Shown here: one piece after another, positions 1 through 64,000 of the stretch | Numbering within the stretch: position 1 is the first letter of the stretch | Layout: each line of letters starts with the position of its first letter | Assembly (NCBI GenBank): GCA_042565725.1 | Contig: JBHORK010000006.1 | Coordinates: forward strand, 1,374-65,373 | Direction of reading: 5' to 3' | Length of the DNA stretch: 64,000 nucleotides | DNA from: Verrucomicrobiota bacterium | GTDB lineage: Bacteria; Verrucomicrobiota; Kiritimatiellia; UBA8416; JBHORK01 | Made by a program: the position numbers and the translations under genes | Notes under the pieces: generated by a model | Databases searched by the model: none | What the model was told of the DNA's origin: nothing | What the model saw: only the letters and a program-made list of their open reading frames with translations

Positions 1-202
1 GAGCATCAGCGCTTATTTCAACGCCCGGTATTCCTTCCAGTCTCTTATTCTCACACGCTTCCAGGAAACGGTCTATTCCGGCGGTGCTGTCGTGGTCGGT
101 CAATGCCATCGCGGTCAGACCGCAATCCAAAGCTTTATCAACTAATTCTTCCGGCGTAAAACTTCCATCAGAAAACATTGAATGTACGTGTAAATCAATC
201 AT
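1..202 (-). CDS. PHP-domain metal-dependent phosphoesterase, N-terminal fragment running off the window
   Basis: Reverse translation from the ATG at 202 gives MIDLHVHSMFSDGSFTPEELVDKALDCGLTAMALTDHDSTAGIDRF..., a canonical PHP N-terminus (DLHxHS, SDG, TDHD). The frame stays open to position 1. It is absent from the ORF track because it is truncated. Confidence 0.8.
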   Translation of the reverse strand, partial: MIDLHVHSMFSDGSFTPEELVDKALDCGLTAMALTDHDSTAGIDRFLEACENKRLEGIPGVEISADA

Positions 203-287
203 GGGGTTGGTTCTTAGTTCTTGGTTCTTGGTTCTTGGTTGCTCTGCCCACTGTCCTCAGCCCTCTCTTCCGTTCATCACTTATCAT

Positions 288-671
288 TCATAATTCATCG
301 TTTTCTTTCCAATAACTTGCCTTACTGCCGGGTGTTTCATTTACCGATACGCGACATATACTATAAGCATCACAATTGAGCTTCTCCGCCAGTTCACTGT
401 AAAGATAAGTTGCGATATTTTCAGATGTCGGATTCTTGTCTTTGAAAGCGACAACCGTATTAAGGTCGCGATGATCCAGCTTATTCATAACATCATCAAC
501 TGCATCTCTAAGCTTCCGAAAATCAATCAAAATCCCTGTCTCATCCAAGCCTTTGCCCCGAACAAACACTTCTACATCCCAATTGTGTCCGTGCTGAGTC
601 TCACATTTCCCCTGGTACCCTTCCAGATGATGTGCCGCAGAAAAATGAGTTTTTATACTGACTTCAAACAT
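288..671 (-). CDS. queD: 6-carboxy-5,6,7,8-tetrahydropterin synthase (QueD / PTPS family)
   Basis: Contains the Cx3HGH motif (KCETQHGHNWDVEV) and has the length and profile of QueD. I start it at the internal ATG (MFEVSIKTHF) because the upstream 51 codons of the tracked ORF cross a repeat-rich spacer. Confidence 0.85.
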   Translation of the reverse strand: MFEVSIKTHFSAAHHLEGYQGKCETQHGHNWDVEVFVRGKGLDETGILIDFRKLRDAVDDVMNKLDHRDLNTVVAFKDKNPTSENIATYLYSELAEKLNCDAYSICRVSVNETPGSKASYWKENDEL

Positions 672-683
672 GGGTTTCTTTCC

Positions 684-748
684 GGTTACAAGTTGCAAGT
701 TACAAAATCTTGAATCCCTCTTCTTCTGTAACCTGTAACCCCTGTAAC
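684..748. repeat. Inverted arrays of the heptamer GTTACAR / CTGTAAC forming a long imperfect hairpin in the queD leader
   Basis: GGTTACAAGTTGCAAGTTACAA (684-705) faces CTGTAACCTGTAACCCCTGTAAC (726-748) across a 20-nt spacer. Confidence 0.7.
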
Positions 749-753
749 TCTTT

Positions 754-1431
754 TTATACCTGATAACATCCTGCCACTTCTTCCATCTTTCGTTCAGCGA
801 AATATTTCGAAATCGCTGTATCATATTCCGCCGTATGCGTAAATGCTTTTACAGCTAACTCAAACCGTGATTTCAGCGATATAAGACCCTTAGAATTCTT
901 CAATTCGGACAGAATTATACTGTAATCTCCCGGATCCGTTACAGAAGCTACGCGCAGAAAGTTTTTGGCCGAAGCACGGACCATGCACGGCCCGCCGATA
1001 TCAATATTCGCGCGCGCTTTTTCAGGCGTAGCATCAGGCTTGGCAATAGTTTCTTTGAACGGATAAAGATTAGCAATAACCATGTCGATTGCCACGCCAT
1101 TAAGACGTTTAAGATCATCCACGTGCGCCTCATTATAAGTTTCGCTCAGCAGTCCGAGATAAATTTTAAAATCCAGAGTCTTTACCAGCCCACCCTGCAT
1201 TTCCGGCTGACCCGTAAAATCGGAAACTGCCGTAAGATTTTTCAAAGCTTTTTCTCCCAGAATTTCAGCAATCGTCTTAAAAGTCCCGCCGGTAGAATAA
1301 ATCATAATATCGGGATTAATTTCTACCAGTCCCGGTATCAACTCATCCAACCCGGCCTTGTCGGAAACACTGGCCAGAACACTTTTAACCTTTACCGCGT
1401 CATCAATCTTTTCCACAAAATTTACCGCCAT
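754..1431 (-). CDS. IMP cyclohydrolase, stand-alone PurH N-terminal MGS-like domain
   Basis: SVSDKAGL, STGGT, FTGQPEMQGGLVKTL and NLYPF...IDIGGPCMVRASAKN match the IMPCH half of PurH. At 225 aa there is no AICAR formyltransferase half. Confidence 0.8.
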   Translation of the reverse strand: MAVNFVEKIDDAVKVKSVLASVSDKAGLDELIPGLVEINPDIMIYSTGGTFKTIAEILGEKALKNLTAVSDFTGQPEMQGGLVKTLDFKIYLGLLSETYNEAHVDDLKRLNGVAIDMVIANLYPFKETIAKPDATPEKARANIDIGGPCMVRASAKNFLRVASVTDPGDYSIILSELKNSKGLISLKSRFELAVKAFTHTAEYDTAISKYFAERKMEEVAGCYQV

Positions 1432-1664
1432 GACAATCTCCTTATTCTATAGAGTTCTGCAAAACACAGAGCGGACATCATATATGGAACTCGCAAGGAA
1501 ATTCAAACTTTCTTTTCTACATTCCCCGTTAAACACCAGCGCACCCGTCCGCTGCGGGTTCGATTTTTGAACGAAATTCTTCCTGCATTCTGAAATAAAC
1601 ACAAGAACACAGCACAGTCATTAACCATTGACCATCATCAGCCATCCATTTACCATGGCTACCC

Positions 1665-2345
1665 ATGAAAATTCTCGCCATAGAACAATCAACTGTTGCC
1701 GGCAGTGCCGCCATACTCGAAGATAACACTGTTTTGAGCGAAAAAACATGGGACGAGACAGGCATCCGCAATCAGCAGCTTTTTTCGGTTATCCGCGAAT
1801 TACTGGATGAATTGTCCGTTGAACCATCCGATATTGACACATACGCCGTAGGGCTCGGTCCCGGTTCGTTTTCAGGCATCAGAATCGCTCTTTCAGCGGC
1901 ACGCGGTCTTGCCCTTCCGGGTCGGAAACCTGTTATTGGAATCAGCAGCGGTGAAATTCTTGCCATGGACATTATGAACGAAAAAGACGTCCCTGAAGTC
2001 ACAGTTATCGGTGACGCGCGCCGTAAACGTTTCTGGCTTGCCCGCTTTGAACGAACAAACGAATGCCTTAAAATAAAAACCGCGTATTCTCTTATCGGCA
2101 TTGATGAACTTTCCGAAGCCTTGAAGAACGATCCGCTTATTGTCAGCCCTGACTGGGACCGAATAGGCGAAGAACTAAAGAAATTATCTCTCCCGAATAC
2201 CACAATCATAGAAGAAAAACGGATGCCCCGCGCGAGAATAGCAGGTAAACTGGCTTTAAGACGAATCAACAGCAATCAGCCGCTGGAAAAACCAACCCCT
2301 GTTTACCTCCATCCTCCCGTGTTCGTTGAGCCAAAATTCACCTGA
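1665..2345 (+). CDS. tsaB: tRNA threonylcarbamoyladenosine (t6A) biosynthesis protein TsaB (YeaZ)
   Basis: N-terminus MKILAIEQST...VGLGPGSFSGIRIALSAARGLAL is the typical TsaB/YeaZ signature. Confidence 0.85.
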   Translation: MKILAIEQSTVAGSAAILEDNTVLSEKTWDETGIRNQQLFSVIRELLDELSVEPSDIDTYAVGLGPGSFSGIRIALSAARGLALPGRKPVIGISSGEILAMDIMNEKDVPEVTVIGDARRKRFWLARFERTNECLKIKTAYSLIGIDELSEALKNDPLIVSPDWDRIGEELKKLSLPNTTIIEEKRMPRARIAGKLALRRINSNQPLEKPTPVYLHPPVFVEPKFT

Positions 2346-2407
2346 TATGTTTCTCAGCATAAATTCCTATTGATATTCCCGGTTCACGGCTATAGACTCA
2401 CTGGGTT

Positions 2408-4864
2408 ATGAGTCGTTGTTTATTCTTATGCCGCGTCTTTCTCTCTGTATTCATCTTTTCCTTTTTATACTGTTTACCTCTATGCGCCATCGAAAAAGCG
2501 GAATGCGGCTTCGGCAATATGGTAACCTACGGAAAATGGTTTCCCGTCCGTGTCAATTCGCCTGATAAGATTCAACAGCTCAAGGTCGAGGTAATGAAGC
2601 CTTACTATTATTATGGAGACAACCCGAAAAAAAACAACGTGCAGGCCATTTACCGGGCAGCACCAGGAAAAAATCGGGTCTCATGCAGGATTACGGATGA
2701 TAATTGTCCTGTTATATGCAAATGGACTACTGCTGATGGATTGGAACATTCATGCTTTCTTCGACCGTTAATTAATAATGATGCTAATTTTATTCTTGTC
2801 GTCAGCGACCAGCCGCAGGCATTTGATTTTCTATCGGGAATACGTATCGACGACTATATTGAGTGCCGATGGGCCGAAGCCACGGCAAATAACTTTCCGG
2901 AACACTGGAGGGATCTGGAAGGAATTGACGCCATTATCCTGGATGGCGCAACAAAAAAAATATTCTCACCTGCGCAGAAAACAGCGTTTAAACACTGGCT
3001 TGCGGCGGGAGGCACAGTCTATATCACTCCCAACGCGTTAAAGATGGGCGCTAAAGGCACATGGGACCTGTATCCGGGCGTAACCGTCGCCCCAAAGTCA
3101 ACACCCGTAACAGTGCCGTCACTGCAGAATCTGATACCCAAATTCTCCGACTACCTGAAAAAAGTGCCCAGCGTAGACCTGCATGTGCCCCCTCTTGAAA
3201 GAGTAATCTATAGTCCAAAAGACACACTGATCGGGGCACGCGATACGGGTAACGGGCGGGTTGTGGTTCTGGGCATGGACTTGAACGAACTCAAAATTGA
3301 CGAAAGAATTGTGTTCGAAGGACTACGCAAGGAACTGTGGACCAAACTGCTGGTACTGATACGTCCGGAAACATCGGATTTACTTCGCAACAACCTTATC
3401 ATACCTCAAGAAGCTAAAGCACGATACCTTGCGTGGCACATCATCATTTTTCTCGCAGCTTACGTAATAGCGCTGGGCCTTGTAAACTGGCTGGTCCTTC
3501 GTGGATTTAAACGCTTTGAATACAGTATTATTACATTGCCGATAGGCGCCTTATTATTCGCGGTTATCGCTTTCGGAACAGGCCTCAAGCTGAGAGGAAA
3601 CAAAACAATAATCAATGAAGTCAAGCTGACACTGAGCCAGAATTCCGGCATAGCCTACGCTTACGAAACTACTGGTATTTTATCTCCTGACCGAAAGCCG
3701 TTCACATTCAGCACAGACCCCTTTTCTCTGATCAATGTGGCCGAAGGGCGCCAGAGAAACAGGTACGGGCATAATAGATACGGAAACACGAAGCCCTTGG
3801 AAGAATATAAGTTTGGGGAGACCACGGATATTAAAGACGTCAAAGTAGGCACATGGACCATGGCGTTTCTCAACACGAAAAGCACCGACAACCTCGGCAA
3901 AGGTCTTGAGATCAGCACAGCCTTCAGCGGGAGCAATCTGGTTGGAAAAATAAAAGGCTCGCTTCCATTCGTCCTCAAAGATGCCCACATAATTTACAGA
4001 TGGCACAGGCAATGCCTGGGCGATCTCGGCCCGGAAGTTGACATTGAATTTTCTATGCCGCTGATAGCTGAAACGGATCTCAAAAGTACCCGCTGCCCCA
4101 ATTGCGGCGGCTTTCACCATGGCGGCTGGTTTTCAGAAGAGTTTGCAGAAAAATACCCGTTATCGGAAAGCCTGCGCGAAATCCTGAATGAGACTTCCGG
4201 CAGGGCACGACCTGAAGAACCTTTTTTAGCAGGCCATCCTGTGCAGACAAACCGGCTGATTGGTGTTAACCGGACAGAAACCATAGAATCTCAAAAGCAA
4301 ATCTGCGTTTTCCCTTCACAACTCAGCACGCGGGGACCTGACTTGGCCATTCCTTACGGAATCATTTCCGAACGAGATCTCGAGTATGAAGAAATGAATT
4401 CATTCGAATATGTGAATGACATCAATTACCAGTATATGCCGGAAATTCTCAAAAAACTCGGATTGGACAAGAAAGACGACACAAACACAAGAATGGACTA
4501 TCATTTTCAAACAACGCGCGAGCGCCTGATCATTTACAGGCTCCCGACAAGCACAACCCAATGGGATCCAACACATATCGGTTTTCTATGGATATTCGAT
4601 GAAGACGACTACGAGGAAAAAGAAAACCCGGCGCCTTTCCCCAAATTGCTCACCTATGATTGGGAAAAAGGAAACTGGCAGGAAATACATACCGCTCACA
4701 ATGGAACCAATGAAGTTACCCTTGCCAATCCAGAACAATTTATTAGCGAAACATCCGGCACCCTTGCGGTAAAGCTTAAAACCGAAAACATCGAGAACCC
4801 TAACCAATACAGAAGCGGTGCTTTACACATGACATGGCACGCTAGAGAATCAAAGGAAAAATGA
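2408..4864 (+). CDS. Large membrane-anchored hypothetical protein (818 aa), first gene of the ABC-2 transporter operon
   Basis: Has an N-terminal hydrophobic signal or anchor, two central TM helices (AWHIIIFLAAYVIALGLVNWLVL; ITLPIGALLFAVIAFG) and a CPNCGG motif. It lies 4 nt upstream of the ABC ATPase. I recognise no family. Confidence 0.7.
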   Translation: MSRCLFLCRVFLSVFIFSFLYCLPLCAIEKAECGFGNMVTYGKWFPVRVNSPDKIQQLKVEVMKPYYYYGDNPKKNNVQAIYRAAPGKNRVSCRITDDNCPVICKWTTADGLEHSCFLRPLINNDANFILVVSDQPQAFDFLSGIRIDDYIECRWAEATANNFPEHWRDLEGIDAIILDGATKKIFSPAQKTAFKHWLAAGGTVYITPNALKMGAKGTWDLYPGVTVAPKSTPVTVPSLQNLIPKFSDYLKKVPSVDLHVPPLERVIYSPKDTLIGARDTGNGRVVVLGMDLNELKIDERIVFEGLRKELWTKLLVLIRPETSDLLRNNLIIPQEAKARYLAWHIIIFLAAYVIALGLVNWLVLRGFKRFEYSIITLPIGALLFAVIAFGTGLKLRGNKTIINEVKLTLSQNSGIAYAYETTGILSPDRKPFTFSTDPFSLINVAEGRQRNRYGHNRYGNTKPLEEYKFGETTDIKDVKVGTWTMAFLNTKSTDNLGKGLEISTAFSGSNLVGKIKGSLPFVLKDAHIIYRWHRQCLGDLGPEVDIEFSMPLIAETDLKSTRCPNCGGFHHGGWFSEEFAEKYPLSESLREILNETSGRARPEEPFLAGHPVQTNRLIGVNRTETIESQKQICVFPSQLSTRGPDLAIPYGIISERDLEYEEMNSFEYVNDINYQYMPEILKKLGLDKKDDTNTRMDYHFQTTRERLIIYRLPTSTTQWDPTHIGFLWIFDEDDYEEKENPAPFPKLLTYDWEKGNWQEIHTAHNGTNEVTLANPEQFISETSGTLAVKLKTENIENPNQYRSGALHMTWHARESKEK

Positions 4865-4868
4865 TTTT

Positions 4869-5789
4869 ATGATCCGACTCAACCAATTGACTGTTCGTTA
4901 CGGGAATCTGACAGCCGTAAAACAGATTTCTCTCGAAATTCCGCATGGCACGCTTTTCGGACTTGTCGGACCCAACGGCGCGGGTAAAACAACAACTCTA
5001 AAAGTTCTTGCCGGACTCATTCTGCCGTCGGAAGGCGGCGCGACAGTTGACGGCCTGGACGTTGTCGGTCAACGCATGGATGTCCAGCAACGTATCGGAT
5101 ATATGGCCGATTTCTTCGGTGTCTACGATTACCTGACAACCTATGAATATCTTTCATTTTTCGGAGGCATTTATGGAATGGAGCAGAATCTCCTCGAACA
5201 GCGCATTACTGAAATGCTTGAAATCACTAACCTGACAATAAAGCGCGACATGAATATCAAAACACTTTCAAGGGGCATGAAGCAAAGACTCTATTTCGCC
5301 CGATCCCTGATCCATAACCCGAAACTTCTCATTTTGGACGAACCTGCCTCCGGCATGGACCCCAGAGGACGGTCCGAGCTTTCCGACATCCTGCGTCGAG
5401 TCAATGAGAAAGGAACAACAATCATTATTTCCTCTCACATTCTTGAAGAGATCCAGGGACTCTGCGGTTCCGTGGGCGTCATGGAGCTCGGCCGACTTGT
5501 GGGAACGCGGGAACTTAAACACGGCGCCGACAAATACCGCAATGTTCTTCTGCTGGTTCACGCGGATGACGTTAATCGAACGATTGAAATTCTAAAGTCT
5601 AACGCAGACGTTTCCGGAACAGAAACACACGGAACACAAATCGCCGTTCAGATAAACGACAGCGATGAAACAGTAAGCAGTCTGGTAAAGGACCTGGTCA
5701 ACGCCGGGGTCCGAATTCAACTGCCAAAATACGAGGCTGATAACCTTAAAGATATGTTCCTGGAGATGACAAAGGGAGAACTTACATAA
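4869..5789 (+). CDS. ABC transporter ATP-binding protein
   Basis: Walker A GPNGAGKTT, signature LSRGMKQRL and Walker B LLILDEP. Confidence 0.95.
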   Translation: MIRLNQLTVRYGNLTAVKQISLEIPHGTLFGLVGPNGAGKTTTLKVLAGLILPSEGGATVDGLDVVGQRMDVQQRIGYMADFFGVYDYLTTYEYLSFFGGIYGMEQNLLEQRITEMLEITNLTIKRDMNIKTLSRGMKQRLYFARSLIHNPKLLILDEPASGMDPRGRSELSDILRRVNEKGTTIIISSHILEEIQGLCGSVGVMELGRLVGTRELKHGADKYRNVLLLVHADDVNRTIEILKSNADVSGTETHGTQIAVQINDSDETVSSLVKDLVNAGVRIQLPKYEADNLKDMFLEMTKGELT

Positions 5790-7321
5790 TGTCCCGGCAT
5801 TCCATATTTAACAAGTATCTCATCATAAAGGAGTTACGCACGCGAATGAGGTCGAAAGCCGGTATACTGGTGGCAAACCTCTATGTGCTGGTACTGAGCG
5901 CTTACATGATTGTTATTTATCATTCCGAAGGCGGTTTTGACGATACATTGGGCAGTGTAATTGGTTCATCTATATGCCGTTTGATCTCATTTACCCAATT
6001 ATGGATTATCATTGTTGTCTGCCCTCTCATTACGGCTTCAACTATAACCAGCGAAAGGGAACAGAAAACGTTTGATAGTTTGTTTGCCGCGCCGGTTTCA
6101 ATAGGCCGCGTTGTTGCCGCAAAACTCCTGGCTGCAATGGGTTATTTCTTCGCGCTGTTATTCATTTCCCTGCCTTTGATGTCGCTTTCCTTCATCCTTG
6201 GAGGTGTGTCTCCAACTACTATAGCAGAAGCGTACACCGTAACTTTCTGCCATACAATTTTTGTGGGTGCCATCGGATTCTACTGGTCAACACGGTTCCA
6301 GCGCAGTATCGCCGCAATCCCCGCAGCCAGCATCACTGTGCTTACCGTAAGCATAATTCCTATGGTATTCGATGAAATGGGTGACTCATTTCTCAGCACG
6401 ATATCATCCATTGTATCACTCGCGGCAATTCATACCGGTAATACCATTTCTTTCCTGGGCGAATCCTGTCCAGCATGGGTACCTGGCACCATCCTGGCGG
6501 TGCTTTTGGCAATATATCTTATCAGGGCCTCTGTGGTTCGGCTTCATTTTGCTCCTGAACGTTATTATGTATTCCTGCGCTTTATGTTTCTGCTTATCCT
6601 CCTGGCGGTTTTCACTTTCATCGTGGGCAAAAACTTTGGCGAGGAATCAGAACACCCGACTATAGCCGATATCAGATCGATCTTCAGTCTGATTTCATTT
6701 TCAACAATAATTCTGGCCCCATGGCTTGGCGCAAACCGCACTGTTGCCGACAGTGACAAAACGAAACCGGCACGTACCGGATTTGTGCGTTTCCTGAGAA
6801 CCATGTTCTTGTCGGCACCCGGATTCCTTATTTTGCTGGCTCTTGGCGGAGCCGCTGTTCTTACCGTCGGACTCCAGTTCAATAAACAAATTCTTCCGGT
6901 CAGCATTCCTCTCATCTGGCTTGCTTTCTTTGGAGTAATAACGCTTAGCGCGGTAACATGGTCGCTCCTGGCTCAGTTCCTGACAAACCGCGCCACCAGG
7001 AAAGGTTATTGGATTGCGCTGGTTATCACATATATTCTGGTTATCGTGGTTACGGTGGTTCCCTCGATTCTTGAAGGAGCGCTGAAAAACGAAGAAACAA
7101 TGGTCAGCCCGCCCGCCATCCAGTTTTTAGCAACAATATCTCCCGGTTTCGCAACAGAACGGGTGCAGGCAGGAAAGTTCTTTGCCAGAAATTACCCGAG
7201 CCTGATGCGCCTTACAAAACCTGTTGATCCGCTCTTTATCACAACTGGTCTGTACGCTATCCTGACGACAGCCCTTGCGCTCCTTGTCATAAGAAAGAAG
7301 CGAAAATGCCAGAAGAAATGA
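5789..7321 (+). CDS. ABC-2 type transporter permease (multi-pass membrane protein)
   Basis: 510 aa with about 12 hydrophobic segments. Its start overlaps the ATPase stop codon (ATAATG). Confidence 0.8.
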   Translation: MSRHSIFNKYLIIKELRTRMRSKAGILVANLYVLVLSAYMIVIYHSEGGFDDTLGSVIGSSICRLISFTQLWIIIVVCPLITASTITSEREQKTFDSLFAAPVSIGRVVAAKLLAAMGYFFALLFISLPLMSLSFILGGVSPTTIAEAYTVTFCHTIFVGAIGFYWSTRFQRSIAAIPAASITVLTVSIIPMVFDEMGDSFLSTISSIVSLAAIHTGNTISFLGESCPAWVPGTILAVLLAIYLIRASVVRLHFAPERYYVFLRFMFLLILLAVFTFIVGKNFGEESEHPTIADIRSIFSLISFSTIILAPWLGANRTVADSDKTKPARTGFVRFLRTMFLSAPGFLILLALGGAAVLTVGLQFNKQILPVSIPLIWLAFFGVITLSAVTWSLLAQFLTNRATRKGYWIALVITYILVIVVTVVPSILEGALKNEETMVSPPAIQFLATISPGFATERVQAGKFFARNYPSLMRLTKPVDPLFITTGLYAILTTALALLVIRKKRKCQKK

Positions 7322-8547
7322 TGGTTCTACCGGAATTACTTATACCTGCCGGCAACATGTCTAAACTTCGTACCGCCCTGGCTTACGGAGCCGATGCCGT
7401 GTATGTCGGCGCTGCGGGCATGTCCATGCGGCCTGATGAAGCTTCTTTTTCTGCCGACACGCTGATTGAAGCTGTTGAACTCACTCATTCGCACGGTAAA
7501 AGAATCTATGTCGGCATAAACAGTATGCTCTTTCAGGAAGATATGGCGCCGGTTAAGGAATGGCTGACTGCTACACGGGACCTGCCGTTTGATGCGATAA
7601 TTGTAGCCGATACCGGAGTTTTTTCTTTAATCAAAGAACTCCGCCCCGAACTGAGCATCCATATCTCTACTCAAATGAGTACTTCCAATTCTTACGGCGC
7701 CGCATTCTGGAAAAGAGCGGGAGCCAAAAGAGTAATCCTCGCGCGTGAATGCACTCTGGCGCACGCAAAAGAAATCACGGAAAAAAGCGAAATAGAACTA
7801 GAGATTTTTGTACACGGCGCGATGTGCATGGCAGTGTCCGGAAGATGTCTTTTGTCCGCTTATCTCTGTGGCAGAAGCGCATCAAGAGGAGATTGTAAAC
7901 ATTCCTGCCGCTGGGAATGGCAGCTTGTAGAACAGAACCGGTCCGGAGAAGAAGCTTTTCCGATATTCGAAACTGAACGCGAAACGGTCTTCCTGGGCTC
8001 TAAAGATCTTTGCCTTATAGAACATATCCCACAGCTTGTGCAAAGCGGTCTGAGCTCGCTTAAAGTTGAAGGGAGAATGAAAAGCGAGTATTACGTTGCT
8101 GCGGTTACACGGGTATATCGCGCCGCGCTTGACAGTTACTTAAAGGATCCTGACAAATATCAGGTCGACCCTGAATGGCTGGAAGAACTTGAAGCCGTAA
8201 GCCATCGCCCGTACTCGACCGGATTCGCGTTCGGATACCCGCCCGAAGAAGCAGAATCTCTGCAAACCCATAACAGTCCAGTAAGCACATGTGAAGTTCT
8301 CGGATTCATCATAGATATTTCAGACGGTATACATTCCATATCGGTAAAAAATCCATTTGAAACAAATGAAGAAATAGAATGGATAGGGCCTGACATGATT
8401 GGCGGAAAAGTGTCTGTTAAAGAGATTTACAACGACAAACAGCAATTACTGGAAAGATCGCATTGCGGCACTGAAGTGTCCGTCACATTCAAGCAGGATA
8501 TCACCCTGCCCGATAACGCCATACTGCGCCGGAGACTGGCTGAATAA
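7318..8547 (+). CDS. Peptidase U32 family protein (collagenase-like; RlhA/TrhP-type)
   Basis: PELLIPAGN...ALAYGADAVYVG, a C-rich centre (GDCKHSCRWEW) and a LKVEGRMK block. ATGA overlap with the permease stop. An alternative start exists at 7306. Confidence 0.85.
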   Translation: MMVLPELLIPAGNMSKLRTALAYGADAVYVGAAGMSMRPDEASFSADTLIEAVELTHSHGKRIYVGINSMLFQEDMAPVKEWLTATRDLPFDAIIVADTGVFSLIKELRPELSIHISTQMSTSNSYGAAFWKRAGAKRVILARECTLAHAKEITEKSEIELEIFVHGAMCMAVSGRCLLSAYLCGRSASRGDCKHSCRWEWQLVEQNRSGEEAFPIFETERETVFLGSKDLCLIEHIPQLVQSGLSSLKVEGRMKSEYYVAAVTRVYRAALDSYLKDPDKYQVDPEWLEELEAVSHRPYSTGFAFGYPPEEAESLQTHNSPVSTCEVLGFIIDISDGIHSISVKNPFETNEEIEWIGPDMIGGKVSVKEIYNDKQQLLERSHCGTEVSVTFKQDITLPDNAILRRRLAE

Positions 8548-8551
8548 ACAG

Positions 8552-9376
8552 TTACGGCATCGTATATAAACCTGTCAGAACAAACTTTGTCAGCGAAGCC
8601 CCGCTGACATCCCCTTTGCCGATAGCCATAAGCTGTTTGTCGATAAATTCTTCAATTTTCTGCATCTTTTTACCTTGTTTTACTTCTGTTTTTGAGCTCA
8701 AGCGAATTTTTCTGCCCTTCTCATCTACAAGCCATAACCCTTGCTTATCTTTTGTGACTGTACCAAATATAATTTTAAGGGCCTTCTGGGCTTCTTTCTC
8801 GTCCACTCTCTTAACACTTGAGATCATGAACTTTCCTATATTATCCTTGCTGAGATCCACCCCTCCGCCTGTAGCTATAACTCTCGCGCCGGCCATATCC
8901 CGCAGCTTTACGCCTTCTTCTCCGGATTTCACACGATTCGTTAAATATACCTTTCTGCCCAAATCATCTACCAGGCATAAGTATGTATCGCCGTGTGTAA
9001 CCGAAACAAAAAGCCTGCCTTCCAAAGTTGTTGCGCCACCCTCTCCCTCTCCTGCTTTACTCAGGCCTGTTACAGTGAATCCTTTTAAAGACTTATCGGT
9101 ACTTGTCCCCCTGCCCGTGGCTACAACCTTCTCACCAAGAAAATCTTCCGTATTTACAGCATTTTTACCAAATCCTATCTTTCGTGGCAAACTAACTTTC
9201 CTGCCCTTATCATCCACCAGCCAGAACGAAGCACCTTCTTTTTTAACTGTGCCCTCTACAGTTGGCGACCCTTTTTTTGTCTTTTTCTTCTGTGTCTTAG
9301 AGTTTGCAGCCACAGCTCCGGCCACTAATGAAAATACAAATCCTGCAATCAATAGATTTAACAACAAACGTTTCAT
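8552..9376 (-). CDS. Secreted lysine-rich repeat protein, paralog 1 (three ~75-aa modules)
   Basis: Signal peptide MKRLLLNLLIAGFVFSLVAGAVA with the RBS AAGGAGGAG upstream. Module pattern is EGTVKKxGxxFWLVDDKGRKVxL...AVNTEDFLGxxVxATGxG. Paralogs lie at 26297-26998 and 28130-28726. Confidence 0.85.
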   Translation of the reverse strand: MKRLLLNLLIAGFVFSLVAGAVAANSKTQKKKTKKGSPTVEGTVKKEGASFWLVDDKGRKVSLPRKIGFGKNAVNTEDFLGEKVVATGRGTSTDKSLKGFTVTGLSKAGEGEGGATTLEGRLFVSVTHGDTYLCLVDDLGRKVYLTNRVKSGEEGVKLRDMAGARVIATGGGVDLSKDNIGKFMISSVKRVDEKEAQKALKIIFGTVTKDKQGLWLVDEKGRKIRLSSKTEVKQGKKMQKIEEFIDKQLMAIGKGDVSGASLTKFVLTGLYTMP

Positions 9377-9475
9377 GGAACTCCTCCTTTTAATGTATCC
9401 ATATCAATAATCCTATATATGATATCTTATCTGTTTTTCTTTTAAAAGAGAGTTTTTATCTTCGGGAGTGATTTA

Positions 9476-9504
9476 TTGACAACTGCGCATTTCCGTGATA
9501 TTTG
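9476..9504 (+). promoter_or_regulatory. Possible sigma-70 promoter for the tRNA-like array
   Basis: TTGACA at 9476-9481. The -10 is weak (GATATT or TATTTG at 15-17 nt spacing). About 85 nt upstream of the first tRNA-like unit. Confidence 0.3.
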
Positions 9505-9587
9505 AGAGCTTTCTAAACTGATCCAACTTCGCTAACGGACAAATGTTTAGGATTTAGAAATTAGAATTTAGAATTTTCTTAATGATA

Positions 9588-9960
9588 GGGGTATAGCTTC
9601 CCGCTTCGCAGAACAGGCAGTTGGTCACAATTTTATGGGGGTATAGCTCACCCCGACGTCTGCGCGCCGGGATGGCAAGCAGTTGGTAGAGACGAAGTTC
9701 CCGTACTTGTTTCGGGACGTCCCGATGTCTGCGCATCGGGAAGGCCAGGGGTCTAACATTATTGTCGAACTCCTGGTGTAACTTTAAAAATAAACTATGG
9801 GGGTATAGCTCACCCCGACGTCTGCGCGCCGGGATGGCAAGCAGTTGGTAGAGACGAAGTTCCCGTACTTGTTTCGGGACGTCCCGATGTCTGCGCATCG
9901 GGAAGGCCAGGGGTCTAACATTATTGTCGAACTCCTGGTGTAACTTTAAAAATAAACTAT
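9588..9960 (+). repeat. tRNA-Ala-like pseudo-units: one partial copy (9588-9636) plus two identical 162-bp tandem units (9637-9798, 9799-9960), in register with the true tRNA
   Basis: Each unit starts GGGGGTATAGCTCA, which equals tRNA positions 1-14, and also carries AGTTGGTAGAG and AGGCCAGG. These tRNA blocks are interrupted by hairpin inserts, and the acceptor 3' strand is lost. Confidence 0.85.
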
Positions 9961-10033
9961 GGGGGTATAGCTCAGTTGGTAGAGCGTCTGAATGGCATTC
10001 AGAAGGCCAGGAGTTCGAATCTCCTTACCTCCA
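9961..10033 (+). tRNA. tRNA-Ala (anticodon GGC)
   Basis: Hand-folded 73-nt cloverleaf: acceptor GGGGGTA/TACCTCC with the G3:U70 Ala identity pair, D arm GCTC-AGTTGGTA-GAGC, anticodon arm TCTGA-ATGGCAT-TCAGA, T arm AGGAG-TTCGAAT-CTCCT, discriminator A. No encoded CCA. Confidence 0.9.
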
Positions 10034-10053
10034 CTTCACGGAGTAACCCAAAC

Positions 10054-10323
10054 ATCCTGTATTATACATACATTCTTCAAAGCATATCAACAGGCAGATT
10101 TTATGTAGGTTCATGTAACCACCTGATCGAACGTTTCCATGAACACCAGAGCAATTACAGCAAAGCAACACGCGGTCGCGGGCCATGGTGGATGCCATAT
10201 TTTGAGACTTACCCTACCCGTTCGGACGCTCAAAAACGTGAGTATGAAATCAAGAGCAAGAAGAGCAGCCGCTATATACGAACTATTATCTGGAAAGCCT
10301 TTCCTCTATTAGAATTAATGTAG
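10054..10323 (+). CDS. Stand-alone GIY-YIG nuclease-domain protein (~89 aa), cassette copy 1; start codon uncertain
   Basis: YYTYILQSISTGRFYVGSCNHLIERFHEHQSN...RGPWWMPYFETY...AQKREYEIKSKK fits the GIY-YIG (YhbQ/Slx1-like) core. There is no ATG, GTG or TTG between the tRNA and the domain. The tracked TTG start at 9976 lies inside the tRNA. Confidence 0.65.
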   Translation: MLYYTYILQSISTGRFYVGSCNHLIERFHEHQSNYSKATRGRGPWWMPYFETYPTRSDAQKREYEIKSKKSSRYIRTIIWKAFPLLELM

Positions 10324-10399
10324 AGCGGTCCGATGCGAAGACATCGGACAGGCCAGGAGTTCGAATCTCCTTACCTCCACTTCACGGAGTAACCCAAAC

Positions 10400-10669
10400 A
10401 TCCTGTATTATACATACATTCTTCAAAGCATATCAACAGGCAGATTTTATGTAGGTTCATGTAACCACCTGATCGAACGTTTCCATGAACACCAGAGCAA
10501 TTACAGCAAAGCAACACGCGGTCGCGGGCCATGGTGGATGCCATATTTTGAGACTTACCCTACCCGTTCGGACGCTCAAAAACGTGAGTATGAAATCAAG
10601 AGCAAGAAGAGCAGCCGCTATATACGAACTATTATCTGGAAAACCTTTCCTCTATTAGAATTAATGTAG
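10400..10669 (+). CDS. Stand-alone GIY-YIG nuclease-domain protein, cassette copy 2 (A to T substitution near the C-terminus); start codon uncertain
   Basis: Lies 346 bp downstream of copy 1 and has the same reading frame relative to the unit. It is missing from the ORF track because it has no canonical start. Confidence 0.6.
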   Translation: MLYYTYILQSISTGRFYVGSCNHLIERFHEHQSNYSKATRGRGPWWMPYFETYPTRSDAQKREYEIKSKKSSRYIRTIIWKTFPLLELM

Positions 10670-10726
10670 AGCGGTCCGATGCGAAGACATCGGACAGGCC
10701 AGGAGTTCGAATCTCCTTACCTCCAC

Positions 10727-10782
10727 CAATTTGCCCGTAAGGGCAAATTGCCCTCCGTAGCCTTGTGCGGAGCAGGGCTTTT
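10727..10782 (+). terminator. Two consecutive hairpins after the ancestral tRNA 3' end, the second followed by TTTT
   Basis: CAATTTGCCC-GTAA-GGGCAAATTG (10727-10750), then GCCCTCCG...CGGAGCAGGGC followed by TTTT (10750-10782). Confidence 0.5.
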
Positions 10783-10906
10783 CCGGTATATACCGGGCAC
10801 ATCCGGGGCAACACTATTAACGGGGGCAACCCCAAAATCACGAACACATAATTCGCACCCTAAGTCTATAGTTCTCAAAACGCGCCACACTCTCTCTATT
10901 GTTGTC

Positions 10907-10935
10907 TTGAAATACTGCCTCTGTTCATATATAAT
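10907..10935 (+). promoter_or_regulatory. Sigma-70-type promoter upstream of the CotH gene
   Basis: TTGAAA (10907-10912), a 17-nt spacer, then TATAAT (10930-10935), about 100 nt upstream of the GTG start. Confidence 0.5.
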
Positions 10936-11035
10936 TTATTTTGTGTGTCAAGAGTTGTTAGCAGTTGGTTTCGGGCTATGTGAGTATAAGGGTAAAAATC
11001 AATTCTTATAACTCCTATCCTCTGAAAGGAGAATA

Positions 11036-14000
11036 GTGAAGAAGTCATTATTCATATTTCTTGCGCTGTCTGTTGTCTGCTGTATGTCTGCTGCCGCTGA
11101 TCTCTACATTTCTGAGTTTATGGCGGTCAATGATGTTACTCTCCAGGATGAAGATAGCGATTATCCGGATTGGATCGAGATCTATAATGATGGGCCGACA
11201 GCTGTGGATCTTTATGGATACGCGATAACAGACGACATAGCAGATCCGCGAAAGTGGATCTTCCCCGCCACTAATCTGGCATCGGAAGGCTACCTGGTGG
11301 TCTTCGCTTCAAACAAGGATCGTGACACCTCCGGTTCAGAGCTGCACGCCAATTTCAAGCTGACCGGCGCTGGTGAATACCTGGCGCTAGTGGATCCCTC
11401 TAATAACGTTTTGCATGCCTATGACCCAAATTATCCCGAACAGTCCGCGGATATTTCCTATGGTATAGATCCCACGAACAAGACTTCGTACTATTTCATG
11501 GATACCCCCACACCCGGTGCTTTAAATAATATGACATCTTTATCGGCGGGATCTGTCTTCTTCTCGCTTTCATCGCAAATGTTTACAACCAACACATTAC
11601 TCTTGAGTCTCAGCAACGAAACTGCGGGCGCAAATATTTACTACACAACGGACGGCAGCAGGCCTTCAGACACGAATGGCAACCCCTATACCTCCGCTTT
11701 AAGTATTACAGAATCCGTTTGTGTCAAAGCCGCTGCACAGCTTGACGGTCACCCCGCCGGTTCTGTTTCCAGTGAACATTTTATTCAATTTGCTCCGGAA
11801 ATGGCCGCATTTACCTCCGGCATCCCGATACTCGTTATAGAGAACTTCAATGCCGGACCCATTCCGCAGAAAGGAATTGATAGCGAATCGGACCCATTGA
11901 CTCAAGTACCAAGACAGCCAGCAACGTTAACCGTTTTCGAACAAGCGACCAATGGTGTTACAGAGCTATCCAATTCTCCAACATTGATGTCTCGCATGGG
12001 TATTCGAGTTCGCGGCAATTCTTCAACTGCATCGTACCGTGAGCACATGCCCTATTCCGTAGAGCTTTGGAATGCCGATGATGGCGAAAGGGATGAACGT
12101 CTTCTGGGTATGCCTGAAGAATCTGACTGGATTCTCTATTGGCCCTGGCACAACGGCGGCAACCCCATCCCCTCACAATCCGTCGACACAACGCTGATGT
12201 ACAATACGTTTATTTATGAGTTGAGTAACGAAATCGATCGCTATGCCGCTCGTACACGCCACGTGGAAATGTTCGTGAACACAAATGGCGGACCTGTTAC
12301 CGCCAGCGACTATGTGGGGATTTATGTTCTCATGGAGAAAGTCAAACGTGACAAGAATCGGATTGATTTCGATGCACTGTCCGACGATGGCACCACGGGT
12401 GGGTGGTTGCTGGGGATTGGAACAGAGGATCCAATTTCGGAATTCGGTGAGCTACCTCAGAATTTTCGCACGGCGGGTCCTGACCGTACTCTTGAAACTT
12501 CCGATGATATTCCTCCGACCAATGGTATATACCTGAATTTTGATTCACCGAGCGGGTACCTGATCAACACAAACCAACGCGCCAGTATTGAGGACTGGTT
12601 TGTCACATTTGAAGATGCTCTTTACGGAACGAATTATACCGATCCCGATGTTGGCTATGCAAAGTATCTCGATTCATCGAACTTCATTGACTATTTCCTA
12701 TTGCACGATCTTACGGGCAATTTTCCGGATGGCTTGTTTATTAGCATGTGGGTCTGGAAAGATTCGCCCACTGGTAAACTCAAGATGGGGCCCGTCTGGG
12801 ACTATGATTGGGCTTATGGCATGGGAGGCTATCCTCCTACCATGTATCTTCGAGGGAATGCTCATAATCTGTGGTATGGCCGTTTGTGGACAGACCCTGA
12901 TTTCTGGCAAGCTTATGTTGATCGTTGGCACGAACTACGGCAAGACCGCTTCTCTGACACTAATATGATGGCGATTATTGACCGCCAGACAGTTCAGATC
13001 ACAGAGGAGGCTGCTCTGCGCAACGGAACCACAAACTGGGTATCCGCTATTGCAGGCTGGAAATCATGGATCATAGGACGGGGCGTTGCTATAGATGGCC
13101 TCTTTGAAATCGCACCATCCATGACGCCTCAGAACGTCTTTGTGACACCGGGCGATCTGGTACAACTCTCCGCGCCATCAACACCTATCTATTATACGAC
13201 CAACGGTGAGGACCCTCGTTCTTCCGGCGGCGGTCTTTCTCCTCACGCCATTGCATATACTGAGCCCGGCATCACCATTACGGATGATACTCGCATAATA
13301 GCCCGTGTTTTGAATGCCGGAAACTGGAGCGCACCGACCGAGGGGGTCTTCTTGACCGGCACTCAAATAGTGGCTGTTTCGGAGATCATGTATCATGCGC
13401 GCCAACCTGTCGGTATAGAAACAAATGGCGGCTTTGGCCGATCTGATTTTGACTATATCGAAATCCAGAACACAAGCGCTGAAACTCAATCTCTTCTGGG
13501 TCTGTCTTTTTCTGATGGTATTACATTTGATTTCACAAGAGGGCGTGTGACAACGCTGCCGCCGCAAGCCTGCGCAGTGGTAGTCGAGAACTTCGATGCA
13601 TTCACCAATCGCTACCCGAATGTTCCCACCAATGCTATCGCCGGGATCTATGATGGGGATCTTGATGATAGTGGTGAGCGTATTCGACTGACCTCTCTCA
13701 TTAGCGGAGAGATGTCAGACTTTACTTATAATGATACATGGTCCTGGCCGCTGGCTGCGGATGGCGCCGGTCATTCGCTGATTCCTCTGATCGTGACCAA
13801 TCAGACCAACGGTTATCTCAATTATCACGGCGCCTGGCGCCAGAGCACATATCTGGATGGTTCGCCGGGAACAGCAGATCCTGCGCCGCTGCGCTCTGTG
13901 GTTTTGAATGAGATCATGGCGCATACGGACTATTCCGATGGCCCGGCGTGGCAGGATTCTGATGATTGGATTGAGCTGTATAACACGACCAACCATGATG

Positions 14001-15562
14001 TCTCACTCTCAGAATGGTATTTGAGCGATGATATGACCAATCTCCAACAATGGGCCATTCCCGCAACAGCCGTGATTACAGCCAGGCAATGGATGACGTT
14101 CTCAGAGGTGAACGATTTCCACACAAATCAATATGACGGGTTCGGAATCAATAAGGCTGGAGAACAGATCTTTCTCTCCCATTTCCCTGCGGGAACAAAT
14201 GCACGTGTTGTTGATGCCATTCGGTTCAAAGGTCAGGAAAACGACCGTTCTTATGGTCGATATCCAGACGGGGACATGACCTGGTCTGCCCTTATCCCGA
14301 CAAGAAATGCCATGAACCTGTTATTTGAAGATGCACTGCTGATTAAGGAGATTATGTATTACCCCGCTCCTACTGATGAATTCGATAGTGATCGTAAGTT
14401 CATTGAACTGTTGAATATTTCCGGCCAGGCAATTGATCTTTGGAATTCAACCGGTCCCTGGCGGCTGAATGGCGGCGTTGAATATGTCTTTCCATCCAAC
14501 ACCACATTAGCCGCAGGTGAACGATTGCTCGTGCTGCCTTTTGACCCCACGAACAGCATTGCCTTACAACTGTTTCTGGATACCTACCATTTCACAGATC
14601 TGGCCTGTACGGTCGCAGGACCCTACAATGGTGAACTCTCCAATCTTTCCGACCGCCTCACTGTCGAACGGCCGCTGGCTCCGGATATGCCCGGCGATTA
14701 TGCGTCATGGGTGGTAGTTGACGAGGTCATATACTTTGATCGCAGCCCCTGGCCGGACGGGGCAGACGGAACAGGCCGTTCGATTCGACGCATCAACAAC
14801 GGACATGGAAACACCGCCGCTAACTGGAGAACCACTCTTGTCCCGTCTCCCGGCATTCCGCAGCCGGCAGTGGCCATTACTGAACCTGCTTATGGTTTAG
14901 CGATAGAAAAAGGGGAGAACTTATCGGCAATCGCAGAGGTGGAACCGGATCTGGTTAATGGGGCTGTTCAGCAGATCACATTCTATGCCAATGACTCTGT
15001 TATTAGTGTTTCTACTGCAAGCCCTTATCTGGCTTCTCTTTCGTCGCTCAACTCAGGTGTTTATAACTATCAGTTAACAGCCGTGCTTCAGGATGACCTG
15101 CACGTTACCACCTCATTACCGGTTGTCGTTACTTATGGCTCCCTCACAAACAGCACACGTGACGCTGATGCTGACGGCCTTCCTGACTTCTGGGAAGAGT
15201 CATTCTTTCTTGGCACAAATGTTTCCGCCGGCACTAACGATTCGGATGGTGATGGGTTTGTGGATTATGGTGAATATATTGCAGGTACGGATCCCACGAA
15301 TCCTGCCAGTTATTTTGTCCTGGACCTGGGCCAAATAAACACAGAATACTACTTCCGGTTTAAGACCATTACAATCAATGGCATGGGATATGGTGACTAT
15401 CTGAGATACTATGATCTCTTCTCGTCGACAAATCTGCTGGATGGTTCATGGCAGACAGTTTCGAACTGGACAAATTTACCTGCACATGATGATTTCTATA
15501 CATTTACAAACAGAATGCTTCGGCCGGCTGAATTCTTCCGTGTACGAACACGATTGGAGTAA
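11036..15562 (+). CDS. Secreted CotH kinase-family protein with multiple lamin-tail (LTD) domains, Fn3-associated modules and C-terminal thrombospondin-type-3 Ca-binding repeats (1508 aa)
   Basis: Signal peptide present. LTD signatures (ISEFMA.ND...DWIELYN) recur about four times. CotH core: IRVRGNSS, YSVELW, LHDLTGNFPDG, GPVWDYDWAYG. Also IYYTTDGS/IYYTTNGEDP modules and DADADGLPD...NDSDGDGFVD repeats. Confidence 0.85.
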   Translation: MKKSLFIFLALSVVCCMSAAADLYISEFMAVNDVTLQDEDSDYPDWIEIYNDGPTAVDLYGYAITDDIADPRKWIFPATNLASEGYLVVFASNKDRDTSGSELHANFKLTGAGEYLALVDPSNNVLHAYDPNYPEQSADISYGIDPTNKTSYYFMDTPTPGALNNMTSLSAGSVFFSLSSQMFTTNTLLLSLSNETAGANIYYTTDGSRPSDTNGNPYTSALSITESVCVKAAAQLDGHPAGSVSSEHFIQFAPEMAAFTSGIPILVIENFNAGPIPQKGIDSESDPLTQVPRQPATLTVFEQATNGVTELSNSPTLMSRMGIRVRGNSSTASYREHMPYSVELWNADDGERDERLLGMPEESDWILYWPWHNGGNPIPSQSVDTTLMYNTFIYELSNEIDRYAARTRHVEMFVNTNGGPVTASDYVGIYVLMEKVKRDKNRIDFDALSDDGTTGGWLLGIGTEDPISEFGELPQNFRTAGPDRTLETSDDIPPTNGIYLNFDSPSGYLINTNQRASIEDWFVTFEDALYGTNYTDPDVGYAKYLDSSNFIDYFLLHDLTGNFPDGLFISMWVWKDSPTGKLKMGPVWDYDWAYGMGGYPPTMYLRGNAHNLWYGRLWTDPDFWQAYVDRWHELRQDRFSDTNMMAIIDRQTVQITEEAALRNGTTNWVSAIAGWKSWIIGRGVAIDGLFEIAPSMTPQNVFVTPGDLVQLSAPSTPIYYTTNGEDPRSSGGGLSPHAIAYTEPGITITDDTRIIARVLNAGNWSAPTEGVFLTGTQIVAVSEIMYHARQPVGIETNGGFGRSDFDYIEIQNTSAETQSLLGLSFSDGITFDFTRGRVTTLPPQACAVVVENFDAFTNRYPNVPTNAIAGIYDGDLDDSGERIRLTSLISGEMSDFTYNDTWSWPLAADGAGHSLIPLIVTNQTNGYLNYHGAWRQSTYLDGSPGTADPAPLRSVVLNEIMAHTDYSDGPAWQDSDDWIELYNTTNHDVSLSEWYLSDDMTNLQQWAIPATAVITARQWMTFSEVNDFHTNQYDGFGINKAGEQIFLSHFPAGTNARVVDAIRFKGQENDRSYGRYPDGDMTWSALIPTRNAMNLLFEDALLIKEIMYYPAPTDEFDSDRKFIELLNISGQAIDLWNSTGPWRLNGGVEYVFPSNTTLAAGERLLVLPFDPTNSIALQLFLDTYHFTDLACTVAGPYNGELSNLSDRLTVERPLAPDMPGDYASWVVVDEVIYFDRSPWPDGADGTGRSIRRINNGHGNTAANWRTTLVPSPGIPQPAVAITEPAYGLAIEKGENLSAIAEVEPDLVNGAVQQITFYANDSVISVSTASPYLASLSSLNSGVYNYQLTAVLQDDLHVTTSLPVVVTYGSLTNSTRDADADGLPDFWEESFFLGTNVSAGTNDSDGDGFVDYGEYIAGTDPTNPASYFVLDLGQINTEYYFRFKTITINGMGYGDYLRYYDLFSSTNLLDGSWQTVSNWTNLPAHDDFYTFTNRMLRPAEFFRVRTRLE

Positions 15563-15648
15563 ACGGCTTGCTTGTGTGACGGCCATGAGTGAGTTGATCT
15601 CTGATTGCCATACGAGTTTATCACAGACGATCCTGTATTGTTCGTGCA

Positions 15649-16494
15649 ATGTTCAGGAAAAATATGAAAACAAACACTTACAACAGAAACGTGCAGTCAA
15701 GTGCTTCCAGTTTGATACGGCATGAGGCCAAGTATGTGATCCCTCCTTCGCTTGTGCCGCAAATCAAGGAGTTCATAGAACCCTTCTGCACGCTCGACAG
15801 GCATTGCCATGGCGCACCTCCGGAATATATTGTTACAACATTACAACTGGATACTCCTGACCTTGCTCTGCATCATGCAAAAGAAAGAGAATCTCTGAAT
15901 CGTTTCAAGCTGCGCATACGAACATACGGGCTGGAACCCGTTGCGCCGGTCTTCCTTGAGATCAAACAGAAGCAGAACCATGTTACTAAAAAGTCACGCG
16001 CATCAATGGCTGCAGACAAATGGAGCGGAGACATTATCCTTGACCCAGGCAGCAATAATATCTCATTCAGAACCAGGGAAGAAGAGACATGTTATCTCGA
16101 TTTTGTCCGACTGGTTATGGAAACGGGAGCGCGTCCTGTTGTTCTCATTCGCTACAACAGAACATCATTCTTCGGGACTATAGACCACTATGCGCGAGTC
16201 ACATTCGATAGAAATCTGGTGTATCAGCCTACCCGCTCATGGGAGTTGTGGAACACAGAAAAGAACTGGTTTGCAATGGATTCTACGCTGACTCAAAACA
16301 AGATGTTTCCGTTTTCAGGAATAGTTCTCGAACTAAAATGTCTTTGCAATGCACCGCAATGGATGATAGATTTGACCGAGCGTTTTGGTCTCGAAAGAAC
16401 AGGACATTGCAAGTATTCTAATGCCTTATGGGAAGAGGCTCTATTCACCGGAACTCCAGATGTAAGGAGATACGGCAGCGAAATGTTTTACTAA
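15649..16494 (+). CDS. VTC-domain (CYTH-like, polyphosphate-polymerase-type) protein
   Basis: HEAKYVIP..., a RFKLRIRTYG...VFLEIKQK block and VLELK, as in PF09359-type proteins. Sits directly downstream of CotH. Confidence 0.7.
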   Translation: MFRKNMKTNTYNRNVQSSASSLIRHEAKYVIPPSLVPQIKEFIEPFCTLDRHCHGAPPEYIVTTLQLDTPDLALHHAKERESLNRFKLRIRTYGLEPVAPVFLEIKQKQNHVTKKSRASMAADKWSGDIILDPGSNNISFRTREEETCYLDFVRLVMETGARPVVLIRYNRTSFFGTIDHYARVTFDRNLVYQPTRSWELWNTEKNWFAMDSTLTQNKMFPFSGIVLELKCLCNAPQWMIDLTERFGLERTGHCKYSNALWEEALFTGTPDVRRYGSEMFY

Positions 16495-16509
16495 TACAGG
16501 GTGATTCAG

Positions 16510-17193
16510 ATGGAAGATATGCTAATGTCATTCGGGCCGACTCTGGCACTGGGATGGAAACAGATCCTATGCGCACTGCTCATGAGCTTCGTGCTAACCT
16601 CTGCACTGGCAATTGTTTATCGCTGGACCTTTCAAGGCTTGTCATATTCCAGGGGCTTTATGCACACACTTATTCTTGGAGGAATGATTGTAAGCATGAT
16701 GATCATGGCCATCGGCAATAACCTGGCAAGAGGGCTGGGTATCCTTGGGACACTGGCTATCATTCGCTTCCGAACACCTGTAAGGGATTCTCGTGACATG
16801 ATATTTCTCTTCGTATGCTTAGGAACAGGCATTGCATGCGGTGCCGGCGTTTATTCAGTGGCAATTATAGGCACAATAACAATTTCCGCAGCTGCGTTGT
16901 TTCTGCACTGGTCACCGTTTACATCAAGAAGGGAATACGAAGGGCTATTACGTTTCATCCTGCCTGTCAGTTCAACAAGCGAAGAAGATATCAAAACAGC
17001 CATGAAACACTGCTGTTCATCTTTTTACATGATCGGAATGCGAGAAGCCGCACAGGGCGATGCCATTGAACATTCATACCAGATACGATTAATAGACCCA
17101 TCATACCAGTCCGATTTGATCAAAAAGCTGAAAGAAATTAACGGGGTCAGCAGCCCGAATCTTTTGATGCACAGAACAACTGTTGAATTGTAA
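16510..17193 (+). CDS. DUF4956-family membrane protein
   Basis: 4-5 TM helices and GILGTLAIIRFRTPVRDSRDMIFLF..GTGIACGAG, which I recall as the DUF4956 core. An alternative GTG start exists at 16501. Confidence 0.7.
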   Translation: MEDMLMSFGPTLALGWKQILCALLMSFVLTSALAIVYRWTFQGLSYSRGFMHTLILGGMIVSMMIMAIGNNLARGLGILGTLAIIRFRTPVRDSRDMIFLFVCLGTGIACGAGVYSVAIIGTITISAAALFLHWSPFTSRREYEGLLRFILPVSSTSEEDIKTAMKHCCSSFYMIGMREAAQGDAIEHSYQIRLIDPSYQSDLIKKLKEINGVSSPNLLMHRTTVEL

Positions 17194-17212
17194 CTGTTAA
17201 TGGATTTTCCTG

Positions 17213-18415
17213 ATGAATGAGAAAAAATACAAGAAACCGCGAATGAAGTCCCATCGAGGTTTATGGCGGAAACGCGTTATTCGGAATTGGCCATTTTTTG
17301 TCTGGCTGTTAATCGTTAGCTTAGTCGCGCATCTCTATCTTACAAGCGATGAAACCGGAGGGATGATCGGAGTTGTTGAAACCATGGCGGAACCTGTTGC
17401 TGCGCTTACTACCGCGCGGCTTCTTTCAGTTGATGTCACTATTGGACAGAAGGTCAAGGCAGGTGATATTGTAGCCAAGATGGATACATCACTGCTGGAT
17501 GCACAACTTGCGACAGATGAAGCCCGCAGAATGGAGATAGAAAGCAACATTACCGGCTTCTCGCAAAACATGCTTCAAATGGTCCGCCAATTCGATAAGG
17601 CTATAAATGATGCCGAGGCCCAGCTCGAAAAATTGAAGTCCGCCCAGCAAAGCGATATAGCGCAACTCGAAGAATTGAAAAAGGAACAGATCCAAAGGGA
17701 AAGCCTGATCGCCAATAAACTTATAACAAGACAGGAGACAACCATTCTGCTTCCGCAAATCGCTGCTCTGGAGAAAACAGTGTTCGCTTACCTCGATCTT
17801 GTGAAACTACATGAAAAACACCTGAAAAAAGCCCAATTAGAGCGAAAAGATCTTCAGGATGCTTTGCAGGTAGATGAAGGAGAAGCAATCAACAAGGCCA
17901 TTCAGCGCAAAATGAAGGCTCGTCTTGAAATCCTTGAAATAGGTATGGAAAGAGAAAAAATAAAGCGTGACAGCTATATCCTGCGTGCTACACGTGACGG
18001 AATTGTCTCAAGAATCTTTCATGCACCAGGTGACGTAGTTAATGCTGGTGATCCCATATTGAGGCTTGTATCGGAAAAGTCCAATCATGTTGCCGGTTTT
18101 CTTCCGGAAAATTTTGTAGCTGAGTTCAAGTCGGGGCAAAAAGCCAATGTCTATCGTCAGAACAGGAAGGGAGGCCCCATAGAAGCCGTAGTCGAATCAG
18201 TGGCGCCAGAAGTCCAATCCCTGCCCGGACGGATCAGCCCCATTCGCGGCACACCAGTCCGAGGAAGAAGGGTTCTATTAACGCTTACATCTTCACATGA
18301 TTTTATTCCGGGGGAAACTGTTCTTATTCGGAAATATGCTGCAGGTAGCGGACTGAAGGATATCTTTTCCAAGGTAAAACCCGATGAATCACTTGTTTCT
18401 GTATCCAGAAAGTAA
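17213..18415 (+). CDS. HlyD-family membrane fusion (periplasmic adaptor) protein
   Basis: N-terminal TM helix, lipoyl-like VKAGDIVAKMD, a long coiled-coil and a C-terminal beta domain. Confidence 0.8.
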   Translation: MNEKKYKKPRMKSHRGLWRKRVIRNWPFFVWLLIVSLVAHLYLTSDETGGMIGVVETMAEPVAALTTARLLSVDVTIGQKVKAGDIVAKMDTSLLDAQLATDEARRMEIESNITGFSQNMLQMVRQFDKAINDAEAQLEKLKSAQQSDIAQLEELKKEQIQRESLIANKLITRQETTILLPQIAALEKTVFAYLDLVKLHEKHLKKAQLERKDLQDALQVDEGEAINKAIQRKMKARLEILEIGMEREKIKRDSYILRATRDGIVSRIFHAPGDVVNAGDPILRLVSEKSNHVAGFLPENFVAEFKSGQKANVYRQNRKGGPIEAVVESVAPEVQSLPGRISPIRGTPVRGRRVLLTLTSSHDFIPGETVLIRKYAAGSGLKDIFSKVKPDESLVSVSRK

Positions 18416-18467
18416 ACCTGATATCCAGCATTAAAATCCGGAAAGCATGTAAAATCATTGTAAATAT

Positions 18468-19748
18468 ATGAGAAAACAAATTTATGTAACAGGCTTGATT
18501 CTTATTTTGGTTGCTTTCTGCTGTGCTAACGGAATAGCTGAAAAACCCACAGAAGAGGTAGTGAGCCTAAACCTGCAGGAAGCTATGCAGCGTGCAATAG
18601 AACATAGCGATGATATTGCTATCCTGCATGCAGCCATTGATGTGGCAAAGGAAAATAAGAATATACTTTACGATATTCAAGATCCTGAGATACGCGTTAG
18701 ATACGTGGAAGAACAAAACGATCAAGAATATCAAGCCTCGGCAAGATTCTTTCCTCCAAATCCATGGGTTATTTCCCAAAAGGCTTCCGCGGCAGATGGG
18801 GAAGTAAATGCGGTTATCGAAGATTCCAATAACCTTGAATGGATGCTTTCAGTCAGAGTCATGGAACTGGCGGCAGAAGTGGATTACCTGAGAAAAGATC
18901 TGGAATTGATAAGCAAACTCGTGAAGATATTTCAGACCACCCTTGAAGCAACCAGAAAAGGAACTGTGCATGGACAAATGACCATCCAGAATATTGCCCC
19001 TGTTTCTCGGCTTTACCTGGAAACAATTGCTGATCGGAATAAAGCAGCCCGACGCTATGATGAGAAGAATATCCAGCTCTCGACGCTGATTGGCATACCA
19101 GCAAAGAGATTCAAAATAAATATCGACGAAAGCAATTTCAAAACTGATTTTCCGGTATCCAACCCCGAAATAATATTTGCAAAGAATGTTATTTTCAAGC
19201 GTTCTGATCTGGCTGCTAGACGATGGAGAGTCCTGTCTGCTGAAAAAGCATATAAGGCTCAGAAAGCTGCAGCGATTCCATGGCTTCAGCATATACAATT
19301 GTCATATGCAAATAACCAAGAGGAAGCGACAGGCCAAACAGATGATTCCGAGGAGTGGCGCATTGAGGCAGCATTTAACATCCCGCTCTTTTCGTGGTGG
19401 AACAATTCTTCCAAACTACGATTTAAAGAGTACCAGATGGCCAAGACTATTGAAGCCAGTGCCATATCACAATGCTATGTTCAGTTTCGCAATGCTTTAG
19501 ACATGATGCAAAGCACAAAAGAAGCAAAGAGAAAATTTATGGAAGAGACAGGGCCTGTAATAGAAAACATGCAAAAGATTCTCCTTGAAGCAGAGCGTGC
19601 TGATTTTCTTCCCTCTGAATCTGCGAGAATCCGCGAACAATTACTGAAAACACAACGCGCAAAACTCCTCACTGAATTCGATTACCTTATGTCGGTTATT
19701 AATTTTGAAAAAACTATAGGTAAGCGTACAACCGAATTTGCTCGATAA
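18468..19748 (+). CDS. TolC-like outer-membrane efflux protein
   Basis: Signal peptide, LNLQEAMQRAIEHSDDI opening and a two-repeat helical architecture of ~420 aa. Confidence 0.75.
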   Translation: MRKQIYVTGLILILVAFCCANGIAEKPTEEVVSLNLQEAMQRAIEHSDDIAILHAAIDVAKENKNILYDIQDPEIRVRYVEEQNDQEYQASARFFPPNPWVISQKASAADGEVNAVIEDSNNLEWMLSVRVMELAAEVDYLRKDLELISKLVKIFQTTLEATRKGTVHGQMTIQNIAPVSRLYLETIADRNKAARRYDEKNIQLSTLIGIPAKRFKINIDESNFKTDFPVSNPEIIFAKNVIFKRSDLAARRWRVLSAEKAYKAQKAAAIPWLQHIQLSYANNQEEATGQTDDSEEWRIEAAFNIPLFSWWNNSSKLRFKEYQMAKTIEASAISQCYVQFRNALDMMQSTKEAKRKFMEETGPVIENMQKILLEAERADFLPSESARIREQLLKTQRAKLLTEFDYLMSVINFEKTIGKRTTEFAR

Positions 19749-19795
19749 CTAACAGGCCATTTGGGGTCACCAGAATCAACATCAATGTTGATGTA

Positions 19796-20071
19796 TCACT
19801 TCAAACCCGCAGACTGTCTTTCCTTAGGCAAATACTTGAAATACAATGTCAGGTCGATTGCCACCATGACGAAATTCAGTGAATAAAGCGCAATTATCCA
19901 ATCCCGAGAGTACAGCAGTTTATGAGTTAATCCGCAAAGATAGCCGAGACACAGGATTACCATGAAGAGCGGACTCTTGCCCGAAACTACTTTTGTGCGA
20001 ATAGATTTTGCGATCGAAATTGGCCAACTGACACCGAAACATATCAACATGGCCGCTTCAAAAACACTCAT
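19796..20071 (-). CDS. Small 3-TM membrane protein (PQ-loop / SemiSWEET-like, tentative)
   Basis: 91 aa with three hydrophobic helices. WPISIAKSIRTKVVSGKS resembles a PQ-loop motif. Confidence 0.45.
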   Translation of the reverse strand: MSVFEAAMLICFGVSWPISIAKSIRTKVVSGKSPLFMVILCLGYLCGLTHKLLYSRDWIIALYSLNFVMVAIDLTLYFKYLPKERQSAGLK

Positions 20072-20148
20072 GTCAATTTATTCTCCTCTGTTAGACACAG
20101 CTTATAGATGTGCGGTATACGCTTCCCGAGACATCGCCGAATATAGGT

Positions 20149-20703
20149 TCAGAATTCCTCATAAAACGCAACCAAAGGTAAATCGTCTGAATTATAACAA
20201 TTCGGCAGTAACACCTGATTATCAGAACCGGTAAATATAGCTCCGCCTGCCACTCCTACAGGCTTAACACTACTATAGACCCGCGCCAAAGGATTCGGCG
20301 ATTCCGGTATAATCTCCCTTGTGCGTGACCAGGATACGGTGGTACCGGCGGTACCCATATTAGACTGTCCACTGCATAACCAGACTTCGCCAATAAGAAT
20401 ATCCTTAACTCGCAGAGTATTATCTCCAACAACAACCAGTTCCTTTCCCTTGGCATTCACCTTCATTGCCTTGAGATCAAAACGCCATAACCCGTCTGCA
20501 TCAGCTTTCGCAGAATGTCGTTGACCCGCAAAACTGACTGAAATCTTTTCACCGAGTTTGCCTGTACCCCATACGGGCACCGCCTGCTCACGCTGAAACA
20601 CCGCATGATCAGCAAACACCTCGGGCAGCTCGACCCCGAAAAGAGGCGCAGGAGCCAGAACGTTCAGAGTAATACAGCAAAGTAGAACAGCATAGAGCCT
20701 CAT
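20149..20703 (-). pseudogene. Truncated sialate O-acetylesterase (SGNH) N-terminal remnant
   Basis: Signal peptide and LPEVFADHAVFQRE...ILIGEVWLCSGQSNMG match the N-terminal ~190 aa of enzymes that are usually about 480-650 aa. The ORF stops at ...LVAFYEEF. Confidence 0.6.
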
Positions 20704-20861
20704 AACAGTTACCCTTTTTTGTTGAGTTGACAGTTGCATAGTATTCAATTACTTCTTTTACTTTATCAACTATTTTGTCAAACTGCGAATGATAAATGCG
20801 TTCTAGTTACTTCTCAGTCGGTTTTAAAAACATAATGTTCAAATATGGAAGGATTTAAAAC

Positions 20862-21851
20862 ATGACGGAAAAATGGAGAGTGTTTGCGGCGGCGGTCTGC
20901 GGTTTAGTTGTTATCTGTTTAAGCGGATGTATGATGGTCGACCTGTCCAGCCTCATGACCGGCGAACTCAAAGAAATTACGCTGACGAAAAGCAAGGGCT
21001 GGGGTGTATCGGACAAAATACTACTGCTTGATATCAGCGGCGTCATAGTCGGCAAATCGGACGGCGGCCTTTTGAGCGACAGCGGATGCACACCCGACTA
21101 TGTAAAAGCAGCCCTCAACAAAGCCGTAAAGGACCCCAACATCAAGGCCATTGTTCTGCGTATAGATTCGCCGGGCGGAGAGGTGTCGGCTATCGATAAT
21201 ATCAGCCATGAAATCAAGCAGATCAAAAACAAAACAAAGCTTCCGGTTTATTCCATGATCATGGGACTCGGATGTTCAGGCGGATATCATGCCGCCTGTG
21301 CGGGCGATCGGATCTACGCTCAGCCGTCGGCAACCGTAGGAAGCATAGGAGTGATCCTGTCTATTCCGAAAATAGCGAAACTGGCGGATAAAATAGGTTT
21401 GGAAATGGTTATTGTCAAATCGGGAAACATGAAAGATATCGGAAACATGTTCCGCGACTTGACTCCGGAAGAAAGTGAAGTACTCCAGCTGATGATAACA
21501 GAACATTATCATCAGTTCATGGACTGGATTATCGATTCAAGACCCGCATTAAAATCGCGTGATCAACTTAAACCCATTGCTGACGGACGCATCTACACAA
21601 GCGCGCAGGCATTGGAACACAAACTCATCGACCGCATCGGGTATCTGGACGATGCTATTGCCGATATCAAAACCGCCGCAAAATTGAACAAGTACATGCT
21701 AGTAACATACAGCTATCGATCTTCCGAAGACGCCAACATCTATTCACCTGTCAGTCAACGCGGCCCGGCACAATTCAACATGGTGAATATTCCTTTGCCC
21801 ATAAGAATGCCTTCGGCAAAACCGGGGTTTTATTATCTCTGGCAGCCATAG
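20862..21851 (+). CDS. sppA: Signal peptide peptidase SppA (36K type)
   Basis: KAIVLRIDSPGGEVSA and GLGCSGGYHAACAGDRIYAQPSATVGSIGV (ClpP/crotonase-fold S49 motifs). Confidence 0.9.
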   Translation: MTEKWRVFAAAVCGLVVICLSGCMMVDLSSLMTGELKEITLTKSKGWGVSDKILLLDISGVIVGKSDGGLLSDSGCTPDYVKAALNKAVKDPNIKAIVLRIDSPGGEVSAIDNISHEIKQIKNKTKLPVYSMIMGLGCSGGYHAACAGDRIYAQPSATVGSIGVILSIPKIAKLADKIGLEMVIVKSGNMKDIGNMFRDLTPEESEVLQLMITEHYHQFMDWIIDSRPALKSRDQLKPIADGRIYTSAQALEHKLIDRIGYLDDAIADIKTAAKLNKYMLVTYSYRSSEDANIYSPVSQRGPAQFNMVNIPLPIRMPSAKPGFYYLWQP

Positions 21852-21880
21852 ACGTTGTCCAAAAAGATTTTGGACAACGT
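21852..21880. terminator. Bidirectional hairpin between convergent sppA and the lipoprotein gene
   Basis: ACGTTGTCCAAAA-AGA-TTTTGGACAACGT, a perfect 13-bp stem beginning 1 nt after the sppA stop. Confidence 0.65.
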
Positions 21881-21923
21881 ATGGTTAATGGTTGATGGTT
21901 CGGATAGTTCGGATGGCCTATAA

Positions 21924-22376
21924 TTACTGGTTGAGGCCCGGAAGGCCGGGCGTTCCTTCCCAAATCTCCCGCTGGGCCCAGGGAAGAGTTGTTGAGTCGC
22001 CATCGGAATCCGGCATGACAAAGAGCTTTACATTACCGGCCTTATCTATCTGAAAGAAAAGTCGGCCATTAAAATCCTGTCTCAGCGGCTTGTCAATCCG
22101 GACTTCTTTTACAACGGGTATTCCTTCTTTAGTCTTCCATCGCACCGTTGATACGGATGTCATGTCGTTTTCCATACCCTTGTAATTTGCTGTCGAATGC
22201 GCCCCGATTGCCTCCGCCCGGTAATACATAATTCCATCGGATTCCACAACCACATCCGTTACCGGATCGTCACCGGCATTGCCTACTATTATCCAACACC
22301 CTTTACCTGTAGTGCTGCAGCCGGCAAAAAGCATGGAACATAAAATGATTAATGCTACGGCTCTTTTCACTTGCAT
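21924..22376 (-). CDS. Hypothetical lipoprotein
   Basis: Lipobox LFAGC after a signal peptide. I recognise no family. Confidence 0.7.
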   Translation of the reverse strand: MQVKRAVALIILCSMLFAGCSTTGKGCWIIVGNAGDDPVTDVVVESDGIMYYRAEAIGAHSTANYKGMENDMTSVSTVRWKTKEGIPVVKEVRIDKPLRQDFNGRLFFQIDKAGNVKLFVMPDSDGDSTTLPWAQREIWEGTPGLPGLNQ

Positions 22377-22502
22377 ATCCTGATTCTCTAAAATATTTAC
22401 CCGGATTGTTTTATGTCAAACCTACACATTCCCAATAACATCAGACCGAAAAATCATATCATAGCCATTATAAAAAAGCCAATAATACAAACTGACATCA
22501 AT

Positions 22503-23804
22503 CTATCGTTTAAATGAAAATTCTATTTTCGTCTTGGCTAAAATACCGTCTATTTCTAATACAGGGTAGGCTAAAAAGTTTATGGGGCCCGAGACGGGTT
22601 CCGGGTCAACTTCAAGGTCGCGGCCCTGGCTGAATTCGAACCGATTAGCAGGATGATGCCCGAAGTAATAGATGCTTAAGGCGGTGTATTTGTCGCCTTC
22701 GCTGATATCCACCGGCCACCACTTACCTTCTGCATAAAACTCTGCCCAGCAATGATAACCATCCACACCACCGTCATTCCGCTCTGAGGGAAGCGCAGCG
22801 CCAATAGCAAAGCGCGCCGGAATGCCAGCAGCCCTGGCAAGAGCAATGAAATAAGAGTGAAAATCGGTGCAATTCCCATAAAGACTGCTGCAGGCATAAA
22901 CGGCGTCTCCCTTACCCCATCCTTCTCCATATTTCATGTACCGCATATGGTCAATAATATGATCATAGATAGCACGGGCACGTACAAGATCACCGCCCTC
23001 CCCGGTTTTGAGAATCTTGTCAACGATGACTTTGAACCTGTCGTTTACCGGTATCAGCCGATCGGCTTGCAGATACTTGCGCACATCGGTTAGAGCCTCC
23101 TCGTAAGCGCCCTTTTCCAGGCGTACTACATCAAAAATTATCTCAATCTTTTTCCCACTGCCTTCAGTACCCAGCGTCATAAAAACGACATTGTTGCCGT
23201 GTTTGCTGTCTTTCAGTATTTTGTAATTGGCCGGGGTCTTAATTGATTTCAGGGTAACAGTTTGAAACTTATCCGATTTAGGCATAGGCAGCCAGATACG
23301 GGCACTGCCGGTTATCTCAGGTAATGTTGCATTGTAACGGAACTCGAATTCATCCCGGCCATTAATGACCCCAAGCAGTTGATGAGATGCGCTGTCAACA
23401 GGAGCACGGCCCCAGGTTTTGTCAGGCTGCTGTTCCCACAAATATAAAGGTTGGCCATTTATCTTGTGTACCGTGGTTTCAGTGACAGACATTGACCCCG
23501 GCCTGCCAGCGAGAAAGAAATCGACATCATAGAATTCACCGTCAATACCGGCAAGATCTACACATGCAAAATGGCTTGTGGGACCCAGAGTCGCCAGATA
23601 TTCGACGTGGATACGTACGAGTTTGAGCTTAAGTTCCTTGTCTTTGAATGGAATCCTGAAGTAACCTTCACCAAGGCGAACCTGCTCTTCAATGTGCTTT
23701 TCAATACCAGCCTTGATGTCTCCCGTCACTACACCATAAAGCCCTTTTTCCTGCCGTTTTCTGCCGCAAGCCGGCAGCAGTAGACAAAAAAGGCCGACAA
23801 ACAT
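22503..23804 (-). CDS. Transglutaminase-like domain lipoprotein
   Basis: Cys-His-Asp core YGNCTDFHSYFIALARAAGIPARF...GYHCWAEFY...WWPVD. Starts at MFVGLFCLLLPACG. The longer tracked ORF overlaps the upstream small gene. Confidence 0.8.
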   Translation of the reverse strand: MFVGLFCLLLPACGRKRQEKGLYGVVTGDIKAGIEKHIEEQVRLGEGYFRIPFKDKELKLKLVRIHVEYLATLGPTSHFACVDLAGIDGEFYDVDFFLAGRPGSMSVTETTVHKINGQPLYLWEQQPDKTWGRAPVDSASHQLLGVINGRDEFEFRYNATLPEITGSARIWLPMPKSDKFQTVTLKSIKTPANYKILKDSKHGNNVVFMTLGTEGSGKKIEIIFDVVRLEKGAYEEALTDVRKYLQADRLIPVNDRFKVIVDKILKTGEGGDLVRARAIYDHIIDHMRYMKYGEGWGKGDAVYACSSLYGNCTDFHSYFIALARAAGIPARFAIGAALPSERNDGGVDGYHCWAEFYAEGKWWPVDISEGDKYTALSIYYFGHHPANRFEFSQGRDLEVDPEPVSGPINFLAYPVLEIDGILAKTKIEFSFKR

Positions 23805-23865
23805 TAAAACACTTGCCTGAGAAATGTTAATATTTGATCGGCCTTGTATCATTATACGAAACGGC

Positions 23866-24024
23866 CTAATGGGCCGGATGATCTTTAGGCTTGGCATCAG
23901 CAGGATGTTCAACTGTCGCTTTCTTCTCTGGGGCTACGACTTCATCTTTCTTGCTGCATCCAACAAGACTCACGGAAAGCATTGCTACGGCTAGCAGTGC
24001 TGCAATGGCGTGTACCAATTTCAT
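23866..24024 (-). CDS. Small lipoprotein (52 aa), not in the ORF track
   Basis: My translation is MKLVHAIAALLAVAMLSVSLVGCSKKDEVVAPEKKATVEHPADAKPKDHPAH*. It has a signal peptide and the lipobox LVGC. Confidence 0.45.
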   Translation of the reverse strand: MKLVHAIAALLAVAMLSVSLVGCSKKDEVVAPEKKATVEHPADAKPKDHPAH

Positions 24025-24191
24025 GATGTTTCCCTATTTATATTATTTATAACAATAGAAACAATAAACTTTTAAGCACAAAGTGTCTAGCACTAACATG
24101 CGCGACAGCGCCGAAGAATCCGATTCGCTTTACAGCGCAGTCGGCTCAGCAAAGGTAAATTCATATCATTACGAGACGATCAGAAGAAGAA

Positions 24192-25994
24192 TCATGAAGA
24201 AGAGCTTGTTCTTGGCGGTTTAGGGATTTTACGCAGACGAATATTCTTAGGCGTTACTTCTACAAGTTCGTCGTCGTTGATATAAGAAATGCATTCCTCA
24301 AGACTCATTACATCCGGCGGTGTCAGAATAACATTTTCATCCGAACCGGCAGCACGCATGTTGGTAAGCTGTTTCCCTTTAGCCGGATTTACGGTCAGAT
24401 CATTATCTCTGCAATGTTCTCCTATTATCTGACCTTTATAAACTTTTATGCCGGGACCCAGAAACAGCTTGCCTCTCTTCTGAAGATTGAACAACGCATA
24501 AGCTATGGTTGTGCAATTTTCCATAGCAACAAGTACACCGTTGCTTCTGTTACGCATTTCTCCCGCATGTTCCCCGTATTCCAGAAAGATATATGTCAAC
24601 ACGCCCATTCCCTTGGTGTCAGACATGAATTCCGACTTAAAACCGAGGAGCCCCCTCGTGGGAATCCTGTATTTGAGCCGTACCATATCATTGTCTTGAT
24701 TCATTTCGAGCATCTGCCCTTTTCGTGCCCCTAGCTTTTCTATAACGTTTCCCAGAAAATCGGATCCAACGTCAATTGTCAGTTCTTCATAAGGCTCAAG
24801 AGTCTTTTTTCCTTCCTGCCGATAAATAACCCTCGGACAGCTGACCTGGAACTCATACCCTTCACGTCTCATGGTTTCAATCAGAATTGATAAATGCAGC
24901 TCACCCCTGCCCGACACTTTATATCCGCTGCCATCCGTAAGGTCTTCTACTTTCAGCGCAACATCGGCCAACGCTTCCTTCTGGAGCCGTTCAGCAAGAT
25001 GTGTCGATGTCACATAAGTTCCTTCCGTGCCGGCAAATGGAGAATTATTGGCAATAAAATTCATTGATAATGTCGGTGGGTCTATTTCAGTCGCAGGCAG
25101 AGGGATGGGATTATCCGGATCGGTATATGTATCGCCTATAGAAACGTTATCCATACCGGCCACGGCGACTATTTCTCCCACACCGACAGAATCCGCCTCA
25201 ACTTTTTCGTTACATGAGAATCTGTATACCTTGGTAATTCTGACAGGTGCCATATTATCCACTGTTTTCCCAACAGCTACGGACATTCCCGGCCTGATGG
25301 AGCCGGATACAATTTTGCCTATACCCAGTCTTCCCAAAAAAGGCGAATGATCTATCGTATTGACCTGAAGCTGCAAGGGCCCATTGATGTCACCGGAAGG
25401 AGCAGGAATATATTCCAATATTGCGTCGAGCAAAGGCCGCATATCTTTGCCATGTTCATTATGGTCAATTGAGGCGTGCCCCCCTGAAGCCGAAGTGTAG
25501 ACGATGTGAAAATCCAGTATATCATGCGGAGCATCAAGCTTCACAAAAAGATCAAAGATCTGATCAACTGCCCAGGCGGGCCTGGCGGCGGGCTTATCGA
25601 TTTTATTCAAAACAACAATGATTGGAAGATCCTGTGCCAGCGCTTTTTTCAGTACAAAAAATGTTTGCGGCATGGGCCCCTCCTGCGCATCTACCAGGAG
25701 CAATGCGCCATCAGCCATTCTCAGCACACGTTCAACCTGACCCCCGAAATCAGCATGACCGGGAGTATCGATGATATTTATGGTATGGTGCTTGTATTCG
25801 AATGAACCATTCTTGGACGCTATAGTAATACCGCGTTCACGCTCCAAATCCATTGAATCCATCAAACGTTCGTTCACCGTCTGATTTTCATGGAACATAC
25901 CGCTCTGCTTGAACAGCTCATCAACAAGTGTTGTCTTGCCATGATCTACGTGCGCTATTATCGCAATGTTCCTGATTTGATCCGCTTTTATCAT
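24192..25994 (-). CDS. typA: Translational GTPase TypA/BipA
   Basis: IRNIAIIAHVDHGKTTLVD, DTPGHADF, NKIDK and EF-G-like domains. 600 aa. Confidence 0.95.
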   Translation of the reverse strand: MIKADQIRNIAIIAHVDHGKTTLVDELFKQSGMFHENQTVNERLMDSMDLERERGITIASKNGSFEYKHHTINIIDTPGHADFGGQVERVLRMADGALLLVDAQEGPMPQTFFVLKKALAQDLPIIVVLNKIDKPAARPAWAVDQIFDLFVKLDAPHDILDFHIVYTSASGGHASIDHNEHGKDMRPLLDAILEYIPAPSGDINGPLQLQVNTIDHSPFLGRLGIGKIVSGSIRPGMSVAVGKTVDNMAPVRITKVYRFSCNEKVEADSVGVGEIVAVAGMDNVSIGDTYTDPDNPIPLPATEIDPPTLSMNFIANNSPFAGTEGTYVTSTHLAERLQKEALADVALKVEDLTDGSGYKVSGRGELHLSILIETMRREGYEFQVSCPRVIYRQEGKKTLEPYEELTIDVGSDFLGNVIEKLGARKGQMLEMNQDNDMVRLKYRIPTRGLLGFKSEFMSDTKGMGVLTYIFLEYGEHAGEMRNRSNGVLVAMENCTTIAYALFNLQKRGKLFLGPGIKVYKGQIIGEHCRDNDLTVNPAKGKQLTNMRAAGSDENVILTPPDVMSLEECISYINDDELVEVTPKNIRLRKIPKPPRTSSSS

Positions 25995-26296
25995 CCTGCC
26001 TTCTTCGCTTAAGAGATTGCTTTATAAACCGGAGGCGGGCGAATTGATAACAGGAATCAAACAATAATGCAACAAGTAGTATCACTATTGTCCGGTAAGC
26101 CGGACAGCAGTGAATGGTTAATGATTGATGGTTAATGGTTTATGGAGATCATCAAGATGCATCGATTTAAACTCAAGAAGAACACTGAAGAAGGGCTGAT
26201 TCATGGAATTGTCGATCATTTTGAGGTGTTCGGCATAGTTATCCCGCCTCGGCGGGAGCAAACACTTCCGCACTGTGAACTCATGCAATGTTCAGG

Positions 26297-26998
26297 CTAT
26301 TTATCTTTTTTCTTTTTCTTTTTCGGCTCTTTTTTATCCGGGTCTTTTCCCTCTGATTTTTCCTCACCAATTACTTCTACGTCCCTTATATCAAACTTTC
26401 TCAAGCCAGGCCCGCTGGTAAGTCCGTAGCCTATAAACCTGCATCTCTTGCCCACAAGAGATGTTCCTCTGGGCATCTTTTTCCTGTTAGGATACGTTAC
26501 TTTATCGCCCGCGTCGGTTACCGCCCAGATATTCTTTCCTTCTGCCACAACCGTGCCTTCGAAAGCCTTCATGCCGGGAGGACACCCTTTACCCCCTCCT
26601 CCTGCCCCGCTTGCTGTTTTTTCCGGCGCTTTCTTCAAACCTGTTACCCTGAATCCTGATATAGAGTTCTTGGTGATCGTTCCAATACCTGTAGCTTCAA
26701 CTCTCATGTCTAGAAAGTCTTCTGTGTTTATAGCGGTCTTGCCAAATCCTATCTTTCGATTTAAGCGAACTTTATTACCCTTATCGTCTACCAGCCAGAA
26801 TGCGAAACCGTCTTTTTTAACTGTACCTTCGATAATTGTCGGCTCGCTTCCTGTTTTTCCCTCTTTTATCGCTCCTCTTTGCAGCTCGAATTCTTCCAGC
26901 CTGCTGATGCCGGTACCTCCAACACACACAACTGCTGAACCTGCCGCTAATGAGAACACAAATCCTGCAACCAATACCCTTAACAACAAACGCTTCAT
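26297..26998 (-). CDS. Secreted lysine-rich repeat protein, paralog 2 (two modules and a poly-Lys C-terminal tail)
   Basis: MKRLLLRVLVAGFVFSLAAG signal, IIEGTVKKDGFAFWLVDDKGNKVRL...AINTEDFLDMRVEATGIG module, and a C-terminal KKEPKKKKKKDK tail. Confidence 0.85.
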   Translation of the reverse strand: MKRLLLRVLVAGFVFSLAAGSAVVCVGGTGISRLEEFELQRGAIKEGKTGSEPTIIEGTVKKDGFAFWLVDDKGNKVRLNRKIGFGKTAINTEDFLDMRVEATGIGTITKNSISGFRVTGLKKAPEKTASGAGGGGKGCPPGMKAFEGTVVAEGKNIWAVTDAGDKVTYPNRKKMPRGTSLVGKRCRFIGYGLTSGPGLRKFDIRDVEVIGEEKSEGKDPDKKEPKKKKKKDK

Positions 26999-27211
26999 GG
27001 AGTTTCTCCTTCTCTTAAACCACTACCTATGCAAACCTGTATTAAGAACCAAATTAAGGCATATATCATATCTTATCTGCTCTTTTTTAAAAAGATCATT
27101 TTTTCGAGTAGGCGAAACGACAAGAGCCCGCCAAGATTGAAAATAAGATTAAAAATAATACTGCACAAACAAGAAATATCGTGCTATTTTAACAAGAAAA
27201 AGGAAAATATT

Positions 27212-27991
27212 ATGCTTAATATAATCAAACATTTCTTATCTTTACTGGCTTTGACGCTGGTATACTGCATCGCAACAGGGCTGACAACAAATGCATCCGC
27301 GGAAGAACCCGAGGGATGGGACGCCGGCTTAGCCCTTGGCGTCAGCACGACATCGGGCAATAGTGAAACTCTAAGCGCAAATGCCAGTCTAACCGGAACG
27401 AAAATCACCGACAAACACGAACTGCGCCTGGGAGCGGAAGGCTCTTACGCAGAATCAGAACTGGAAGTGGTATCGGACGGAACAACAAATACCATTGATG
27501 AGACAACAGCACAAAACGCGAAAGCCTACGTAAACTACAAAAGAAAATTCGGGGCACTATACGGCTATTCTGACAACAGCATCTTTCACGATGATCCTGC
27601 TGCAATAGATTATCGATTAATGACAGGACTTGGAGGAGGAGGCTACATCATTCAAACTGACAGCACAAAACTGGGGATCGAAACCGGCGCAACGTATATC
27701 AATGAGGAATTGACCACTGGCGAAGATGATGACTATATTGCTGTCCGCTTTGCGGCACGTCACGACCAAGCCCTCAGTGAGACGTCAAAGATATGGGAGT
27801 CTCTTGAGTATCTTCCCAGAGCGGATGACTGGGATGATTATCTGTTCAACGCTGAGGCCGGTATTGAAGCCGCCGTTAATACGACAGTAAGCCTTAGAGT
27901 TGTTATCCAGAATCGATACGACAGTGAGCCGCCCGCAGACATAGACAACAACGATCTGTCAATTATCGGTTCCTTCGTATACAAACTATAA
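27212..27991 (+). CDS. DUF481-family outer-membrane beta-barrel protein (YdiY-like)
   Basis: Signal peptide then GWDAGLALGVSTTSGNSETLSANASL...; alternating beta pattern with C-terminal ...IGSFVYKL. Starts at an ATG with the RBS AAAAGGAAAA. Confidence 0.7.
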   Translation: MLNIIKHFLSLLALTLVYCIATGLTTNASAEEPEGWDAGLALGVSTTSGNSETLSANASLTGTKITDKHELRLGAEGSYAESELEVVSDGTTNTIDETTAQNAKAYVNYKRKFGALYGYSDNSIFHDDPAAIDYRLMTGLGGGGYIIQTDSTKLGIETGATYINEELTTGEDDDYIAVRFAARHDQALSETSKIWESLEYLPRADDWDDYLFNAEAGIEAAVNTTVSLRVVIQNRYDSEPPADIDNNDLSIIGSFVYKL

Positions 27992-28129
27992 TCAATTTGA
28001 GAAGTTTGCATCGCAAACGGTTTACCTGTCCGCAAAGTGAAGTATGGTTAAGTATTACAGAGGTTACAGGCTACAAGGGTTACAGGCAGGAAAAGAGACG
28101 CCGCAACCGTTTGACGATAGCCGTTCAGG

Positions 28130-28726
28130 TTAAGGCAATTTAAGCATATACATTTTTTTTACCTTAAACTTTTCCAATGAATCGCCGCTGATATCTCCCT
28201 CACCGACAGCCAGAACCCTCTTATCGAGAAAATCTTCCGTGTTTACGGCTTCTTCGCGTTTTCCTATTCTTTTGGTCAAACGAACTTTTCTGCCCTTCTC
28301 GTCTACCAAATAGAATGTGCCTTTCTCCTTGGTAATTTTACCTATTACAGATGGCGCTGCATTTTTTGCTTCTTTTTCGTCAACTTTCCTTATGCTTTTT
28401 ACACCAAGCCATCTTATGCTCTTCTCATCTATTTTTGCATCTCCCATGGCCGTACCTGTAACTACCACTCTCATGCCGAGAAGATCTTCCGTGTTTACGG
28501 CTTCTTCACCTTTTCCATATTTCGCCCTTAACCTTGCGAAATTGCCCCAATCGTTTACCACCCAGAACATTCCCTTGCTATCTTTCGTGACCACGCCTAC
28601 TGCAGTTACAAGAGGCTTGTCCTCTTTTGGTTTTTCCTTCTTCGACTTTTCTTTCGCAACTGCGGTCCCGACCACTAATAAGAACACAAAACCTGCAATC
28701 AAAACATCCAACAACAAACGTTTCAT
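28130..28726 (-). CDS. Secreted lysine-rich repeat protein, paralog 3 (two modules)
   Basis: MKRLLLDVLIAGFVFLLVVGTAVA signal with the RBS AAAGGAGGAA. Contains ...FYLVDEKGRKVRLTKRIGKREEAVNTEDFLDKRVLAVGEG. Lies 28 nt downstream of rlmB. Confidence 0.85.
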   Translation of the reverse strand: MKRLLLDVLIAGFVFLLVVGTAVAKEKSKKEKPKEDKPLVTAVGVVTKDSKGMFWVVNDWGNFARLRAKYGKGEEAVNTEDLLGMRVVVTGTAMGDAKIDEKSIRWLGVKSIRKVDEKEAKNAAPSVIGKITKEKGTFYLVDEKGRKVRLTKRIGKREEAVNTEDFLDKRVLAVGEGDISGDSLEKFKVKKMYMLKLP

Positions 28727-28754
28727 GGAATTCCTCCTTTTTAATATTTCTATA

Positions 28755-29483
28755 TCAACTAGAACTGAGGGCAAACAGGGATATGCCAGCGGCAACGGAT
28801 GCGTTCAGAGAATTGATCCGGCCCTGCTGATTGATCGAAACAACGAAATCGGCCGTATTCAGTATGAACTGCCCTACCGATTTATCTTCACCGCCTATTA
28901 CAACCAGTATCTTATCGGAAAGCTTTTCGCTCACTGTTCGAATGTCCTCTTTCCCGCTGGCATCAAGCGCCACTACCTGATAACCCTCATTCTGCGCGGT
29001 ACGCACATAAGAATTAGCGGATGAATCTTTGGCGATATCAAGAAATTCCGTGGCGCCGGCCGATACTTTAACTACAGAGGGATAGATATCGGGCACACCC
29101 CTCTTCGATAACAATACGGTATTGAACCCGAATATTTCCGCACTGCGCAATATGGCTCCGACATTATGCGGATCTTCAACATTATCCAGAAGCAATATAC
29201 GCGGCCGACCCCAGAATGTGTCAGACGGCTGATACGGATACGGCCTGACTTTCAGAACAACACCCTGATGATCCCGACTGCCTGAAAGACTCATTACGCG
29301 CTGTTTATCTACCCATTCAACAGGGATATTCATTTTTTCCAGATACTGCACAAGCTTGCGAATGCGCGGCTGGCGCTCTGCAGCCTTATTCAGGTATGCC
29401 TCGTATATCTTGCGCTTCCCTGCGCGCACTACTTCAAATACGGGATTAATCCCATAAATGTATTCTCGACTCGGCTTAGCCAT
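28755..29483 (-). CDS. rlmB: 23S rRNA (guanosine-2'-O-)-methyltransferase RlmB (SpoU/TrmH family)
   Basis: YIYGINPVFEVV N-terminal substrate-binding domain and SpoU motifs (LLLDNVEDPHNVGAILRSAE; VVIGGEDKSV; SLNASVAAGI). Confidence 0.85.
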   Translation of the reverse strand: MAKPSREYIYGINPVFEVVRAGKRKIYEAYLNKAAERQPRIRKLVQYLEKMNIPVEWVDKQRVMSLSGSRDHQGVVLKVRPYPYQPSDTFWGRPRILLLDNVEDPHNVGAILRSAEIFGFNTVLLSKRGVPDIYPSVVKVSAGATEFLDIAKDSSANSYVRTAQNEGYQVVALDASGKEDIRTVSEKLSDKILVVIGGEDKSVGQFILNTADFVVSINQQGRINSLNASVAAGISLFALSSS

Positions 29484-29623
29484 GCGTAATCTCCAAACAT
29501 ACGGTTATCGGTTGTGCTGCTCGAATCGGCTATCGTTAATCGGTTACGTAATCTTTTCCCCTATTTGTAACTTCTATAATACGCAACCCCAACCGTAAAC
29601 CGTTTACAGCGTAAACTCCTCCA

Positions 29624-30709
29624 TTATATTTCCTCAGGAATAACAGGGTCTCCGTTCCCTTGAACACCAACTTTTGCGTATCTCGCATTCCCGCCGCCGG
29701 GCGGGATCACTGCGATGATGTTTCCTCTTTCGGGTTTTGGAACATAAGTGGGGTCGGCATGTTGTTTTAGCTCCTCCTCATATGTCCCTTCCGTGGTCAC
29801 GACATCAGCGCCTACTTCCCTCAAAGACAACCCTGTCACCGGGTGAGGATAAAGGCCTCTTTCAAGAGTCTGCCCGGCTACTACTGTTGAGCTTATATCC
29901 TGCTCAGCGGATACAACAGCCACTTTCGGCATCATACGCTCATAAACCTCAAGCGGCGCACTATGCATACTACCGTGATGCGCAACTTTGACCAGCCAAC
30001 AACTCAAGAGATTAACCATTTTCTTGACCTGCGGATGATGTTTCGATGTCCGCTCAATAAAGGGATATTCCTGACTGATTCTGGCCCAGCTGTCAAATTC
30101 AGCGTCCCCACCCAGAATTGCAACAGCGGCTCCGGCCTTCCTTGTAATATCAGGATCAACATTGCCCACATATCTTAATGACTGAGTAATTACAGCATCT
30201 TCATTGCAATTTTCAATACGCAGCACAATAGACGCATTATTCATGTCGACCCCATAGGTTGCATACCTGTTCCTCAGCGTAACGGATGGAGAAAGGGCCG
30301 TAACACGAACATTACCGTAATACCATTCCATGCCGGACGAAACACGGCGCATTTTAATTTTATGCTTGCTGACTTCCCCCAGTATTCTGCGGTATGTCAT
30401 GGAGTTATGCCGGAACCCGCTGTCCCAGAATTCCGCCGGCCTTGTATCAGGATCCGCCATCAGGCTGGCTATTCCTGAAATATGGTCGGAATGTGGGTGT
30501 GTCGCGCAGACAAAAGCGATTTCGCTTCTTGGCCGAACAGTATTCAGTCTGTCCAGATAATTCATGGATTTCTTCGCGTTATAAAAATCCACTATTCCCC
30601 AAAGTCTTTTCCCGTGATCGTCCTCGGGAAATTCAATTACGATCGCATCTCCAAGCCCAACATCCAGAAAATGTATAACAAGGTCTTCTTTCTGTATTAA
30701 TTTGCTCAT
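29624..30709 (-). CDS. ComEC/Rec2-type metallo-beta-lactamase-fold hydrolase
   Basis: HFLDVGLGDAIVIEFP, CATHPHSDHISG (HxHxDH) and VAHHGS. Last gene of the patatin operon. Confidence 0.8.
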   Translation of the reverse strand: MSKLIQKEDLVIHFLDVGLGDAIVIEFPEDDHGKRLWGIVDFYNAKKSMNYLDRLNTVRPRSEIAFVCATHPHSDHISGIASLMADPDTRPAEFWDSGFRHNSMTYRRILGEVSKHKIKMRRVSSGMEWYYGNVRVTALSPSVTLRNRYATYGVDMNNASIVLRIENCNEDAVITQSLRYVGNVDPDITRKAGAAVAILGGDAEFDSWARISQEYPFIERTSKHHPQVKKMVNLLSCWLVKVAHHGSMHSAPLEVYERMMPKVAVVSAEQDISSTVVAGQTLERGLYPHPVTGLSLREVGADVVTTEGTYEEELKQHADPTYVPKPERGNIIAVIPPGGGNARYAKVGVQGNGDPVIPEEI

Positions 30710-30721
30710 TAATAATTCCCC

Positions 30722-31201
30722 CTATTTGCCTTCCCTTGAATCACAGGATAAAGCCTGCACATAAAGGTTACTGCTGGTATCTTTAAAACATCTATGCTCA
30801 TCTATACGCAGTGTGTCACGTTTACCTTCACATACCTTGATCGCTGACGGGTTCCTGCGGTCGCCTTCCACTTCGAATGCTCCCACGAAAAAAACCTGGC
30901 CCTCCTTGATAAATTTCCATATCACGGCTTTAGCAGTCTCTCCCGGCCGAATCGTTTCGGCAGAATCTGACGACAGGGATTCCATGAACATTTTTGCAAC
31001 GTCAACAGGGTCAATCCCCTCCTGTTCCAGGCCTAAATGCATCAGCAATCCTTCAGCATCAACTGAGAAAGACTCTTCCTCGCCCCAATTACCGTCATCA
31101 TCCGTTATCGAAGCCGCCCCCTCTAAAAGTGAAGATATCAGTATCCGCACATGTGAATGATCCATCACCTCATCAATTGTTATTCTTTTAACTATACTCA
31201 T
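30722..31201 (-). CDS. Hypothetical acidic protein (159 aa)
   Basis: Separated by 11-12-nt gaps from both neighbours. I recognise no motifs. Confidence 0.65.
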   Translation of the reverse strand: MSIVKRITIDEVMDHSHVRILISSLLEGAASITDDDGNWGEEESFSVDAEGLLMHLGLEQEGIDPVDVAKMFMESLSSDSAETIRPGETAKAVIWKFIKEGQVFFVGAFEVEGDRRNPSAIKVCEGKRDTLRIDEHRCFKDTSSNLYVQALSCDSREGK

Positions 31202-31212
31202 ATCAGACCCCT

Positions 31213-32361
31213 TTATAATATTTCGTCAGGATACGGCATCCCACCCGGTTTTGATATATTCGAATCATAATATTTTCTTATCACCGCATCGGATATCGCG
31301 TATCCCCAGTTAATCAGCTGCTTCTGCGTCTTATCCTCCAGTTTTTTCAAACGTGTCGGGGTATCGGCAAGCTCCAGAGTTTTATCATAAGAACAACTCA
31401 ATGAACCGGGAACTGTGTAATCATTGATATCATCTCTGATCCCCCAGTAGGCGCCATTGTGTTCATCGCTCGAACTCATATAAGCCTGAATCAATTGTCT
31501 TTTCCTCAGATTACGTACCTGGTTATCAATAACATTGAACACCCTGTATGAATGTCTGGCCCAATCCTTTTTGGGTCTGGGTTCCGGCTGCATTCTGCCG
31601 CCGGCATCGCTTACAAGAATAGTCTTATAACGTTTCCATGCTGTTTCCTGCCCGAGATTATCGTAAACACCGCCATCACTCAGAACAACTTTCGTTGTAT
31701 AAGGCGGCCTGGATAATGTTGATCTGGATTCCGGATCAAAATCAGAATCTTTCAACCGCAGTACAAAAGGTGAAAGCACCGGCGGAAACGCTGATGATGC
31801 CGCGACCGCGACTGCCAGCGGAACCCCTGGATTCTTAACCATGCCTACAAGATAATCAGCCATATAGGGACGGGAAAAACGCCACAACGCTCCGGATTGA
31901 ATGTTCGACGCGTTAATTACGAAACGAGGTCCCGAACTATCATCCGGCAAGTCCTGAAGTGTCGCGCCCTTGAAAATATTACGATCATAAGCTTTTGCTA
32001 TTCTGTCGCCTATTGAACCGGGCGTAAGCAGCCCGATAATAATGGACTCCGCGTCAATAGTTTCGGAGGCAAGCTTACGCACGGGTTCTTCCAGCAGGGA
32101 CCGGAGATTATCCGCAACGCCATTATTATCGAAATTAAGCTTGCTCCAATTAACGCCAAGCGTTCCAGCGGTAATCGATCCGCCCGATACACTGGAGATT
32201 CTTTTTATTTTCCTTAAAAGACCGACTTCATTAATACGAAGCAGTGCTCCGACATGAAACAGCATGGCCCGGTATCCGCCGCCTGAAAGACATAATGCGA
32301 TACCGTCTTCAGGTGTTTTTTTCTTTCTTGCAGGTTGAGCTTCATCCTGTTGTCCTGACAT
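31213..32361 (-). CDS. Patatin-like phospholipase
   Basis: LSGGGYRA oxyanion hole, SSVSGGS nucleophile elbow and DGGVYDNLG catalytic Asp motif. Confidence 0.85.
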   Translation of the reverse strand: MSGQQDEAQPARKKKTPEDGIALCLSGGGYRAMLFHVGALLRINEVGLLRKIKRISSVSGGSITAGTLGVNWSKLNFDNNGVADNLRSLLEEPVRKLASETIDAESIIIGLLTPGSIGDRIAKAYDRNIFKGATLQDLPDDSSGPRFVINASNIQSGALWRFSRPYMADYLVGMVKNPGVPLAVAVAASSAFPPVLSPFVLRLKDSDFDPESRSTLSRPPYTTKVVLSDGGVYDNLGQETAWKRYKTILVSDAGGRMQPEPRPKKDWARHSYRVFNVIDNQVRNLRKRQLIQAYMSSSDEHNGAYWGIRDDINDYTVPGSLSCSYDKTLELADTPTRLKKLEDKTQKQLINWGYAISDAVIRKYYDSNISKPGGMPYPDEIL

Positions 32362-32556
32362 GATATTCCTCCATATGTTAAAAACAATTTACCCTAATAT
32401 TATCAGAATATATATCTGCCCTGCCACTATTTTAGTTAACAGGGAATTCCTGAGCTTTTTGCCCGCAAATTTGTTCGCCTCATATATGTCTTTTCTTCAA
32501 AAGGCAACATTTGTAGTATGATTCTTTTATTTTAGACTAAAAAGAATGGAGAAAAT

Positions 32557-35500
32557 ATGCTGTATGTTTTTCTAGCCTCAACTGAACTCGGAGCATATGA
32601 ATCAGGCAAGCTTGCCGGGACATTTGTACGGCTTGTCATTATTCTGGCCGGCATCATCAAGTGCTTTCAAATCTCAAGGCGTAAAGAAACCAGCACTCTC
32701 TGCTCTATCGCGCTGGGACTTGTGCTGATGGCATGGCTTACAATAAGCATCAGCAGTATAATTAAATGTTTTTATCATAATCCGGATATACTGTTTAACA
32801 TTGCAGTACTATTTATCGCGCTAATATGTTTATCCGGCGGGTTTGTGACAGCCATCATTGGTTTGGTCGATTATAAAAACCATCCCGAATACTGCCAGGG
32901 GCGCAAGCAGGGAATCTGGTCTATCGTTCTGGCCATTGTGTTCGGCAGCTTAATAATAGTCGGCTTTGTAGGCGGCATCAGAAAAGGGCGGCCTGAACCC
33001 GGCTCGAGTTTATCTGTACTCAGAAAAGAACCGTATTCTTTTGAGCAATTAAATTTTACACTGTCTTCACCCGGACACCCCTGGGTAGAAATGAATGCCT
33101 CAAAGATAAATCCTGCAGCAACTTTGATGTTTTCGCGCAGAAATCCAGAAATTATATTCACGATAATTGCAGAAGAAATAGGCAGTACACACCAGCTGAC
33201 CTCAGAGATTCTTGCCGAGATTGCAAAGACCAATCTGCGCGGCGTAGCGGCAAACGTGAAAGTTATAAAAGAAATGCCTTACACACTGAACGGGCTGTCA
33301 GGAACATGGATGGATATCGATGCCTCTCTCGCTAATAAACGAGTATCTTATGTCTACTGGGTTATAAGCCACAACGGATATGTTTACCAATTGATTGTAG
33401 GCGGTATTAATGGCAAACGAGAAGAAGTTAACAAAACGGCAAAAAAACTCCATAAACACTTTAGCCTGATAGACATGTCCCGGGTATCACAGGCAGGCGG
33501 ACATAACTACGGCACATTTACTTCCGACCTTTTCCAATACACAGTGGATCTGTCAGACACCGGATGGATGGAGTGGGAAAATGTTTGTGCAGATAACCCC
33601 GAGGCTGAAACAGGCGGAGCACTTGGATTAAATAACACCGGATTTCTGATTGTGCCATTTGTATGCGACACTGGCAAACCTGAGCTGAACGCCATCATGC
33701 ATATGTACCTGCGCAGCATTGGACTGGAATCATCTGAAAAAGTAATCAACAATATTCACGACGGGCATGAGTTCGGAATGCAGACAAGATCCTTCGAGTT
33801 TTCCAGAACTATAGACGAGGCTTTTTTTTATTATAAAGCCAGAATCTGGACCGGATCAAACCGTTCTTTTTTTGCATGGACCTGGTCGACCAAGGATGAT
33901 GACGAGTTCCGTAAGGAAGCTAAAAACTTGTTCGCAAATATTCTTTTCCGAAACCAGGATAATCTGCCAGCCGTAACCGTAAACGACCTGCCGGATAACT
34001 TGCGAACGGAAAACATTGCCAATATTAATTACCTCGGACTTTATTATCTTGATGAGGAAAAATACGATATGGCCATAAGGCTATTCGAGCATGCCTTTGA
34101 ACTCATGCCCCAAAAAGACCTTTATTTGAGCAACACTCTTTATGCTTATTCTCATGCCGGCAGATACAAAGATGGACTGGCTTACCTGAACAAAGCAGGA
34201 AAGGACAAAAAAGCACCTGAAATTCAAGCGTGGCACGCATGGTATCTGGTCCAACTGGGAAAGAAGAATGAAGCCATTACTATTTATAAGAATATTTTCA
34301 AACAGGGACATGACGACTTGGAAGACCTAAAAGACTACACCAGACTATTGGCGGAAAAGGAAGCATGGAAAGATGTAGATCAGGCGTTTGACCTTTATTC
34401 GAAGAAAAATCAATCATTAACTCCGCAATTGGCCAGAGCCGGAATCTATGCGGAATACGAGAAATTCCCGGAATCTATTAAAATTCTTAAGAAGGCGCAG
34501 GAAAAAATTTCATTTAATCCGGAGATAGCCTTTCAACTTATCTCAAATTATTCTTCACTTGAGCAATACAGCGAAGCTCTCACGGTTTGCGACAACCTGA
34601 TTTCCAATGGGTATACGTCGGCATCTGTTTACCATGAGAAAGCATCTGCGGAATATGGACTACGGTGGTATCGAAGAGCCAAAACGTCACTGGAAAAAGC
34701 CGCGAAATTCAGCCCAAACAACGAGGATATAGCTGAATTTCTTAAACAGGTATCAGGCATGCTGGGTGAAGGCGAGAACAGCATGATAAAAACGGTTATT
34801 GTGCCCGTGCCATTACCGAAAATAGTCGCAGATCAATTGCCTGATCCCAAGGCCCGCAAACTACGCGAAGACTGCAGCGCCGTAACTCTTTATGATGTTA
34901 CCGGATTCTCATTTGAACGCGATAAACATCTAAAGGCCACCCGTTACAAGCATATTCATATACTGGATGCCAACGGAGTCTCAAAATATAGCACGCTTGA
35001 AGCCAACTTTGACCCATTAAATGAGCGCCTTTATGTAAACAAACTGGAAATCCGGAACAAAAACGGCGAAACCATATCAACCGGTAATGTGACCGACTAC
35101 TATGTTATAGATAAACAAAATACAGACATGATTACCCACGATAAGACGCTGCATATGCCTGTCCCCAATCTTGCGCCAGACTGCACAATAAAACTTGTAT
35201 TAACACGTGAAAACTTCGGCGATGTAAGTGAGTTTTATTTAGAACGCAGGTTCATGGCATCAAGACGTCCCTGCTTATGGTTTGGCTGTTACGCCATAGT
35301 GAAAAATGCAAAACTGCGCCATCACGCAGCAAACGGAATAAAGACAAAGGCTATTCCAGGTGGACAACTCTGGTATGTAGAGAATCCGCCTGCCTATATA
35401 AGGGAACCGTTTGAGCCGACAATAGAGAACACTTTGCCCGTATTGGTTCTTGCCGATGCATCACTCTCATGGAAAACGGAGGCACAAGAATATCTGAAGT

Positions 35501-36657
35501 TTATATCGAAGAATCTCACAATTACAGATCCCGTTCGAAAACTTGCCCAAGAGTTAACAGCCCAATCAAAAAGTAAAGAAGACAAAATCAACAAAATCCT
35601 TCAGCACGTTCAGGATAATTACACATATAAGCCGCTGGAATTCGGAATCCGCGGGAACCTTCCATACCCGGCGGGAGAAACAATTCGAAACCGTTACGGC
35701 GACTGCAAAGATTATTCGCTCTTGATTCACCAGCTTCTGAAAGCTGTAGATATCCCCAGTTCGCTGGCAATGGTAAATTCAGAATATCAAACACTGGACT
35801 CCCTGCCCTCCTTAGATCAGTTTGATCATGTAATAGTTCATATTCCTGATAAAGCCGGATGCAAATTCGCGGATGCAACCCTGGAACATTACGACATAAG
35901 AAAAGCGCCGCCTTTGGGTCTTGCAGGCAGAAAGGCGCTGGTGCTGGATCCAGACAACCCCAAACTTGTGCGTATTGACGATTACGCCCCGGACAGCAGC
36001 AGATTTGTTAATCGATATGATATACATGTTCACAAGAACAGGAAATTGACAGTAAACGATACTCTGATTCTCTCGGGTTATTATGCCGGATGGATGCGCA
36101 GAATAATCTCTAAGAAAGAAAAGAACACCCGGGCACAATGGATGCAGGAAGTCTTAAACAGCTACGAAAACGGGGCAGAACTTCTATCATTTAATGTACT
36201 GGGGCTTAATGACTTTACTAAAGATTTGATTCTGGAAACAAAGTATATTCTCGACGGTCATTGCGAAATGCGCAAAAAGGATATATTCGTTTCCCTGCCA
36301 AATGTGTGGATACGCGACTACTTCCAGATCCAGCCCGTACTTAACCGCCAAAAGCCATTTAAAATCTACTATCCGTTAGTGTTCAATGCGACCGTAGTTG
36401 TTCATAATCCTGAAGGTTATGAGTTCTTGAAATCAGACCCTAAAACTCACAAAGAAAAAACATCCGCAGCGCAATGGTCTTATAGCATAAAGCACAAACC
36501 AGGCCGTTATCAAATCGATCTAAACGGCACATTAAACGCGGGACAATATCCTGAATCTAAATACAAAAACCACAGGATATCCATGGATCACATCATTGAA
36601 ATTATCACAGAAGAATTACATTGCCGTCCTTCTGAAACCCAAAAGAATTCCAATTAG
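32557..36657 (+). CDS. Multi-domain membrane protein: N-terminal TM segments, TPR repeats, then a DUF3857-type domain and a transglutaminase-like core (1366 aa)
   Basis: 4-5 N-terminal TM helices, TPR-like helical repeats (aa ~480-720), RYGDCKDYSLLIHQLLKAVDIPS...FDHVIVHIP (Cys/His core) and flanking beta-rich domains. Confidence 0.75.
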   Translation: MLYVFLASTELGAYESGKLAGTFVRLVIILAGIIKCFQISRRKETSTLCSIALGLVLMAWLTISISSIIKCFYHNPDILFNIAVLFIALICLSGGFVTAIIGLVDYKNHPEYCQGRKQGIWSIVLAIVFGSLIIVGFVGGIRKGRPEPGSSLSVLRKEPYSFEQLNFTLSSPGHPWVEMNASKINPAATLMFSRRNPEIIFTIIAEEIGSTHQLTSEILAEIAKTNLRGVAANVKVIKEMPYTLNGLSGTWMDIDASLANKRVSYVYWVISHNGYVYQLIVGGINGKREEVNKTAKKLHKHFSLIDMSRVSQAGGHNYGTFTSDLFQYTVDLSDTGWMEWENVCADNPEAETGGALGLNNTGFLIVPFVCDTGKPELNAIMHMYLRSIGLESSEKVINNIHDGHEFGMQTRSFEFSRTIDEAFFYYKARIWTGSNRSFFAWTWSTKDDDEFRKEAKNLFANILFRNQDNLPAVTVNDLPDNLRTENIANINYLGLYYLDEEKYDMAIRLFEHAFELMPQKDLYLSNTLYAYSHAGRYKDGLAYLNKAGKDKKAPEIQAWHAWYLVQLGKKNEAITIYKNIFKQGHDDLEDLKDYTRLLAEKEAWKDVDQAFDLYSKKNQSLTPQLARAGIYAEYEKFPESIKILKKAQEKISFNPEIAFQLISNYSSLEQYSEALTVCDNLISNGYTSASVYHEKASAEYGLRWYRRAKTSLEKAAKFSPNNEDIAEFLKQVSGMLGEGENSMIKTVIVPVPLPKIVADQLPDPKARKLREDCSAVTLYDVTGFSFERDKHLKATRYKHIHILDANGVSKYSTLEANFDPLNERLYVNKLEIRNKNGETISTGNVTDYYVIDKQNTDMITHDKTLHMPVPNLAPDCTIKLVLTRENFGDVSEFYLERRFMASRRPCLWFGCYAIVKNAKLRHHAANGIKTKAIPGGQLWYVENPPAYIREPFEPTIENTLPVLVLADASLSWKTEAQEYLKFISKNLTITDPVRKLAQELTAQSKSKEDKINKILQHVQDNYTYKPLEFGIRGNLPYPAGETIRNRYGDCKDYSLLIHQLLKAVDIPSSLAMVNSEYQTLDSLPSLDQFDHVIVHIPDKAGCKFADATLEHYDIRKAPPLGLAGRKALVLDPDNPKLVRIDDYAPDSSRFVNRYDIHVHKNRKLTVNDTLILSGYYAGWMRRIISKKEKNTRAQWMQEVLNSYENGAELLSFNVLGLNDFTKDLILETKYILDGHCEMRKKDIFVSLPNVWIRDYFQIQPVLNRQKPFKIYYPLVFNATVVVHNPEGYEFLKSDPKTHKEKTSAAQWSYSIKHKPGRYQIDLNGTLNAGQYPESKYKNHRISMDHIIEIITEELHCRPSETQKNSN

Positions 36658-36715
36658 TAAATTATTTTATGAAGAATATATGCGTGCCCCACCCCTGAAA
36701 AAACGGTGTGGTGCG

Positions 36716-37834
36716 TCAGAAAGTTATATACTGTTCTGCTTTCCGTAGCCGTTTGCCGACCCGGCCTATATTTTCAAGATTCCTGAGTCTGCCGCCCCTG
36801 CTCCTGACTTTCAGAATAAAATCCGCCGTTACATGGCCCAAACCAGGCACCCGCAGAAGTTCATGTCTGTCGGCCTTATTAATATCTACAGGAAATTTTT
36901 CAGGATGACACTTCGCCCAGGATTCCTTTGGATCAATTAGCAGCGACAAATTGCCGTCATTACCTACCGGTATCTCTTCAGCATCAAACCCATATTTCCT
37001 GATCAGGAAATCAACCTGATACAAACGATGTTCTCTCGTAAGCAAATCGCCATTGCCGGCCGCTGAACTTTCGCCCGGAAGATCCTGATCGCCCAATCCC
37101 CTTTGATACGCCGAAAAGTATATCCTGTTTAAGCCAAGTCGCTTGTATAGACCCCAGGAGTATTTGATAATTTCTCTATCCGTCTCATCAGAAGCGCCCA
37201 CAACAAACTGTGTTGTCTGTTTTACTCTGCTGTATCTATTGCCCCTGCCCGTCAGTTTACTGATTAGCTTTAACGGTCTGATAACGTCTTTGATATAATC
37301 TTTGCTCAGAGAAAGTTTCCGGAAATTATTTTCACCCGGCGCTTCAATATTAATTGAAACAGAATTGCCTAACGAAACAGCTTCTTCAACAGCGGAATCC
37401 GACGCGCCCGGTATAACTTTAAGATGAATATATCCTCTGAACCTCTTTTTCTTCCTTAAAATCCAGGCTGCATCGTTAATCTTCGCCATGGCCGCGTCAG
37501 GGTTCTCTCTTACTCCACTGCTCAGGAAAAGACCCTGCACCATGTTTTTTCGATAATATTCCAGAAATATCTCCGCAAGCCGGTCCGGCTGAAGTGAACA
37601 GCGGCGTGTATCATTGTCCGCGCGAAGCGGACAATATTTACAGTCATTCACACATGAATTGGACAGCAGTGTTTTGAAGATGTAGGAAACCCCGCCCTGC
37701 GGTACGGTTACAGGATATATCCAGGTATTATTTTTCGATCGATGGCGCCGGTCATCTTTTTGGGATCCGCAGGCGCAGGCAAGATCGTACTGTCCGTCAC
37801 GCGACAGAATCTCAAGTTTGTCTTCGGCGTTCAT
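36716..37834 (-). CDS. Putative DNA modification/repair radical SAM protein with C-terminal helix-hairpin-helix
   Basis: CVNDCKYCPL (CxxxCxxC) radical SAM cluster. C-terminal INKADRHELLRVPGLGHVTADFILKVR is an HhH motif. Lies downstream of lexA. Confidence 0.75.
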   Translation of the reverse strand: MNAEDKLEILSRDGQYDLACACGSQKDDRRHRSKNNTWIYPVTVPQGGVSYIFKTLLSNSCVNDCKYCPLRADNDTRRCSLQPDRLAEIFLEYYRKNMVQGLFLSSGVRENPDAAMAKINDAAWILRKKKRFRGYIHLKVIPGASDSAVEEAVSLGNSVSINIEAPGENNFRKLSLSKDYIKDVIRPLKLISKLTGRGNRYSRVKQTTQFVVGASDETDREIIKYSWGLYKRLGLNRIYFSAYQRGLGDQDLPGESSAAGNGDLLTREHRLYQVDFLIRKYGFDAEEIPVGNDGNLSLLIDPKESWAKCHPEKFPVDINKADRHELLRVPGLGHVTADFILKVRSRGGRLRNLENIGRVGKRLRKAEQYITF

Positions 37835-38018
37835 AATACAGGAGTCAGAAGTCAGGATTCAGAATGCTTCGAGAATAAGCGTTTAATAGTTTGCTGACTT
37901 CCTGCAGCAGCAAATTTCTCTCAGACACATCACCATCTTCATACTTCTTTCCCGGATATTTTGACAGGATTTACGGGATTTACAGGATGATAAAAGAAAA
38001 ACACAATCCCTTATCAAT

Positions 38019-38096
38019 CAGGCGGTTTTTTAACCGCATGATTGACAACTCTTTATCCTGTTGATCTTGTTGATCCCGTCTAAAACCTCTTCCTTC
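38019..38096. repeat. Dispersed ~80-100-bp intergenic element, copy A
   Basis: CAGGCGGTTTTTTAACCGCATGATTGACAACTCTTTATCCTGTTGATCTTG...GATCCCGTCTAAAACCTCTTCCTTC. A near-identical copy lies at 53598-53697. Confidence 0.75.
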
Positions 38097-38101
38097 CCTC
38101 T

Positions 38102-38302
38102 TCATCTCCCCGCCAACATCACTACCATCGCGATCATTTCAATTGCAGCGACCCCTATACACATCCATGACAATGTCGATGAACGTCTCGGATGTTCTTC
38201 TTCCTGTGCCTCATTGTCCCGTATCGGCGGGGTATAAATAGTGAACATATCTACCTGGGCCCATCCGGACCCGCCCTGTCGTGTGTTTATTGACCTTAAC
38301 AT
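38102..38302 (-). CDS. Small tail-anchored membrane protein translationally coupled to lexA (66 aa)
   Basis: The ATG is embedded in the lexA end (AAATGTTAA), with GGAG 10 nt upstream. C-terminal TM helix WMCIGVAAIEMIAMVVMLAG. Confidence 0.5.
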   Translation of the reverse strand: MLRSINTRQGGSGWAQVDMFTIYTPPIRDNEAQEEEHPRRSSTLSWMCIGVAAIEMIAMVVMLAGR

Positions 38303-38913
38303 TTTCTTATCACTCCTATCAGTTTGCCTGCTATATGCAGTTGTTTGTCTGCTTCTACTACTATGTCTGAAAACTCCGGATTCTCCGCCCGCAAAATAAC
38401 CCTGTTGTTTTCTTTTATAAAACGTTTGAGCGTTGCTTCCTCTTCTATAATTACCGCAACTATATCCTGCTGTCGGGCTGTGGATTGCTGCTGAATGACC
38501 GCTATGTCGCCGTCAAGGACCCCTATCCCTTTCATGCTGTTTCCTTTTACCCTGAGAGAAAAAATATTCTCGCCTTTAAACAAGTCTTTATCCAATGCAA
38601 CAGAGCATTCGACATTCTCTATGGCGGTAACAGGAGAGCCCGCGGCAATAGTGCCGACCAGCGGTATGCTCACCGTGTCGTCGTTTTTCTTTTCCTGTTC
38701 AACCATAATCTCTATCCCTCTGGCTTTACCATGTGCGCGACTGATGTATCCCTTGTTTTCTATCAACCGCAGATGCTGGGTCACAGCATTTGGACTGCGA
38801 AACTTAAAATGTTTCATTATCTCCCGTACAGTCGGCGGCCTGCCGTTGGCATCAGCATGATCGGTTATGTACTTAAATATCCGTTCCTGATTTTTTGTAA
38901 GTTTCTTTATCAT
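38296..38913 (-). CDS. lexA: LexA repressor (SOS regulator, S24 peptidase)
   Basis: LTKNQERIFKYI...GRPPTVREI...SPNAVTQHLRLIENKGYI wHTH and GNSMKG...GDIAVI (Ser/Lys dyad domain). Starts at MIKKLTKNQ, 11 nt downstream of the SOS box. Confidence 0.9.
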   Translation of the reverse strand: MIKKLTKNQERIFKYITDHADANGRPPTVREIMKHFKFRSPNAVTQHLRLIENKGYISRAHGKARGIEIMVEQEKKNDDTVSIPLVGTIAAGSPVTAIENVECSVALDKDLFKGENIFSLRVKGNSMKGIGVLDGDIAVIQQQSTARQQDIVAVIIEEEATLKRFIKENNRVILRAENPEFSDIVVEADKQLHIAGKLIGVIRKC

Positions 38914-38924
38914 GCAGAAGAATA

Positions 38925-38944
38925 TACTGTACATATGTACAGTA
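38925..38944. promoter_or_regulatory. LexA (SOS) box, perfect palindrome TACTGTACATATGTACAGTA
   Basis: CTGT-N8-ACAG architecture immediately upstream of the lexA start, which implies autoregulation. Confidence 0.8.
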
Positions 38945-39126
38945 TGCAAGATTTTTTTTAATTACGTTTTTACTGCTTTTAAAGGGTAAATGAGACACTC
39001 TTGAAGACAGCCGTCAATATATGAACGTGTCAGGTGTTTTATTTACAGAAGAAGAAAAAGGTATGAAACAAGGTGTTTTCATTAAAAGATCGGCATAACC
39101 AAATAACAATATTGAAGAGATTGATA

Positions 39127-39864
39127 ATGTTTCGAGTAGCTAAAGTTATTTTTATTACAGTTATTGTGTGTGGTATTGCGCATGCAGGTTCAATCGATCC
39201 GGATCAGAAAGACTGGTTCAATAAGCACAAAAGACAGAAAAACGCACCGAAACCGGAAACGATGTTAATCAATACTGATCCTGAGCCAAACCTGTCCGAA
39301 GGATTCACTTCTTTGTTTAACGGCAAGGATTTGACCGGATGGACACCAAAGGGAGGCCCTTCTAAATTCGAAGTTAAGGATGGTGTTCTTGTAGGAACCT
39401 GCGGTTCCAAGTCACGCAGTACGTATCTCTGTACGGACAACGCCGACTTTACGGATTTCATCTTTACCTGCGAAGTAAAATGGGAAGTAGACGGCAACTC
39501 CGGAATCATGTTCCGAGCGCAGGCTGCGGGACAAAAGGTGTTGGGGCCACAGGCGGAGCTGGAAGGATTTGAGAAGGGGCGATGCTGGTCAGCCGGCATC
39601 TACGGTCAGAGCTGCGGCGGCTGGTTTTATCCGCTGTGGCTTAATGAGCATAAGGAAGTTCGGCGGGCGTTGAAAGAAAACGAATGGAACCGGCTGACTA
39701 TCATGGCCAGGGGCAATGTGGTCAAAACATGGCTTAACGGTCTACCGGCCGCAAACTGGGTTAACGACACATACCTGAAAGGCTTTTTCGGATTACAGAT
39801 TCATGCCGGCGCCAAAGGCACCGTGCATTGGAGGAACATTAAAGTCAAGACACTGTCCAAATAA
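39127..39864 (+). CDS. DUF1080 (3-keto-disaccharide hydrolase-like) domain protein, secreted
   Basis: Signal peptide, FTSLFNGKDLTGWTPKGG...FEVKDGVLVG, LQIH and WRNIKVK. Confidence 0.8.
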   Translation: MFRVAKVIFITVIVCGIAHAGSIDPDQKDWFNKHKRQKNAPKPETMLINTDPEPNLSEGFTSLFNGKDLTGWTPKGGPSKFEVKDGVLVGTCGSKSRSTYLCTDNADFTDFIFTCEVKWEVDGNSGIMFRAQAAGQKVLGPQAELEGFEKGRCWSAGIYGQSCGGWFYPLWLNEHKEVRRALKENEWNRLTIMARGNVVKTWLNGLPAANWVNDTYLKGFFGLQIHAGAKGTVHWRNIKVKTLSK

Positions 39865-39967
39865 CAAAACAGACAAGCATCATACGCTTTGCAAACATGG
39901 CATCATGAAGAATATGTATCAAACGCTAGAGGCGTCAGGTGTTATGTATTAAAAAGGAAGAAAAACC

Positions 39968-41386
39968 ATGAAACGACGCGATTTCATTAAGACTGCTGTT
40001 GCGGCCAGTACTGTATATTCGCTTTTGCCTCACTCTGTTATTGGTGCGAATAACCAAATCAATGTTGGCATCATAGGAATGGGCAAGAAAGGGGGCTTGC
40101 ACTTCAGGCATTTCAACAACATGCAGGATGTAAATGTCACCGCAATCTGCGACCCGGACACAGCGCACCTTAAATTAAAAAAAGAAAACGATACCGTCAC
40201 AAAATACCAGGACATGAGAAAGCTTCTGGAGCAAAAGGAAATTGACGCGGTAGTCATTGTAACACCAAACCACTGGCACAGCCTCGCAGCCATACTCGCC
40301 TGTCAGGCGGGTAAACACGTATATGTGGAGAAGCCGGTCAGTCACAGTATTTCAGAAGGACGCAAGATGGTCGAGGCTGCGCGCAAATATAACCGTATCG
40401 TACAGGCCGGCACCCAGCATCGTTCCTGTCCAAGCGTTCAGAAATGCGCCAAGGACATACAAGCCGGTGTATACGGCAAAGTTCTGTGGGCCCATTGCAG
40501 CAAACTCAGCATCAATAATAGAAACCCCATAGGAATGATTGAAGCACCAGTTGATCCACCATCGACATGTGATTACGAGCTCTGGGCAGGGCCAGCGCCA
40601 AAGACACCAATTATGCGAAAGAATTTTCACTATGACTGGCACTGGCAGTGGAACTGGGGCGATGGCGAAATGGGCAACTGGGGTATTCATTACATTGATG
40701 ATCTTCGCCATATTCTGGGCTGGGATGATATACCATCCAATGTTATTTCCGCCGGAAACCGATGGTGGAAAGATAATGGAGAAACGCCCAATATGTTTTT
40801 TGCAATCATGGAACATAAAGGTGTAAAAGTTGTTATAGATATCCGCAACATGCCACATCCTAAATACCATAATCAGGCGGCAGTGTATCTTGGCAGCCAC
40901 GGCGGCAATTATATCCAATGTGAAAACGGCTTCATCCGCATAGCGCGCGGAGGCGGACATGCTTATGATAATGACGGGAACAAGGTAAAAAAGTATTCAG
41001 GCAACGGCGGAGCGAATCATGGTAAAAACTTCATCGAAGCTATCAGGCAGAATAAGCGCGAACTGCTCAATTGTGATATAGAGATCGGTCATCTAAGCAC
41101 AACAATGTGTCATCAAGCTAACATCTCCTACCGTATCGGCCAAAGCGCAACACAGGAAGAAGTACGGGCAAACATGAACACTCATGAAGACGCGGCAAAC
41201 ACACTCAACAGCATACTGGAACAGCTTGAAGGTCAAGCGGACCTGAAAACTCAGCCATTTGTGCTGGGCCCGAAACTGACTTTTGACAACAAGACAGAAC
41301 AGTTTACCGGTGACAACGCTAAACGCGCGAATGTCCTGGCAAAAGGCAGTTCGCGCAAAGAGTTTCCTGTTCCCGAAATAGTATGA
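39968..41386 (+). CDS. Gfo/Idh/MocA-family oxidoreductase with twin-arginine signal
   Basis: MKRRDFIKTAVAAS TAT motif, a Rossmann GIIGMGKKG block and EKP motif (VYVEKPVSH). Confidence 0.85.
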   Translation: MKRRDFIKTAVAASTVYSLLPHSVIGANNQINVGIIGMGKKGGLHFRHFNNMQDVNVTAICDPDTAHLKLKKENDTVTKYQDMRKLLEQKEIDAVVIVTPNHWHSLAAILACQAGKHVYVEKPVSHSISEGRKMVEAARKYNRIVQAGTQHRSCPSVQKCAKDIQAGVYGKVLWAHCSKLSINNRNPIGMIEAPVDPPSTCDYELWAGPAPKTPIMRKNFHYDWHWQWNWGDGEMGNWGIHYIDDLRHILGWDDIPSNVISAGNRWWKDNGETPNMFFAIMEHKGVKVVIDIRNMPHPKYHNQAAVYLGSHGGNYIQCENGFIRIARGGGHAYDNDGNKVKKYSGNGGANHGKNFIEAIRQNKRELLNCDIEIGHLSTTMCHQANISYRIGQSATQEEVRANMNTHEDAANTLNSILEQLEGQADLKTQPFVLGPKLTFDNKTEQFTGDNAKRANVLAKGSSRKEFPVPEIV

Positions 41387-41586
41387 CCGTATCTTGTGAA
41401 ACGTATCTCGTATTTCGACGTTGGAAGCTCGATGTTCGAAGCTCTCCTTTCCCCTGACATCTGAACACTGAAACCTTCTTCCCTCTCCCCTGCTTGCAAC
41501 CTGTAACTCCTGCAATCTCTTCGCTACAGCTTGTCTTAACCGTACACTTTGTGTAAACTGCACAGCTAATTTAAAACCTTAAGTTC

Positions 41587-42939
41587 ATGATGAACAATAA
41601 TGATCTGACAACAGGAAATCTCCGCAAAGGCCTTCTCGGGCTGGCCGGCCCGATGCTGGTGGGCGCCGTTCTTCAGAACGTGCAAAGCTTTATCGATCTA
41701 TTCTGGGTCGGTAGACTTGGAACCAATGCTGTTGCCGCACTGGGCATGAGCGGAACGGTCTTAATGATGATGTTCCCCATAATAATGGGAATGTCTGCCG
41801 GCACAGTTGCATACGTGTCCCGAAAAGTAGGAGAACATGATTTCGCAGCCGCCTCCAGCGCAGCAGGACAATCTCTCGTAATAGCCCTGGTTCTCGGCAT
41901 AACGGCCGGCTTAACAGGCGCATTCTTCGCTACTCCCCTCTTAAGATTGCTCGACGCATCTCCGGAAGTTCTTTCACTCGGCACTGCCTATCTACAAATA
42001 TCTTTTCTGGGCAGTTTTACCATATTCGTGCTTTTTATCGGCAACAGTATTTTGCGCGCGGCTGGAAATTCGATCTTGCCAATGTACGCAATGGCTTGCG
42101 CAAATATTCTTAACGTAATTCTGGACCCGATTTTCATATTCGGATTTAAAGGCATTCCCGGAATGGGCGTCAGCGGTGCGGCGCTGGCTACAGTATTATC
42201 TCAAGCCATTGCGGCTATCGGCGTTGTTATACTTATTTCAAGAGGAAGCACACACATTAAAGTCAATCTCAAGCAATGGAAGTTTATACCTTCCGTAGCA
42301 TGGAAGGTTGTTCGCATAGGAATTCCATCCGCATGGCAGATGCTGTCCAGAAGCCTCATGGCTCTGGTTATAATGAATATTGTCAGCCAATTCGGAATGC
42401 TTGCCACGGCGGCATATTATATCGGGCTCCGCTTCTTTATGATCAGTATTATGCCCGCCTTTGCCTTGGGGAATGCGGCGGCAACTATTGTGGGCCAGAA
42501 TCTTGGCGCCAGACAGCCGAAAAGAGCACAGGCCGCGGCATGGCTCGCGGTAAGAATAGATATGATCATCATGTTTATTATCGGAGCAATTCTTTTTATT
42601 GCCGCGCCCGAACTGATTAGAATCTTCGACAAAACTCCTGAAGTAATTTCTATCGGAACAAATTATATACGAACAGTTGCTCCATTTTTCTTTTTCGCTG
42701 GAACCGGCATTATTCTCGGCAGAGCCCTTAACGGCGCCGGCGAAACCATGTCCACCATGATCCTGACCATATTATGTCTCTGGGGCATTCAGGTTCCCGC
42801 AGCGCTGATACTCCCAAAGGTATTACAACCCGCCACCCAGGGCATCTGGTGGGCAATTTCTCTTGCTGTATCCATACACGGCATAAGCGTCATAACATGG
42901 TTTCAAATGGGGCACTGGAAAAGAAAGAGAGTAGACTGA
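41587..42939 (+). CDS. MATE-family efflux transporter
   Basis: 12 TM helices. N-terminal LLGLAGPMLVGAVLQNVQSFIDLFWVGRLG is typical of NorM/MATE. Confidence 0.85.
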   Translation: MMNNNDLTTGNLRKGLLGLAGPMLVGAVLQNVQSFIDLFWVGRLGTNAVAALGMSGTVLMMMFPIIMGMSAGTVAYVSRKVGEHDFAAASSAAGQSLVIALVLGITAGLTGAFFATPLLRLLDASPEVLSLGTAYLQISFLGSFTIFVLFIGNSILRAAGNSILPMYAMACANILNVILDPIFIFGFKGIPGMGVSGAALATVLSQAIAAIGVVILISRGSTHIKVNLKQWKFIPSVAWKVVRIGIPSAWQMLSRSLMALVIMNIVSQFGMLATAAYYIGLRFFMISIMPAFALGNAAATIVGQNLGARQPKRAQAAAWLAVRIDMIIMFIIGAILFIAAPELIRIFDKTPEVISIGTNYIRTVAPFFFFAGTGIILGRALNGAGETMSTMILTILCLWGIQVPAALILPKVLQPATQGIWWAISLAVSIHGISVITWFQMGHWKRKRVD

Positions 42940-42973
42940 ACAAGACAGGAGTCACCGGAATAGTGATCTTGCT

Positions 42974-43168
42974 TCAAGCGGGGGCGTCCGGCTTCATCAA
43001 GTAAGGATTGCGTCGTGAAGAATCGCAGTGACCCGCTCCCTTGCCCGGGATTTTTGGAGCAATCCGTGTCTTGATAAAATCCAGAGCCGCCTTTTCATCT
43101 TCGTCAAGAAGTACCTCCTGTAAATTGAGAAGATCCTCCTCTTCAAATGTTATAACCAGTTTTGCCAT
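42974..43168 (-). CDS. Small hypothetical acidic protein (64 aa)
   Basis: Lies 22 nt downstream of the preceding gene on the same strand. No recognised motif and a weak RBS. Confidence 0.35.
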   Translation of the reverse strand: MAKLVITFEEEDLLNLQEVLLDEDEKAALDFIKTRIAPKIPGKGAGHCDSSRRNPYLMKPDAPA

Positions 43169-43190
43169 ATTTTATTGCTTTCTTTTTGAT

Positions 43191-43601
43191 CTACTCGAGC
43201 AGATCGATTCTCTGATTGGTTTCTTTGATTTCCACAACAAGGGTCGAGAATGTCCACTGGCCCGCCGATTTCGCAGCCACAACGTAGACCGTTGCTTTGC
43301 CGTCAGGACCGGAGATAGGGATCGACAGATCGGCTTGGCCTGACGAACCATTGACGTTGATGTTGCCGGTGACGAACATTCCTTCTTCAATCGGAGTACC
43401 AATGATTTTCTGGACAGACGGATCTGCTTTTGCCTTCGCAAGAGCATCCTTGTATACGCCTGATGATTTCATCATGCCGAAAACCAAGCATATTATCAAT
43501 GCGATGAAACCCGCGAAAATTGCGAGAGAACCAAGGCAGCCGACAGGAACAAACCACTTCCAGTTTCGCCCCCACCAGCCTTTGTCCTTCTGTTGATTCA
43601 T
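43191..43601 (-). CDS. Coa1-like (cytochrome oxidase assembly factor 1 family) membrane-anchored protein
   Basis: RNWKWFVPVGCLG...TM...IPISGPDGKATVYVVAAKSAGQWTF matches the pattern I recall for bacterial Coa1-family proteins. Confidence 0.55.
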   Translation of the reverse strand: MNQQKDKGWWGRNWKWFVPVGCLGSLAIFAGFIALIICLVFGMMKSSGVYKDALAKAKADPSVQKIIGTPIEEGMFVTGNINVNGSSGQADLSIPISGPDGKATVYVVAAKSAGQWTFSTLVVEIKETNQRIDLLE

Positions 43602-43722
43602 CTGCTACATTCCTTCCTTGTCTCTTTGAAGAGTCACAATATCTTTTCTTCTGATTTTACTCTTGAAACAAGAAAAGTAAAGAATAGAAGCCAGCAGTCA
43701 GAAGGAAGAAGACGAAAGAGGA

Positions 43723-45324
43723 TTATTTAGACTTACGCAAGCTTGATAAAAGACCTTTCACTTCTTCCCGGCAGAAAACAACTGATAACACTGAGTATAA
43801 AACAAAGCCCACGACAATACTGCCGCCAACAGAACATAGCCGAACCAAGAGCAAACTCAATCCGATTGAGCCCGCCAGATCATAAAGCCATATATTAACG
43901 AAATAACACACAAGTCCCATAATGCAGGAAATAATTAATACTCTAAACATTGTACTAACTACAGTGCCCCATCCAGGTGAACCAATCTTTTTATGAAGCA
44001 AAAAGGCAAGAACCATACAATTGAACGCATGCGATACAACCGACGCAAAAGCTATGCCCGCATGTTTATACCCAACGGGCCAGAACAGAATAAAAACAAC
44101 CATCAGAACAAGATTGAGCAATGATGCCCAAACGCCAACCACAACAGGTGTCTTGGTATCTTTATGAGCATAAAATGCGGGTACAAACACCTTATTCAGG
44201 CCGAACACCGCCAAGCCAGGCGCAAAAAAACATAATGCCCTGGTTGTGTAAATACTGGACAGCAAATCAAATTGACCCCGCTCATACACCAGCGACACAA
44301 TAGAAGAAGCTAGAACAACTAAGCCAACTGATGCAGGTATCATCACAAATAAAATGCTTCTCAACCCAAAATTTACGGTGGACAGCATTTCTTTTTTTTC
44401 CTTCCTGGCCACCAGACTGGATAATGTCGGCAAAAGAACCGTACCCATTGCTGTAGCAAAGAGTCCTAAAGGCAAATAAACAATCAGTTCTGCGTATTGG
44501 ATTGCAGCCGTCGCCCATTCATCCACTGCAAGGGCTAACGCCTTCCCTATGAACATATTAATCTGCAACACGCCCATACCTAAAGCAGCCGGCCCCATCA
44601 AAATAAGTATTTCCTTAATACGTTTGTCACGCCACTCAAAATCAAGACGCGGCTTGACTCCGAATTTCAGCAAAACAGGAATCTGAGCCAGTAACTGGAT
44701 TATTCCTGCGCCGAGTACGCCCCATGCCACAACAATTATCTGCTTCTCTTTGCTATCAACAAATAACGGACATACCAGGAGCAGGACAAGTATCCATATA
44801 ACATTAAGAAGAACCGGCGTTGCAGCTGGAACAAAGAAATGATGCCGGGAATTAAGCATACCCATGCAAAGCGCCACCATGCAGATAAAGAACAAGTAAG
44901 GCAGCATTATTCTAAGCAGCGACAACACTGCATTGACTTTTTCTCCAGTCGGCACAAATTGGAGATAAACACTCACCAACAAAAGCCCAAGAAGAACTAT
45001 CACCAGAAGAAAACTACCAAGCATACTCATTACTCTGCCGGCCAGCCTGTTTGCCTCCTGCAATCCCTCTTTCTCTATACTTTCGGTAAAAACAGGAACA
45101 AAAGCGGATGATAATGCGCCTTCTCCAAATAAGCGGCGAAACATATTTGGAACCGTCCACGCGAGAAAGAAAGCTGAAGCATAGACCGACGTGCCAAACA
45201 GACTGGCCATAAGTATCATCCTGAACAAGCCCAAAACCCGGCTCAGGCCAGTACACACTCCAACAACAGAAGTTGAACGAATTATATTATTTTTCATCTG
45301 CAAGTAATTCAGAGGCCGCTTCAA
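43723..45324 (-). CDS. murJ: Lipid II flippase MurJ (MviN)
   Basis: 14-TM profile with GLSRVLGLFRMILMASLFG...FGEGALSSAFVPVF. A possible later start at 45297 overlaps the upstream GT9 gene end. Confidence 0.9.
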   Translation of the reverse strand: MKRPLNYLQMKNNIIRSTSVVGVCTGLSRVLGLFRMILMASLFGTSVYASAFFLAWTVPNMFRRLFGEGALSSAFVPVFTESIEKEGLQEANRLAGRVMSMLGSFLLVIVLLGLLLVSVYLQFVPTGEKVNAVLSLLRIMLPYLFFICMVALCMGMLNSRHHFFVPAATPVLLNVIWILVLLLVCPLFVDSKEKQIIVVAWGVLGAGIIQLLAQIPVLLKFGVKPRLDFEWRDKRIKEILILMGPAALGMGVLQINMFIGKALALAVDEWATAAIQYAELIVYLPLGLFATAMGTVLLPTLSSLVARKEKKEMLSTVNFGLRSILFVMIPASVGLVVLASSIVSLVYERGQFDLLSSIYTTRALCFFAPGLAVFGLNKVFVPAFYAHKDTKTPVVVGVWASLLNLVLMVVFILFWPVGYKHAGIAFASVVSHAFNCMVLAFLLHKKIGSPGWGTVVSTMFRVLIISCIMGLVCYFVNIWLYDLAGSIGLSLLLVRLCSVGGSIVVGFVLYSVLSVVFCREEVKGLLSSLRKSK

Positions 45325-46294
45325 ATACCGCTTCGGGTTTTATGGATTGCAAAATTTTACGGGCAGTTTCAGAATCACGCTCAATATCGCGTGAAGGGGA
45401 AACATTATCTGCTGTTATTATTTTATGTCCCATTCCCAGCGGACTCGTCTTACATGGATCAGTCAGCCCAAAAACAGCAACAACCTTTGCTCCGACAGCC
45501 GCTGCCAGATGCATCCCTCCGCTGTCATTAGTTATGACAACACTGCATAACTCCAGTAAAGCTGCAAGTTCCTGAAGTGACGTGCTACCAGACAAATTCA
45601 AAGCCTTATCCCCAATGCCTTCAACAACTTTGCCGCATAAATCAATTTCCTTTTCGGTTCCAAACACCAATATCCCGCATTTTTCGGTGCTGACCAGTTT
45701 TCTGCCTGTCTCAATAAAATATTCAAGCGGCCATCGTTTTGCCGGACCACGGGCGGCGCCGGGGAAAATACCTGTCAGCTTTTTACATGATATTGCCTCT
45801 ATTTTCACGCCAGCTTCTTTCATTAGCGCTTCAGGTACTGATAAACGCGGTACATCAAAATCCTTATTGTCATTCTTGAGCCCCATGATCTTAAAATATT
45901 CCCGGGATTGATGCATACGATCCTGATCTGCAGAAGGTTTTACAACATCAGTCAACAACCAGGCCCTCTGATGACCGGGCAACCCGATTCTAACAGGAAC
46001 ACAGCCAAGAAAAGGAATCAGAGCTGACCGGAAAGAATTAGGAAAAATATACGCCCTATCGAATTTGTGTCTTCTGATCTCTTTTGAAATCTGAATTGTT
46101 CGGACAGCATTGGATTGATACTCGATAACTTCATCAACCGAAGCATGCATTGCCCAAAGCGATGCTAATCTGGATTTCGCAAGAATTGTTATTCGGCATT
46201 CGGGCTGATAATTTTTCAGCATCTGAATGGCCGGCATACTCATAACACTATCGCCCAACCAGTTTGTTCCGCAGATCAGAATATTACTTGCCAT
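45287..46294 (-). CDS. waaF: Glycosyltransferase family 9 (LPS heptosyltransferase II-like)
   Basis: ILICGTNWLGDSVMSMPA and ITNDSGGMHLAAAVG. The gene symbol is tentative. An alternative GTG start exists at 46312. Confidence 0.75.
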   Translation of the reverse strand: MASNILICGTNWLGDSVMSMPAIQMLKNYQPECRITILAKSRLASLWAMHASVDEVIEYQSNAVRTIQISKEIRRHKFDRAYIFPNSFRSALIPFLGCVPVRIGLPGHQRAWLLTDVVKPSADQDRMHQSREYFKIMGLKNDNKDFDVPRLSVPEALMKEAGVKIEAISCKKLTGIFPGAARGPAKRWPLEYFIETGRKLVSTEKCGILVFGTEKEIDLCGKVVEGIGDKALNLSGSTSLQELAALLELCSVVITNDSGGMHLAAAVGAKVVAVFGLTDPCKTSPLGMGHKIITADNVSPSRDIERDSETARKILQSIKPEAVFEAASELLADEK

Positions 46295-46383
46295 TTCTTC
46301 ACCATCAACCACCTGCCCGCAATGCTGCGCACCCGCCTACATCGTTGCACGAAGTGCTTCGGGCAGGTAACGCTGCAGGCGGG

Positions 46384-47565
46384 TCAACCATTCTTAAAAC
46401 ATATCCTTGATATGCATTCCTGCAAATCAAGAGCACCGCTCAGTATCTCAATATCCACCCGCAGGAAAAAAATCGGAACATCACGCCGTTCAAGCAAAGG
46501 GAACCTTACGGCATCTTTCTCCGTAGTTATGATTGCATCCGCTTTAAGCTTTTTACTTTTATTAATAATATCAATAATTTCCTGCTGAGCGTATCTATGA
46601 TGATCGGCAAAACGAAAAACCTTTGCTGTTTTGGCTCCTCTTTGCTCCAGGTCCTTCTCAAATCCGCCTGGTGCCGCAATTCCGGAAACAACAGTAATAT
46701 TTAACCCTTTCAAATAGCTTAACTCTTTCTTTTCGCCTGAATATACATCCTGTAAATACCGCGCGCAGTGACAACATTCCGTTATTTCAGCATCGGAATT
46801 CAACTCGCGCAAACGTGCTCTAAGCTTCTGGCTGTCTTTCCCGTCTGATTTTGTAATAAATATAAAATTAGCCCTTTTGATGTTCTTAACCGGCTCCCTC
46901 AGAATACCTCTTGGCAGAACCCGCTCGTTACCAAACGGATTAGTCTTATCAACCAAAACAATTTCTACCCGATGTTTAAGAGCCATATATTGGAACCCGT
47001 CATCCAGCACGAGGGTGTCACAGCCAAGTTTATTTACGGCATATCTGCCGCTTTTAACACGATTTTTATCTACCAGCACAACCACTTCAGGAAGATTCGA
47101 TGCCAGCATATAAGGCTCATCTCCGCTCATTGCGGAATTCAAAAGAAGCTTACTCCCGTCAGACACCACTCGCGGCGATCGGCGAAATTCGCGAAACGAA
47201 ATCTTGTCAATTATCCGCTTTAAAAAAGGCGGCTCCTGTTTCTTATAACCCCTGCTCAATACTGCAACTTTGCGGCCCGCTTTTTGCAATTCACGCGCAA
47301 AAATTTCTACAACAGGGGTTTTTCCGGTTCCGCCAACTGTCAAATTTCCAACACTTATAACCTGACACCCAAGAGTATGATGCCTGAAAATACCTTTGCG
47401 ATACAGTAAAAGGCGCATCTGAATGACTGCCCGATATATCCGAGAAAGCTGCCTGAGAAGCCAAAGCAATAGCTTCGTGGGTCTGTTCAGGTTTTTTTCT
47501 CCTTCGGGCGTCTTTATAAGCCGGACAAGAAATCGCTCCAATCTTTCTAATTTGTTCTGTTTCAT
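46384..47565 (-). CDS. lpxK: Tetraacyldisaccharide 4'-kinase LpxK
   Basis: [16 protein letters not shown]-loop and LSRGY. 393 aa. Confidence 0.9.
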
Positions 47566-47780
47566 CCTCGAAATCCCGGCTCCTTTTTAGTTAAGCAGAC
47601 TTCAGCAGGCAGGTTAGGCTTTTTTTTTCCTGATGTCGAGGGTGTTACACCAACATATACTGAAAAAACTTGATCATTTCTCACTACGGTGATAGCTTAT
47701 TTTTCTTCCCTCAAGGGCTTCGTAAGCAAGGGAACACAGCTTATCCAGACTTAAAATATAAAAAGGAGAACAACAGAAAC

Positions 47781-48134
47781 ATGAAGATTCCTTTGGGGTA
47801 TGGAAACAATAGCGGTCAGTCAGGTAAAGCCGCTCAAGCCAAAATGTTAGAACGAGACATTACAAAAGCAAAGCAAGGCGACTGGGAAGCCAAGAAAAAC
47901 CTTGTACGTACTTTTTCGCATCTACTCAACTCACTTGCTCAAAAACGTTCCGATAAACCTGCAAAAATAAATCAATACGTAGAGGCAGGAAAGAACGGCC
48001 TTTACACCGCAGCAAAAAAATACAAAATCAACAACGGTCCGAAAGGCTTCCAGATCTTTGCACTTGATCATATCGAAGCCGCAATGGATCGAAGCGACAA
48101 GAGCGGATTCTTTTCCCGCCTTTTTGGTCGGTGA
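47781..48134 (+). CDS. Small sigma-70 region-2-like protein (~117 aa), coupled to trmB
   Basis: AKKNLVRTFSHLLNSLAQKR...YVEAGKNGLYTAAKKYKINNGPKGFQIFALDHIEAAM parallels RpoD regions 2.1-2.3. Regions 3 and 4 are absent. The start is from track arithmetic (internal MKIPLGY with the RBS AAGGAG), and my position count across the A-run there was off by 1 nt. Confidence 0.5.
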   Translation: MKIPLGYGNNSGQSGKAAQAKMLERDITKAKQGDWEAKKNLVRTFSHLLNSLAQKRSDKPAKINQYVEAGKNGLYTAAKKYKINNGPKGFQIFALDHIEAAMDRSDKSGFFSRLFGR

Positions 48135-48739
48135 ATCATCAGAATTCCACATCGATAATCTCACCTGAAAGCTGGACGCAACTTCTGTCGCTGGAAGAAA
48201 TATTCAACCCAGGCAAACCGCTGGAAATTGATCTGGGATGCGGAAAAGGCCGCTTTCTTGTTGCCAGAGCAAAATCATACACCGAAATCAACTTCCTGGG
48301 TATAGATCGCCTATTAGTACGCCTGCGTAAAGTTAATAAGAAAATTATTCGCGAGGGTTTGAATAACGTTAAATTACTCCGAATCGAAGCTTCTTACGCT
48401 GTAAAACACCTGCTCCCTCCAGAAACCGTTTCTTCGTTCTATATTTTCTTTCCGGATCCATGGCCCAAAAAAAGGCATCATAAAAGAAGGCTGTTTACTT
48501 CTTCCTTTCTTGATGCCCTGTATAGAACACTCAAGTCAAGCGGTCATATTCATATAGCAACGGATAACCTCAATTATTTTGAAGAAATTTGTGATTTGTT
48601 TGGCAAAGACCCGCGCTTTAAAACCGAACCGCCATTTGAACCGAACGATGAAGAAAAAACCAATTTTGAGCTTATTTTTACGGAGCAGAACGCGCCAATC
48701 GGCAGATGCTCATTCAGTAAAAACTCCCCCGCGAATTAG
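48131..48739 (+). CDS. trmB: tRNA (guanine46-N7)-methyltransferase TrmB
   Basis: EIDLGCGKGRF, FLGIDR and FFPDPWPKKRHHKRR. GTGA overlap with the upstream ORF. Confidence 0.9.
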   Translation: MNHQNSTSIISPESWTQLLSLEEIFNPGKPLEIDLGCGKGRFLVARAKSYTEINFLGIDRLLVRLRKVNKKIIREGLNNVKLLRIEASYAVKHLLPPETVSSFYIFFPDPWPKKRHHKRRLFTSSFLDALYRTLKSSGHIHIATDNLNYFEEICDLFGKDPRFKTEPPFEPNDEEKTNFELIFTEQNAPIGRCSFSKNSPAN

Positions 48740-48740
48740 T

Positions 48741-50030
48741 TTATTCAGCAAAATGCTGCCAGATATCTTCGGCAGCCGTATCACTGGAAATGACGTCAAT
48801 ATGCCCGTAGAATGGAGCTATTATAACTTTAACGTCCGTATTTCCTGCCTGACGAATCAAATCTGCACCGTAAGTTTGTGCCCCCATACCCAATTGTCCG
48901 TTAATCCAAATTAACGACTCATCAACGTCTTCGTAGTTAATCTGATACCCGTTAAGACCGGCAATTGCGGAAGTATAATCTTTTGCAAGCGCAAGCGGCG
49001 CACTGCCCGAACCAATTTCAACAGAAAGGAGTCGGAGTTTATCAACATCAGTAAACAAAAGGCCAAAATCATCCTGTGCTGGATCAAGAGCAAAGTCATA
49101 GTATCCGACCGCGTGGCCCAGCACCATAGGCCATTCCTGGGGCAACCCGGTCAGATCCGTAATAATTCCAGGCAGGAAAGATGTGTACATAAGCGAAAAA
49201 TGGAGCAGTCCGTTATATGTAAAATTTCCGGGCAACCCTACAAAGTCGCGTGAAACGCCGGAATCAATATCCGGATAAAGCGCGGATACCATAAGCAGCA
49301 GCTTAAAATCATCAACTGAATGTTCGGAATAAACCCCGCTTACCATAAGCTGATTGTACGCATCATACGCCAGAGTTGCGTTCTGTATTTTATCCTGTTG
49401 AAGAACCGGATCAAAAGAAGGAAGATCCAGCAATATCACTTTTCTAAAATCTTCTTCGGAATAAACCGCAGCGTAGTCCAGCGCACAAATTGCCCCCAGT
49501 GAATGACCAAGAAGTTCATACGGTTTCTTTATGGCTTTCTGAACCAGTTCAATAATCTCTCGGATGTCCTTGCGGTGCTGTTCTATCCCCCAATCAGCCA
49601 TAACGCTCTGATCTGCATCAAGCGGCACATTATCTTCGCGGGGGGTAATGCCCACAACAAGGTACCCCTTGTCTGCAAGATACTTTGCCATACTGCTTTC
49701 AACAGGCGTAAAGAAACTGCTGCGGAAATTAAGACTGCTGGAAGTCAACAAATAAATGATTTTGTCAGGTTTAGGCTGTTTGACGGAGACCACATTGACC
49801 GTAAGAGGGTAATCCTCATCATAGTAATCAACTTCAACCCATGTGAGCTTACTGTTGACACACTTATCCCTGATTTCTATCCGCTCAGCGCCTTTGCGAA
49901 GTGCAGCGACTACTCGCTGTACAGGAACTGCCCTATTCAAAGAACCTTTGGCTTGCGGCGGCTGTTCCGCTTCAACCCTGGACAAGAACAAGATGAACAA
50001 GAAAACAACTATACGTATTACTGACTTCAT
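48741..50030 (-). CDS. Secreted alpha/beta-hydrolase (lipase/esterase-like)
   Basis: Signal peptide and GHSLG nucleophile elbow. Confidence 0.7.
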   Translation of the reverse strand: MKSVIRIVVFLFILFLSRVEAEQPPQAKGSLNRAVPVQRVVAALRKGAERIEIRDKCVNSKLTWVEVDYYDEDYPLTVNVVSVKQPKPDKIIYLLTSSSLNFRSSFFTPVESSMAKYLADKGYLVVGITPREDNVPLDADQSVMADWGIEQHRKDIREIIELVQKAIKKPYELLGHSLGAICALDYAAVYSEEDFRKVILLDLPSFDPVLQQDKIQNATLAYDAYNQLMVSGVYSEHSVDDFKLLLMVSALYPDIDSGVSRDFVGLPGNFTYNGLLHFSLMYTSFLPGIITDLTGLPQEWPMVLGHAVGYYDFALDPAQDDFGLLFTDVDKLRLLSVEIGSGSAPLALAKDYTSAIAGLNGYQINYEDVDESLIWINGQLGMGAQTYGADLIRQAGNTDVKVIIAPFYGHIDVISSDTAAEDIWQHFAE

Positions 50031-50259
50031 TTCCCCTCCTATAACTTATGCCGCCAAGTTTAAGAATCTCGTATAAAACAATAGTTTATTGATGTCAAAC
50101 ACAACATACATATATTTTACAATCAAGAAACGCACAAAAATAAATATACTCCAGGCACAAGCAAGATAATGAAACCACAGATAAGGAAGTGCAAAGAAAG
50201 AATGGACAACTATTCATGCTTTTCGGGGACCTTCAACGCTCTCATAACGAAATCCCCGC

Positions 50260-51705
50260 TTATTCAGGGACCAGCAGCAGGCGAAAACCAAGCGCCGAAT
50301 GAGTAGATCTTGCTCCCAACTGATGACAAAAGGAACAGACTACTCTCGTGCTATTATTCCAAGGATCTTGATGAGACGAACCACAAGCAAAATATTTTTC
50401 ACCGCACAACTCACTTGTTATTTCCGATACATTACCGCTAACACCATATAAGCCCCATTCATTCTTTCCGCTTTTTTCTACAGGGCAAGTTAAAACATAA
50501 CCGTCTCTATACCCTGAAGCAGCACGATTCTCCATTAATCCTTCATTGCTTGTTTCATCACGATAATTCCCGTACTTCGGAGGCATATCATCTCCCCATG
50601 GATATTTCCTATTATCTCCACATTGTGCATATGCCTGCCATTCTTTCGGGGTCGGCAGTCTTATCTCATACAAACCATAAAGCTGCTCTGCACATTTTGC
50701 ATTTATCCAGCGAATATAGTCTGCGGCACGTTCATCAAATATATTCGACACAGGCTGTCTATCACCATTACGACTATGCCCTTGAAGACTTCCCATGTCA
50801 TGATCAGACTTGAAGCGTTTGTATTCTTCATTTGTAACCTCATATTTTCCGACCCAGCAATTCAGCGCTTTTATCCATACAAATTCCATCTTTACTCCAG
50901 ACCCCAGATCAAGGCTGACATCCAAATCAAGTTTCTTCTGCAAGGCCGTGATTTGCTGCTTATATTGTGCGACCTGATCCCTGTCGCTGGTAGTAAGATC
51001 CGAAACATTCAGTGAAGATAAACGTTTAAGCGTGTCTTCCGCGTCTTCTTTCAGCTTCTTTGCCTTCAACCCTTTAGCTTTGCTTTGTTTCAGCTGGCCG
51101 GCTAACGTGCGTGCCCCCTGCAAAGCTGCCTTACATTCACCCAATATCTTTTCCAATGTTTCATATTCTGCCACTCTGAATACCGCGGCTGTTGTTTCCG
51201 GACTTGCCTCCACGCGTTTGATTTCCGCCTGAACCTTAAGAGCTTCGTCTATTTTTTCAGCTTTTGTTAAATCCCGTTTCATGCCGGTCAAGCGACCGAT
51301 ATATTTCTTATTCAAAAAAAGTATTTGCTGATCCCGCGTAAAAGAGCATTTGCGTCTGGAATCCCTGCACATAATCTGCAGGGACTTAATTTCAGGAAAC
51401 CCATCAATCAGGTCCTTAGTAGAAACTTCTCTATCAGCTTCAAATCTCTTCTGCTCCTTATCCGCTGCCATTATGGTTTCCAGCTCACCCGCCTTCTGCG
51501 CTTTTACCTTCAGGTTCTGCAGGGCCTTTATATAACAGTCAGCGCAATGTTTTTCATTGCCCGCATATTCGGTTTGTATTTCTTTAAGAGATTTATCATA
51601 AATCTGTCGGAACGAAGCCAGTTGGTCGGCACCGAACACTGTCGACGTGAAGATAACACCTGCGATAAGAACAATAAAAACAGTGTTTTTATTCGTTTTC
51701 AGCAT
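50260..51705 (-). CDS. Formylglycine-generating-enzyme (SUMF1/FGE) family protein with N-terminal coiled-coil
   Basis: C-terminal half has MEFVWI...WVGKYEVTNEEY, RLPTPKEWQYA-like, GLYGVSGNVSEIT and GFRLLLV. N-terminal signal or anchor. Confidence 0.75.
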   Translation of the reverse strand: MLKTNKNTVFIVLIAGVIFTSTVFGADQLASFRQIYDKSLKEIQTEYAGNEKHCADCYIKALQNLKVKAQKAGELETIMAADKEQKRFEADREVSTKDLIDGFPEIKSLQIMCRDSRRKCSFTRDQQILFLNKKYIGRLTGMKRDLTKAEKIDEALKVQAEIKRVEASPETTAAVFRVAEYETLEKILGECKAALQGARTLAGQLKQSKAKGLKAKKLKEDAEDTLKRLSSLNVSDLTTSDRDQVAQYKQQITALQKKLDLDVSLDLGSGVKMEFVWIKALNCWVGKYEVTNEEYKRFKSDHDMGSLQGHSRNGDRQPVSNIFDERAADYIRWINAKCAEQLYGLYEIRLPTPKEWQAYAQCGDNRKYPWGDDMPPKYGNYRDETSNEGLMENRAASGYRDGYVLTCPVEKSGKNEWGLYGVSGNVSEITSELCGEKYFACGSSHQDPWNNSTRVVCSFCHQLGARSTHSALGFRLLLVPE

Positions 51706-51832
51706 AACTCACCTTTTCTTTTCCAGAATCACTCTTTATCCGCGTAAATCCGTTTTATCCCTGGCCGACACGAGACGCTGCCGGCTCGGGCAGGCTAGTT
51801 CGGCGAAGCCGGACGGGCGGGCAACTCTTCCT

Positions 51833-52618
51833 TTAGCTTCGATCCACAGGCGGCTGAATCATTTTATCACGGTGTATTACTTTTCTGAAAAACTTCTTCC
51901 ACGACATGCCCCACTTCTGTTTGAAGTAGTCTTTCTGGTCCATGGTCTTCTTATCATCGAACCTTGATATGGTGCTTCGCGAAAAATGATATACCAGACT
52001 CGTTCCAACCCCAATGAAATGACGACAACCGTACTGATACATTTTCATAGCCAGATCCGGATCACTGCCGTTACCAGGAAAATAGTTCTCATCAAGGCCG
52101 TCTATCTCATCCCAATTGGATTTCGAAATAAGAATAGGCGTCCATGTACTGACAACGTCATAAGACCTTTTCAGCGTTTCATATTCCTTTAAAAGCTTTT
52201 CTTCCTGGAAATTCTCAGGTGAATCTCCATAATCACACCCCCCGATATAACAGGGCGTTGCTTTACCGGCTTCAACGGCTGTACCCGAAAGCCATAACTT
52301 GTCCGACAGATCAAAATATTTTTCAAGTGCCGTGTCCCAGCCCGGAAGCACGTACATGTCGTCATTCATAAAACAAATATATTTTTGCGTGGCCAGTTTT
52401 GCCGCACGATTGACCGCGCCGCAAACCCCGAGATTCTCGGCAGCCTTATCGTGCAGAACATTCTTATCTTTCAGCCACTGTTCGCAGTCTTCATCAAATT
52501 CATTAAAGAACACTATCACTTCATGATCAGCCGCGCTGTTCTGGGCAATACTACGGTACGCCAGATCGAGATACTTAATGTTCTTCCATGTCGGAATTAT
52601 AATCGAAAATTCAGTCAT
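51833..52618 (-). CDS. Glycosyltransferase family 2
   Basis: FSIIIPTWKNIKYLDLAYRSI...VIVFFNE and a DD motif (FMNDDMYV). Started at MTEFSIIIPT because the upstream 20 codons are a repeat spacer. Confidence 0.8.
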   Translation of the reverse strand: MTEFSIIIPTWKNIKYLDLAYRSIAQNSAADHEVIVFFNEFDEDCEQWLKDKNVLHDKAAENLGVCGAVNRAAKLATQKYICFMNDDMYVLPGWDTALEKYFDLSDKLWLSGTAVEAGKATPCYIGGCDYGDSPENFQEEKLLKEYETLKRSYDVVSTWTPILISKSNWDEIDGLDENYFPGNGSDPDLAMKMYQYGCRHFIGVGTSLVYHFSRSTISRFDDKKTMDQKDYFKQKWGMSWKKFFRKVIHRDKMIQPPVDRS

Positions 52619-52790
52619 CTTGTCTAATTCCCAATTTCTCCCTTGTTCATCAACCATTAACCATTTTCCATTAACCATCCCCCTTCGCCAAGGCTACGGC
52701 GGACAAGACGGGGGACAAGTCAACCATTCTCCTCTTTCCATCCCTCTTTTCTCTTCCGCTCAAGTTTCAGGTTTCAGCCCTCATCCCTCT

Positions 52791-53579
52791 CTAAAACTCC
52801 CATGTAATGCCGACACCAGCGCAGTCATTGATCAAGATCGGAGAGATACTCACCAATTGATCTTCTGCCTGAGTCTTATCCACAGAAGTTACGGCCAGAT
52901 ACGCCATCCACCAGCCGAGCAGAGACTGCGAAAAATAATGGTCTTCATCATTTATTCTGGAAAGTCCGCATAAAACCGAACCGGCATAGAACAGGGATTT
53001 AGCGGCGCGGTTCTTTGTCATTTTTGCCGCCGATATAAACGGAACAGCGCCCATGAATGAATGACCCGACACGCCATTGCCATCTTCGAACGGGCGCCAT
53101 GTAGAATCATATTCATGTTCGTCATCGGTTGGCCGCGATCCGCCTGTAGTAACCTGCAGCGCCAGCATTGCCGGTCCTCCGACTATGATCGCGCGTAAAG
53201 ATCTCTGGCCCCATTCCCCCGCAATATCGCACGCTTTATTTCCATCACCAAACACACTGAGCGCGTATGCGCCGGCATACACAGGAACAGTTATCAGTCC
53301 ATTCCCAAACTCCTTGACCATATCGGCCATATCGTCAGTATTCGCGCTTTTAACATCATTGGTATACCATTCATAAATATCTTCATCAGCAGTACTGTTA
53401 GCCAAAATAGCGCCCGCCGCAAGTCCGCCGCCAAGTTTGAGCAGATTTTCACCTGAATAAAAATTAATATAATCGCATTTTACATCATCACAGAAAGCGC
53501 TGAATACTGAATCCTCGCCTGCATGAACAATAAACGCAAAACACATAACAAAAAACATCGTCAACGATATCTTTCTCAT
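52791..53579 (-). CDS. Secreted PAP2 / class-A acid-phosphatase-like protein (divergent third motif)
   Basis: Signal peptide, then GGSRP...VSGHSF...SRINDEDHYFSQ, compared with the PAP2 pattern RP / SGH / SRx5Hx3D. Confidence 0.55.
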   Translation of the reverse strand: MRKISLTMFFVMCFAFIVHAGEDSVFSAFCDDVKCDYINFYSGENLLKLGGGLAAGAILANSTADEDIYEWYTNDVKSANTDDMADMVKEFGNGLITVPVYAGAYALSVFGDGNKACDIAGEWGQRSLRAIIVGGPAMLALQVTTGGSRPTDDEHEYDSTWRPFEDGNGVSGHSFMGAVPFISAAKMTKNRAAKSLFYAGSVLCGLSRINDEDHYFSQSLLGWWMAYLAVTSVDKTQAEDQLVSISPILINDCAGVGITWEF

Positions 53580-53597
53580 ATTATACCCTTTCTCGAA

Positions 53598-53697
53598 CAG
53601 GCGGTTTTAACCGCATGATTGACAATTCTTTATCTTGTTGATCTTGCCTGCCCCGTGTTTATCACTGGGGTTAATCCCGTCTAAAACTTCTTCCTTC
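53598..53697. repeat. Dispersed ~80-100-bp intergenic element, copy B (with a ~28-bp internal insertion)
   Basis: CAGGCGGTTTTAACCGCATGATTGACAATTCTTTATCTTGTTGATCTTG[cctgccccgtgtttatcactggggttaa]TCCCGTCTAAAACTTCTTCCTTC. It overlaps the GT39 stop codon. Confidence 0.75.
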
Positions 53698-55297
53698 TTT
53701 CTTCGTATTTCCCTTTAAACCCATAATATTTATAAACATAAAATTTGTGTGCCGCCTGACCATCTCGCAGCACTTCAATTATTATCGGTTCGGGATCGAC
53801 TCTTTCAAAAAGCGGCAAATATCGATCACACCCTTTTTTCCATCGCTCAACATCCGCAAACAACGCATCCCATCCCTTGTATTCAGGCGCTTTGAACCAT
53901 AACCGGTATTGGCTTGGGCGCCTGTTAAGCGAAGTCGTTTTAGTCTCGGAATCTAGATACGGGGTCAACTGACTAACGGTAAAAAAACGATGACAGAACA
54001 CAAAGGTCGTTTCCGGCCGGGGCATGGAATGCCTTATTCTCTCCGTCACCCTGCCGGCCACATCCCATCCATACATATCATTGGTAATATCATACTTGCT
54101 TCTGAACGGCTTCATGACGGGCACGGCCTGTAATTTCTCATGGAGTTCTAATGACACTTTTCGGGTGCCATTATACAAAATACGTATGACCGGACATGCT
54201 ATTGCCGCGTAAATAAAAACAACCGATAAAAACCCTAGAACTGCTCCGGCAATAATCCATCGCCGCCATCTTGTTCCGGTTTTTCCTACGACAGTAGTTT
54301 TTCTTAAAACCGTAACTGTTAAGGCGAGCGTTCCTGTCCACCACCCTGCTGCGGGCCAATGCGGCAATACTTTTCCGAACAGTCCAATGCCGCAGAAGAA
54401 AACAAATACCGGTGCGCTCGTCCATAACACAAAACGATCTTCTTCGGAAAGCTGTTTTGTTCTTGCAAGAAATACAAACGATAAAACAAGTAAAACAAAA
54501 AGTATTGGGGAAGCAGCCGCTAATTGCCCGCCGATACTTTCAAAAAATTTGCCAATGCTGAAATATCCGCCACCACCGCCATGACCAAGCTGATACCCGT
54601 ACGAAATCCAATCATTCCTGTAATTCCATATAATATTGGGGAGGAACACGAGAAATCCCGCAAGCGCCGCGACATACGGTTTGGGGCTTGCCAGCCAATG
54701 CCGGTGCTGTCGCGAACTCAGCACATAGCCAAACAGACACAAGGGGAGAAGAACACCATGATATTTGCTAAGAAGCGCGCCGCCGAGCAGTAATCCCGCG
54801 AGAATCCACATACTCCATTTTCCGTCTCGCATTGCGAGCCATGACACAACAAGAGTTCCGCACCAGAACAGGTTTAAAGTGGAATCAGGCAGTAACGCTA
54901 TAGCCAGCAGATGATGAACAGGCATCAGCAACAGAAGAATGGATGCCCAAAACGCTATTTTTTCATCTTTGTAAAGAACAAGAGTCAAAGCTCTTAACAA
55001 GACTATGCTTAAAAACCAGCATATAACCGGTCCTAAACGCAGAAAAAAAGGGCTCTCTCCAAGTTTTCCGAACCAGGTGGTCAGTCCTGCCAGAAAAGCA
55101 ACCATGGGCGGATGATCAAAATATCCCCAGGCAGGATATCGCGCGTACATGAGATAGTGTGACTCGTCCGTGCTAAGCCCTATCCTGCCGGCAATGAACA
55201 ATCGGAATAAAGTGGCGCCAATAAGAAGAAGCCAAAAACAGATCCGATACTCAGTTTGAGTGGTCTCTCTTACTTTGGTCATGCGGTATTTTCGCAC
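53681..55297 (-). CDS. Glycosyltransferase family 39 (ArnT/PMT-like lipid A or glycan glycosyltransferase)
   Basis: About 12 TM helices, DESHYLMYARYPAWGYFDHPPMVAFL loop-1 motif and a C-terminal soluble domain. Confidence 0.8.
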   Translation of the reverse strand: MRKYRMTKVRETTQTEYRICFWLLLIGATLFRLFIAGRIGLSTDESHYLMYARYPAWGYFDHPPMVAFLAGLTTWFGKLGESPFFLRLGPVICWFLSIVLLRALTLVLYKDEKIAFWASILLLLMPVHHLLAIALLPDSTLNLFWCGTLVVSWLAMRDGKWSMWILAGLLLGGALLSKYHGVLLPLCLFGYVLSSRQHRHWLASPKPYVAALAGFLVFLPNIIWNYRNDWISYGYQLGHGGGGGYFSIGKFFESIGGQLAAASPILFVLLVLSFVFLARTKQLSEEDRFVLWTSAPVFVFFCGIGLFGKVLPHWPAAGWWTGTLALTVTVLRKTTVVGKTGTRWRRWIIAGAVLGFLSVVFIYAAIACPVIRILYNGTRKVSLELHEKLQAVPVMKPFRSKYDITNDMYGWDVAGRVTERIRHSMPRPETTFVFCHRFFTVSQLTPYLDSETKTTSLNRRPSQYRLWFKAPEYKGWDALFADVERWKKGCDRYLPLFERVDPEPIIIEVLRDGQAAHKFYVYKYYGFKGKYEERRKKF

Positions 55298-55848
55298 CTC
55301 TTACTTAAATAAAGAAAAGCCTTCCAGGCCAGCCAGCCGCCAAGTATTCCCAACAAGGCACCGGCCACGCAGTCCGCGGGAAAATGAGCACCCACATACA
55401 CTCTGGAGAAAGCTATCAAAGAAGCCAGCAATAACGCCCAGAACCGATACGCCCGCTTATAAAACCCGACATACGTCATAAAGAAAAACGCCAATGCGGA
55501 ATGCCCGGAAGGTAATGATTTTTTACGTAATCTTTCCCCAACGACTCTGACATTTACTGTTCCCTCCTCAATTTGTTCCTGAAACGCTCTGGCTGGTCTT
55601 GAGCGGTTGATGGTTTTCTTAAGCAGAGTATTCACGGGAGAAAGACAAAGTAGGGCAACAAATAAAACCAGCAGATGACGCAGAAAAATCTTTTTTCCTG
55701 TCTCGGCAAGAAAAGCCAGGGCAACAATACCTATCGTCCAGCCGCCGAGCCAGGTTATATCGTGAAATATGTCATCCAGCCATTCACAACCCAGCCCGTT
55801 ATTAATCAGAAAAAACAGACGATGATCCAGTTGCACAAGAAAACTCAT
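55279..55848 (-). CDS. PAP2-family membrane phosphatase
   Basis: KKTINRSRP, LPSGHS and SRVYVGAHFPAD (complete Kx6RP / PSGH / SRx5Hx3D). Confidence 0.85.
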   Translation of the reverse strand: MSFLVQLDHRLFFLINNGLGCEWLDDIFHDITWLGGWTIGIVALAFLAETGKKIFLRHLLVLFVALLCLSPVNTLLKKTINRSRPARAFQEQIEEGTVNVRVVGERLRKKSLPSGHSALAFFFMTYVGFYKRAYRFWALLLASLIAFSRVYVGAHFPADCVAGALLGILGGWLAWKAFLYLSKRCENTA

Positions 55849-55864
55849 AACATAAGCATATCCG

Positions 55865-55896
55865 AGTGGAATTTACGTTGCAACGTAAATTCCACT
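55865..55896. repeat. Perfect 32-bp palindrome AGTGGAATTTACGTTG|CAACGTAAATTCCACT
   Basis: Read directly from the sequence. Lies 17 nt upstream of the PAP2 start and downstream of the ORF6N gene. Confidence 0.8.
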
Positions 55897-55982
55897 GGTC
55901 AATACACCAATAACAACGCAGTCAATCGGGCCCGGAAATTCATTAGAGCGCTTTTCCTCGTATCTAATTATGCAATATCCGG

Positions 55983-56007
55983 TTAAGGTCACAATTTGTG
56001 ACCTTAA
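55983..56007. repeat. Perfect 12+1+12 palindrome TTAAGGTCACAA-T-TTGTGACCTTAA
   Basis: Read directly from the sequence. Lies 27 nt downstream of the ORF6N stop, with no flanking T-run. Confidence 0.8.
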
Positions 56008-56033
56008 AGATTCCATCTTGGAATATCAAAATA

Positions 56034-56558
56034 CTATTTGAATTTTGAGAACCCTTTGATCTGCTTGGGCCCGGAAGACGAACCAATGAGTCTCCGGAGA
56101 GCATCAAAGACACCCTTGAACTGTTTGTCATATTTCTTTTCCATAGCGTCTACTTTGCGGGCAAGGCCTGTATGAGAGACAAGCATTTTTTTGATGCGGA
56201 CAAAGGCCCGCATAATCTCAATATTGACCTGTATTGCTTGAGGGCTATTTATAACGCTTGAAAGCATGGCTACGCCTTGCTCAGTGAATACATAGGGAGA
56301 GTAACGGCGACCGCCATGGGCGGAGCTGTCTGCACTTGAGGTTCCAAATTGGCACCTCAAGTTTTCTGCCTCTTGCGTGGAGAGTTGAAACATGAAGTCA
56401 TCCGGAAAGCGGGCAATGTTTCTCTTAACTGCTTTGTTCAGATTCTTTGTCTCGACTCCGTAGAGCTCGGCAAGGTCGGCATCAAGCATGACTTTATGAT
56501 CGCGGATCTCATATATCAGAGAATCAATGACCGGTTTTTCAATTACTGCTTTTTTCAT
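56034..56558 (-). CDS. ORF6N (KilA-N-related) DNA-binding domain protein
   Basis: [42 protein letters not shown] is the ORF6N signature common in phage and mobile-element genes. Confidence 0.8.
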
Positions 56559-56621
56559 AATCTTATATTCCTTAAACCCGGCCGAGGATCTGTCTTGAGA
56601 GAGTCCCTATAGACTTTCCCG

Positions 56622-57044
56622 TTAAAACGGCACATCATCAGTTTCCGCAGACGAGCCCCCAGCAACAGGAATGCCTACCTGTACAGAATCCTTTTTTGCG
56701 GAGCTTGAGCCTTTAGGAGAACCCAAAAACTGTACCCGACTTGCGCGCACACGCATTTTACTGCGTTTCTCACCATTCTGTGACTCCCACTGATCCAACT
56801 GCAAGCGTCCTTCTATAAGAACGCGTGAGCCTTTTGACAAATATTCCGCGCATGTTTCCGCCTGCCGACCCCAAGTCACAATATCTACAAAACAGGTTGT
56901 TTCAACGTTCTTGCCATCCCTGTTCTTATAAGCCTCAGAAGCCGCCAATCCCAGGTCGGCAACCGAAGTCCCTGACGGAATCTGCCGGATTTGCGGGTCC
57001 CGTGTCAGGTTCCCCATTAATACCACACGATTTAAACCAGTCAT
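56622..57044 (-). CDS. ssb: Single-stranded DNA-binding protein (canonical, with acidic C-terminal tip DDVPF)
   Basis: NRVVLMGNLTRDPQIR...OB fold..., a Gly/Ser-rich linker and ETDDVPF. Confidence 0.9.
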   Translation of the reverse strand: MTGLNRVVLMGNLTRDPQIRQIPSGTSVADLGLAASEAYKNRDGKNVETTCFVDIVTWGRQAETCAEYLSKGSRVLIEGRLQLDQWESQNGEKRSKMRVRASRVQFLGSPKGSSSAKKDSVQVGIPVAGGSSAETDDVPF

Positions 57045-57446
57045 TTTCTATCTCCTTCCTATTTCGTATCTCGTGAAGCGTATCTCGTATTTCGCCTTTC
57101 TCAACGTTCGATGTCCTCCCTTCATTTTCGTCTAGCGGTTGCGGCTTCCCCCCTCCAAAATTCCTAATTTTATCCGCGCCAAGTTCATCTGCGGTTCCTT
57201 TCTTTTTCTTCCCAATTTCTTCTTCTAATTCATGCTTCGCACTTCATGGCTTCCTTCTTCGCTCAAATAGCTACGAAGGATAAAACGCCGAACAAGTCAC
57301 TCATCATTTATAATTCCCTTCTCCCCCCCCTGAAACCCGACACCTGAAACCTTTTCTATCTCCATATATAGAAGGAAGAAATGAAAGAAAGGGTTTTCCG
57401 GAAAAAGTTAATATTTCTTCATGCGGGAGTCGGGAGTAGGAAAAGG

Positions 57447-58250
57447 TCAATCGTGTTTGGGAGGATTTTCCGTTTCTTTATCATCGCGGCTTTCAGAAAC
57501 AGTATTTTTTAAGTCCTTGCCTGTTTCGTAAGGGGTTCTCGACTCAGCCGCTAAAGGCAGTTCTTTTTTCTGTTCTAAATGATATGTAACAGCAGTATCA
57601 GGCCTTTCCTGCACAACTTTCATCAGTTCTGCTTCTTCCTGTTGATAGATTTTCCTTGGATCTTCCGGATGATAAATTGGCGGACCAACCCGTTTCTCGA
57701 GACCTATGGGTAAGTTGGCTTTTTCTGTCAGATGCTTAAACAAGGTCATCGCCTCATTTTTCTCGTCTTCCGATAAATCATCTACCATCCAGCTTTTTTG
57801 GAGAATATTTGACGGAATAGAATGTGCATTCCACAGACAGAGCACTTTCACACAGGGGACCTTGCGCCCTGTCAATAACTCTCCATTTGAAGCTGGTTCA
57901 GAAAAGCGGCTGTAAGGCGCGGCGAGGAAAGAATCATGTTTCGATTCCTGTAGAACAGCAACATATAGGGGTCTGTCTATGACAGGCGAGATTTCCGGTG
58001 AAAGAAGACGTATCTGGCCGGAGCGAACCGGCGGTTCATTCCTGACAGGATCAATGACGTTATCAACATCTTGCTCGCAGAGCTGTGGTGTTGTTTCTGT
58101 AGGCCTCTTATCATTTTCTACGTCTTTAGAGAGCTTAAGCTCCTTATCAATCTCCCACTCAGCCAGCCAACGCGCAAACCGCTGCTTCTGCCAGCCGGGC
58201 ACCGACTTGATCTTTAATTCCGGTAATTTTGTTTTTTTCTTTTTACTCAT
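57447..58250 (-). CDS. Hypothetical protein (267 aa, lysine-rich N-terminus and acidic C-terminus)
   Basis: Lies 12 nt downstream of the sigma-like ORF. I recognise no family. Confidence 0.65.
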   Translation of the reverse strand: MSKKKKTKLPELKIKSVPGWQKQRFARWLAEWEIDKELKLSKDVENDKRPTETTPQLCEQDVDNVIDPVRNEPPVRSGQIRLLSPEISPVIDRPLYVAVLQESKHDSFLAAPYSRFSEPASNGELLTGRKVPCVKVLCLWNAHSIPSNILQKSWMVDDLSEDEKNEAMTLFKHLTEKANLPIGLEKRVGPPIYHPEDPRKIYQQEEAELMKVVQERPDTAVTYHLEQKKELPLAAESRTPYETGKDLKNTVSESRDDKETENPPKHD

Positions 58251-58262
58251 GAAACTTCTTCT

Positions 58263-59081
58263 TTATTCAGCAAAGAGATGCGCACATGCTTTTTCCGATT
58301 TCCCCCAGTTCCACACATTCTCTTTTATATTGCTGATTGTCATCATAGTAAGCCTGAGTACTGATTCATGCCCATCATCCGGATATTCATTTATCAGTTT
58401 GCTGGCAATCTTTTTCATGAAATTGTGATAAGCAGTATTCAGTACGCTTTTTTTGCATCCAGCAAGTTGAATGATAGCTTTATCTGCAAGGGACACACCT
58501 ATATCTTTCGCGAGAAATGCTACTCGTTCACGTTGCTCCATATCTCTAAAAACATCTTTCGCATGTCTCTCTGCGAGTTCTTCATATTCGTGAAGTTCAG
58601 CTTCACAAGACGGGTCTATATCTCCCGGAAGAAGATCTTCGAGTGTAAAGGTGCCTTCAGCCGAAAGAGGTTTGTTGAATGATACCATATTATTCGGTGA
58701 ATATTCCCGCCTAAGATGCTCCCGCACAACATCACGCATGATTAACGACGCCCCTCCCTGTATTACGTCAATAGGAGCATCATCCGAACATCTTGTTCTG
58801 GCAAAAAGCCAGTCCTTGTAACGCTTGCCCTGTTTTGTTGTTTTTACGACAAGGTGCGTTTCGAACATATGCCAGGCATCTTTTTTATCGGGAACCAGTG
58901 CTTGCCCGTTCCCGACACTGGTACGATGAACGTACTGGAATGCCAGCTTGCGAAAGCGCAGAAAAGCAAACTGGCGCAGTTGTTCCTGTATTTCTTCGGA
59001 ACACAACGCTAAAGCACATTTCTCTTTCCATTCTATCCAGTGACTAATCATGGATCTTAAATAATACAAACACTTTGACAT
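58263..59081 (-). CDS. Hypothetical protein with a sigma-70 region-4-like HTH
   Basis: MEQRERVAFLAKDIGVSLADKAIIQLAGCKKSVLNTAYHNFMKKI resembles region 4 of ECF and sigma-70 factors. The N-terminal half is not recognisable. Confidence 0.6.
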   Translation of the reverse strand: MSKCLYYLRSMISHWIEWKEKCALALCSEEIQEQLRQFAFLRFRKLAFQYVHRTSVGNGQALVPDKKDAWHMFETHLVVKTTKQGKRYKDWLFARTRCSDDAPIDVIQGGASLIMRDVVREHLRREYSPNNMVSFNKPLSAEGTFTLEDLLPGDIDPSCEAELHEYEELAERHAKDVFRDMEQRERVAFLAKDIGVSLADKAIIQLAGCKKSVLNTAYHNFMKKIASKLINEYPDDGHESVLRLTMMTISNIKENVWNWGKSEKACAHLFAE

Positions 59082-59435
59082 GGCTCAAAGCGAATTTTGC
59101 GTTGAGGCGCAAAATAAAGGCCCTGAAGCAGAGTCCCGCAGGAGCGGGACACGCTTCACCCGCATATTGCATGAACAAAACGAAAAGGGTTTTATAAAGA
59201 CTTATAGCAATGATAGTTGTGAGCATTTCTGACATAAAATCAAAAGACACACTTTGTAATGTTGATATTTTTCAGATATTTTTCGTTTTGTTCACCCTGC
59301 GGGCCAGCCCAGATCACTGAATCGCCTTTGTTCTCAAGGGTTTGCGGTATGTTATACAGCTTCACCCTTGACGCCGTGGCGTTTCAGCAATCTGAACTGG
59401 TGCAATAATGCGGTTCAAGGCTCCATCGACTTTAT

Positions 59436-59789
59436 TTATTCGTTCTTCCCGTTGTTAACTGGGCGGCCGAGGAAGTCCACGCGACTTGCCCGAACGCGCA
59501 ATTTGTTTCGTTTCTCCCCATTTTCGGTTTCCCACTGATCAAAGTGGAGTTTTCCTTCAACAAGTACATGCGAGCCTTTGGCAAGGTGTTCGCCGCATGT
59601 TTCCGCCTGTTTGCCCCACAGGGATATATCCACATAGCAGGTAGAACCATTGCCGTTTTTCTCATCATTCTTACGGCCCTGAGCAGTTGCCAGGCTCAGA
59701 TCGGCAACAGTCGCTCCTGTTGAGACTTTCCGTACTCTTGGATCTCTTGTCAAATTTCCTGCCAGCAGTACATGATTTACATTTGTCAT
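59436..59789 (-). CDS. SSB-like OB-fold protein lacking the acidic C-terminal tail (117 aa)
   Basis: NHVLLAGNLTRDPRVR...YVDISLWGKQAETCGEHLAKGSHVLVEGKLHFDQWE... is closely similar to the ssb OB domain at 56622-57044. It ends ...RPVNNGKNE with no D-D-x-P-F. Confidence 0.8.
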   Translation of the reverse strand: MTNVNHVLLAGNLTRDPRVRKVSTGATVADLSLATAQGRKNDEKNGNGSTCYVDISLWGKQAETCGEHLAKGSHVLVEGKLHFDQWETENGEKRNKLRVRASRVDFLGRPVNNGKNE

Positions 59790-60116
59790 TTTCTCTTCCT
59801 CCCTTGTTTTGTTGTTTTACCTGTCTTTTCCCTTACATTATCGACCGATACTAACATGAAGAAACGAGACGATCCGTTTTCCGGAATCTTTTTTAAAAAA
59901 TGAAAGAAAACTGTTTTTTGCATAATCCCGACGGAATTAATTCTGAATTCCCGTGGCGCGCCGTAGCTTCTGAGCGTAGGCGGCTAACTCCTGCTCGCCC
60001 GCCATAGCCTTGGCGGCGGCGGGACTCCTGACTCCTGCTTTTTACGCTATAGCTCAAAAAGCTCCTCTCAGTCTTCTCTTGCACGTATTCAGCATATTTG
60101 GAAGAATCTACGTCAA

Positions 60117-61340
60117 ATGACACCAAAACGGATTCTTATGCTGGATAAACTGGTGGGAAAACCAGCTTGCGCTCTATTGTCTGTTATTGAAGCAGTGCGA
60201 CGTTTTTTTTCCGGTCAACGACACGTATCACCCCCGAAACGGATCGTGTTTGTAAAGCTGATTGAGATGGGATCAACTGTCCTGGCTTGCCCCGCCTTTA
60301 AAGAAGCCTCCAAGCTTGTAGGAAAAAACAACATGTTTTTCCTGGCATTCGAACAAAACCGCCCCATTGTAGATCTTCTCCCGTATTTTAAACCGGAAAA
60401 CATCATCACCATAGATGACTCTAATCTTCCAAAATTTATCTCAGGATTATGGCGCGCAATGATACGAATGCGGCGTGAGAAAATTGACGCGGCAATAGAC
60501 ATGGAGGGACTTACCCGTTCTTCGGCTATCATCACGTATCTTACCGGTGCACGCCACAGAGTCGGGTATTACAATTTTACTTCAGAAGGACCTTATCGAG
60601 GCCGCCTGTTCACACATGAATTAAATTACAGTTTTCAGCACCATATCAGCCGTTCATTCACTGCTCTTGTGCGTGCACTTAAAGCACCCGCTTCACAGAC
60701 CCCTATGCTGAAAGAACAAATTAAAAATGAAAAAGAACTGCCCCAATTCAAGCCGGAAGACAAAGACAAGAAAGAAGTCCGGTCAATACTTACAGCGCAA
60801 TATGAAAAAATTTTTGACGGAAAAATAGTTTTACTCAATCCGAACTGCAGTGATCTTCTTCCTCTTAGACGCTGGCCTACCGAGAATTTCATCGAGCTTG
60901 GCAAACAAATTCTTTCTAATTTCCCGAATACAGCAATTGTCATTACCGGAGCGCCAGGCGAACGAGAGGAGGCCGAGAAGATTGCCGCCATGATTGGTGA
61001 AAAACCGCGGGTTTTCTCACTTGCCGGCGAGACAACCATGCGCCAGTTGCTGACACTTTACTGTCTGAGCGATCTTTTGATCACGAATGACAGCGGGCCG
61101 TGTCATTTTGCCGCACTGACCTCTATCAACGGCATTGCTCTTTTCGGGCCTGAGACCCCTACTCTCTATTCTCCGCTCAGCAAACAAATAAAGCCAATTA
61201 CAGCGGGTCTTTCATGCAGTCCGTGTGTGAATATGCTAAATCACCGGTTCTCGCCATGTATTGACAACAAATGCATGCAGAATATCCCGGTTGATGAGGT
61301 GTATGGGGAGGCGGCGGCTCGCTTGGGGTCCGTTATTTAA
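60117..61340 (+). CDS. Glycosyltransferase family 9 (heptosyltransferase-like)
   Basis: ITNDSGPCHFAALT, ITGAPGEREEAE and a Rossmann-like N-terminal domain. Confidence 0.8.
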   Translation: MTPKRILMLDKLVGKPACALLSVIEAVRRFFSGQRHVSPPKRIVFVKLIEMGSTVLACPAFKEASKLVGKNNMFFLAFEQNRPIVDLLPYFKPENIITIDDSNLPKFISGLWRAMIRMRREKIDAAIDMEGLTRSSAIITYLTGARHRVGYYNFTSEGPYRGRLFTHELNYSFQHHISRSFTALVRALKAPASQTPMLKEQIKNEKELPQFKPEDKDKKEVRSILTAQYEKIFDGKIVLLNPNCSDLLPLRRWPTENFIELGKQILSNFPNTAIVITGAPGEREEAEKIAAMIGEKPRVFSLAGETTMRQLLTLYCLSDLLITNDSGPCHFAALTSINGIALFGPETPTLYSPLSKQIKPITAGLSCSPCVNMLNHRFSPCIDNKCMQNIPVDEVYGEAAARLGSVI

Positions 61341-61404
61341 CAGAATTCTTGCTTGAGTATAACTCAAAAACGTTACAGACTACAACAAAACAGGAGGAAA
61401 GAAT

Positions 61405-61950
61405 ATGAAGAGGTTGCTTATTGTTTGTTTGATATCATGTCTGGCACTTTCGGTATTCGGCGCACCCATGCAAGAAGGTCTTTATGAAATCAGGACCGAA
61501 GCGTCTTATGATATTTCCGATGTAGATAGTGATGATTTTCTAACCGGGATAGGCGGTCTAGGCTATTACTGCTGTAACACACTTCAGGTAGGCGGTCTTA
61601 TAACGCTGGGAAAAACACCAAACGACAGCTACTGGGAGCCAAATGATGTGTGGGGCCTGGGTGCATTTGCTGAATACAGTTTCAACCTCAGCGAATCTGC
61701 AGCGCCGTTTGCAGGGGCTTCGGTAATATTCTTATCGGCTGATAATTTAGAAGAGAGGGAAGACAAGGCAACGGTAAGAACATTCAGTATATTTGCGGGC
61801 ATGAAACTTTACCTTACCGATACCGTGGCAATATCAGGACAGCTCGCCTCCCACTGGGCAGACGAAGAAATCTACGACTACGATAAGCTTGACGAAGAAG
61901 GCAAGAAAACCGATCTTTCAATTTCAGTCGGATTAAGATTTCTGCTGTAA
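61405..61950 (+). CDS. Small outer-membrane beta-barrel protein (porin-family/OmpW-like, tentative)
   Basis: Signal peptide, alternating hydrophobic beta pattern and C-terminal ...SVGLRFLL. Confidence 0.6.
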   Translation: MKRLLIVCLISCLALSVFGAPMQEGLYEIRTEASYDISDVDSDDFLTGIGGLGYYCCNTLQVGGLITLGKTPNDSYWEPNDVWGLGAFAEYSFNLSESAAPFAGASVIFLSADNLEEREDKATVRTFSIFAGMKLYLTDTVAISGQLASHWADEEIYDYDKLDEEGKKTDLSISVGLRFLL

Positions 61951-62013
61951 GCCGGAAAAATCTCTCTCACTTGCCCGCCTGTGGAGGAGAGATACAGCGA
62001 ACACGAAGTAGAA

Positions 62014-63354
62014 TTATTTTATATATTCGTCATCTGCCGCTGTCATGTCGGAACCTGCCGCGTCGGCAGCTTCTTCTTTGGAAACTCCCTCGATATAAAC
62101 ATCAACACGGCGATTCAGCCGGTTTCCGGATTTAGGATCGTTTGGAGCAATTGGTCTTTCAAAACCGTGTCCGACAGCTTTAAGCCGTTTTTTACCTATC
62201 TTCCATTTGGTTGAAAGATAATTAAGAACCGCATTGGCGCGCCGTTTTGAAAGATCCAGGTTATATTGCTTAACAGATTTCTTTCGCTTATCGGCATGGC
62301 CCTCTATAAGAGCTGCAGACTCAGGATTGCGGGAAAGAACCTTACCAATCACATCTATATCAGCAAAATATTGCGGCTTTATCACAGATTTGTTTGTATC
62401 AAACTCAATATTCAACGTGTAAAGTATCAAGTCATCATCGCCATGACCAACAGTGGGATCTGTGTCGTCTTCAAGAATCTCATGTCCATCCGAAACCCCA
62501 CCATTATCGGTATCCTGAACAGTCGGATCGGTATTGTGCTTCCAGACCTCAGCTCCGTCCTTAAGCAAATCCCAGTCGCTATCAGGATTGAGCGGATCGG
62601 TATCATAAGTTTTTACCTCAAGCCCATCCTTGAGTTCATCATTATCGGTATCAGGGTTGTAAGGATCGGTTCCAATTTCCATTTCATACGAAGTGATCAA
62701 TCCGTCGTTGTCCGGATCGTTCGAATTACCTGCTTCGGTTCCCATTGGGATCCTTGCACCCCATGTCCAGATAACTCCACCGTCAATAATAGCGTTCGCG
62801 TTTGGGTCATCGCCAAACCCGGTAAGCATCGCACGATAATCAAACCGAACAGCCCACTCGTCATTGAAATGATACATGATACCACCGCCGCCGCGGATGA
62901 GAGAATTATTCTGATCGCCGCCAACAGGTTCTTCTCCATAGCGTGCAAGTCCTACACCTGCGGCAAGATAAGGATCAAATCTGGCCCATCTTGTGAAATG
63001 AAAAATAAAATCAACAGCCATTTGCATGGCATATGTACTGCTCCAATCCGGTGCGGGAGGACCAGCCTCGTCATTATCCTTAAGACTCGGCGCTAAATGC
63101 AGACATCCTTCAGCGCCCCATCGTTCGGAGAAATCATATCCCAGCCGCATTGACATAACAGGCCCATCCAGAAATTCCTGGTCCCCTTCAAAATCCATTA
63201 CACCTAAGCTCAGCGATCCATACCATGGAGATATAATAGCCGGTTCTTCATACGCTGCAACATCCTGTCCCATAACCGTAGTGGCCGAGGCAACAGCAAG
63301 AATCATCAGAATAATCCCGAGAAACCTACAAACATAATTAACAAGGTGCTTCAT
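62014..63354 (-). CDS. OmpA-family protein: N-terminal beta-barrel, thrombospondin type-3 repeats, C-terminal OmpA peptidoglycan-binding domain
   Basis: DPDNDGL..DPYNPDTDNDELKDG..DTDNGGVSDG repeats. C-terminal NLDLSKRRANAVLNYL...GHGFERPIAPN...NRLNRRVDVYI. Confidence 0.9.
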   Translation of the reverse strand: MKHLVNYVCRFLGIILMILAVASATTVMGQDVAAYEEPAIISPWYGSLSLGVMDFEGDQEFLDGPVMSMRLGYDFSERWGAEGCLHLAPSLKDNDEAGPPAPDWSSTYAMQMAVDFIFHFTRWARFDPYLAAGVGLARYGEEPVGGDQNNSLIRGGGGIMYHFNDEWAVRFDYRAMLTGFGDDPNANAIIDGGVIWTWGARIPMGTEAGNSNDPDNDGLITSYEMEIGTDPYNPDTDNDELKDGLEVKTYDTDPLNPDSDWDLLKDGAEVWKHNTDPTVQDTDNGGVSDGHEILEDDTDPTVGHGDDDLILYTLNIEFDTNKSVIKPQYFADIDVIGKVLSRNPESAALIEGHADKRKKSVKQYNLDLSKRRANAVLNYLSTKWKIGKKRLKAVGHGFERPIAPNDPKSGNRLNRRVDVYIEGVSKEEAADAAGSDMTAADDEYIK

Positions 63355-63446
63355 GGAAGTTCTCCTCCATCTTTATAATATTTTTACAACTTCAAAGCTT
63401 TTAAAAAGATAACCTTATTCCAATGCAAACGCAATAGACTTTTGAG

Positions 63447-63470
63447 CTTTTTGCGCTACAGCGCAAAAAG
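63447..63470 (-). terminator. Hairpin CTTTTTGCGC-TACA-GCGCAAAAAG downstream of the O-antigen-ligase-like gene
   Basis: Perfect 10-bp stem with A/T runs on both sides. Confidence 0.5.
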
Positions 63471-63602
63471 CAGTATTCAGGAGCCAGTATTCAGAATTCA
63501 GAATTAAATCCATCAGGAATATCCACACAGATAATGTCGTAAATCACTTGTTCACTTGGAGCCAATTGTGTTGTTTTTCCCATTCTAACTGCTGAATACT
63601 GA

Positions 63603-64000
63603 CTACTTATTTCTTCCGATAACCCCCATAACTATGGAAAGAATAATCACCAACTCAGCGTCCCCAAAATTGTATTCGACCATTCCGTTAGCAAAAAGGC
63701 CTAACAGCATAAGCAACAGCGTTGTCGCGTGTATTTTATCTGCCAACCCTGCTTTCCCGGCTTTCACAATCAACATTATCCCATCCGCGGCAGCACGGAT
63801 CATCCAGGCAATATAGACAAAAAGGCCTATCCAGCCGGTTTCAACCAATACCTGCGGAATATTCGAATGTAAATGAGTACGCCCTTTTTCAACAAGATTT
63901 CCGCGAGGTCTCTTTCCTGGATATTCTCTTTTCCACGCTATCTCGGCCTGTTCCTGCATCTCTTCATTGGTTAACGATCCGTATCCTACACCGAAAGGAT
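63603..64000 (-). CDS. O-antigen ligase (Wzy_C/WaaL-like) family membrane protein, C-terminal part; the ORF is open to the window edge
   Basis: ...PFGVGYGSLTNEE...HSNIPQVLVETGWIGLFVYIAWMI... plus terminal TM helices. I checked that the frame stays open upstream of the tracked Met through position 64000. Confidence 0.65.
   Translation of the reverse strand, partial: PFGVGYGSLTNEEMQEQAEIAWKREYPGKRPRGNLVEKGRTHLHSNIPQVLVETGWIGLFVYIAWMIRAAADGIMLIVKAGKAGLADKIHATTLLLMLLGLFANGMVEYNFGDAELVIILSIVMGVIGRNK

Follow-up and report, generated by a model that had tools for sequence, protein, structure and literature searches.

Hairpin-bearing pseudo-tRNA-Ala units in a Verrucomicrobiota genome as probable arms of a tRNA-parasitic GIY-YIG cassette

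A 64,000-nucleotide stretch of DNA from a Verrucomicrobiota bacterium (referred to below as the window) carries a tRNA-Ala gene that is preceded by two identical 162-bp units, which begin exactly as the tRNA begins and bear hairpins in its D-loop and anticodon-arm positions. The question raised by this locus is what the units are and how they came to lie beside an intact tRNA gene. The analysis reported here indicates that they probably form the 5' pseudo-tRNA arms of a GIY-YIG cassette that parasitizes tRNA genes.

Anatomy of the tRNA-Ala locus

Tandem Repeats Finder identified a repeat at 9634-9974 with a period of 162, 2.1 copies, and 100% matches, and a repeat search of the window returned two 162-nt copies with 100% identity on the forward strand, unit A (9637-9798) and unit B (9799-9960). 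The sequence GGGGGTATAGCTCA is found at 9637, 9799, and 9961 and occurs exactly three times in the window, where only 0.13 matches with up to two mismatches would be expected. Unit A starts with nt 1-14 of the tRNA, which are followed by a D-loop hairpin with one A.C mismatch (CCCCGACG-TCTGCG-CGCCGGGA, 9651-9672), TGGCAAGC (9673-9680), the D-arm remainder AGTTGGTAGAG (9681-9691), and a 28-nt stretch with a third, weaker hairpin (TCCCG..CGGGA, 9692-9719). A perfect hairpin, designated H (TCCCGATG-TCTGCG-CATCGGGA, 9720-9741), lies in the place of the anticodon arm, and the unit continues with the variable region and 5' T-stem AGGCCAGGGGTC (9742-9753), an 11-nt insert (9754-9764), an inverted copy of the 5' half of the T arm (TCGAACTCCTGG, 9765-9776), and a noncomplementary tail and spacer (9777-9798). 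The anticodon arm itself, with its 5 bp and 7-nt loop, is absent from the units, and the 28-nt stretch and the 8-bp hairpin with a 6-nt loop stand in its place (9692-9741). A relic unit on the same strand (9588-9636) contains the tRNA 5' end, a decayed D-loop hairpin, and AGTTGGT, after which a deletion extends as far as the spacer; its loop, CGCAGA, is the exact reverse complement of TCTGCG. A preliminary description of the locus had given the identity of the two units, the positions of their parts, and the relic with its reversed loop, all of which were found again in every checked detail. The 162-bp register with the real tRNA, to which it had drawn attention, is also present but uninformative, as the first 14 to 17 nt of the tRNA are the start of the third partial repeat.

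The real tRNA-Ala(GGC) gene (9961-10033, forward strand) is the only tRNA gene in the window and was identified by both ARAGORN and the Rfam tRNA model (71.6 bits). The CCA is not encoded at its end because a GIY-YIG cassette begins directly after the discriminator base. Cassette 1 (10034-10349, forward strand; Pfam PF01541, E = 3.4e-13) has a Shine-Dalgarno-like GGAG at 10040 and an ORF of 89 codons (10054-10323) with CTG at 10057, where relatives carry ATG. The TAG stop codon of this ORF falls within the D-stem remnant GTAGAGCG (10320-10327), and a hairpin (GTCCGATG-CGAAGA-CATCGGAC, 10328-10349) follows in the anticodon-arm place. A duplicate of the 3' part of the tRNA, comprising the variable region, T arm, and acceptor 3' strand, comes next (10350-10379, forward strand), and together with the D remnant and the hairpin it forms the first downstream pseudo-tRNA. 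Cassette 2 (10380-10695, forward strand; ORF at 10400-10669 and hairpin at 10674-10695) is one base apart from cassette 1 (98.9% identity by tblastn), and the two form a tandem repeat with a period of 346 and 99% matches. A third copy of the tRNA 3' part, followed by an encoded CCA (10696-10728, forward strand), is the 3' end of the original tRNA gene. The three 31-nt copies of the tRNA 3' part are 100% identical, and each cassette of the window is flanked by this 30- to 31-nt repeat, the length of which varies in relatives. The transcription unit would be closed by two terminator-like hairpins read from the repeat search and the sequence (10727-10782, forward strand), the first being CAATTTGCCC-GTAA-GGGCAAATTG and the next GCCCTCCG...CGGAGCAGGGC followed by TTTT. 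A candidate promoter for the array (9476-9504, forward strand; TTGACA, a 17-nt spacer, and a weak -10 element, TATTTG) was read by eye, and a promoter scan of the window did not list the TTGACA candidate at 9476. In three related loci (L001, L010, and L019), a TTGACA...TATAGT-type promoter is located upstream of the first pseudo-unit and not beside the real tRNA.

The hairpin in cassette 1 (10328-10349), read on the opposite strand, agrees with that of the units at 17 of 20 positions, or 17 of 22 over the full module, which reproduces the value reported previously. A 20-mer of the window hairpin gave six matches with up to three mismatches in 64 kb, with none expected, and all six are at the tRNA-Ala locus. 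Each cassette contains a single 89-codon ORF and encodes no recombinase, and the ORF list and Pfam searches revealed no integrase in or beside the locus. Both ORFs lack an ATG, GTG, or TTG start, and the local copies of the nuclease may therefore be inactive. The genes near the locus encode a lipoprotein-like ORF, a peptidase U32, and a CotH/LTD protein, and a 274-aa neighbor protein had no homologs outside its own contig.

ARAGORN called the real tRNA-Ala(GGC), at 9961-10034, but not the 162-bp units. A covariance-model search with relaxed settings, as the preliminary description had suggested, likewise gave no match of 9588-9960 to the Rfam tRNA model even at an E value of ≤10 with permissive filters, and the only Rfam match to the units was a spurious one to mir-2217 (E = 6). 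The tail at 9777-9798 is not complementary to GGGGGTA, and the unit is left without an acceptor stem; in related units (21 upstream and 27 downstream cases), the best 7-nt acceptor pairing was at the random level. The unit folded only marginally better than shuffled sequences in the sense orientation (z = -2.0), and its antisense strand folded better (z = -3.25). The units are nonfunctional pseudo-tRNA-Ala modules with no tRNA-like folding, in line with the earlier suggestion that they could be dead tRNA genes. Another early proposal, that they are tRNA-like decoys or processing substrates, is unlikely because neither they nor their relatives keep an acceptor stem.

The nuclease, the hairpin, and their recurrence in other genomes

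The cassette protein is a GIY-YIG protein consisting of the catalytic domain only, and its family members are 83 to 90 aa long. The protein of the window has the invariant residues Y17, G19, R27, and E63 and the near-invariant residues Y6 and H31. The closest solved structures are those of UPF0213 proteins (1zg2, E about 4e-15 [3.9e-15]; 1ywl, E = 7.8e-11), followed by the structure-specific endonuclease SLX1 (E about 3e-4), and sequence comparison places the protein in the UPF0213/SLX1-like single-domain branch of the GIY-YIG superfamily. No DNA-binding domain is attached to the catalytic domain, and the protein therefore gives no firm ground for assuming classical sequence-specific homing like that of I-TevI or SegB. 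Comparison with Pfam and PDB revealed no ToxN-like fold in the protein. Some more distant relatives in CPR bacteria are encoded within the RNase P RNA gene, and a more distant subfamily in Chthoniobacterales has REP-like hairpin repeats on its flanks.

Hairpin H is a conserved structure of 16 to 22 nt with the core CCCGA...TCGGG, and in 67 of 78 distinct sequences its length is 16 to 19 nt, approximately that of an anticodon arm. The seventh pair is T-A in 36 cases, C-G in 16, A-T in 8, and G-C in 1, and the extension pairs are Watson-Crick in 91 of 93; judged by this pairing, H behaves as a selected hairpin. The 2 mismatches in 93 pairs are too few for G.T and A.C mismatches to be compared as signs of RNA- or DNA-level selection. 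At every locus examined, H is confined to pseudo-tRNA contexts, where it lies not only in the anticodon-arm place but also in the D-loop place (in the window and at L019, L105, and L128) and the T-loop place (L015, L023, L104, L111, L116, L128, L149, L171, and L178). Around H, additional hairpins cluster: 30 were found within 400 bp of it versus 14 in roughly five times more sequence elsewhere in the same loci, a density about 11 times higher. The loop has the TCTGCG orientation in the window units and L019 and the CGCAGA orientation in the window relic, L018, and L104, which is anecdotal evidence; a loop flip test over all loci was not significant, with 32 reverse-complement cases versus 24 and 14 in the reverse-only and complement-only controls. 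H may be, in order of preference, a structure-specific substrate or recognition site of the nuclease, a means of making the pseudo-copy immune to cleavage, or a transcript-stabilizing RNA hairpin.

Loci selected by their GIY-YIG protein (at least about 47% identical to that of the window) were picked without reference to the hairpin. In those from the PVC group and Acidobacteriota, a tRNA or pseudo-tRNA of the same strand immediately precedes the gene, and the partner tRNAs are Ala-GGC, Pro-TGG/GGG/CGG, and Lys. All of these loci contain pseudo-tRNA parts, and all except L034 contain the hairpin. One to three upstream units were found at each of nine loci (L001, L009, L010, L012, L013, L016, L019, L020, and L021), and downstream pseudo-tRNAs were found at 12 (L009, L011, L012, L014, L015, L017, L018, L020, L021, L022, L027, and L032). 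The upstream pseudo-units retain the 5' part of the local tRNA and the downstream ones its 3' part, and both kinds have a (T/G)CCCGA...TCGGG(A/C) hairpin exactly in the anticodon-arm place. In the units of the window and relatives that were compared, the 5' end matches the unit's own local tRNA, and the hairpin inserted in the D loop of the L019 unit has the same position as that of the window unit and a similar sequence. Comparison with relatives, as proposed previously, thus reveals the hairpin elsewhere in the same tRNA positions, and the identical architecture bears out the suggestion that the units are footprints of the same mobile activity as the GIY-YIG cassette. Partly upheld is the idea that a hairpin module has repeatedly entered tRNA copies: the CCCGA/TCGGG core is present at D-loop and anticodon-arm positions with both loop orientations, but H replaces the whole anticodon arm (nt 27 to 43) precisely rather than interrupting a live arm, and the window units are not independent events on separate tRNA copies but one module duplicated in tandem.

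A scan of metagenomes with the DNA pattern GCGTCCCGA-N(3-30)-TCGGGAAGGTC yielded at least 120 loci beside tRNAs of more than eight identities, including Ala, Met, Pro, Ile, and Val. Among the matches listed, 85 loci have a same-strand tRNA or GIY-YIG gene nearby, and 44 have a GIY-YIG gene within 1.5 kb. Also among the matches listed, upstream hairpins (n = 44) are accompanied by sequence that matches the 5' part of the nearest real tRNA (median score, 25/30) and not its 3' part (8.5), and downstream hairpins (n = 59) are accompanied by sequence that matches the 3' part (median score, 21, with many at 31-33/36) and not the 5' part (11). Upstream arrays contain from one to at least five near-identical copies, and upstream units also occur in loci with no detected GIY-YIG gene (e.g., L153, L180, L187, L195, and L196). 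The duplicated stretch is 30 nt long in the window, and at other loci it comprises the tRNA 3' part and a further 6 nt (L164) or 36 nt with the terminator among them (L092); this variable extent fits homologous recombination and not a fixed site-specific crossover. Some complete hairpin pseudo-tRNAs are reported by ARAGORN as tRNAs, but with incorrect anticodons.

Presence/absence polymorphism was observed at tRNA-Phe in one genome pair. The filled site, L164, consists of tRNA-Phe, the ORF, and a pseudo-tRNA-Phe with the 3' part duplicated, and the related empty site, L165, has tRNA-Phe alone between the same flanks. No close relative of the window's metagenome-assembled genome (MAG) was found, and the comparison of filled and empty sites comes from this other lineage. 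An orthologous upstream unit is maintained in the diverged genomes L164, L165, and L179, which hints at some retained function. A blastn search of the window unit against all fetched loci returned no close DNA relative, and across these comparisons it is the architecture that the loci have in common and not the sequence. In a scan of viral contigs with a short pattern, most hits were chance matches in GC-rich coding DNA, and only L060, which adjoins a serine recombinase gene, was real. No description of hairpin-substituted pseudo-tRNAs or tRNA-linked UPF0213 genes was found in the literature searchable without a subscription, and the element is apparently a widespread, previously undescribed kind of small selfish DNA.

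Origin of the units

The explanation that we favor, with fair though not high confidence, is that a selfish tRNA-gene cassette recombining within tRNA homology made and amplified the units, as with SegB of phages. We infer a mechanism of recombination or homing in which the nuclease is involved and the array is co-transcribed. The cassette would consist of the gene for the single-domain GIY-YIG nuclease and a pseudo-tRNA with H for an anticodon arm, and it would join a resident tRNA gene via recombination in the tRNA homology that flanks H. Crossover or repair synthesis in the 3' homology would produce the order real tRNA, ORF, and pseudo-tRNA, a type represented by the two cassettes of the window (10034-10728). 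Crossover in the 5' homology would produce the order pseudo-tRNA, ORF (optional), and real tRNA, of which the 162-bp unit would be an ORF-less product. Crossover on either side of H would predict exactly the 5'/3' polarity observed, and one complete tRNA would always survive because H interrupts the homology. The direct repeats could then expand and contract by unequal homologous recombination, giving the two identical units and the two near-identical cassettes, and this expansion would probably be stimulated by nuclease-made breaks in tRNA DNA, by analogy with phage SegB. Recent recombinational amplification is thus enough to explain the perfect identity of the units, which had been attributed to recent duplication or selection, and selection is not needed. 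The entire array is probably transcribed from the tRNA promoter, which would place the units in the pre-tRNA leader. Against this model, the adjoining real tRNA is intact and, as the target, would remain cleavable. The model also does not account for the presence of one H core across phyla and tRNA identities or for the replacement of D and T loops by the same core. Upstream units at loci with no detected GIY-YIG gene, the orthologous unit retained in diverged genomes, and the absence of an ATG, GTG, or TTG start from the window ORFs also count against it. Two variants were rejected. Nested self-homing, by which upstream units should be as numerous as downstream cassettes (2 + 2 in the window), is not general, with 3 versus 1 at L105, 2 versus 1 at L092, and many one-sided loci. 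An H-bounded element inserted in the anticodon arm of the resident tRNA disagrees with the filled site L164, which has no upstream 5' remnant, and with its empty counterpart L165, which carries an intact tRNA.

The occurrence of one CCCGA..TCGGG hairpin in place of D loops, T loops, and anticodon arms suggests another, rather doubtful explanation that overlaps with the selfish cassette: H could be an autonomous palindromic module, the mobile agent rather than a passenger, as in REP/RAYT systems. The GIY-YIG protein, as the cognate structure-specific nuclease, would write H into the single-stranded loops formed when tRNA-gene DNA adopts a cloverleaf, and the breaks would yield partial duplications. 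The clustering of extra hairpins within 400 bp of H, the breakpoints of the partial copies at the T loop (upstream units) and D loop (downstream ones), the TCTGCG/CGCAGA loop found both ways round in pseudo-tRNA contexts, the Chthoniobacterales subfamily with flanking REP-like repeats, and the resemblance of the protein to SLX1 are consistent with this explanation. However, the hairpin is at one locus only in 64 kb and is not dispersed there, the anticodon arm is exactly replaced and not interrupted, and loop flipping is not significant over the whole sample; in addition, we know of no biochemical precedent for a hairpin-inserting GIY-YIG enzyme. We tentatively raise as a possibility a broader form of the idea, an undescribed minimal mobile element composed of an SLX1-like GIY-YIG protein and its cognate CCCGA/TCGGG hairpin, RAYT-REP-like and parasitic on structured-RNA genes (tRNAs in the PVC group, Acidobacteriota, and Bacteroidota and RNase P RNA in CPR bacteria). 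Such an element might act on the single-stranded cloverleaf and replace loops with the hairpin, and the polar pseudo-tRNA arrays might be portable homology arms that let it spread between genomes via universally conserved tRNA sequence.

Transcription of the units is expected from their position between a likely promoter and the tRNA, and they could be imagined as a functional RNA of the tRNA operon, such as a structured pre-tRNA leader, a decoy or antitoxin-like RNA directed at the nuclease, as in type III toxin-antitoxin repeats, or signals for processing or stability of the GIY-YIG mRNA. The covarying H stems, the retained orthologous unit, in which the 5' part tracks the local tRNA-Ile and the hairpin shows compensatory substitutions, and the ToxIN-like layout of tandem noncoding repeats upstream of a small nuclease gene agree with such a role. 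It is nevertheless unlikely: the units lack acceptor stems, with pairing at the random level, and are no tRNA mimics; they fold only marginally in the sense orientation and better in the antisense one; their copy number is very variable and relics decay; a loop in both orientations would alter an RNA but not the DNA; and no ToxN-like fold is present, the nucleases of the GIY-YIG type acting on DNA. Ordinary decay of duplicated tRNA genes, or att remnants of an integrase-borne island with hairpins as chance palindromes, is a very improbable source of the units, since the same hairpin core recurs in the same tRNA position at 85 or more independent loci and the window locus neither contains nor adjoins an integrase gene. 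Integration by an integrase bounds a large island with 3' (or 5') direct repeats; it does not flank a single intact tRNA with 5' copies on the upstream side and 3' copies on the downstream side. In favor of this origin, L060 adjoins a serine recombinase gene, and integrative elements commonly leave partial tRNA genes behind (PMC9897764). The window comes from a MAG, perfect 162- and 346-bp repeats are hard to count with short reads, and runs of N occupy the corresponding region of L010 and L012, so that tandem copies made or miscounted by short-read metagenome assembly were also considered. The chance of such an artifact is negligible, because separate projects have yielded many independent assemblies with the same architecture, and collapse or inflation of a repeat would not be expected to leave a relic or cassettes that differ by one base. 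The copy number alone is in doubt from the assembly, and the existence of the module is not.

Relation to known elements

The favored cassette model most directly recalls SegB, a free-standing GIY-YIG homing endonuclease encoded among the clustered tRNA genes of phages T4 and T6 (PMC2330249; PMC13096335). SegB cleaves inside tRNA genes and causes recombination-dependent tandem amplification of a tRNA-plus-segB unit (PMC13096335), which uses homology between the 5' end of the tRNA and the 3' end of the nuclease gene and involves many tRNA isotypes (PMC2330249; PMC13096335). The likeness lies in a GIY-YIG gene among tRNA genes and in tandem units of tRNA and nuclease, and, as for a SegB-like homing gene, the genes of the cassette family stand beside tRNAs far above chance. 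The preferred SegB motif, RAWTSGAAC, would, in our own reading, fit the complement of the T-loop box GTTCGAATC. However, SegB comes from phages and carries a DNA-binding part at its C terminus, whereas the present protein is a bare 89-aa UPF0213/SLX1-type domain from bacterial chromosomes that is known from sequence. In addition, SegB amplifies whole tRNAs, and no hairpin-substituted pseudo-tRNAs have been described for it.

Partial tRNA gene duplications are found at the ends of integrase-borne islands and prophages (PMC9897764). Such elements resemble the cassette in having a direct repeat of the tRNA 3' part downstream of the insert and in preserving an intact tRNA, but here there is no integrase, the insert is about 316 bp, the repeat length is variable, 5' partial copies occur upstream too, and a conserved hairpin replaces the anticodon arm. 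Duplications of this kind were reportedly described by Williams in 2002. REP/BIME sequences with RAYT transposases and the Rickettsia palindromic elements are palindromic repeat families with a cognate enzyme or in-gene insertion. Like them, H is a short conserved hairpin found at several positions and in both orientations (the evidence for orientation being anecdotal here), tolerated in sequence derived from an RNA gene and associated with a small nuclease gene. Unlike these families, it occurs only in pseudo-tRNA contexts at the loci examined, it is not dispersed in the 64-kb window, and its enzyme is a GIY-YIG protein and not an HUH/Y1 transposase. Homing endonuclease genes also occur in structured-RNA genes, such as the rRNA insertions of CPR bacteria (PMC11270868). 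In both cases, a selfish nuclease gene lands on a highly conserved RNA gene, but the present gene lies beside an intact tRNA, in or next to a sacrificed pseudo-copy. To our knowledge, a tRNA cannot host a 300-nt insert. In the type III toxin-antitoxin system ToxIN, too, a small nuclease gene is preceded by tandem noncoding repeats and transcribed together with them, as is predicted here. ToxIN differs in that its nuclease is ToxN and not a GIY-YIG protein; in the window, the repeats are tRNA derived and the tRNA sits between them and the gene, and many of the present loci lack either the gene or the upstream repeats.

Large integrase-borne elements classically integrate at tRNA genes. Here, a recombinase-free element of roughly 0.3 kb appears to exploit tRNA genes through homology alone, with pseudo-tRNAs in which a conserved hairpin substitutes for the anticodon arm as its signature. 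If confirmed, this would provide a biological context for the large uncharacterized UPF0213/YhbQ-type branch of GIY-YIG proteins and would account for a class of odd or "undetermined" tRNA predictions. It would also offer a compact nuclease-plus-hairpin system that is directly testable in vitro and would extend the SegB principle, nuclease-driven amplification at tRNA genes, from phages to the chromosomes of several bacterial phyla.

Organization of the tRNA-Ala locus

The sole tRNA gene in the window, whose source is an NCBI MAG labelled Verrucomicrobiota bacterium, is tRNA-Ala(GGC) at 9961-10033. The order of the locus is candidate promoter, relic, unit, unit, tRNA, two copies of a GIY-YIG ORF plus 3' pseudo-tRNA, and terminators. 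The two units (9637-9798 and 9799-9960) are pseudo-tRNA-Ala copies, and the relic (9588-9636) is a shorter, older copy. Tandem Repeats Finder detected a 162-bp period over 9634-9974 (2.1 copies, 100% matches), and a repeat search of the window returned two 162-nt copies with an identity of 100%; region 9588-9960 is as the preliminary description had it. The 14-mer GGGGGTATAGCTCA, which equals nt 1 to 14 of the tRNA, occurs only at 9637, 9799, and 9961 in the 64 kb. The "exact register" of the units with the tRNA, to which that description drew attention, is uninformative, since the tRNA start is itself the third, partial repeat. A 7-bp tandem repeat (TTTAGAA, 4.4 copies) lies at 9546-9576, just 5' of the relic, between the candidate promoter and the array.

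The first unit contains a D-loop hairpin (9651-9672), a D-arm remainder (9681-9691), a weak TCCCG..CGGGA hairpin (inside 9692-9719), a perfect hairpin TCCCGATG-TCTGCG-CATCGGGA (9720-9741), the variable region and 5' T-stem strand (9742-9753), an 11-nt insert (9754-9764), TCGAACTCCTGG (9765-9776), and a tail (9777-9798) that is unable to pair with the 5' end of the unit, in agreement with the claim that the acceptor 3' strand is noncomplementary. Because TCGAACTCCTGG is the exact reverse complement of CCAGGAGTTCGA in the tRNA, the T-arm 5' half in inverted form is a better fit for it than the 3' half in diverged form. Neither ARAGORN nor the Rfam tRNA model recognized the units as tRNAs, even at E values of ≤10. 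The sense strand of the unit folds slightly better than shuffled sequence (z = -2.0) and the antisense strand more strongly (z = -3.25), as expected for DNA palindromes. The 20-mer hairpin, with up to three mismatches, occurs six times in the window, always at the unit/cassette locus, with none expected by chance; four matches lie in the units and two in the cassettes on the opposite strand, and the loop of the relic is flipped to CGCAGA, which bears out the reported inverted orientation. The two units are recent duplicates and are probably neutral.

A 346-bp repeat starts right after the discriminator base of the tRNA and is present in two copies with a single base difference between them. 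Each copy carries an 89-codon GIY-YIG ORF (PF01541; E = 3.4e-13), the stop codon of which is the TAG of a D-stem remnant, GTAGAGCG, followed by the hairpin GTCCGATG-CGAAGA-CATCGGAC and a perfect copy of the last 30 tRNA nt. CCA and two terminator-like hairpins are found only after the last 3' copy. The ORFs (10054-10323 and 10400-10669) have no ATG, GTG, or TTG at the conserved N terminus; CTG (10057 and 10403) occupies the position of the relatives' ATG, with an SD-like GGAG 13 nt upstream, and ORF1 (10054-10323) shares its frame with a TTG located in the D arm of the tRNA (9976). NCBI annotates an 83-amino-acid product starting at ATT. The related proteins P0005, P0008, and P0013 are likewise without Met at the conserved start, their database ORFs reading through the upstream tRNA, and several database ORFs of relatives start as such read-through (LVERLNGIQ...). 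The missing standard start could reflect noncanonical initiation or incipient decay. A 274-amino-acid signal-peptide protein adjoins the array (8552-9376, minus strand); among 5.8 billion proteins, its only homologues are two paralogues encoded by its own contig (ACFLS1_01860 and ACFLS1_01870).

Recurrence and polarity of hairpin pseudo-tRNAs

A protein search retrieved 31 relatives of the GIY-YIG protein, and a genome scan with the protein alignment yielded 37 loci, picked without reference to the hairpin. The close set comprises loci with proteins at least approximately 47% identical to that of the window, from PVC bacteria (Verrucomicrobiota, Lentisphaerota, and Kiritimatiellia) or Acidobacteriota. 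In every one, the GIY-YIG gene lies directly 3' of a same-strand tRNA (Ala-GGC, Pro-TGG/GGG/CGG, or Lys-CTT) or pseudo-tRNA. One to three tandem upstream units, found in L001, L009, L010, L012, L013, L016, L019, L020, and L021, consist of local tRNA nt 1 to 26, a hairpin for the anticodon arm, the variable region, the 5' T-stem strand, and a spacer. Pseudo-tRNAs downstream of the ORF, found in L009, L011, L012, L014, L015, L017, L018, L020, L021, L022, L027, and L032, are composed of a D-arm remnant, then a hairpin, and then the tRNA 3' part, faithfully copied. The relatives share the anatomy of the tRNA-Ala locus. One kind of hairpin (TCCCGA...TCGGGA, GTCCGA...TCGGAC, or TCCCGG...CCGGGA) accompanies both Pro and Ala tRNAs. 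In L019, which belongs to a Kiritimatiellae MAG, the D loop of the unit contains a hairpin insert that matches that of the window unit in position and resembles it in sequence (TCCCGATG-CTGCG-CAACGGGA). The 5' end of each unit is identical to its own local tRNA, which indicates that the hairpins travel with the element and that the tRNA-derived parts are local. In L015 (130-640), approximately 500 bp of unrelated sequence separates the upstream hairpin pseudo-tRNA-Pro from the real tRNA-Pro, and the T arm of the downstream pseudo-tRNA is replaced by TCCCGGCGAACGTCGGGA.

The hairpin also recurs when sought without reference to the protein: at least 120 metagenome loci match the pattern GCGTCCCGA-N(3-30)-TCGGGAAGGTC. 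Among those listed, 85 have a same-strand tRNA within 700 nt, a GIY-YIG gene within 900 nt, or an odd tRNA call for the match itself; the other 35 include some visible pseudo-tRNAs at contig ends and some chance matches in GC-rich genes. A GIY-YIG ORF lies within 1.5 kb in 44 of the listed loci (family-alignment HMM; E < 1e-5). The partner tRNAs among the matches listed are Ala-GGC (18 loci), Met (10), Pro-CGG (8), Ile (8), Ala-TGC (6), Val-GAC (6), and others. Most telling, the polarity is strict: upstream hairpins keep the tRNA 5' part and downstream hairpins the 3' part. Among these matches, the 44 hairpins that lie 5' of the closest real tRNA had median local scores of 25/30 against the tRNA 5' part and 8.5 against the 3' part, and the 59 downstream hairpins had medians of 21 against the 3' part (many at 31 to 33/36) and 11 against the 5' part. 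In neither class is the acceptor stem kept, the best 7-nt pairing being mostly 5/7, as in random sequence. This anatomy and its statistics are direct observations.

The hairpin in place of the anticodon arm (H; core CCCGA...TCGGG) is 16 to 19 nt long in 67 of the 78 distinct sequences among the matches listed, the replaced arm being 17 nt, and usually has a 7-bp stem with a 3- to 4-nt loop. Its seventh pair covaries (T-A, 36; C-G, 16; A-T, 8; G-C, 1). The CCCGA..TCGGG hairpin also occurs in place of D loops and T loops, and within the loci the density of extra hairpins is about 11-fold higher near an H than away from it. Seemingly ordinary tRNA-Ala(GGC) genes in L098 (minus strand, 1505-1581) and L115 (minus strand, 2582-2658) have the anticodon arm TCCCG-ATGGCAT-CGGGA, which equals the conserved hairpin except that its 7-nt loop is open. 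H may have descended from such an arm by loop closing; Ala-GGC is also the commonest partner among the matches listed. Complete hairpin pseudo-tRNAs in L091, L109, L119, L155, L170, L175, and L177 were called tRNAs by ARAGORN with anticodons unfit for the body (for example, an Ala-type body as Cys-GCA, "tRNA-???", and Phe-GAA), and these modules are likely to contaminate automatic tRNA annotations. The IMG/VR contig L060 (1-2207) carries three hairpin pseudo-tRNA-Pro modules in an array with a GIY-YIG ORF and a real tRNA-Pro. A 499-amino-acid serine recombinase gene adjoins this array immediately, on the opposite strand, and the tRNA site seems to be used by two kinds of element.

More distant relatives have other settings. 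In CPR loci (L024 to L031, L040, L041, L044, and L045; protein identities of 35 to 49%), the gene lies within a hairpin with which the RNase P RNA gene begins at its 5' end, the order being CCCCGTGAGATA, the ORF, TATCTCACGGGG, and then GGAGGAAAGTCCGAACA (for example, L028, 1960-2554). In L028, 2239-2554 matches Rfam RNaseP_bact_a with an E value of 1.2e-26, below the gathering score. The nuclease gene appears to be housed in an RNase P RNA loop, an arrangement of which no description was found. In Chthoniobacterales (L035, 1705-2271; L036, 1896-2333; L039, 1952-1976), a related GIY-YIG gene is not beside a tRNA and has REP-like hairpin repeats (CGCGTAAAAGGCTTCGCCTCACGCG; several copies, one inverted) on its flanks.

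Gain, expansion, and a proposed mechanism

L164 and L165, from closely related genomes, represent a filled and an empty site. In L165, tRNA-Phe is followed directly by the flank; in L164, the same tRNA-Phe is followed by a GIY-YIG ORF, a pseudo-tRNA-Phe with TCCCGACAAGTCGGGA as its anticodon arm, a duplicated 3' part, and the same flank. The L164 ORF (2300-2560) contains in-frame TGA codons in an AT-rich genome, so that either the copy has decayed or TGA is read as sense in that organism. The duplicated segment varies in length: it measures 30 nt in the window and comprises the 3' part with 6 further nt in L164 and with 36 further nt, terminator included, in L092. The ORF lies between the upstream pseudo-tRNA and the real tRNA in L111, L137, L173, and L016, and from this gene order the ORF-less upstream units look like the same product minus the ORF. 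Upstream arrays contain from one to at least five near-identical copies (units of 72 bp in L151, 78 bp in L105, and 85 bp in L092). In L164, L165, and L179, an orthologous upstream unit was kept while tRNA-Ile diverged; its 5' part tracks the local tRNA, and the differences in its hairpin are compensatory, which points to gene conversion with the neighboring tRNA and constraint on the hairpin.

We infer recombination, nuclease involvement, and cotranscription. The cassette, a pseudo-tRNA (5' part, H, and 3' part) plus the ORF, would enter a tRNA gene through either break repair or homologous recombination, acting on one side of H. Crossing over in the 3' homology would yield tRNA, ORF, and pseudo-tRNA, with the 3' part of the pseudo-copy being the target's and the foreign 5' part overlapping the ORF end; a crossover in the 5' homology would give pseudo-tRNA, (ORF), and tRNA, with the 5' part being the target's and the 3' part foreign or lost. 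Because H breaks the homology in the middle, one intact tRNA would always be regenerated, and the direct repeats would afterwards expand and contract. The breaks are plausibly supplied by the GIY-YIG nuclease. One model would explain the polarity, the occurrence of both gene orders, the variation in repeat length, and the arrays. Among relatives with solved structures, UPF0213 proteins are closest to the protein, and the structure-specific endonuclease SLX1 comes next. SegB, a GIY-YIG enzyme of phages, cuts within tRNA genes and drives UvsX/UvsY-dependent tandem amplification of a 718-bp tRNA-Tyr plus segB unit, relying on homology that the tRNA 5' end shares with the end of segB; its preferred motif is RAWTSGAAC (PMC13096335). 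Judged from the motif, this site would fit the complement of the T-loop box. In the cassette family, the T loop is where the upstream units stop, and that of the window unit is disrupted. H could be, in descending rank, the structure-specific site of the nuclease, an immunity substitution, or a stabilizing RNA hairpin.

The strongest rival, which overlaps this model, holds that the hairpin is itself an active mobile module and the GIY-YIG enzyme its cognate nuclease, in a REP/RAYT-like manner. In its favor, the hairpins occupy all three loop positions, the breakpoints of the copies are at loops, and REP-like repeats surround the distant GIY-YIG subfamily; against it, the 64-kb window holds no dispersed hairpin copies and the loop flip test was nonsignificant. 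An RNA function of the units as leader, decoy, or antitoxin is weakened because they lack any acceptor stem, vary in copy number, and carry the loop in either orientation. Simple decay of tRNA genes, integrase att remnants, and an assembly artifact are excluded, since the architecture recurs across loci. The interpretation in the preliminary description is supported in part: of its readings, the one that ties the units to the mobile activity behind the GIY-YIG cassette is the right branch.

Tandem units of an apparently undescribed family

tRNA-linked GIY-YIG genes are known from T4-like phages. Full-text searches of the literature open without subscription gave no account of hairpin-substituted pseudo-tRNAs, of the 5'/3' polarity of pseudo-tRNAs around an intact tRNA, or of a tRNA association for UPF0213-type single-domain GIY-YIG proteins. 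Partial tRNA genes are known to stem from integrating elements and CRISPR spacers (PMC9897764). Unlike classical homing endonucleases, the cassette protein has no DNA-binding domain, one of their defining features, and the element is filed here as a free-standing gene for a predicted nuclease that exploits tRNA genes. As far as can be told, the family revealed by the units is widespread and undescribed.

Follow-up and report, generated by a model that had tools for sequence, protein, structure and literature searches.

A composite tRNA-Ala(GGC) locus with tandem GIY-YIG units as a putative member of a widespread family of tRNA-embedded modules

Introduction

SegB is a GIY-YIG protein of about 220 aa whose C-terminal region binds DNA. 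This endonuclease cuts within tRNA genes at RAWTSGAAC, a motif that reads as the T-loop box in reverse complement, and a nuclease- and recombination-dependent tandem amplification of a tRNA-plus-segB segment has been described, as have a C-terminal region beyond the catalytic domain and a C-terminally truncated variant (PMC13096335). Prokaryotic Slx1-like domains can be fused to, or adjoin, a TrmH-like tRNA methyltransferase and a COG4123 methyltransferase (PMC1564403), and the literature searched reports neither a function nor tRNA-gene linkage, hairpins or repeat arrays for the Slx1-like/UPF0213 group.

Here, we analyse a bacterial locus in a window of 64,000 nucleotides (the whole stretch of DNA studied), in which an initial annotation had noted a small GIY-YIG cassette behind a tRNA gene. 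The feature at 10004-10726 is part of a composite tRNA-Ala(GGC) locus that spans about 9587-10785, and sequence comparisons indicate that tRNA-embedded modules form a widespread family, to which this locus belongs. A full-text literature search found no published account of minimal bacterial GIY-YIG genes linked to tRNAs or of pseudo-tRNAs in which a hairpin is substituted, which agrees with the initial annotation, whose author knew of no described element of this kind, and the family of tiny nuclease genes inside tRNA loci is apparently undescribed.

Results

The tRNA gene and the units downstream of it comprise the following features:

9961-10033 (end 10033/34), + strand: functional tRNA-Ala(GGC) with G3:U70 (ARAGORN; Rfam RF00005, 71.6 bits)
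10004-10349, + strand: ORF unit D1, consisting of the tRNA 3' 31 nt, a leader, the GIY-YIG ORF, a D-stem copy (GTAGAGCG) and the H hairpin (TRF, repeat search, alignment)
10054-10323, + strand: GIY-YIG ORF copy 1, 89 codons from ATC 10054 (PF01541, translation, start-codon survey, AlphaFold2)
10328-10349, + strand: H hairpin GTCCGATG-CGAAGA-CATCGGAC, which replaces the 17-nt anticodon arm in D1 (hairpin scan)
10350-10695, + strand: ORF unit D2, which differs from D1 only at 10643 (alignment)
10400-10669, + strand: GIY-YIG ORF copy 2, with Thr for Ala at residue 82 (translation, alignment)
10674-10695, + strand: H hairpin of unit D2 (hairpin scan)
10696-10728, + strand: third copy of the tRNA 3' 31 nt, followed by CA, with the intact ...ACCTCCACCA end (repeat search; sequence)
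10728-10785, + strand: two hairpins, AATTTGCCC-GTAA-GGGCAAATT, and GCCCTCCG...CAGGGC followed by TTTT (read by eye)

The tandem 346-bp cassette of the initial annotation was recovered by TRF (period 346 bp, 2.1 copies, 99% match, 10004-10726), and the sole protein of this tRNA-linked cassette is indeed a minimal GIY-YIG domain. The two units (10004-10349 and 10350-10695) and a third copy of 31 nt stand, whereas the earlier register of the borders was shifted by 1 nt, which is immaterial in a tandem repeat. Exact 31-nt direct repeats of the tRNA 3' part start at 10004, 10350 and 10696; in D1 this part covers 10004-10034 and is followed by a leader with a GGAG motif (10035-10053), and the ORF stops with TAG at 10321-10323, within the copied D-stem. 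The tRNA-like tail was also read correctly: GTAGAGCG (10320-10327 and 10666-10673) equals the D-stem 3' strand of the tRNA and includes the stop TAG, the hairpin takes the place of the anticodon arm at 10328-10349 and 10674-10695, and a single difference, G10297 versus A10643 (Ala versus Thr), separates the units.

The functional tRNA retains C74, and CA is not encoded; its reading ...CCAC/TTCACGG bears out the earlier statement that the encoded CCA was lost. The third 31-nt copy (10696-10726) marks the ancestral 3' junction, as had been proposed, being the sole copy that reads ...CCACCA, with hairpins after it. Inspection by eye suggests that the two hairpins at 10728-10785 are likely the terminator of the whole tRNA/ORF transcription unit; a terminator scan did not flag the hairpins after 10728, and on the + strand a promoter and terminator scan gave nothing above shuffle expectation. 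A TTGACA at 9476-9481 was seen by eye only.

The 13 flanking ORFs that were scanned against Pfam (150 aa or more, from about 750 to 21850) revealed no integrase or transposase, and the claim that the window has none holds among these ORFs. A group I intron or intron-encoded endonuclease was rejected, as Rfam finds only the tRNA in 9300-11100 and TIGR01453 stays below its cut-off (21-30 bits versus 56 bits, N-terminal motif only). None of 80 related loci shares the flanking genes of the window, and for the adjacent U32 peptidase no relative exceeds 70% identity.

A part of the locus that the initial annotation had missed lies upstream of the tRNA, where two ORF-less pseudo-tRNA units of 162 bp (9634-9957) follow a degenerate fragment:

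about 9587-9633, + strand: degenerate tRNA-5'-like fragment (GGGGTATAGCT... CAGTTGGT) that precedes the 162-bp units (repeat family D4, 76% copy at 9584-9600)
9634-9795, + strand: ORF-less pseudo-tRNA unit U1 (TRF period 162, 100% match; repeat search; fold z-score -2.3)
9720-9741, + strand: H hairpin TCCCGATG-TCTGCG-CATCGGGA in U1 (hairpin scan; inverted-repeat pairs I1-I4)
9796-9957, + strand: ORF-less pseudo-tRNA unit U2, identical to U1 (TRF, repeat search)
9882-9903, + strand: second copy of this H hairpin, in U2 (hairpin scan; inverted-repeat pairs I1-I4)

U1 contains the 5' 14 nt of the tRNA, a hairpin inserted in the D loop, the 3' part of the D arm and a second hairpin, then an H hairpin for the anticodon arm, followed by the variable loop, a T arm whose T loop is disrupted, and a spacer.

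The ORF product matches PF01541 (GIY-YIG) over residues 3-73 with E = 2.7e-13 and 50.5 bits, well beyond the cut-off of 22.6 bits, so that the profile check suggested for the 89-aa ORF confirmed the domain. The AlphaFold2 model (pLDDT 92.9) has the order beta-beta-alpha-beta-alpha-alpha (E3-10, E16-21, H24-32, E45-53, H56-68, H72-82), and its Foldseek matches include 1zg2, Slx1, HIGLE, I-TevI and UvrC. The nearest folds are UPF0213 (1zg2) and the structure-selective nucleases Slx1 and HIGLE, and a search of the family profile against the PDB found 1zg2 (E = 1.3e-13), 1ywl (E = 1.1e-7) and Slx1 (E about 1e-4). In an alignment of 33 sequences, Y6, Y17, R27, H31, R62 and E63 are invariant or nearly so; the window ORF has all of them, and its GIY-YIG catalytic set (the two Tyr of the GIY and YIG motifs, Arg and Glu) is complete; the family protein is a putative nuclease. 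Family members are stand-alone, Slx1/UPF0213-type proteins of 83-90 aa, and the same alignment sets the tRNA-linked proteins apart as a subfamily of their own, marked by motifs such as YILQS and TRGRGPW. Membership in a defence system was rejected, as PADLOC and PHROGs gave no match for the window ORF; a relative had only weak, motif-level matches, and those of P0031 in PADLOC were partial.

In both ORF copies, the stretch from the preceding stop or tRNA to the GIY motif contains no ATG, GTG or TTG start. The only options in copy 1 are ATC (10054), CTG (10057) and ATT (10072), of which CTG 10057 occupies the Met position of the family. The window ORFs keep all family-invariant residues; as they have lost the ATG, they would be weakly expressed from CTG or ATC, or silent. 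NCBI places the start of the window protein after the catalytic Tyr, and the NCBI product P0001 has no exact-protein match. Gene callers extend or truncate such ORFs elsewhere as well, and P0005 and P0006 open with translated tRNA sequence.

The element is not unique: a family profile search at E <= 1e-10 returned 3,925 clusters (50% identity), and the element belongs to a family of thousands. The initial annotation had named homologues that are never tRNA-linked as grounds for refutation; in fact, they are overwhelmingly tRNA-linked and often tandem. A tRNA gene on the same strand lies within 150 nt in 57 of 80 related loci (upstream in 54), and a contig end cuts 7 more. In five loci without a called tRNA gene (L019, L035, L055, L070 and L080), a tRNA 3' fragment adjoins the ORF, and L080 has an integrase island within the same tRNA. 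Fifteen isoacceptors are occupied, and the hosts are Verrucomicrobiota/Kiritimatiellia/Lentisphaerota, Acidobacteriota, Ignavibacteriota, Bacteroidota, CPR, Omnitrophota and Gammaproteobacteria. L057 lies on the 4.5-Mb Bacteroidota chromosome OY969888.1, and L043 in Algoriphagus aquaeductus T4. Nearly all Acidobacteriota copies sit at tRNA-Val(GAC), and one protein clade occupies Ala-GGC, Pro-GGG, Pro-TGG and Pro-CGG, which points to switches of the tRNA host. A tblastn search of plasmid and phage collections, with one family member as query, found no family member at E <= 1e-8.

The anatomy of the units recurs throughout the family. The ORF starts 5-40 nt past the tRNA 3' end and lacks a separate promoter, so that the two are presumably transcribed together. 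Its reading frame runs on into a copy of that tRNA, the usual stop being the TAG of the D stem, and in most loci the stretch 3' of the ORF corresponds to the neighbouring tRNA from about position 10-18 through the 3' end, with H for the anticodon arm regardless of tRNA identity. The window layout, TAG-AGCG followed by H, was found exactly in 29 ORF copies. A DNA pattern that does not depend on the ORF (D-arm end, H and variable loop) was found in at least 120 metagenomic loci, and of the 46 whose flanks are complete, 43 have a tRNA on the same strand and 25 a family ORF, in every case on the strand of H. ARAGORN reports some of the hairpin-substituted copies to be tRNAs and gives them unusual anticodons, for example His-ATG, Phe-GAA, 'Stop-TTA' or '???'.

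The conserved hairpin H (TCCCGAC...GTCGGGA or a variant) replaces one arm of the tRNA copy, usually the anticodon arm, and is carried by 69 of the 80 loci. Its sequence is conserved as well as its pairing: the commonest stems are TCCCGAC (34), GGCCGAC (21), TCCCGAT (19) and TCCCGAG (10), with loops of 2 to 12 nt, and the H arms mostly measure 16-19 nt, near the 17 nt of the natural anticodon arm. A count of G-T versus A-C mismatches in imperfect H stems, aimed at RNA or single-strand hairpins versus duplex palindromes, was swamped by background hairpins in the GC-rich flanks. That H is a genome-wide REP-like repeat was rejected for the window, where H-type hairpins are confined to the tRNA locus.

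Tandem ORF copies occur in 15 of the 80 loci, and ORF-less derivatives are common. L008 has three ORF units, the third truncated, and L034 at least six; L026 has four upstream ORF-less units of 89 bp, L057 five of 131 bp, L002 and L003 three units of 66-69 bp, and L165 five units of 132 bp. The breakpoints of the units vary by lineage. Purifying selection acts on the ORF, as evidenced by dN/dS values of 0.06-0.26 in close pairs and by the six ORF copies of L034, which differ at synonymous sites only; stop codons are found in 4 of 86 ORF copies. A pseudo-copy differs from its own tRNA at a mean of 0-0.8 of 28 nt (1.7 in a small Gln-TTG set), and 2-8.5 nt differ between loci for the same isoacceptor, a pattern of concerted evolution in which the pseudo-copies follow their own neighbouring tRNA.

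Discussion

The sequence analysis establishes the anatomy of the locus, the tRNA linkage throughout the family, the conservation of H, the arrays, purifying selection, and the concerted evolution of the repeats. Our working model, to which we would give an even chance, is that of a selfish module that is co-transcribed with the tRNA, uses tRNA sequence as homology, and is spread or amplified by nuclease-stimulated homologous recombination. Nuclease activity and its target, co-transcription, the role of H, mobility and the route of spread are inferred. The D-arm part and the 31-33-nt 3' part that flank H would be portable homology taken from conserved tRNA sequence, and the nuclease would break DNA in or beside the tRNA-like repeats, with H, in the form of a hairpin or cruciform, as its likeliest site in cis. 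Host homologous recombination would then mend the breaks and keep the copies identical to the resident tRNA, and repair would expand and contract the tandem units, which could yield arrays such as the 2 x 346 bp and 2 x 162 bp of the window. Occasionally, the module might be moved to another tRNA gene or genome; an integrase would be unnecessary, and selection would always preserve one intact tRNA. The precedent of SegB may be taken to support this recombination-based model by analogy.

There are several points that the recombination-based model does not readily accommodate. No pair of otherwise identical loci, one empty and one occupied, was found: none of the 80 loci shares the flanks of the window, and the relatives of the U32 peptidase reach at most 70% identity. 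A single protein clade with several tRNA hosts gives indirect support to such presence/absence polymorphism. Nor does the absence of members from the plasmid and phage collections point to an evident vector of horizontal spread. An 83-aa catalytic domain without a DNA-binding domain leaves specific cutting without explanation, nothing obvious would protect the adjoining intact tRNA from a nuclease with its target in the tRNA, and if H is cut, gap repair from the real tRNA would erase it. Moreover, the H arms of 16-19 nt, near the 17-nt arm, could point to an RNA-level constraint, the occupancy of tRNA-Val(GAC) in Acidobacteriota fits long vertical inheritance, and the window ORFs have no canonical start codon.

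A bolder extension, which we consider possible but rather doubtful, is that the 83-aa GIY-YIG protein and H jointly make up a minimal autonomous DNA element of a new class, its units measuring about 320-410 bp, and that derivatives of 66-160 bp with nothing but H and tRNA fragments are its non-autonomous form. The nuclease would recognise the folded H, tRNA sequence would serve as homology arms, host recombination would copy the unit within and between tRNA genes, and H would replace the arm that would otherwise give a second, possibly mis-decoding tRNA. If true, the element would rank with the smallest self-propagating protein-coding elements that bacteria are known to carry, and partial tRNA genes would have a third source besides integrases and CRISPR.

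The attL/attR-like layout had led the initial annotation to an integrated circle. The tRNA-linked, head-to-tail units and their direct repeats stand, whereas the att-type integration of a 346-bp circle is not supported. In this explanation, the circle carries the last 31 nt of the tRNA as attP and was integrated twice by att-type recombination, with the GIY-YIG protein as the recombinase; the exact 31-nt direct repeats that bound each unit, the head-to-tail order, the CCA and terminator flank in the last copy only, and the recurrence of the geometry across the family all fit. However, GIY-YIG enzymes are hydrolytic nucleases, and we know of none that joins DNA or performs strand transfer. The D-arm segment across H is also derived from the local tRNA, the ORF-less units upstream of the tRNA are joined via its 5' part, breakpoints vary between lineages, no circle junction was observed, and the continuous homogenisation of the repeats with the resident tRNA is a signature of homologous, not site-specific, recombination. 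As segments of the local tRNA lie on both sides of H, and given homogenisation, upstream arrays and varying breakpoints, homologous recombination fits better than att chemistry, and we regard the circle as very unlikely. An origin of the tandem array from a single-copy cassette by misassembly has next to no probability: the window is a metagenome-assembled contig that NCBI labels 'Verrucomicrobiota bacterium', and one base separates its two units, but that base does distinguish them, the locus has a further, independent tandem repeat (162 bp), and short-read assemblers usually collapse tandem repeats rather than create them. Similar arrays also occur in many independent assemblies, with L026 in a 2.17-Mb and L034 in an 828-kb contig.

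The remaining explanations do without mobility or move the action to RNA. A housekeeping small nuclease, co-transcribed with the tRNA and passively duplicated by unequal crossing-over, would be neither mobile nor selfish; this accords with purifying selection on the ORF, the absence of the family from plasmid and phage collections, the stable tRNA-Val(GAC) occupancy in Acidobacteriota, and the Slx1-like domains that are fused to or adjoin TrmH-like tRNA methyltransferases and COG4123 methyltransferases (PMC1564403). Such a host operon is nevertheless unlikely, as at least 15 different tRNA genes are occupied, four of them within one protein clade, H is conserved and accompanies the ORF (69 of 80 loci), arrays, truncated copies and stop-codon copies (4 of 86) recur, ORF-less derivative arrays exist, and the phyletic distribution is patchy. 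Alternatively, the protein could act on the tRNA or the transcript, and the pseudo-tRNA repeats would be RNAs: substrate mimics, antitoxin-like decoys in the style of type III toxin-antitoxin systems, or processing signals that free the mRNA from the tRNA precursor. There is no room for an ORF promoter and tRNA-like sequence lies on both sides, repeat arrays precede the nuclease gene, the H arms keep roughly the natural 17-nt length, TrmH-like tRNA methyltransferases occur fused to relatives, and the folding of some full-length hairpin-tRNAs is good enough for ARAGORN tRNA calls. On the other hand, we know of no RNA-cleaving GIY-YIG enzyme, the pseudo-tRNAs in the window and at most loci lack one acceptor strand, which makes a cloverleaf impossible, and the sequence of the H stem is conserved, not its pairing alone. 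PADLOC gave no match for the window ORF and only weak partial ones for P0031, and an RNA mimic would not need exact identity over 31-33 nt with the neighbouring tRNA. We therefore consider an action at the RNA level improbable.

Several known systems share features with the locus. Like integrase islands and prophages at tRNA 3' ends, the units are bounded by tRNA-3' direct repeats and leave a regenerated functional tRNA, and such islands even use the same tRNAs (L080, L019, L035, L055 and L070); in contrast to them, the present unit has no integrase, measures 66-412 bp instead of kilobases, includes a D-arm segment and a hairpin, forms arrays also upstream of the tRNA, and keeps its repeats homogenised with the resident tRNA. 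REP/BIME with RAYT, IS200/IS605 ends and MITEs likewise combine a short conserved hairpin and a small nuclease gene with many protein-less derivatives that share the hairpin, but the only ORF of the present unit is GIY-YIG, not an HUH (Y1) transposase or TnpB, its hairpins are confined to tRNA loci and not dispersed, and its units are tandem. Type III toxin-antitoxin systems (ToxIN) also place tandem, near-identical short repeats upstream of a small nuclease gene in one transcription unit; here, however, the protein is GIY-YIG and not of the ToxN/AbiQ fold, the repeats are tRNA fragments, and the window ORF had no PADLOC match.

The Slx1-like/UPF0213 proteins (COG2827, YhbQ-type; PMC1564403; 1zg2, 1ywl) have the same minimal domain without accessory domains and are the best matches in sequence and structure, and the tRNA-linked proteins differ from the rest of this group in motifs that include YILQS and TRGRGPW. 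If our recombination-based reading is right, it would provide the first biological context for these long-uncharacterised stand-alone proteins, and thousands of tRNA loci in many bacterial phyla would have been reshaped into pseudo-tRNA arrays by a nuclease-plus-hairpin module. A gene would then be able to spread without integrase or transposase, by a nuclease and host recombination only, which is a testable mechanism. For annotation, some hairpin-substituted copies cause false tRNA calls, and gene callers misplace the ORF ends.

The Seg-type homing endonucleases of T-even phages (PMC2330249, PMC13096335) resemble the family in their GIY-YIG domain and in a gene that lies among or beside tRNA genes. 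SegB is phage-borne and longer, whereas the present family is chromosomal, found in many bacterial phyla, and reduced to a catalytic domain of 83-90 aa; the DNA-binding domain expected of a Seg-type enzyme is absent from these proteins of only 83-89 aa, and TIGR01453 scores far below its cut-off. In addition, the ORF of the present family starts in the tRNA 3' trailer and ends inside a tRNA copy, and a conserved, arm-replacing hairpin (69 of 80 loci) and ORF-less derivative arrays accompany it. If our reading is right, the amplification of tRNA segments by a GIY-YIG nuclease would extend from phages to cellular chromosomes.

The tRNA-Ala(GGC) locus carries two tandem arrays

The initial annotation had described two nearly identical 346-bp copies behind tRNA-Ala(GGC), followed by a partial third copy, and repeat analysis of the window recovers exactly this array: TRF detects 2.1 copies of a 346-bp period (99% match) at 10004-10726, and in the alignment only one position differs between the two full units (G10297 versus A10643, exchanging Ala for Thr). 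While the 346-bp array was thus described correctly, a second tandem repeat of 162 bp on the other side of the tRNA had been overlooked, as had the absence of canonical start codons in the ORFs.

Features at the tRNA-Ala(GGC) locus of the window
about 9587-9633, upstream of the tRNA: older fragment preceding the 162-bp units (sequence and repeat analysis)
9634-9795 and 9796-9957, upstream of the tRNA: two identical 162-bp units (repeat analysis)
9961-10033/34, plus strand: tRNA-Ala(GGC) (ARAGORN; Rfam 71.6 bits)
10004-10349, plus strand: first 346-bp unit (repeat finding and alignment)
10350-10695, plus strand: second 346-bp unit (repeat finding and alignment)
10696-10726, plus strand: third 31-nt copy of the tRNA 3' part (repeat finding and alignment)

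Each 346-bp unit consists of four parts, namely the last 31 nt of the tRNA, a 20-nt leader with an internal GGAG, an ORF of 89 codons, and a D-stem octamer with a hairpin. The ORF was recognized by the GIY-YIG profile PF01541 (E 2.7e-13), as expected from the initial reading as a stand-alone GIY-YIG domain. The tRNA-like tail also has the sequence claimed for it: the octamer GTAGAGCG corresponds to the D-stem 3' strand and contributes the TAG stop of the ORF, and the subsequent hairpin GTCCGATG-CGAAGA-CATCGGAC is positioned exactly at the place of the 17-nt anticodon arm. At the functional tRNA the sequence is CCAC|TTCACGG, and only the last copy contains CCACCA, followed by two hairpins.

The 162-bp units are pseudo-copies of the adjoining tRNA-Ala(GGC). 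Their 5' part comprises the first 14 tRNA nucleotides, a hairpin insertion within the D loop, the 3' part of the D arm and a further hairpin; TCCCGATG-TCTGCG-CATCGGGA substitutes for the anticodon arm, and the variable loop and a T arm with an interrupted T loop complete the unit. The hairpin stems of the 162-bp and 346-bp units are 94% alike, and no hairpins of this type were found elsewhere within the 64-kb window. Upstream of the first pseudo-tRNA fragment, TTGACA and TATTTG with a 17-nt spacer (9476-9504) were not reported by the consensus scan and could be a putative promoter for the entire array.

The scanned neighbors are ordinary genes (U32 peptidase, lipoprotein-like ORF, LTD/CotH protein, ABC transporter components and others), and, in line with the initial annotation, neither an integrase nor a transposase was detected in the region from about 750 to 21850, where ORFs of 150 aa or longer were scanned. 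The next downstream gene (11036-15562) encodes a 1508-aa protein with four lamin-tail domains, one CotH kinase-like domain, Fn3-associated/CHB_HEX_C domains and one bacterial Ig domain, and we see no connection with the tRNA locus. An ORF with a TsaD-family domain (tRNA t6A pathway) about 7.6 kb upstream (1665-2345) probably is there by coincidence.

The ORF belongs to a tRNA-linked family

Relatives of the window ORF have 83-90 aa, and their annotations go no further than "putative endonuclease" or "GIY-YIG nuclease family protein". Some of their gene calls open with translated tRNA, such as VERLNGIQK..SSN, which is tRNA-Ala(GGC) read as protein, and this was the first sign of a general tRNA linkage. 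From 341 confirmed loci of a one-genome-per-species scan, 79 were kept, and one further locus (L080) from an exact-protein look-up completed the set of 80. A same-strand tRNA gene lies within 150 nt in 57 of them, upstream in 54 of these 57, and the tRNA linkage proposed from the window holds for most of its relatives; seven further loci are truncated at a contig end. The occupied tRNA genes represent fifteen isoacceptors (Val-GAC, Ala-GGC, Pro-TGG/CGG/GGG, Gln, Asp, Phe, Asn, Leu, Thr, His, Val-TAC, Ser, Arg), and the loci come from Verrucomicrobiota/Kiritimatiellia/Lentisphaerota, Acidobacteriota, Ignavibacteriota, Bacteroidota, CPR groups, Omnitrophota and Gammaproteobacteria. When 1.84 billion representative proteins were searched with the family profile, 3,925 clusters were obtained at E ≤ 1e-10, and no family member was found in plasmid and phage collections. 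Among database proteins of 166-214 aa, some (P0241, P0242, P0250) match the family profile twice and may represent either a fusion of tandem units or a gene call that reads through an array.

At five of the loci that lack a tRNA call, a tRNA 3' fragment nevertheless adjoins the ORF. In the four from Acidobacteriota (L019, L035, L055, L070; just upstream of 3001), this fragment starts in the anticodon loop, which we interpret as an att scar left by another island using the same tRNA. In the fifth, L080 (2666-3856 and 3930-3970), a tyrosine integrase is encoded beside the ORF, and its downstream hairpin pseudo-tRNA is inverted. Judged from these five sequences, other integrated islands apparently use the same tRNA genes too.

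A tRNA copy with a substituted hairpin is the common architecture

The family ORF starts 5-40 nt past the tRNA end, and 3' of it the neighboring tRNA is copied from about position 10-18 through the 3' end, with the last 31-33 nt usually exact. In this copy, a hairpin (H) takes the place of the anticodon arm; it has a conserved stem, most commonly TCCCGAC (34), GGCCGAC (21), TCCCGAT (19), TCCCGAG (10) or TCCCGCC (9), and a loop of 2-12 nt. The window layout recurs exactly in 29 ORF copies, where TAGAGCG provides the stop codon TAG and H starts 4 nt further on. Elsewhere, H is found in or replacing the T loop (L015, L067, L077) or the D arm (L066, L034), or after the anticodon loop (L037, L047, L038). 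H arms in the family keep a length of 16-19 nt, roughly that of a natural arm.

Two or more ORF copies are present in 15 of the 80 loci, including L008 with three, the third truncated, and L034 with at least six, the last followed by the real tRNA. ORF-less hairpin pseudo-tRNA units resembling the 162-bp units lie upstream in 20 loci (e.g., 4 x 89 bp in L026 and 5 x 131 bp in L057), and three 66-69-bp units in L002 and L003 consist of nothing but the final 8 nt of the ORF plus the D-stem strand, H and the 3' part of the tRNA. An ORF-independent metagenome scan with the pattern TAGAGCG-TCCCGA...TCGGGA-AGGTC matched at least 120 loci. Among the matches listed, 46 with at least 700 nt on each side were analyzed, setting aside 17-nt arms readable as true anticodon arms: in 43, a tRNA on the same strand is present within 1.2 kb, 25 contain the family ORF, invariably on the H strand, and 21 contain none, among them L165, an array of 5 x 132 bp, as well as units at tRNA-Ile/Ala loci of rRNA spacers. 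H is the sole element-specific cis feature common to ORF-bearing and ORF-less units. Pairs of tRNA-Ile(GAT) and tRNA-Ala(TGC) are typical of rRNA operon spacers, and ORF-less hairpin pseudo-tRNAs lie beside such pairs in L083, L102, L118, L126 and L195.

In two metagenomic loci (L088 4222-4298, L098 1431-1507), an apparently functional tRNA-Ala(GGC) has the H stem as anticodon stem (TCCCG-ATGGCAT-CGGGA), suggesting that H either was swapped with real anticodon arms or derives from such an arm; upstream in L088 is a hairpin pseudo-tRNA with the stem of the window, GTCCGATG-TA-CATCGGAC. Pseudo-tRNAs with the substituted hairpin are also called by ARAGORN, as tRNAs with unusual anticodons such as His-ATG, Phe-GAA, Cys-GCA, Thr-AGT, "Stop-TTA" or "???" (L012 362-449, L058 1376-1443, L069 3225-3300 and several of the metagenomic loci), and they are a likely origin of spurious tRNA genes in annotations.

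Selection, concerted evolution and start codons

The ORF is under purifying selection, with dN/dS of 0.06-0.26 in close locus pairs, only synonymous changes among the six copies of L034, and stop codons in 4 of 86 ORF copies. Over 28 nt, the mean difference between pseudo-copies and their own tRNA is 0-0.8 nt (1.7 for Gln-TTG, a small set), whereas the same isoacceptor differs between loci by 2-8.5 nt, and the ORFs of those loci are substantially diverged. Pseudo-copies thus evolve in concert with their own tRNA, which we take as direct evidence of recurrent recombination or conversion inside each locus. In the protein tree, one clade with 55-70% identity to the window ORF occupies Ala-GGC, Pro-GGG, Pro-TGG and Pro-CGG, and the module has therefore changed its tRNA host.

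Neither window ORF copy has an ATG, GTG or TTG start. CTG (10057), preceded by ATC (10054), is at the family Met position, and with the start annotated by NCBI (ATT) the catalytic Tyr is lost. The window ORF as read here has all family-invariant residues. ATG is found at this position in 76 of 101 family copies. A canonical start is absent from three related Ala-GGC-linked lineages, the window (10054-10072, 10400-10418), L008 (about 3001-3022) and L080 (about 3986-4007), which have CTG, ATC or CTA instead. As all three ORFs are intact although their synonymous sites are saturated in pairwise comparison, with pN only 0.2-0.3, either translation from a non-canonical start or independent recent ATG loss is suggested. 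Lacking a canonical start codon, the two copies in the window may themselves be silent or expressed only weakly. The value of the finding lies mainly at the family level.

Discussion

The best-supported reading, to which we assign an even chance, is that of a selfish, recombination-driven module, whose anatomy and evolution are seen in the loci and whose biochemistry we infer. Such a module would ride on tRNA transcription, as there is no room for an own promoter; the two resident-tRNA segments flanking H would serve as homology, and the nuclease would supply breaks that stimulate recombination. H is favored as the nuclease site, because it is the common cis feature, its stem is conserved across phyla, and the nearest characterized structural relatives of the protein cut branched or hairpin DNA. 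The conserved stem sequence together with the variable loop length argues that H would be recognized as a folded stem and not as two half-sites on duplex DNA.

The initial annotation instead proposed that a 346-bp circle had been inserted in an att-like manner at the tRNA 3' end. Its view of the locus as tRNA-linked, integrase-free and unusual stands, but the mechanism is very unlikely: it accounts for the 31-nt repeats, yet it offers no explanation for the copied D arm, the arrays upstream of the tRNA, the differing breakpoints or the concerted evolution, and would need a hydrolytic nuclease as recombinase. We also consider it unlikely that the ORF is passively carried in a host operon, as the many tRNA hosts, the conserved H and the ORF-less and decayed copies fit this poorly, although it would agree with the purifying selection and with the stable occupancy of Val-GAC in Acidobacteria. 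An assembly artefact is very unlikely, since a SNP separates the two units, a second tandem repeat is present at the same locus, and many independent assemblies, including multi-megabase contigs, have the same architecture.

A system acting at the RNA level, with the units as decoy, antitoxin or processing signals, is similarly improbable. Most pseudo-tRNAs miss the acceptor strand, and we know of no GIY-YIG enzyme that cleaves RNA. On the other hand, the inferred co-transcription, the repeat arrays and the H arm length would be in line with such a function, as would the fusion of prokaryotic Slx1-like domains with a TrmH-like tRNA methyltransferase (PMC1564403).

With respect to known systems, the protein has the defining sequence and fold features of the prokaryotic stand-alone Slx1/UPF0213 branch of the GIY-YIG superfamily, and nuclease activity is predicted. 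The AlphaFold2 model of the window ORF (pLDDT 92.9) has the GIY-YIG fold. Among solved structures, UPF0213 BH0048 (1zg2) and the structure-selective nucleases Slx1 and HIGLE are its closest relatives, with I-TevI and UvrC more distant. In contrast to Seg-type homing endonucleases, there is no room for a DNA-binding domain, and the TIGR01453 score is below its cut-off, which rules out this identity by architecture; an integrase island, an HUH/hairpin element and a ToxIN locus were likewise rejected. In openly searchable full text, including the 2006 superfamily survey, we found no published description of the arrangement, and integrating elements and CRISPR are the only sources named in a 2023 paper on how partial tRNA genes arise. 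Within the openly searchable literature, the family is thus provisionally undescribed.

The GIY-YIG endonuclease SegB of T-even phages cuts tRNA genes at RAWTSGAAC, and tandem amplification of a tRNA-plus-segB segment requires SegB catalysis and phage recombination proteins (PMC13096335). RAWTSGAAC is the reverse complement of the T-loop box GTTCGAATC, and as the upstream pseudo-tRNAs of the family typically end in the T loop or lose it, breaks at the T loop are at least compatible with their ends. By analogy, the module probably works as SegB does, with the nuclease stimulating recombination at tRNA genes. Free-standing nuclease genes at tRNA loci are of an already known kind, and there is a substantial chance that the combination of a hairpin with a minimal nuclease represents a new class of element.

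What the first reader, a model, noticed from the sequence alone, without database searches (positions are those of the whole stretch)
29484..29623. Intergenic spacers are built from locally reiterated 6-9-nt words, and the same word families recur at distant loci
Almost every spacer longer than ~60 bp contains 2-4 direct, slightly degenerate repeats of a short word. Several examples follow.
- GGTTCTT x4 at 206-242, immediately 5' of the PHP gene ATG.
- CCAT-rich ATTAACC/ATTGACC words at 1619-1664 (abutting the tsaB ATG) and 52651-52680, with their complement GGTTAAT/GGTTGAT at 21881-21917 and 26113-26145.
- GGTTACAG/CTGTAAC at 684-748, 28054-28090 and 41500-41515.
- AACCGAT/ATCGGTT and GTTTACG/CGTAAAC at 29484-29623.
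- TTCAGAA(T) at 37855-37867, 59941-59950 and 63471-63505.
- CAGGAGTCAGAAGTCAGG at 37839-37857, with its complement GGACTCCTGACTCCTG at 60022-60038.
- GGATTTAC x2 at 37963-37989.
- TTAGAAT x3 at 9550-9580.
- CTGAAAC/GTTTCAG at 41468-41476, 52764-52777 and 57341-57362.
The arrays occur in 5' leaders, sometimes directly abutting start codons that lack an SD. They also occur between convergent genes, so they are not simply terminators. They inflate several tracked ORFs with spurious N-terminal extensions such as MVNGKWLMV. I do not know of a described element class with these properties.
Basis: seen in the sequence. Interest (0 to 1): 0.6.

Follow-up and report, generated by a model that had tools for sequence, protein, structure and literature searches.

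The report
Seven-base tandem repeats between genes
About a third of the gaps between genes in this sediment bacterium carry short runs of a repeated 7-base word; this is a real but already described kind of bacterial microsatellite, whose function is still unknown.

Summary
The repeats are real, but the description is too broad. The signal is a 7-nt period, not 6-9 nt. In 37 spacers the lag-7 autocorrelation has z = 8.9, with harmonics at 14 and 21. Lags 6 and 8 are at chance, and period 9 is a minor second class.

Twelve of 33 spacers of 60 nt or more hold a significant heptamer array, not "almost every" one. Eleven of 15 arrays lie in the 11% of the window that is non-coding. The flagged spacer, 29484-29623, is a marginal, degenerate case.

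Unit families do recur at distant loci: AACCATT at 4 sites, MTYCTGA at 3, and CTGAAAC at 3. They also occur in other PVC-group genomes.

This is a described class. It corresponds to the heptanucleotide simple-sequence repeats noted by Mrazek (2007), the cyanobacterial STRRs, the TAACTGA repeats of Beggiatoaceae, and the MTYCTGA arrays of Geobacter metallireducens. Some arrays here form inverted pairs that fold as hairpins. Elsewhere the same architecture brackets PF05635 (23S-IVS/Avd-like) genes, but the window has no such gene.

The most likely origin is replication slippage in DNA where frameshifts are tolerated. Function is unproven. This is a new member of a known kind, in a new lineage.

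The parts
207..240 (.). (TTGGTTC)x4.9. On the minus (mRNA) strand this reads (AACCAAG)n and ends 5 nt before the PHP gene ATG at 202. There is no SD.
   Evidence: TRF score 61. Per-spacer P = 0 in 300 shuffles. Sequence read. The same unit abuts the queD ATG in relative L084.
685..748 (.). Inverted pair of heptamer arrays, (GTTACAA)3 at 685-705 facing (CTGTAAC)3 at 726-748. It forms a hairpin in the queD leader, between the stop at 754 and the ATG at 671.
   Evidence: RNA fold of 672-753 gives -19.9 kcal/mol against -9.8 +/- 2.7 in shuffles (z -3.8).
1619..1664 (.). CATTAAC CATTGAC CAT..., degenerate AACCATT-family words running up to the tsaB ATG at 1665. There is no SD.
   Evidence: (P = 0.01).
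9546..9576 (.). (TTTAGAA)x4.4 upstream of the tRNA-Ala region.
   Evidence: Contigs of other organisms in runs X1 and X2 match only this array, with unlike flanks.
21881..21914 (.). (ATGGTTA)x3 followed by (GATAGTTCG)x2.3. It lies next to a 13-bp terminator-like hairpin (21852-21880) between convergent genes.
   Evidence: fold z -3.9.
26110..26145 (.). (AATGGTT)x4.7. It lies next to the hairpin at 26082-26109 and 115 nt upstream of the BipA start at 25994.
28054..28090 (.). GGTTACAG-type words with a 16-nt period, between convergent genes.
   Evidence: The period-7 test is only marginal (P = 0.047).
29501..29603 (.). Focal spacer. Degenerate heptamers ACGGTTA TCGGTTG and ATCGGCT ATCGTTA ATCGGTT (29501-29545) face CAACCGT AAACCGT (29590-29603). 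This is a weak inverted pair.
   Evidence: I1: 14 nt, 86% complementary; inverted 12-mer match of 10/12, reached by none of 20 shuffles. Searches are marginal. The fold is not significant.
37839..37865 (-). On the minus strand: ATTCTGA ATCCTGA CTTCTGA CTCCTG (MTYCTGA family), ending 5 nt before the ATG at 37834. There is no SD.
37964..38076 (.). Inverted period-9 arrays, (ACAGGATTT)2.8 and (ATCCTGTTG)2.4, around a 14-bp hairpin (38013-38045). The right half recurs at 53586-53646.
   Evidence: D11: 95% identity over 42 nt.; fold of 37835-38101 has z -4.1.
41388..41478 (+). (CGTATCT)-type words at 41388-41417 and CTGACAT CTGAACA CTGAAAC at 41455-41478. The left module recurs at 57065-57125.
   Evidence: (D17).
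52648..52678 (.). (CATTAAC)x4.4, lying 30 nt upstream of the real start (52618) of a GT2 glycosyltransferase. It creates the spurious MVNGKWLMV ORF extension.
52760..52789 (.). (GTTTCAG)2 and (CCCTCAT)2, just after the stop of the gene at 52791-53579.
57065..57100 (-). On the minus strand: GAAATAC GAGATAC GCTTCAC GAGATAC GAAATAG, just upstream of the SD of the ssb gene (ATG at 57044).
   Evidence: (P = 0.013).
57330..57350 (+). CTGAAAC ... CTGAAAC with 14-nt spacing.
60023..60064 (+). (GACTCCT)2.1 (MTYCTGA family) fused to the palindrome GCTTTTTACGCTATAGCTCAAAAAGC. The module recurs inverted at 63444-63484.
   Evidence: fold z -3.6.
63444..63602 (.). The palindrome GAGCTTTTTGCGCTACAGCGCAAAAAGC, followed by (CAGTATT/CAGAATT)n at 63470-63505, with an inverted partner CTGAATACTGA at 63590-63602.
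   Evidence: z -3.0; 11/12 inverted match, P about 0.05.

Best explanation
These are heptanucleotide simple-sequence repeats: short tandem arrays of 2-5 copies of a 7-nt unit.

They belong to the class already described as over-represented in the intergenic DNA of many bacteria. That class includes the LSSRs of Mrazek 2007, cyanobacterial STRRs, Xanthomonas GGGAATC, Beggiatoaceae TAACTGA and Geobacter MTYCTGA.

Shown here:
- a sharp 7-nt period;
- strong confinement to non-coding DNA;
- a small set of unit families reused at several loci and in other PVC-group genomes;
- spacers that are short and array-free in more distant relatives.

Inferred:
- The arrays arise and turn over by slipped-strand mispairing at replication.
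- They persist only where a gain or loss of 7 nt does not break a reading frame.
- Once present they behave as incidental leader or spacer sequence. Solo arrays give unstructured leaders without an SD. Inverted pairs give hairpins.
- They are not a dedicated new element class.
For: Periodicity:
- Lag-7 z is 8.9, with harmonics at 14 and 21, and nothing at lags 6 or 8.
- There are 15 arrays against 1.7 expected.
- Twelve of 33 spacers are individually significant.
- Eleven of 15 arrays lie in the 11% of the window that is non-coding, P = 3e-8.

Turnover:
- The spacers around queD are 82 and 85 nt here and are filled by arrays. They are 5 and 36 nt, with no array, in relative L081.
- The closest relative, L084 (QueD 75% identical), has (AAGGTAACN)2(AAGAACN)4 abutting the queD ATG. 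The units are the same as in the window, but their number and placement differ.

Same class elsewhere:
- In 1.28 Mb of other loci (fetched through BipA and QueD; the nearest are PVC-group, the distant ones belong to other phyla) there are 100 period-7 arrays, against 49-58 for periods 5, 8, 10 and 11.
- Those loci carry the same unit families: ACCATTA in L001 and L017; CTGACTC in L005 and L042; GTTCTTC in L042; GATAACT, which is TAACTGA, in L003.

Literature:
- Heptamers are the most abundant long-SSR class, and a polymerase-slippage origin has been proposed (PMC4679880; PMC4692102).
- Inverted pairs, and variation in length between close species, are reported.
- Five-copy MTYCTGA arrays are described in G. 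metallireducens (PMC2700814). All units of 37839-37865, 60023-60037 and 63485-63505 fit that consensus apart from the end units: a partial CTCCTG in the first two and ATACTG in the third.
Against: - Slippage of random seeds does not explain why units are so non-random. CTGA/TCAG occurs in 19 of 92 units against 4.3 expected (z 7.5). The same 18-mer array occurs in the window and in L001, which is only 77% identical in BipA.
- No copy-number polymorphism could be observed. The only public runs that hold this organism have about 2x fragmentary contigs and show no 7-nt indels.
- Several arrays sit next to hairpins or are parts of 40-80-nt modules that recur as units. That fits dispersal of small elements better than in-situ slippage.
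Confidence: 0.65

Rival explanations
1. The arrays and gene-less hairpins are ends or remnants of heptamer-armed hairpin cassettes. This is the architecture that brackets PF05635 (23S rRNA IVS / Avd-like four-helix-bundle) genes. They would have spread by insertion and then lost their cargo.
For: - A metagenome scan for (CTGANNN)4 returned 120 loci, many with a TCAG-array followed by a CTGA-array.
- In five of those loci the arrays flank a PF05635 gene: both sides in L106, L109, L088 and L190, and one side seen in L203. Pfam E-values for the four scanned (L106, L190, L203, L088) are 1e-31 to 1e-38. L109 rests on tblastn alone (E 9e-51 against the L088 protein).
- In the reverse direction, nearly all of the 18 PF05635 loci found by protein similarity in viral contigs (about 11 distinct) have a period-7 array upstream and its complement downstream.
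- In the Kiritimatiellia relative L042, an MTYCTGA-type inverted pair encloses a 30-aa PF05635 remnant (tblastn E = 1.5e-5).
- The window has four inverted pairs: 685/726, 29501/29591, 37964/38055 and 63470/63590.
- The Coxiella IVS has (GACAGAT)3 before its S23p ORF, with strain-variable copy number (PMC4990558).
Against: - The window has no PF05635 gene or remnant (tblastn with four queries at E <= 0.01, and one query at E <= 1).
- At least 14 of the 22 arrays tested have no inverted partner within 400 nt.
- Only 5 of the 120 CTGA-array loci carry the gene.
- My PF05635 sample is biased, because the queries came from armed genes. An earlier check in this scan (an unverified AI note) put armed genes at only about 3-8% of the family and saw no transposition signature.
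- No mobilising enzyme is known.
Confidence: 0.2
2. The arrays exist because they are functional cis-elements. Candidates are repeated binding sites for a global regulator or a single-strand-binding (cold-shock or S1-type) protein, translation-enhancing leaders that replace the SD, or RNase III / terminator stems.
For: - Four arrays end 0-13 nt before start codons that have no SD (PHP, queD, tsaB and the gene at 36716-37834). By comparison, 21 of 57 genes have a strong SD. L084 has the same layout.
- Units are sequence-biased, with a CTGA core at z 7.5.
- In the window and PVC relatives, the start-proximal CTGA arrays I could place were all in the mRNA-sense orientation, 9 of 9.
- Published proposals exist: translational control for TAACTGA; effects on recO and recF expression in Nostoc; and "global regulator sites" in Geobacter.
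Against: - The orientation bias did not generalise. In 120 metagenome loci the CTGA-sense to antisense counts were 43:34 upstream of starts and 49:54 after stops.
- The AACCATT family occurs in both orientations relative to genes and also between convergent genes.
- The arrays are absent from the orthologous spacers of more distant relatives, so they are not conserved regulatory sites.
- There is no Rfam match.
- Promoter and terminator scans are at chance level.
Confidence: 0.12
3. The pattern is a chance product of skewed intergenic composition or low-complexity sequence.
For: - The focal spacer alone is only marginally non-random.
- A few listed examples are weak or marginal by period-7 tests: 28054-28090 (P = 0.047) and 41402-41417 (P = 0.017).
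Against: - Dinucleotide-preserving shuffles give z 8.9 at lag 7 only.
- There are 15 arrays against 1.7 expected.
- Word sharing between spacers has z 10.
Confidence: 0.01
4. The arrays are phase-variation (contingency) switches that turn neighbouring genes on and off by changes in copy number.
For: - They lie in promoters and leaders.
- Heptamer copy number varies among Coxiella strains and between Xanthomonas species.
Against: - The neighbouring genes are housekeeping genes (queD, tsaB, bipA, ssb and a SpoU methylase), not surface or restriction genes.
- The arrays are short and imperfect (2-5 copies, 78-92% matches), which makes them poor slippage substrates.
- No polymorphism data are available.
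Confidence: 0.02

Closest known systems
Heptanucleotide long simple-sequence repeats of prokaryotes (Mrazek, Guo and Shah 2007, as summarised in PMC4679880 and PMC4692102)
   Same: - Tandem 7-nt units.
- Over-represented relative to other unit lengths.
- Concentrated in intergenic DNA.
- Phylogenetically patchy.
   Different: - The arrays here are short (2-5 copies) and imperfect.
- The lineage (PVC group, Lentisphaerota/Kiritimatiellia-like) was not among those reported in the papers I could search.
Geobacter metallireducens 'class 3' sites: five tandem heptanucleotides, consensus MTYCTGA, arranged as strand-switching pairs (PMC2700814)
   Same: - The units at 37839-37865, 60023-60037 and 63485-63505 fit MTYCTGA (ATTCTGA, ATCCTGA, CTTCTGA, CTCCTGA).
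- The location is intergenic.
- Inverted partners exist (63470/63590).
   Different: - A different phylum.
- Fewer copies.
- Most copies here are solo rather than paired.
- No regulator is known in either case.
TAACTGA direct repeats of marine Beggiatoaceae, Cyanobacteria and some Bacteroidetes (MacGregor 2015, PMC4679880)
   Same: - A CTGA-containing heptamer.
- Two to six copies.
- Often directly upstream of start codons in place of an SD.
- Scattered across phyla.
   Different: - The exact unit TAACTGA is absent from the window as a repeat (0 forward and 1 reverse single copy). It does occur in relative L003.
- Many different units coexist here, instead of one dominant unit.
Cyanobacterial STRR heptamers (CCCCAGT, TTGGTCA, CAACAGT; Calothrix/Nostoc; cited in PMC4692102) and Xanthomonas/Nostoc GGGAATC / GGGGAYT repeats
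   Same: - Intergenic heptamer arrays.
- Several unit families per genome.
- Inverted pairs able to form stem-loops.
- Length differs between close relatives.
   Different: - STRR units occur in the window only at chance level (3-6 copies each, never in tandem).
- The units here are not G-quadruplex-forming.
- HIP1 is absent, so this is not a cyanobacterium.
ORF-bearing 23S rRNA intervening sequences and PF05635 (S23p/Avd-like) genes in heptamer-array stems (Coxiella IVS, PMC4990558)
   Same: - Inverted heptamer arrays form a long stem.
- The MTYCTGA-type units are the same as around PF05635 genes or remnants in L042 and L217-L219.
   Different: - The window has no PF05635 gene or remnant.
- It is not in rRNA.
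- Most arrays are unpaired.

Membership tests
Heptanucleotide simple-sequence repeats (LSSR type) | Head-to-tail copies of a 7-nt unit | tested here: met
   TRF reports period 7 at 207, 685, 726, 9546, 21881, 26113, 37839, 52648, 60023 and 63485. My own detector finds 15 arrays.
Heptanucleotide simple-sequence repeats (LSSR type) | More and longer arrays than composition predicts, specific to this unit length | tested here: met
   Lag-7 z is 8.9, with lags 6 and 8 at chance. There are 15 arrays against 1.7 +/- 1.2 expected. Twelve of 33 spacers reach P <= 0.02.
Heptanucleotide simple-sequence repeats (LSSR type) | Enrichment in non-coding DNA | tested here: met
   Eleven of 15 arrays lie in the 11.2% of the window that is non-coding, P = 3e-8.
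Heptanucleotide simple-sequence repeats (LSSR type) | Copy number changes between close strains (slippage) | tested here: inconclusive
   No close strain is available; the nearest QueD is 75% identical. Runs X1 and X2 hold only scraps and show no 7-nt indels. L084 shows the same unit with a different number and placement.
Heptanucleotide simple-sequence repeats (LSSR type) | Genome-wide, not local | not testable with these tools
Earlier notes from two other pieces of the genome report the same arrays, but I did not verify them.
Geobacter-type MTYCTGA arrays | Tandem heptamers fitting MTYCTGA | tested here: met
   On the minus strand there are consecutive matches at 37845, 37852 and 37859, and at 63477, 63491 and 63498. 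On the plus strand there is a match at 60025. Consensus taken from PMC2700814.
TAACTGA direct repeats (MacGregor 2015) | Unit TAACTGA in direct repeats | tested here: not met
   The window has no tandem TAACTGA. Only the CTGA core is shared.
Cyanobacterial STRR | Units CCCCAGT / TTGGTCA / CAACAGT in tandem, in a cyanobacterial genome | tested here: not met
   These units occur 3-6 times each and never in tandem. HIP1 count is 0. BipA relatives are PVC-group MAGs.
PF05635 heptamer-armed hairpin cassette / rRNA IVS | PF05635 gene or remnant between inverted heptamer arrays | tested here: not met
   tblastn with four PF05635 proteins gives no hit in the window. Pfam on small ORFs of the window gives none.
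PF05635 heptamer-armed hairpin cassette / rRNA IVS | Two complementary arrays forming a stable stem | tested here: inconclusive
   Met at 672-753 (z -3.8), 37835-38101 (z -4.1) and 63400-63602 (z -3.0). Not met at the focal spacer or for 14 or more solo arrays.
Known structured RNA families (Rfam) | Covariance-model match | tested here: not met
   Only tRNA-Ala reaches gathering score in the whole window. Nothing credible lies in 57000-57500.

The most novel reading that the evidence does not exclude
The solo arrays, the gene-less hairpins and the PF05635-carrying cassettes are three states of one cross-phylum system. The heptamer unit, often with a CTGA core, would be the recognition module of a conserved trans-acting factor. 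That factor might be the Avd-like four-helix-bundle protein or a host nucleic-acid-binding protein. It would both generate or spread the arrays and use them at the RNA or DNA level. The arrays in this PVC genome would then be footprints of that system, not neutral microsatellites.
Probability: 0.15. Interest if true: 0.65.

Novelty: new member of a known kind. Interest (0 to 1): 0.3.

Why it matters
- **Annotation.** The arrays distort gene calls in this lineage. One example is the spurious MVNGKWLMV extension. They also occupy the place of the ribosome-binding site of several housekeeping genes.
- **Distribution.** The result extends a poorly understood, phylogenetically patchy repeat class to the PVC group (Lentisphaerota/Kiritimatiellia-like).
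- **Shared units.** Particular units, such as MTYCTGA and other CTGA-core heptamers, are shared with Geobacter, Beggiatoaceae and Cyanobacteria. Neutral slippage does not easily explain this.
- **Open questions.** Why the period is seven, and why these particular words recur, has been open since 1990 and 2007. This window adds data but does not resolve it.

Tried and rejected
1. **Cyanobacterial origin or STRR identity.** Rejected. HIP1 is absent, and STRR units occur at chance level.
2. **Riboswitch, leader RNA or sRNA.** Rejected. There are no Rfam hits.
3. **Focal spacer as a structured hairpin.** Rejected. Fold z is -0.1 for RNA and -1.4 for DNA.
4. **CTGA arrays always lie in the mRNA sense.** This held for 9 of 9 start-proximal arrays in the window and PVC loci. 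It failed in 120 metagenome loci, at 43:34 and 49:54, so I dropped it as a general rule.
5. **Replication-strand (primase CTG) explanation.** Not pursued. In the divergent region of L042, the two arrays each point towards their own gene.
6. **Copy-number polymorphism in public reads.** No information. The organism is present only as roughly 2x scraps.
7. **Lag-7 signal in relatives.** Most of the 80 BipA loci show none. Exceptions are L042 (z 3.7) and L003 (z 2.4), so enrichment at this density is lineage-specific.
8. **PF05635 remnant in the window.** None found.
9. **Promoter and terminator consensus scans.** At chance level.
10. **Whole-genome analysis.** An exact-protein look-up for BipA found no other contig.
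Full report
**Setting**

The window has about 45% G+C and no cyanobacterial HIP1 sites. Its BipA protein is at most 77% identical to those of Lentisphaerota, Kiritimatiellia and Victivallales MAGs. Public runs that hold pieces of it are sediment metagenomes.

The focal spacer, 29484-29623, lies between two minus-strand genes. One is a SpoU-type methyltransferase (28755-29483), which has a GGAG Shine-Dalgarno sequence. The other is a metallo-beta-lactamase-like gene (29624-30709). Rfam finds only a tRNA in the whole window.

Yes, but it is sharper and narrower than described.

- I pooled 37 spacers (5089 nt) and compared them with 200 dinucleotide-preserving shuffles. The fraction of identical bases at lag 7 is 0.320 against 0.265 +/- 0.006 (z 8.9).
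- Harmonics appear at lag 14 (z 4.0) and lag 21 (z 2.2). Lags 4-6, 8 and 10-13 are at chance. Lags 3 and 9 show smaller excesses.
- A simple array detector finds 15 period-7 arrays in the window against 1.7 +/- 1.2 in shuffles. Period 8 gives 0 against 1.6, and period 6 gives 3 against 1.6. Period 9 is also raised, at 12 against 1.5. Tandem Repeats Finder lists the same arrays.
- Eleven of the 15 arrays lie in the 11.2% of the window that is non-coding (P = 3e-8).
- Taken spacer by spacer, 12 of 33 spacers of 60 nt or more have a period-7 array at P <= 0.02 (0.7 expected), and five have a period-9 array.

So "6-9-nt words" is really heptamers plus a few nonamers. "Almost every spacer" is about one in three. 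Strict arrays cover only about 4% of non-coding bases. Several long spacers have none, for example 32362-32556, 50031-50259 and 23913-24191.

**The focal spacer**

It is one of the weakest examples. It holds degenerate heptamers: ACGGTTA TCGGTTG and ATCGGCT ATCGTTA ATCGGTT on the left, and CAACCGT AAACCGT on the right. The right set is partly complementary to the left set.

- The best tandem stretch has P = 0.027.
- Repeated 6-mers are 11 against 3.8 expected (P = 0.02), and repeated 7-mers are 4 against 1.0 (P = 0.05).
- The predicted fold is no better than shuffles: RNA z = -0.1 and DNA z = -1.4.

**Recurrence of word families**

This is confirmed. Shared 10-mers between different spacers number 124 pairs against 36.6 expected (z 10). 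The families are:

- AACCATT/ATGGTTA at 1619, 21881, 26110 and 52648;
- MTYCTGA (ATTCTGA, ATCCTGA, CTTCTGA, CTCCTGA) at 37839-37865, 60023-60037 and 63470-63505;
- CTGAAAC/CTGAACA at 41455, 52764 and 57330;
- GTTACAG at 685-748 and 28054;
- GARATAC at 41388 and 57065.

Some arrays are parts of 40-80-nt modules that recur as blocks:

- 38008-38070 matches 53586-53646;
- 41388-41450 matches 57065-57125;
- 60024-60064 matches the reverse complement of 63444-63484.

**Anatomy**

- *Solo arrays.* Four of them end 0-13 nt before start codons that have no SD: PHP, queD, tsaB and the gene at 36716-37834. One creates the spurious ORF extension MVNGKWLMV; the glycosyltransferase motif MTEFSIIIPTW places the real start at 52618.
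- *Arrays beside terminator-like hairpins* at 21852-21880, 26082-26109, and the palindromes at 60036 and 63444.
- *Inverted pairs.* Four pairs can fold: 672-753 (z -3.8), 37835-38101 (period 9, z -4.1), 63400-63602 (z -3.0) and, weakly, the focal spacer. At least 14 of 22 arrays have no inverted partner within 400 nt.

**Relatives**

No close strain is on record; the nearest QueD is 75% identical. Synteny of tsaB, purH-like, queD and PHP is conserved.

- In L081 (QueD 67% identical, 54% G+C) the spacers before queD and PHP are 5 and 36 nt and have no arrays. In the window they are 82 and 85 nt and consist largely of arrays.
- In L084 (75% identical, 46% G+C) the queD leader is (AAGGTAACN)2(AAGAACN)4 abutting the ATG. 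These are the units found around queD in the window, but in a different arrangement and position.

This looks like rapid local turnover of added DNA, not conserved operators.

Across the 80 BipA loci most show no lag-7 excess. Pooled, however, they hold about twice as many period-7 arrays as arrays of period 5, 8, 10 or 11 (100 against 49-58). The same unit families appear: (ACCATTA)n in L001 and L017, including an exact 18-mer shared with the window; (CCTGACT)n in L005; MTYCTGA and GTTCTTC arrays in L042; (CTGATCA)n in L002; (GATAACT)n, which is TAACTGA, in L003; and (CTGAACA)n in L022 and L046.

Units are not random. CTGA/TCAG is present in 19 of 92 units against 4.3 expected from unit composition (z 7.5). 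In the sediment runs, contigs of other organisms match only the arrays, with unrelated flanks.

**What is known**

Intergenic heptamer arrays are in print.

- Mrazek and colleagues (2007) found heptanucleotide repeats to be the most abundant long-SSR class and suggested polymerase slippage tied to a 7-nt footprint (summarised in PMC4679880, and PMC4692102).
- Rehm et al. describe GGGAATC and GGGGAYT arrays in Xanthomonas and Nostoc. These are intergenic, sometimes occur as inverted pairs, and differ in length between close species.
- MacGregor describes TAACTGA arrays directly upstream of start codons in Beggiatoaceae, Cyanobacteria and Bacteroidetes.
- A Nostoc preprint reports regulatory effects of heptamer repeats near start codons.
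- The G. metallireducens genome paper lists sites made of five tandem heptanucleotides with consensus MTYCTGA. The window's 37839, 60023 and 63485 arrays match this consensus apart from their end units.

I found no paper linking such repeats to PVC bacteria. The finding is therefore a new member of a known kind.

**Mechanism**

The best-supported reading is slipped-strand generation and turnover of 7-nt units, tolerated only where a 7-nt change does not shift a reading frame. This reading accounts for the sharp period, the confinement to non-coding DNA, the imperfect short arrays, and the gain and rearrangement between relatives. It does not by itself explain the strong unit bias or the cross-phylum sharing of units.

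I tested one functional idea, that CTGA arrays are oriented with the downstream gene. It held for nine of nine start-proximal arrays in the window and PVC loci. It failed in 120 metagenome loci selected only for (CTGANNN)4, where the counts were 43 sense against 34 antisense upstream of starts, and 49 against 54 after stops.

**The cassette lead**

Earlier notes of this scan link inverted heptamer arrays to PF05635 genes, the protein family of 23S rRNA intervening sequences, which is related to the DGR protein Avd (PMC10053308). I tested this independently.

- Five of the 120 CTGA-array loci carry a PF05635 gene flanked by the arrays: both sides in L106, L109, L088 and L190, one side seen in L203.
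- Nearly all of 18 PF05635 loci retrieved by protein similarity from viral contigs (about 11 distinct) have a period-7 array upstream and its complement downstream.
- In L042 an MTYCTGA pair encloses a 30-residue PF05635 remnant.
- The Coxiella IVS has (GACAGAT)3 before its ORF, with strain-variable copy number and an RNase III site at the first repeat.

My second sample is biased, because its queries came from armed genes. An earlier check in this scan, which I did not verify, puts armed genes at a few percent of the family and found no transposition signature.

The window contains no PF05635 gene or remnant, and most of its arrays are unpaired. This lead therefore stays a rival or complement to slippage, not the main explanation.

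**Verdict**

The feature is real and statistically solid. It is described too broadly, and it belongs to a known, if obscure, class. It is of modest interest. Its main value lies in gene annotation in this lineage, and as another data point on why particular 7-nt words recur across phyla.

Noticed in passing
L106 1928-2442; L088 3090-3530; L190 590-1135; L109 2169-2618; L207-L224: PF05635 (23S rRNA IVS / bAvd-like) genes in metagenome and viral contigs are bracketed by an upstream heptamer array and its complement downstream. The units differ from one cassette to the next: GGAGTCN, ATTGGGA, TAGGGTG, AGGAGGC, GAGAACT, GTTATAA.
   Followed up: partly
L042 20300-20472: In a Kiritimatiellia MAG, inverted MTYCTGA-type arrays (TCAGGAGTCAGAATTCAGAAT and CTGACTCCTGAATCCTGA) enclose a 30-residue remnant of a PF05635 gene (tblastn E = 1.5e-5).
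   Followed up: partly
window 52687-52702 (+) and 59999-60014 (-): A 16-nt motif, GCCAAGGCTAYGGCGG, occurs twice in opposite orientation, against 0.02 expected. Both copies lie inside G+C-rich hairpins next to heptamer arrays. Contigs of other organisms in the sediment runs match 52682-52716 at higher depth.
   Followed up: partly
window 38008-38070 and 53586-53646: A module of about 60 nt is repeated at 90-95% identity downstream of two unrelated minus-strand genes. It consists of the hairpin CAGGCGGTTTT..AACCGCATG followed by TTGACA and period-9 TTGATCTTG words.
   Followed up: partly
window 9634-10726: There are perfect tandem duplications of 162 nt (x2.1) and 346 nt (x2.1) around tRNA-Ala (9961-10033). 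An earlier finding of this scan covers this region (GIY-YIG mini-cassette).
   Followed up: no
window 56622-57044 and 59436-59789: Two ssb paralogues (140 and 117 aa) lie 2.4 kb apart and are 72% identical over 140 nt of DNA. Each has a strong SD, and heptamer words lie in the leader of the first.
   Followed up: no
window 8552-9376, 26297-26998, 28130-28795: Three paralogous genes of unknown function share a nearly identical N-terminal signal-peptide/lipobox region (72 nt, 83-86% identity) and an upstream SD. They have no Pfam hit.
   Followed up: no
L034 14030-14543: AAACTCCAAACTCC and its complement alternate four times at a spacing of about 165 nt. This suggests two adjacent small hairpin-bounded units in a 69% G+C Verrucomicrobiota MAG.
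   Followed up: no
window 200-204, 669-673, 1662-1667: The three array-abutted start codons at the left end of the window (PHP, queD, tsaB) are all preceded by CCC (CCCATG) and lack an SD.
   Followed up: no
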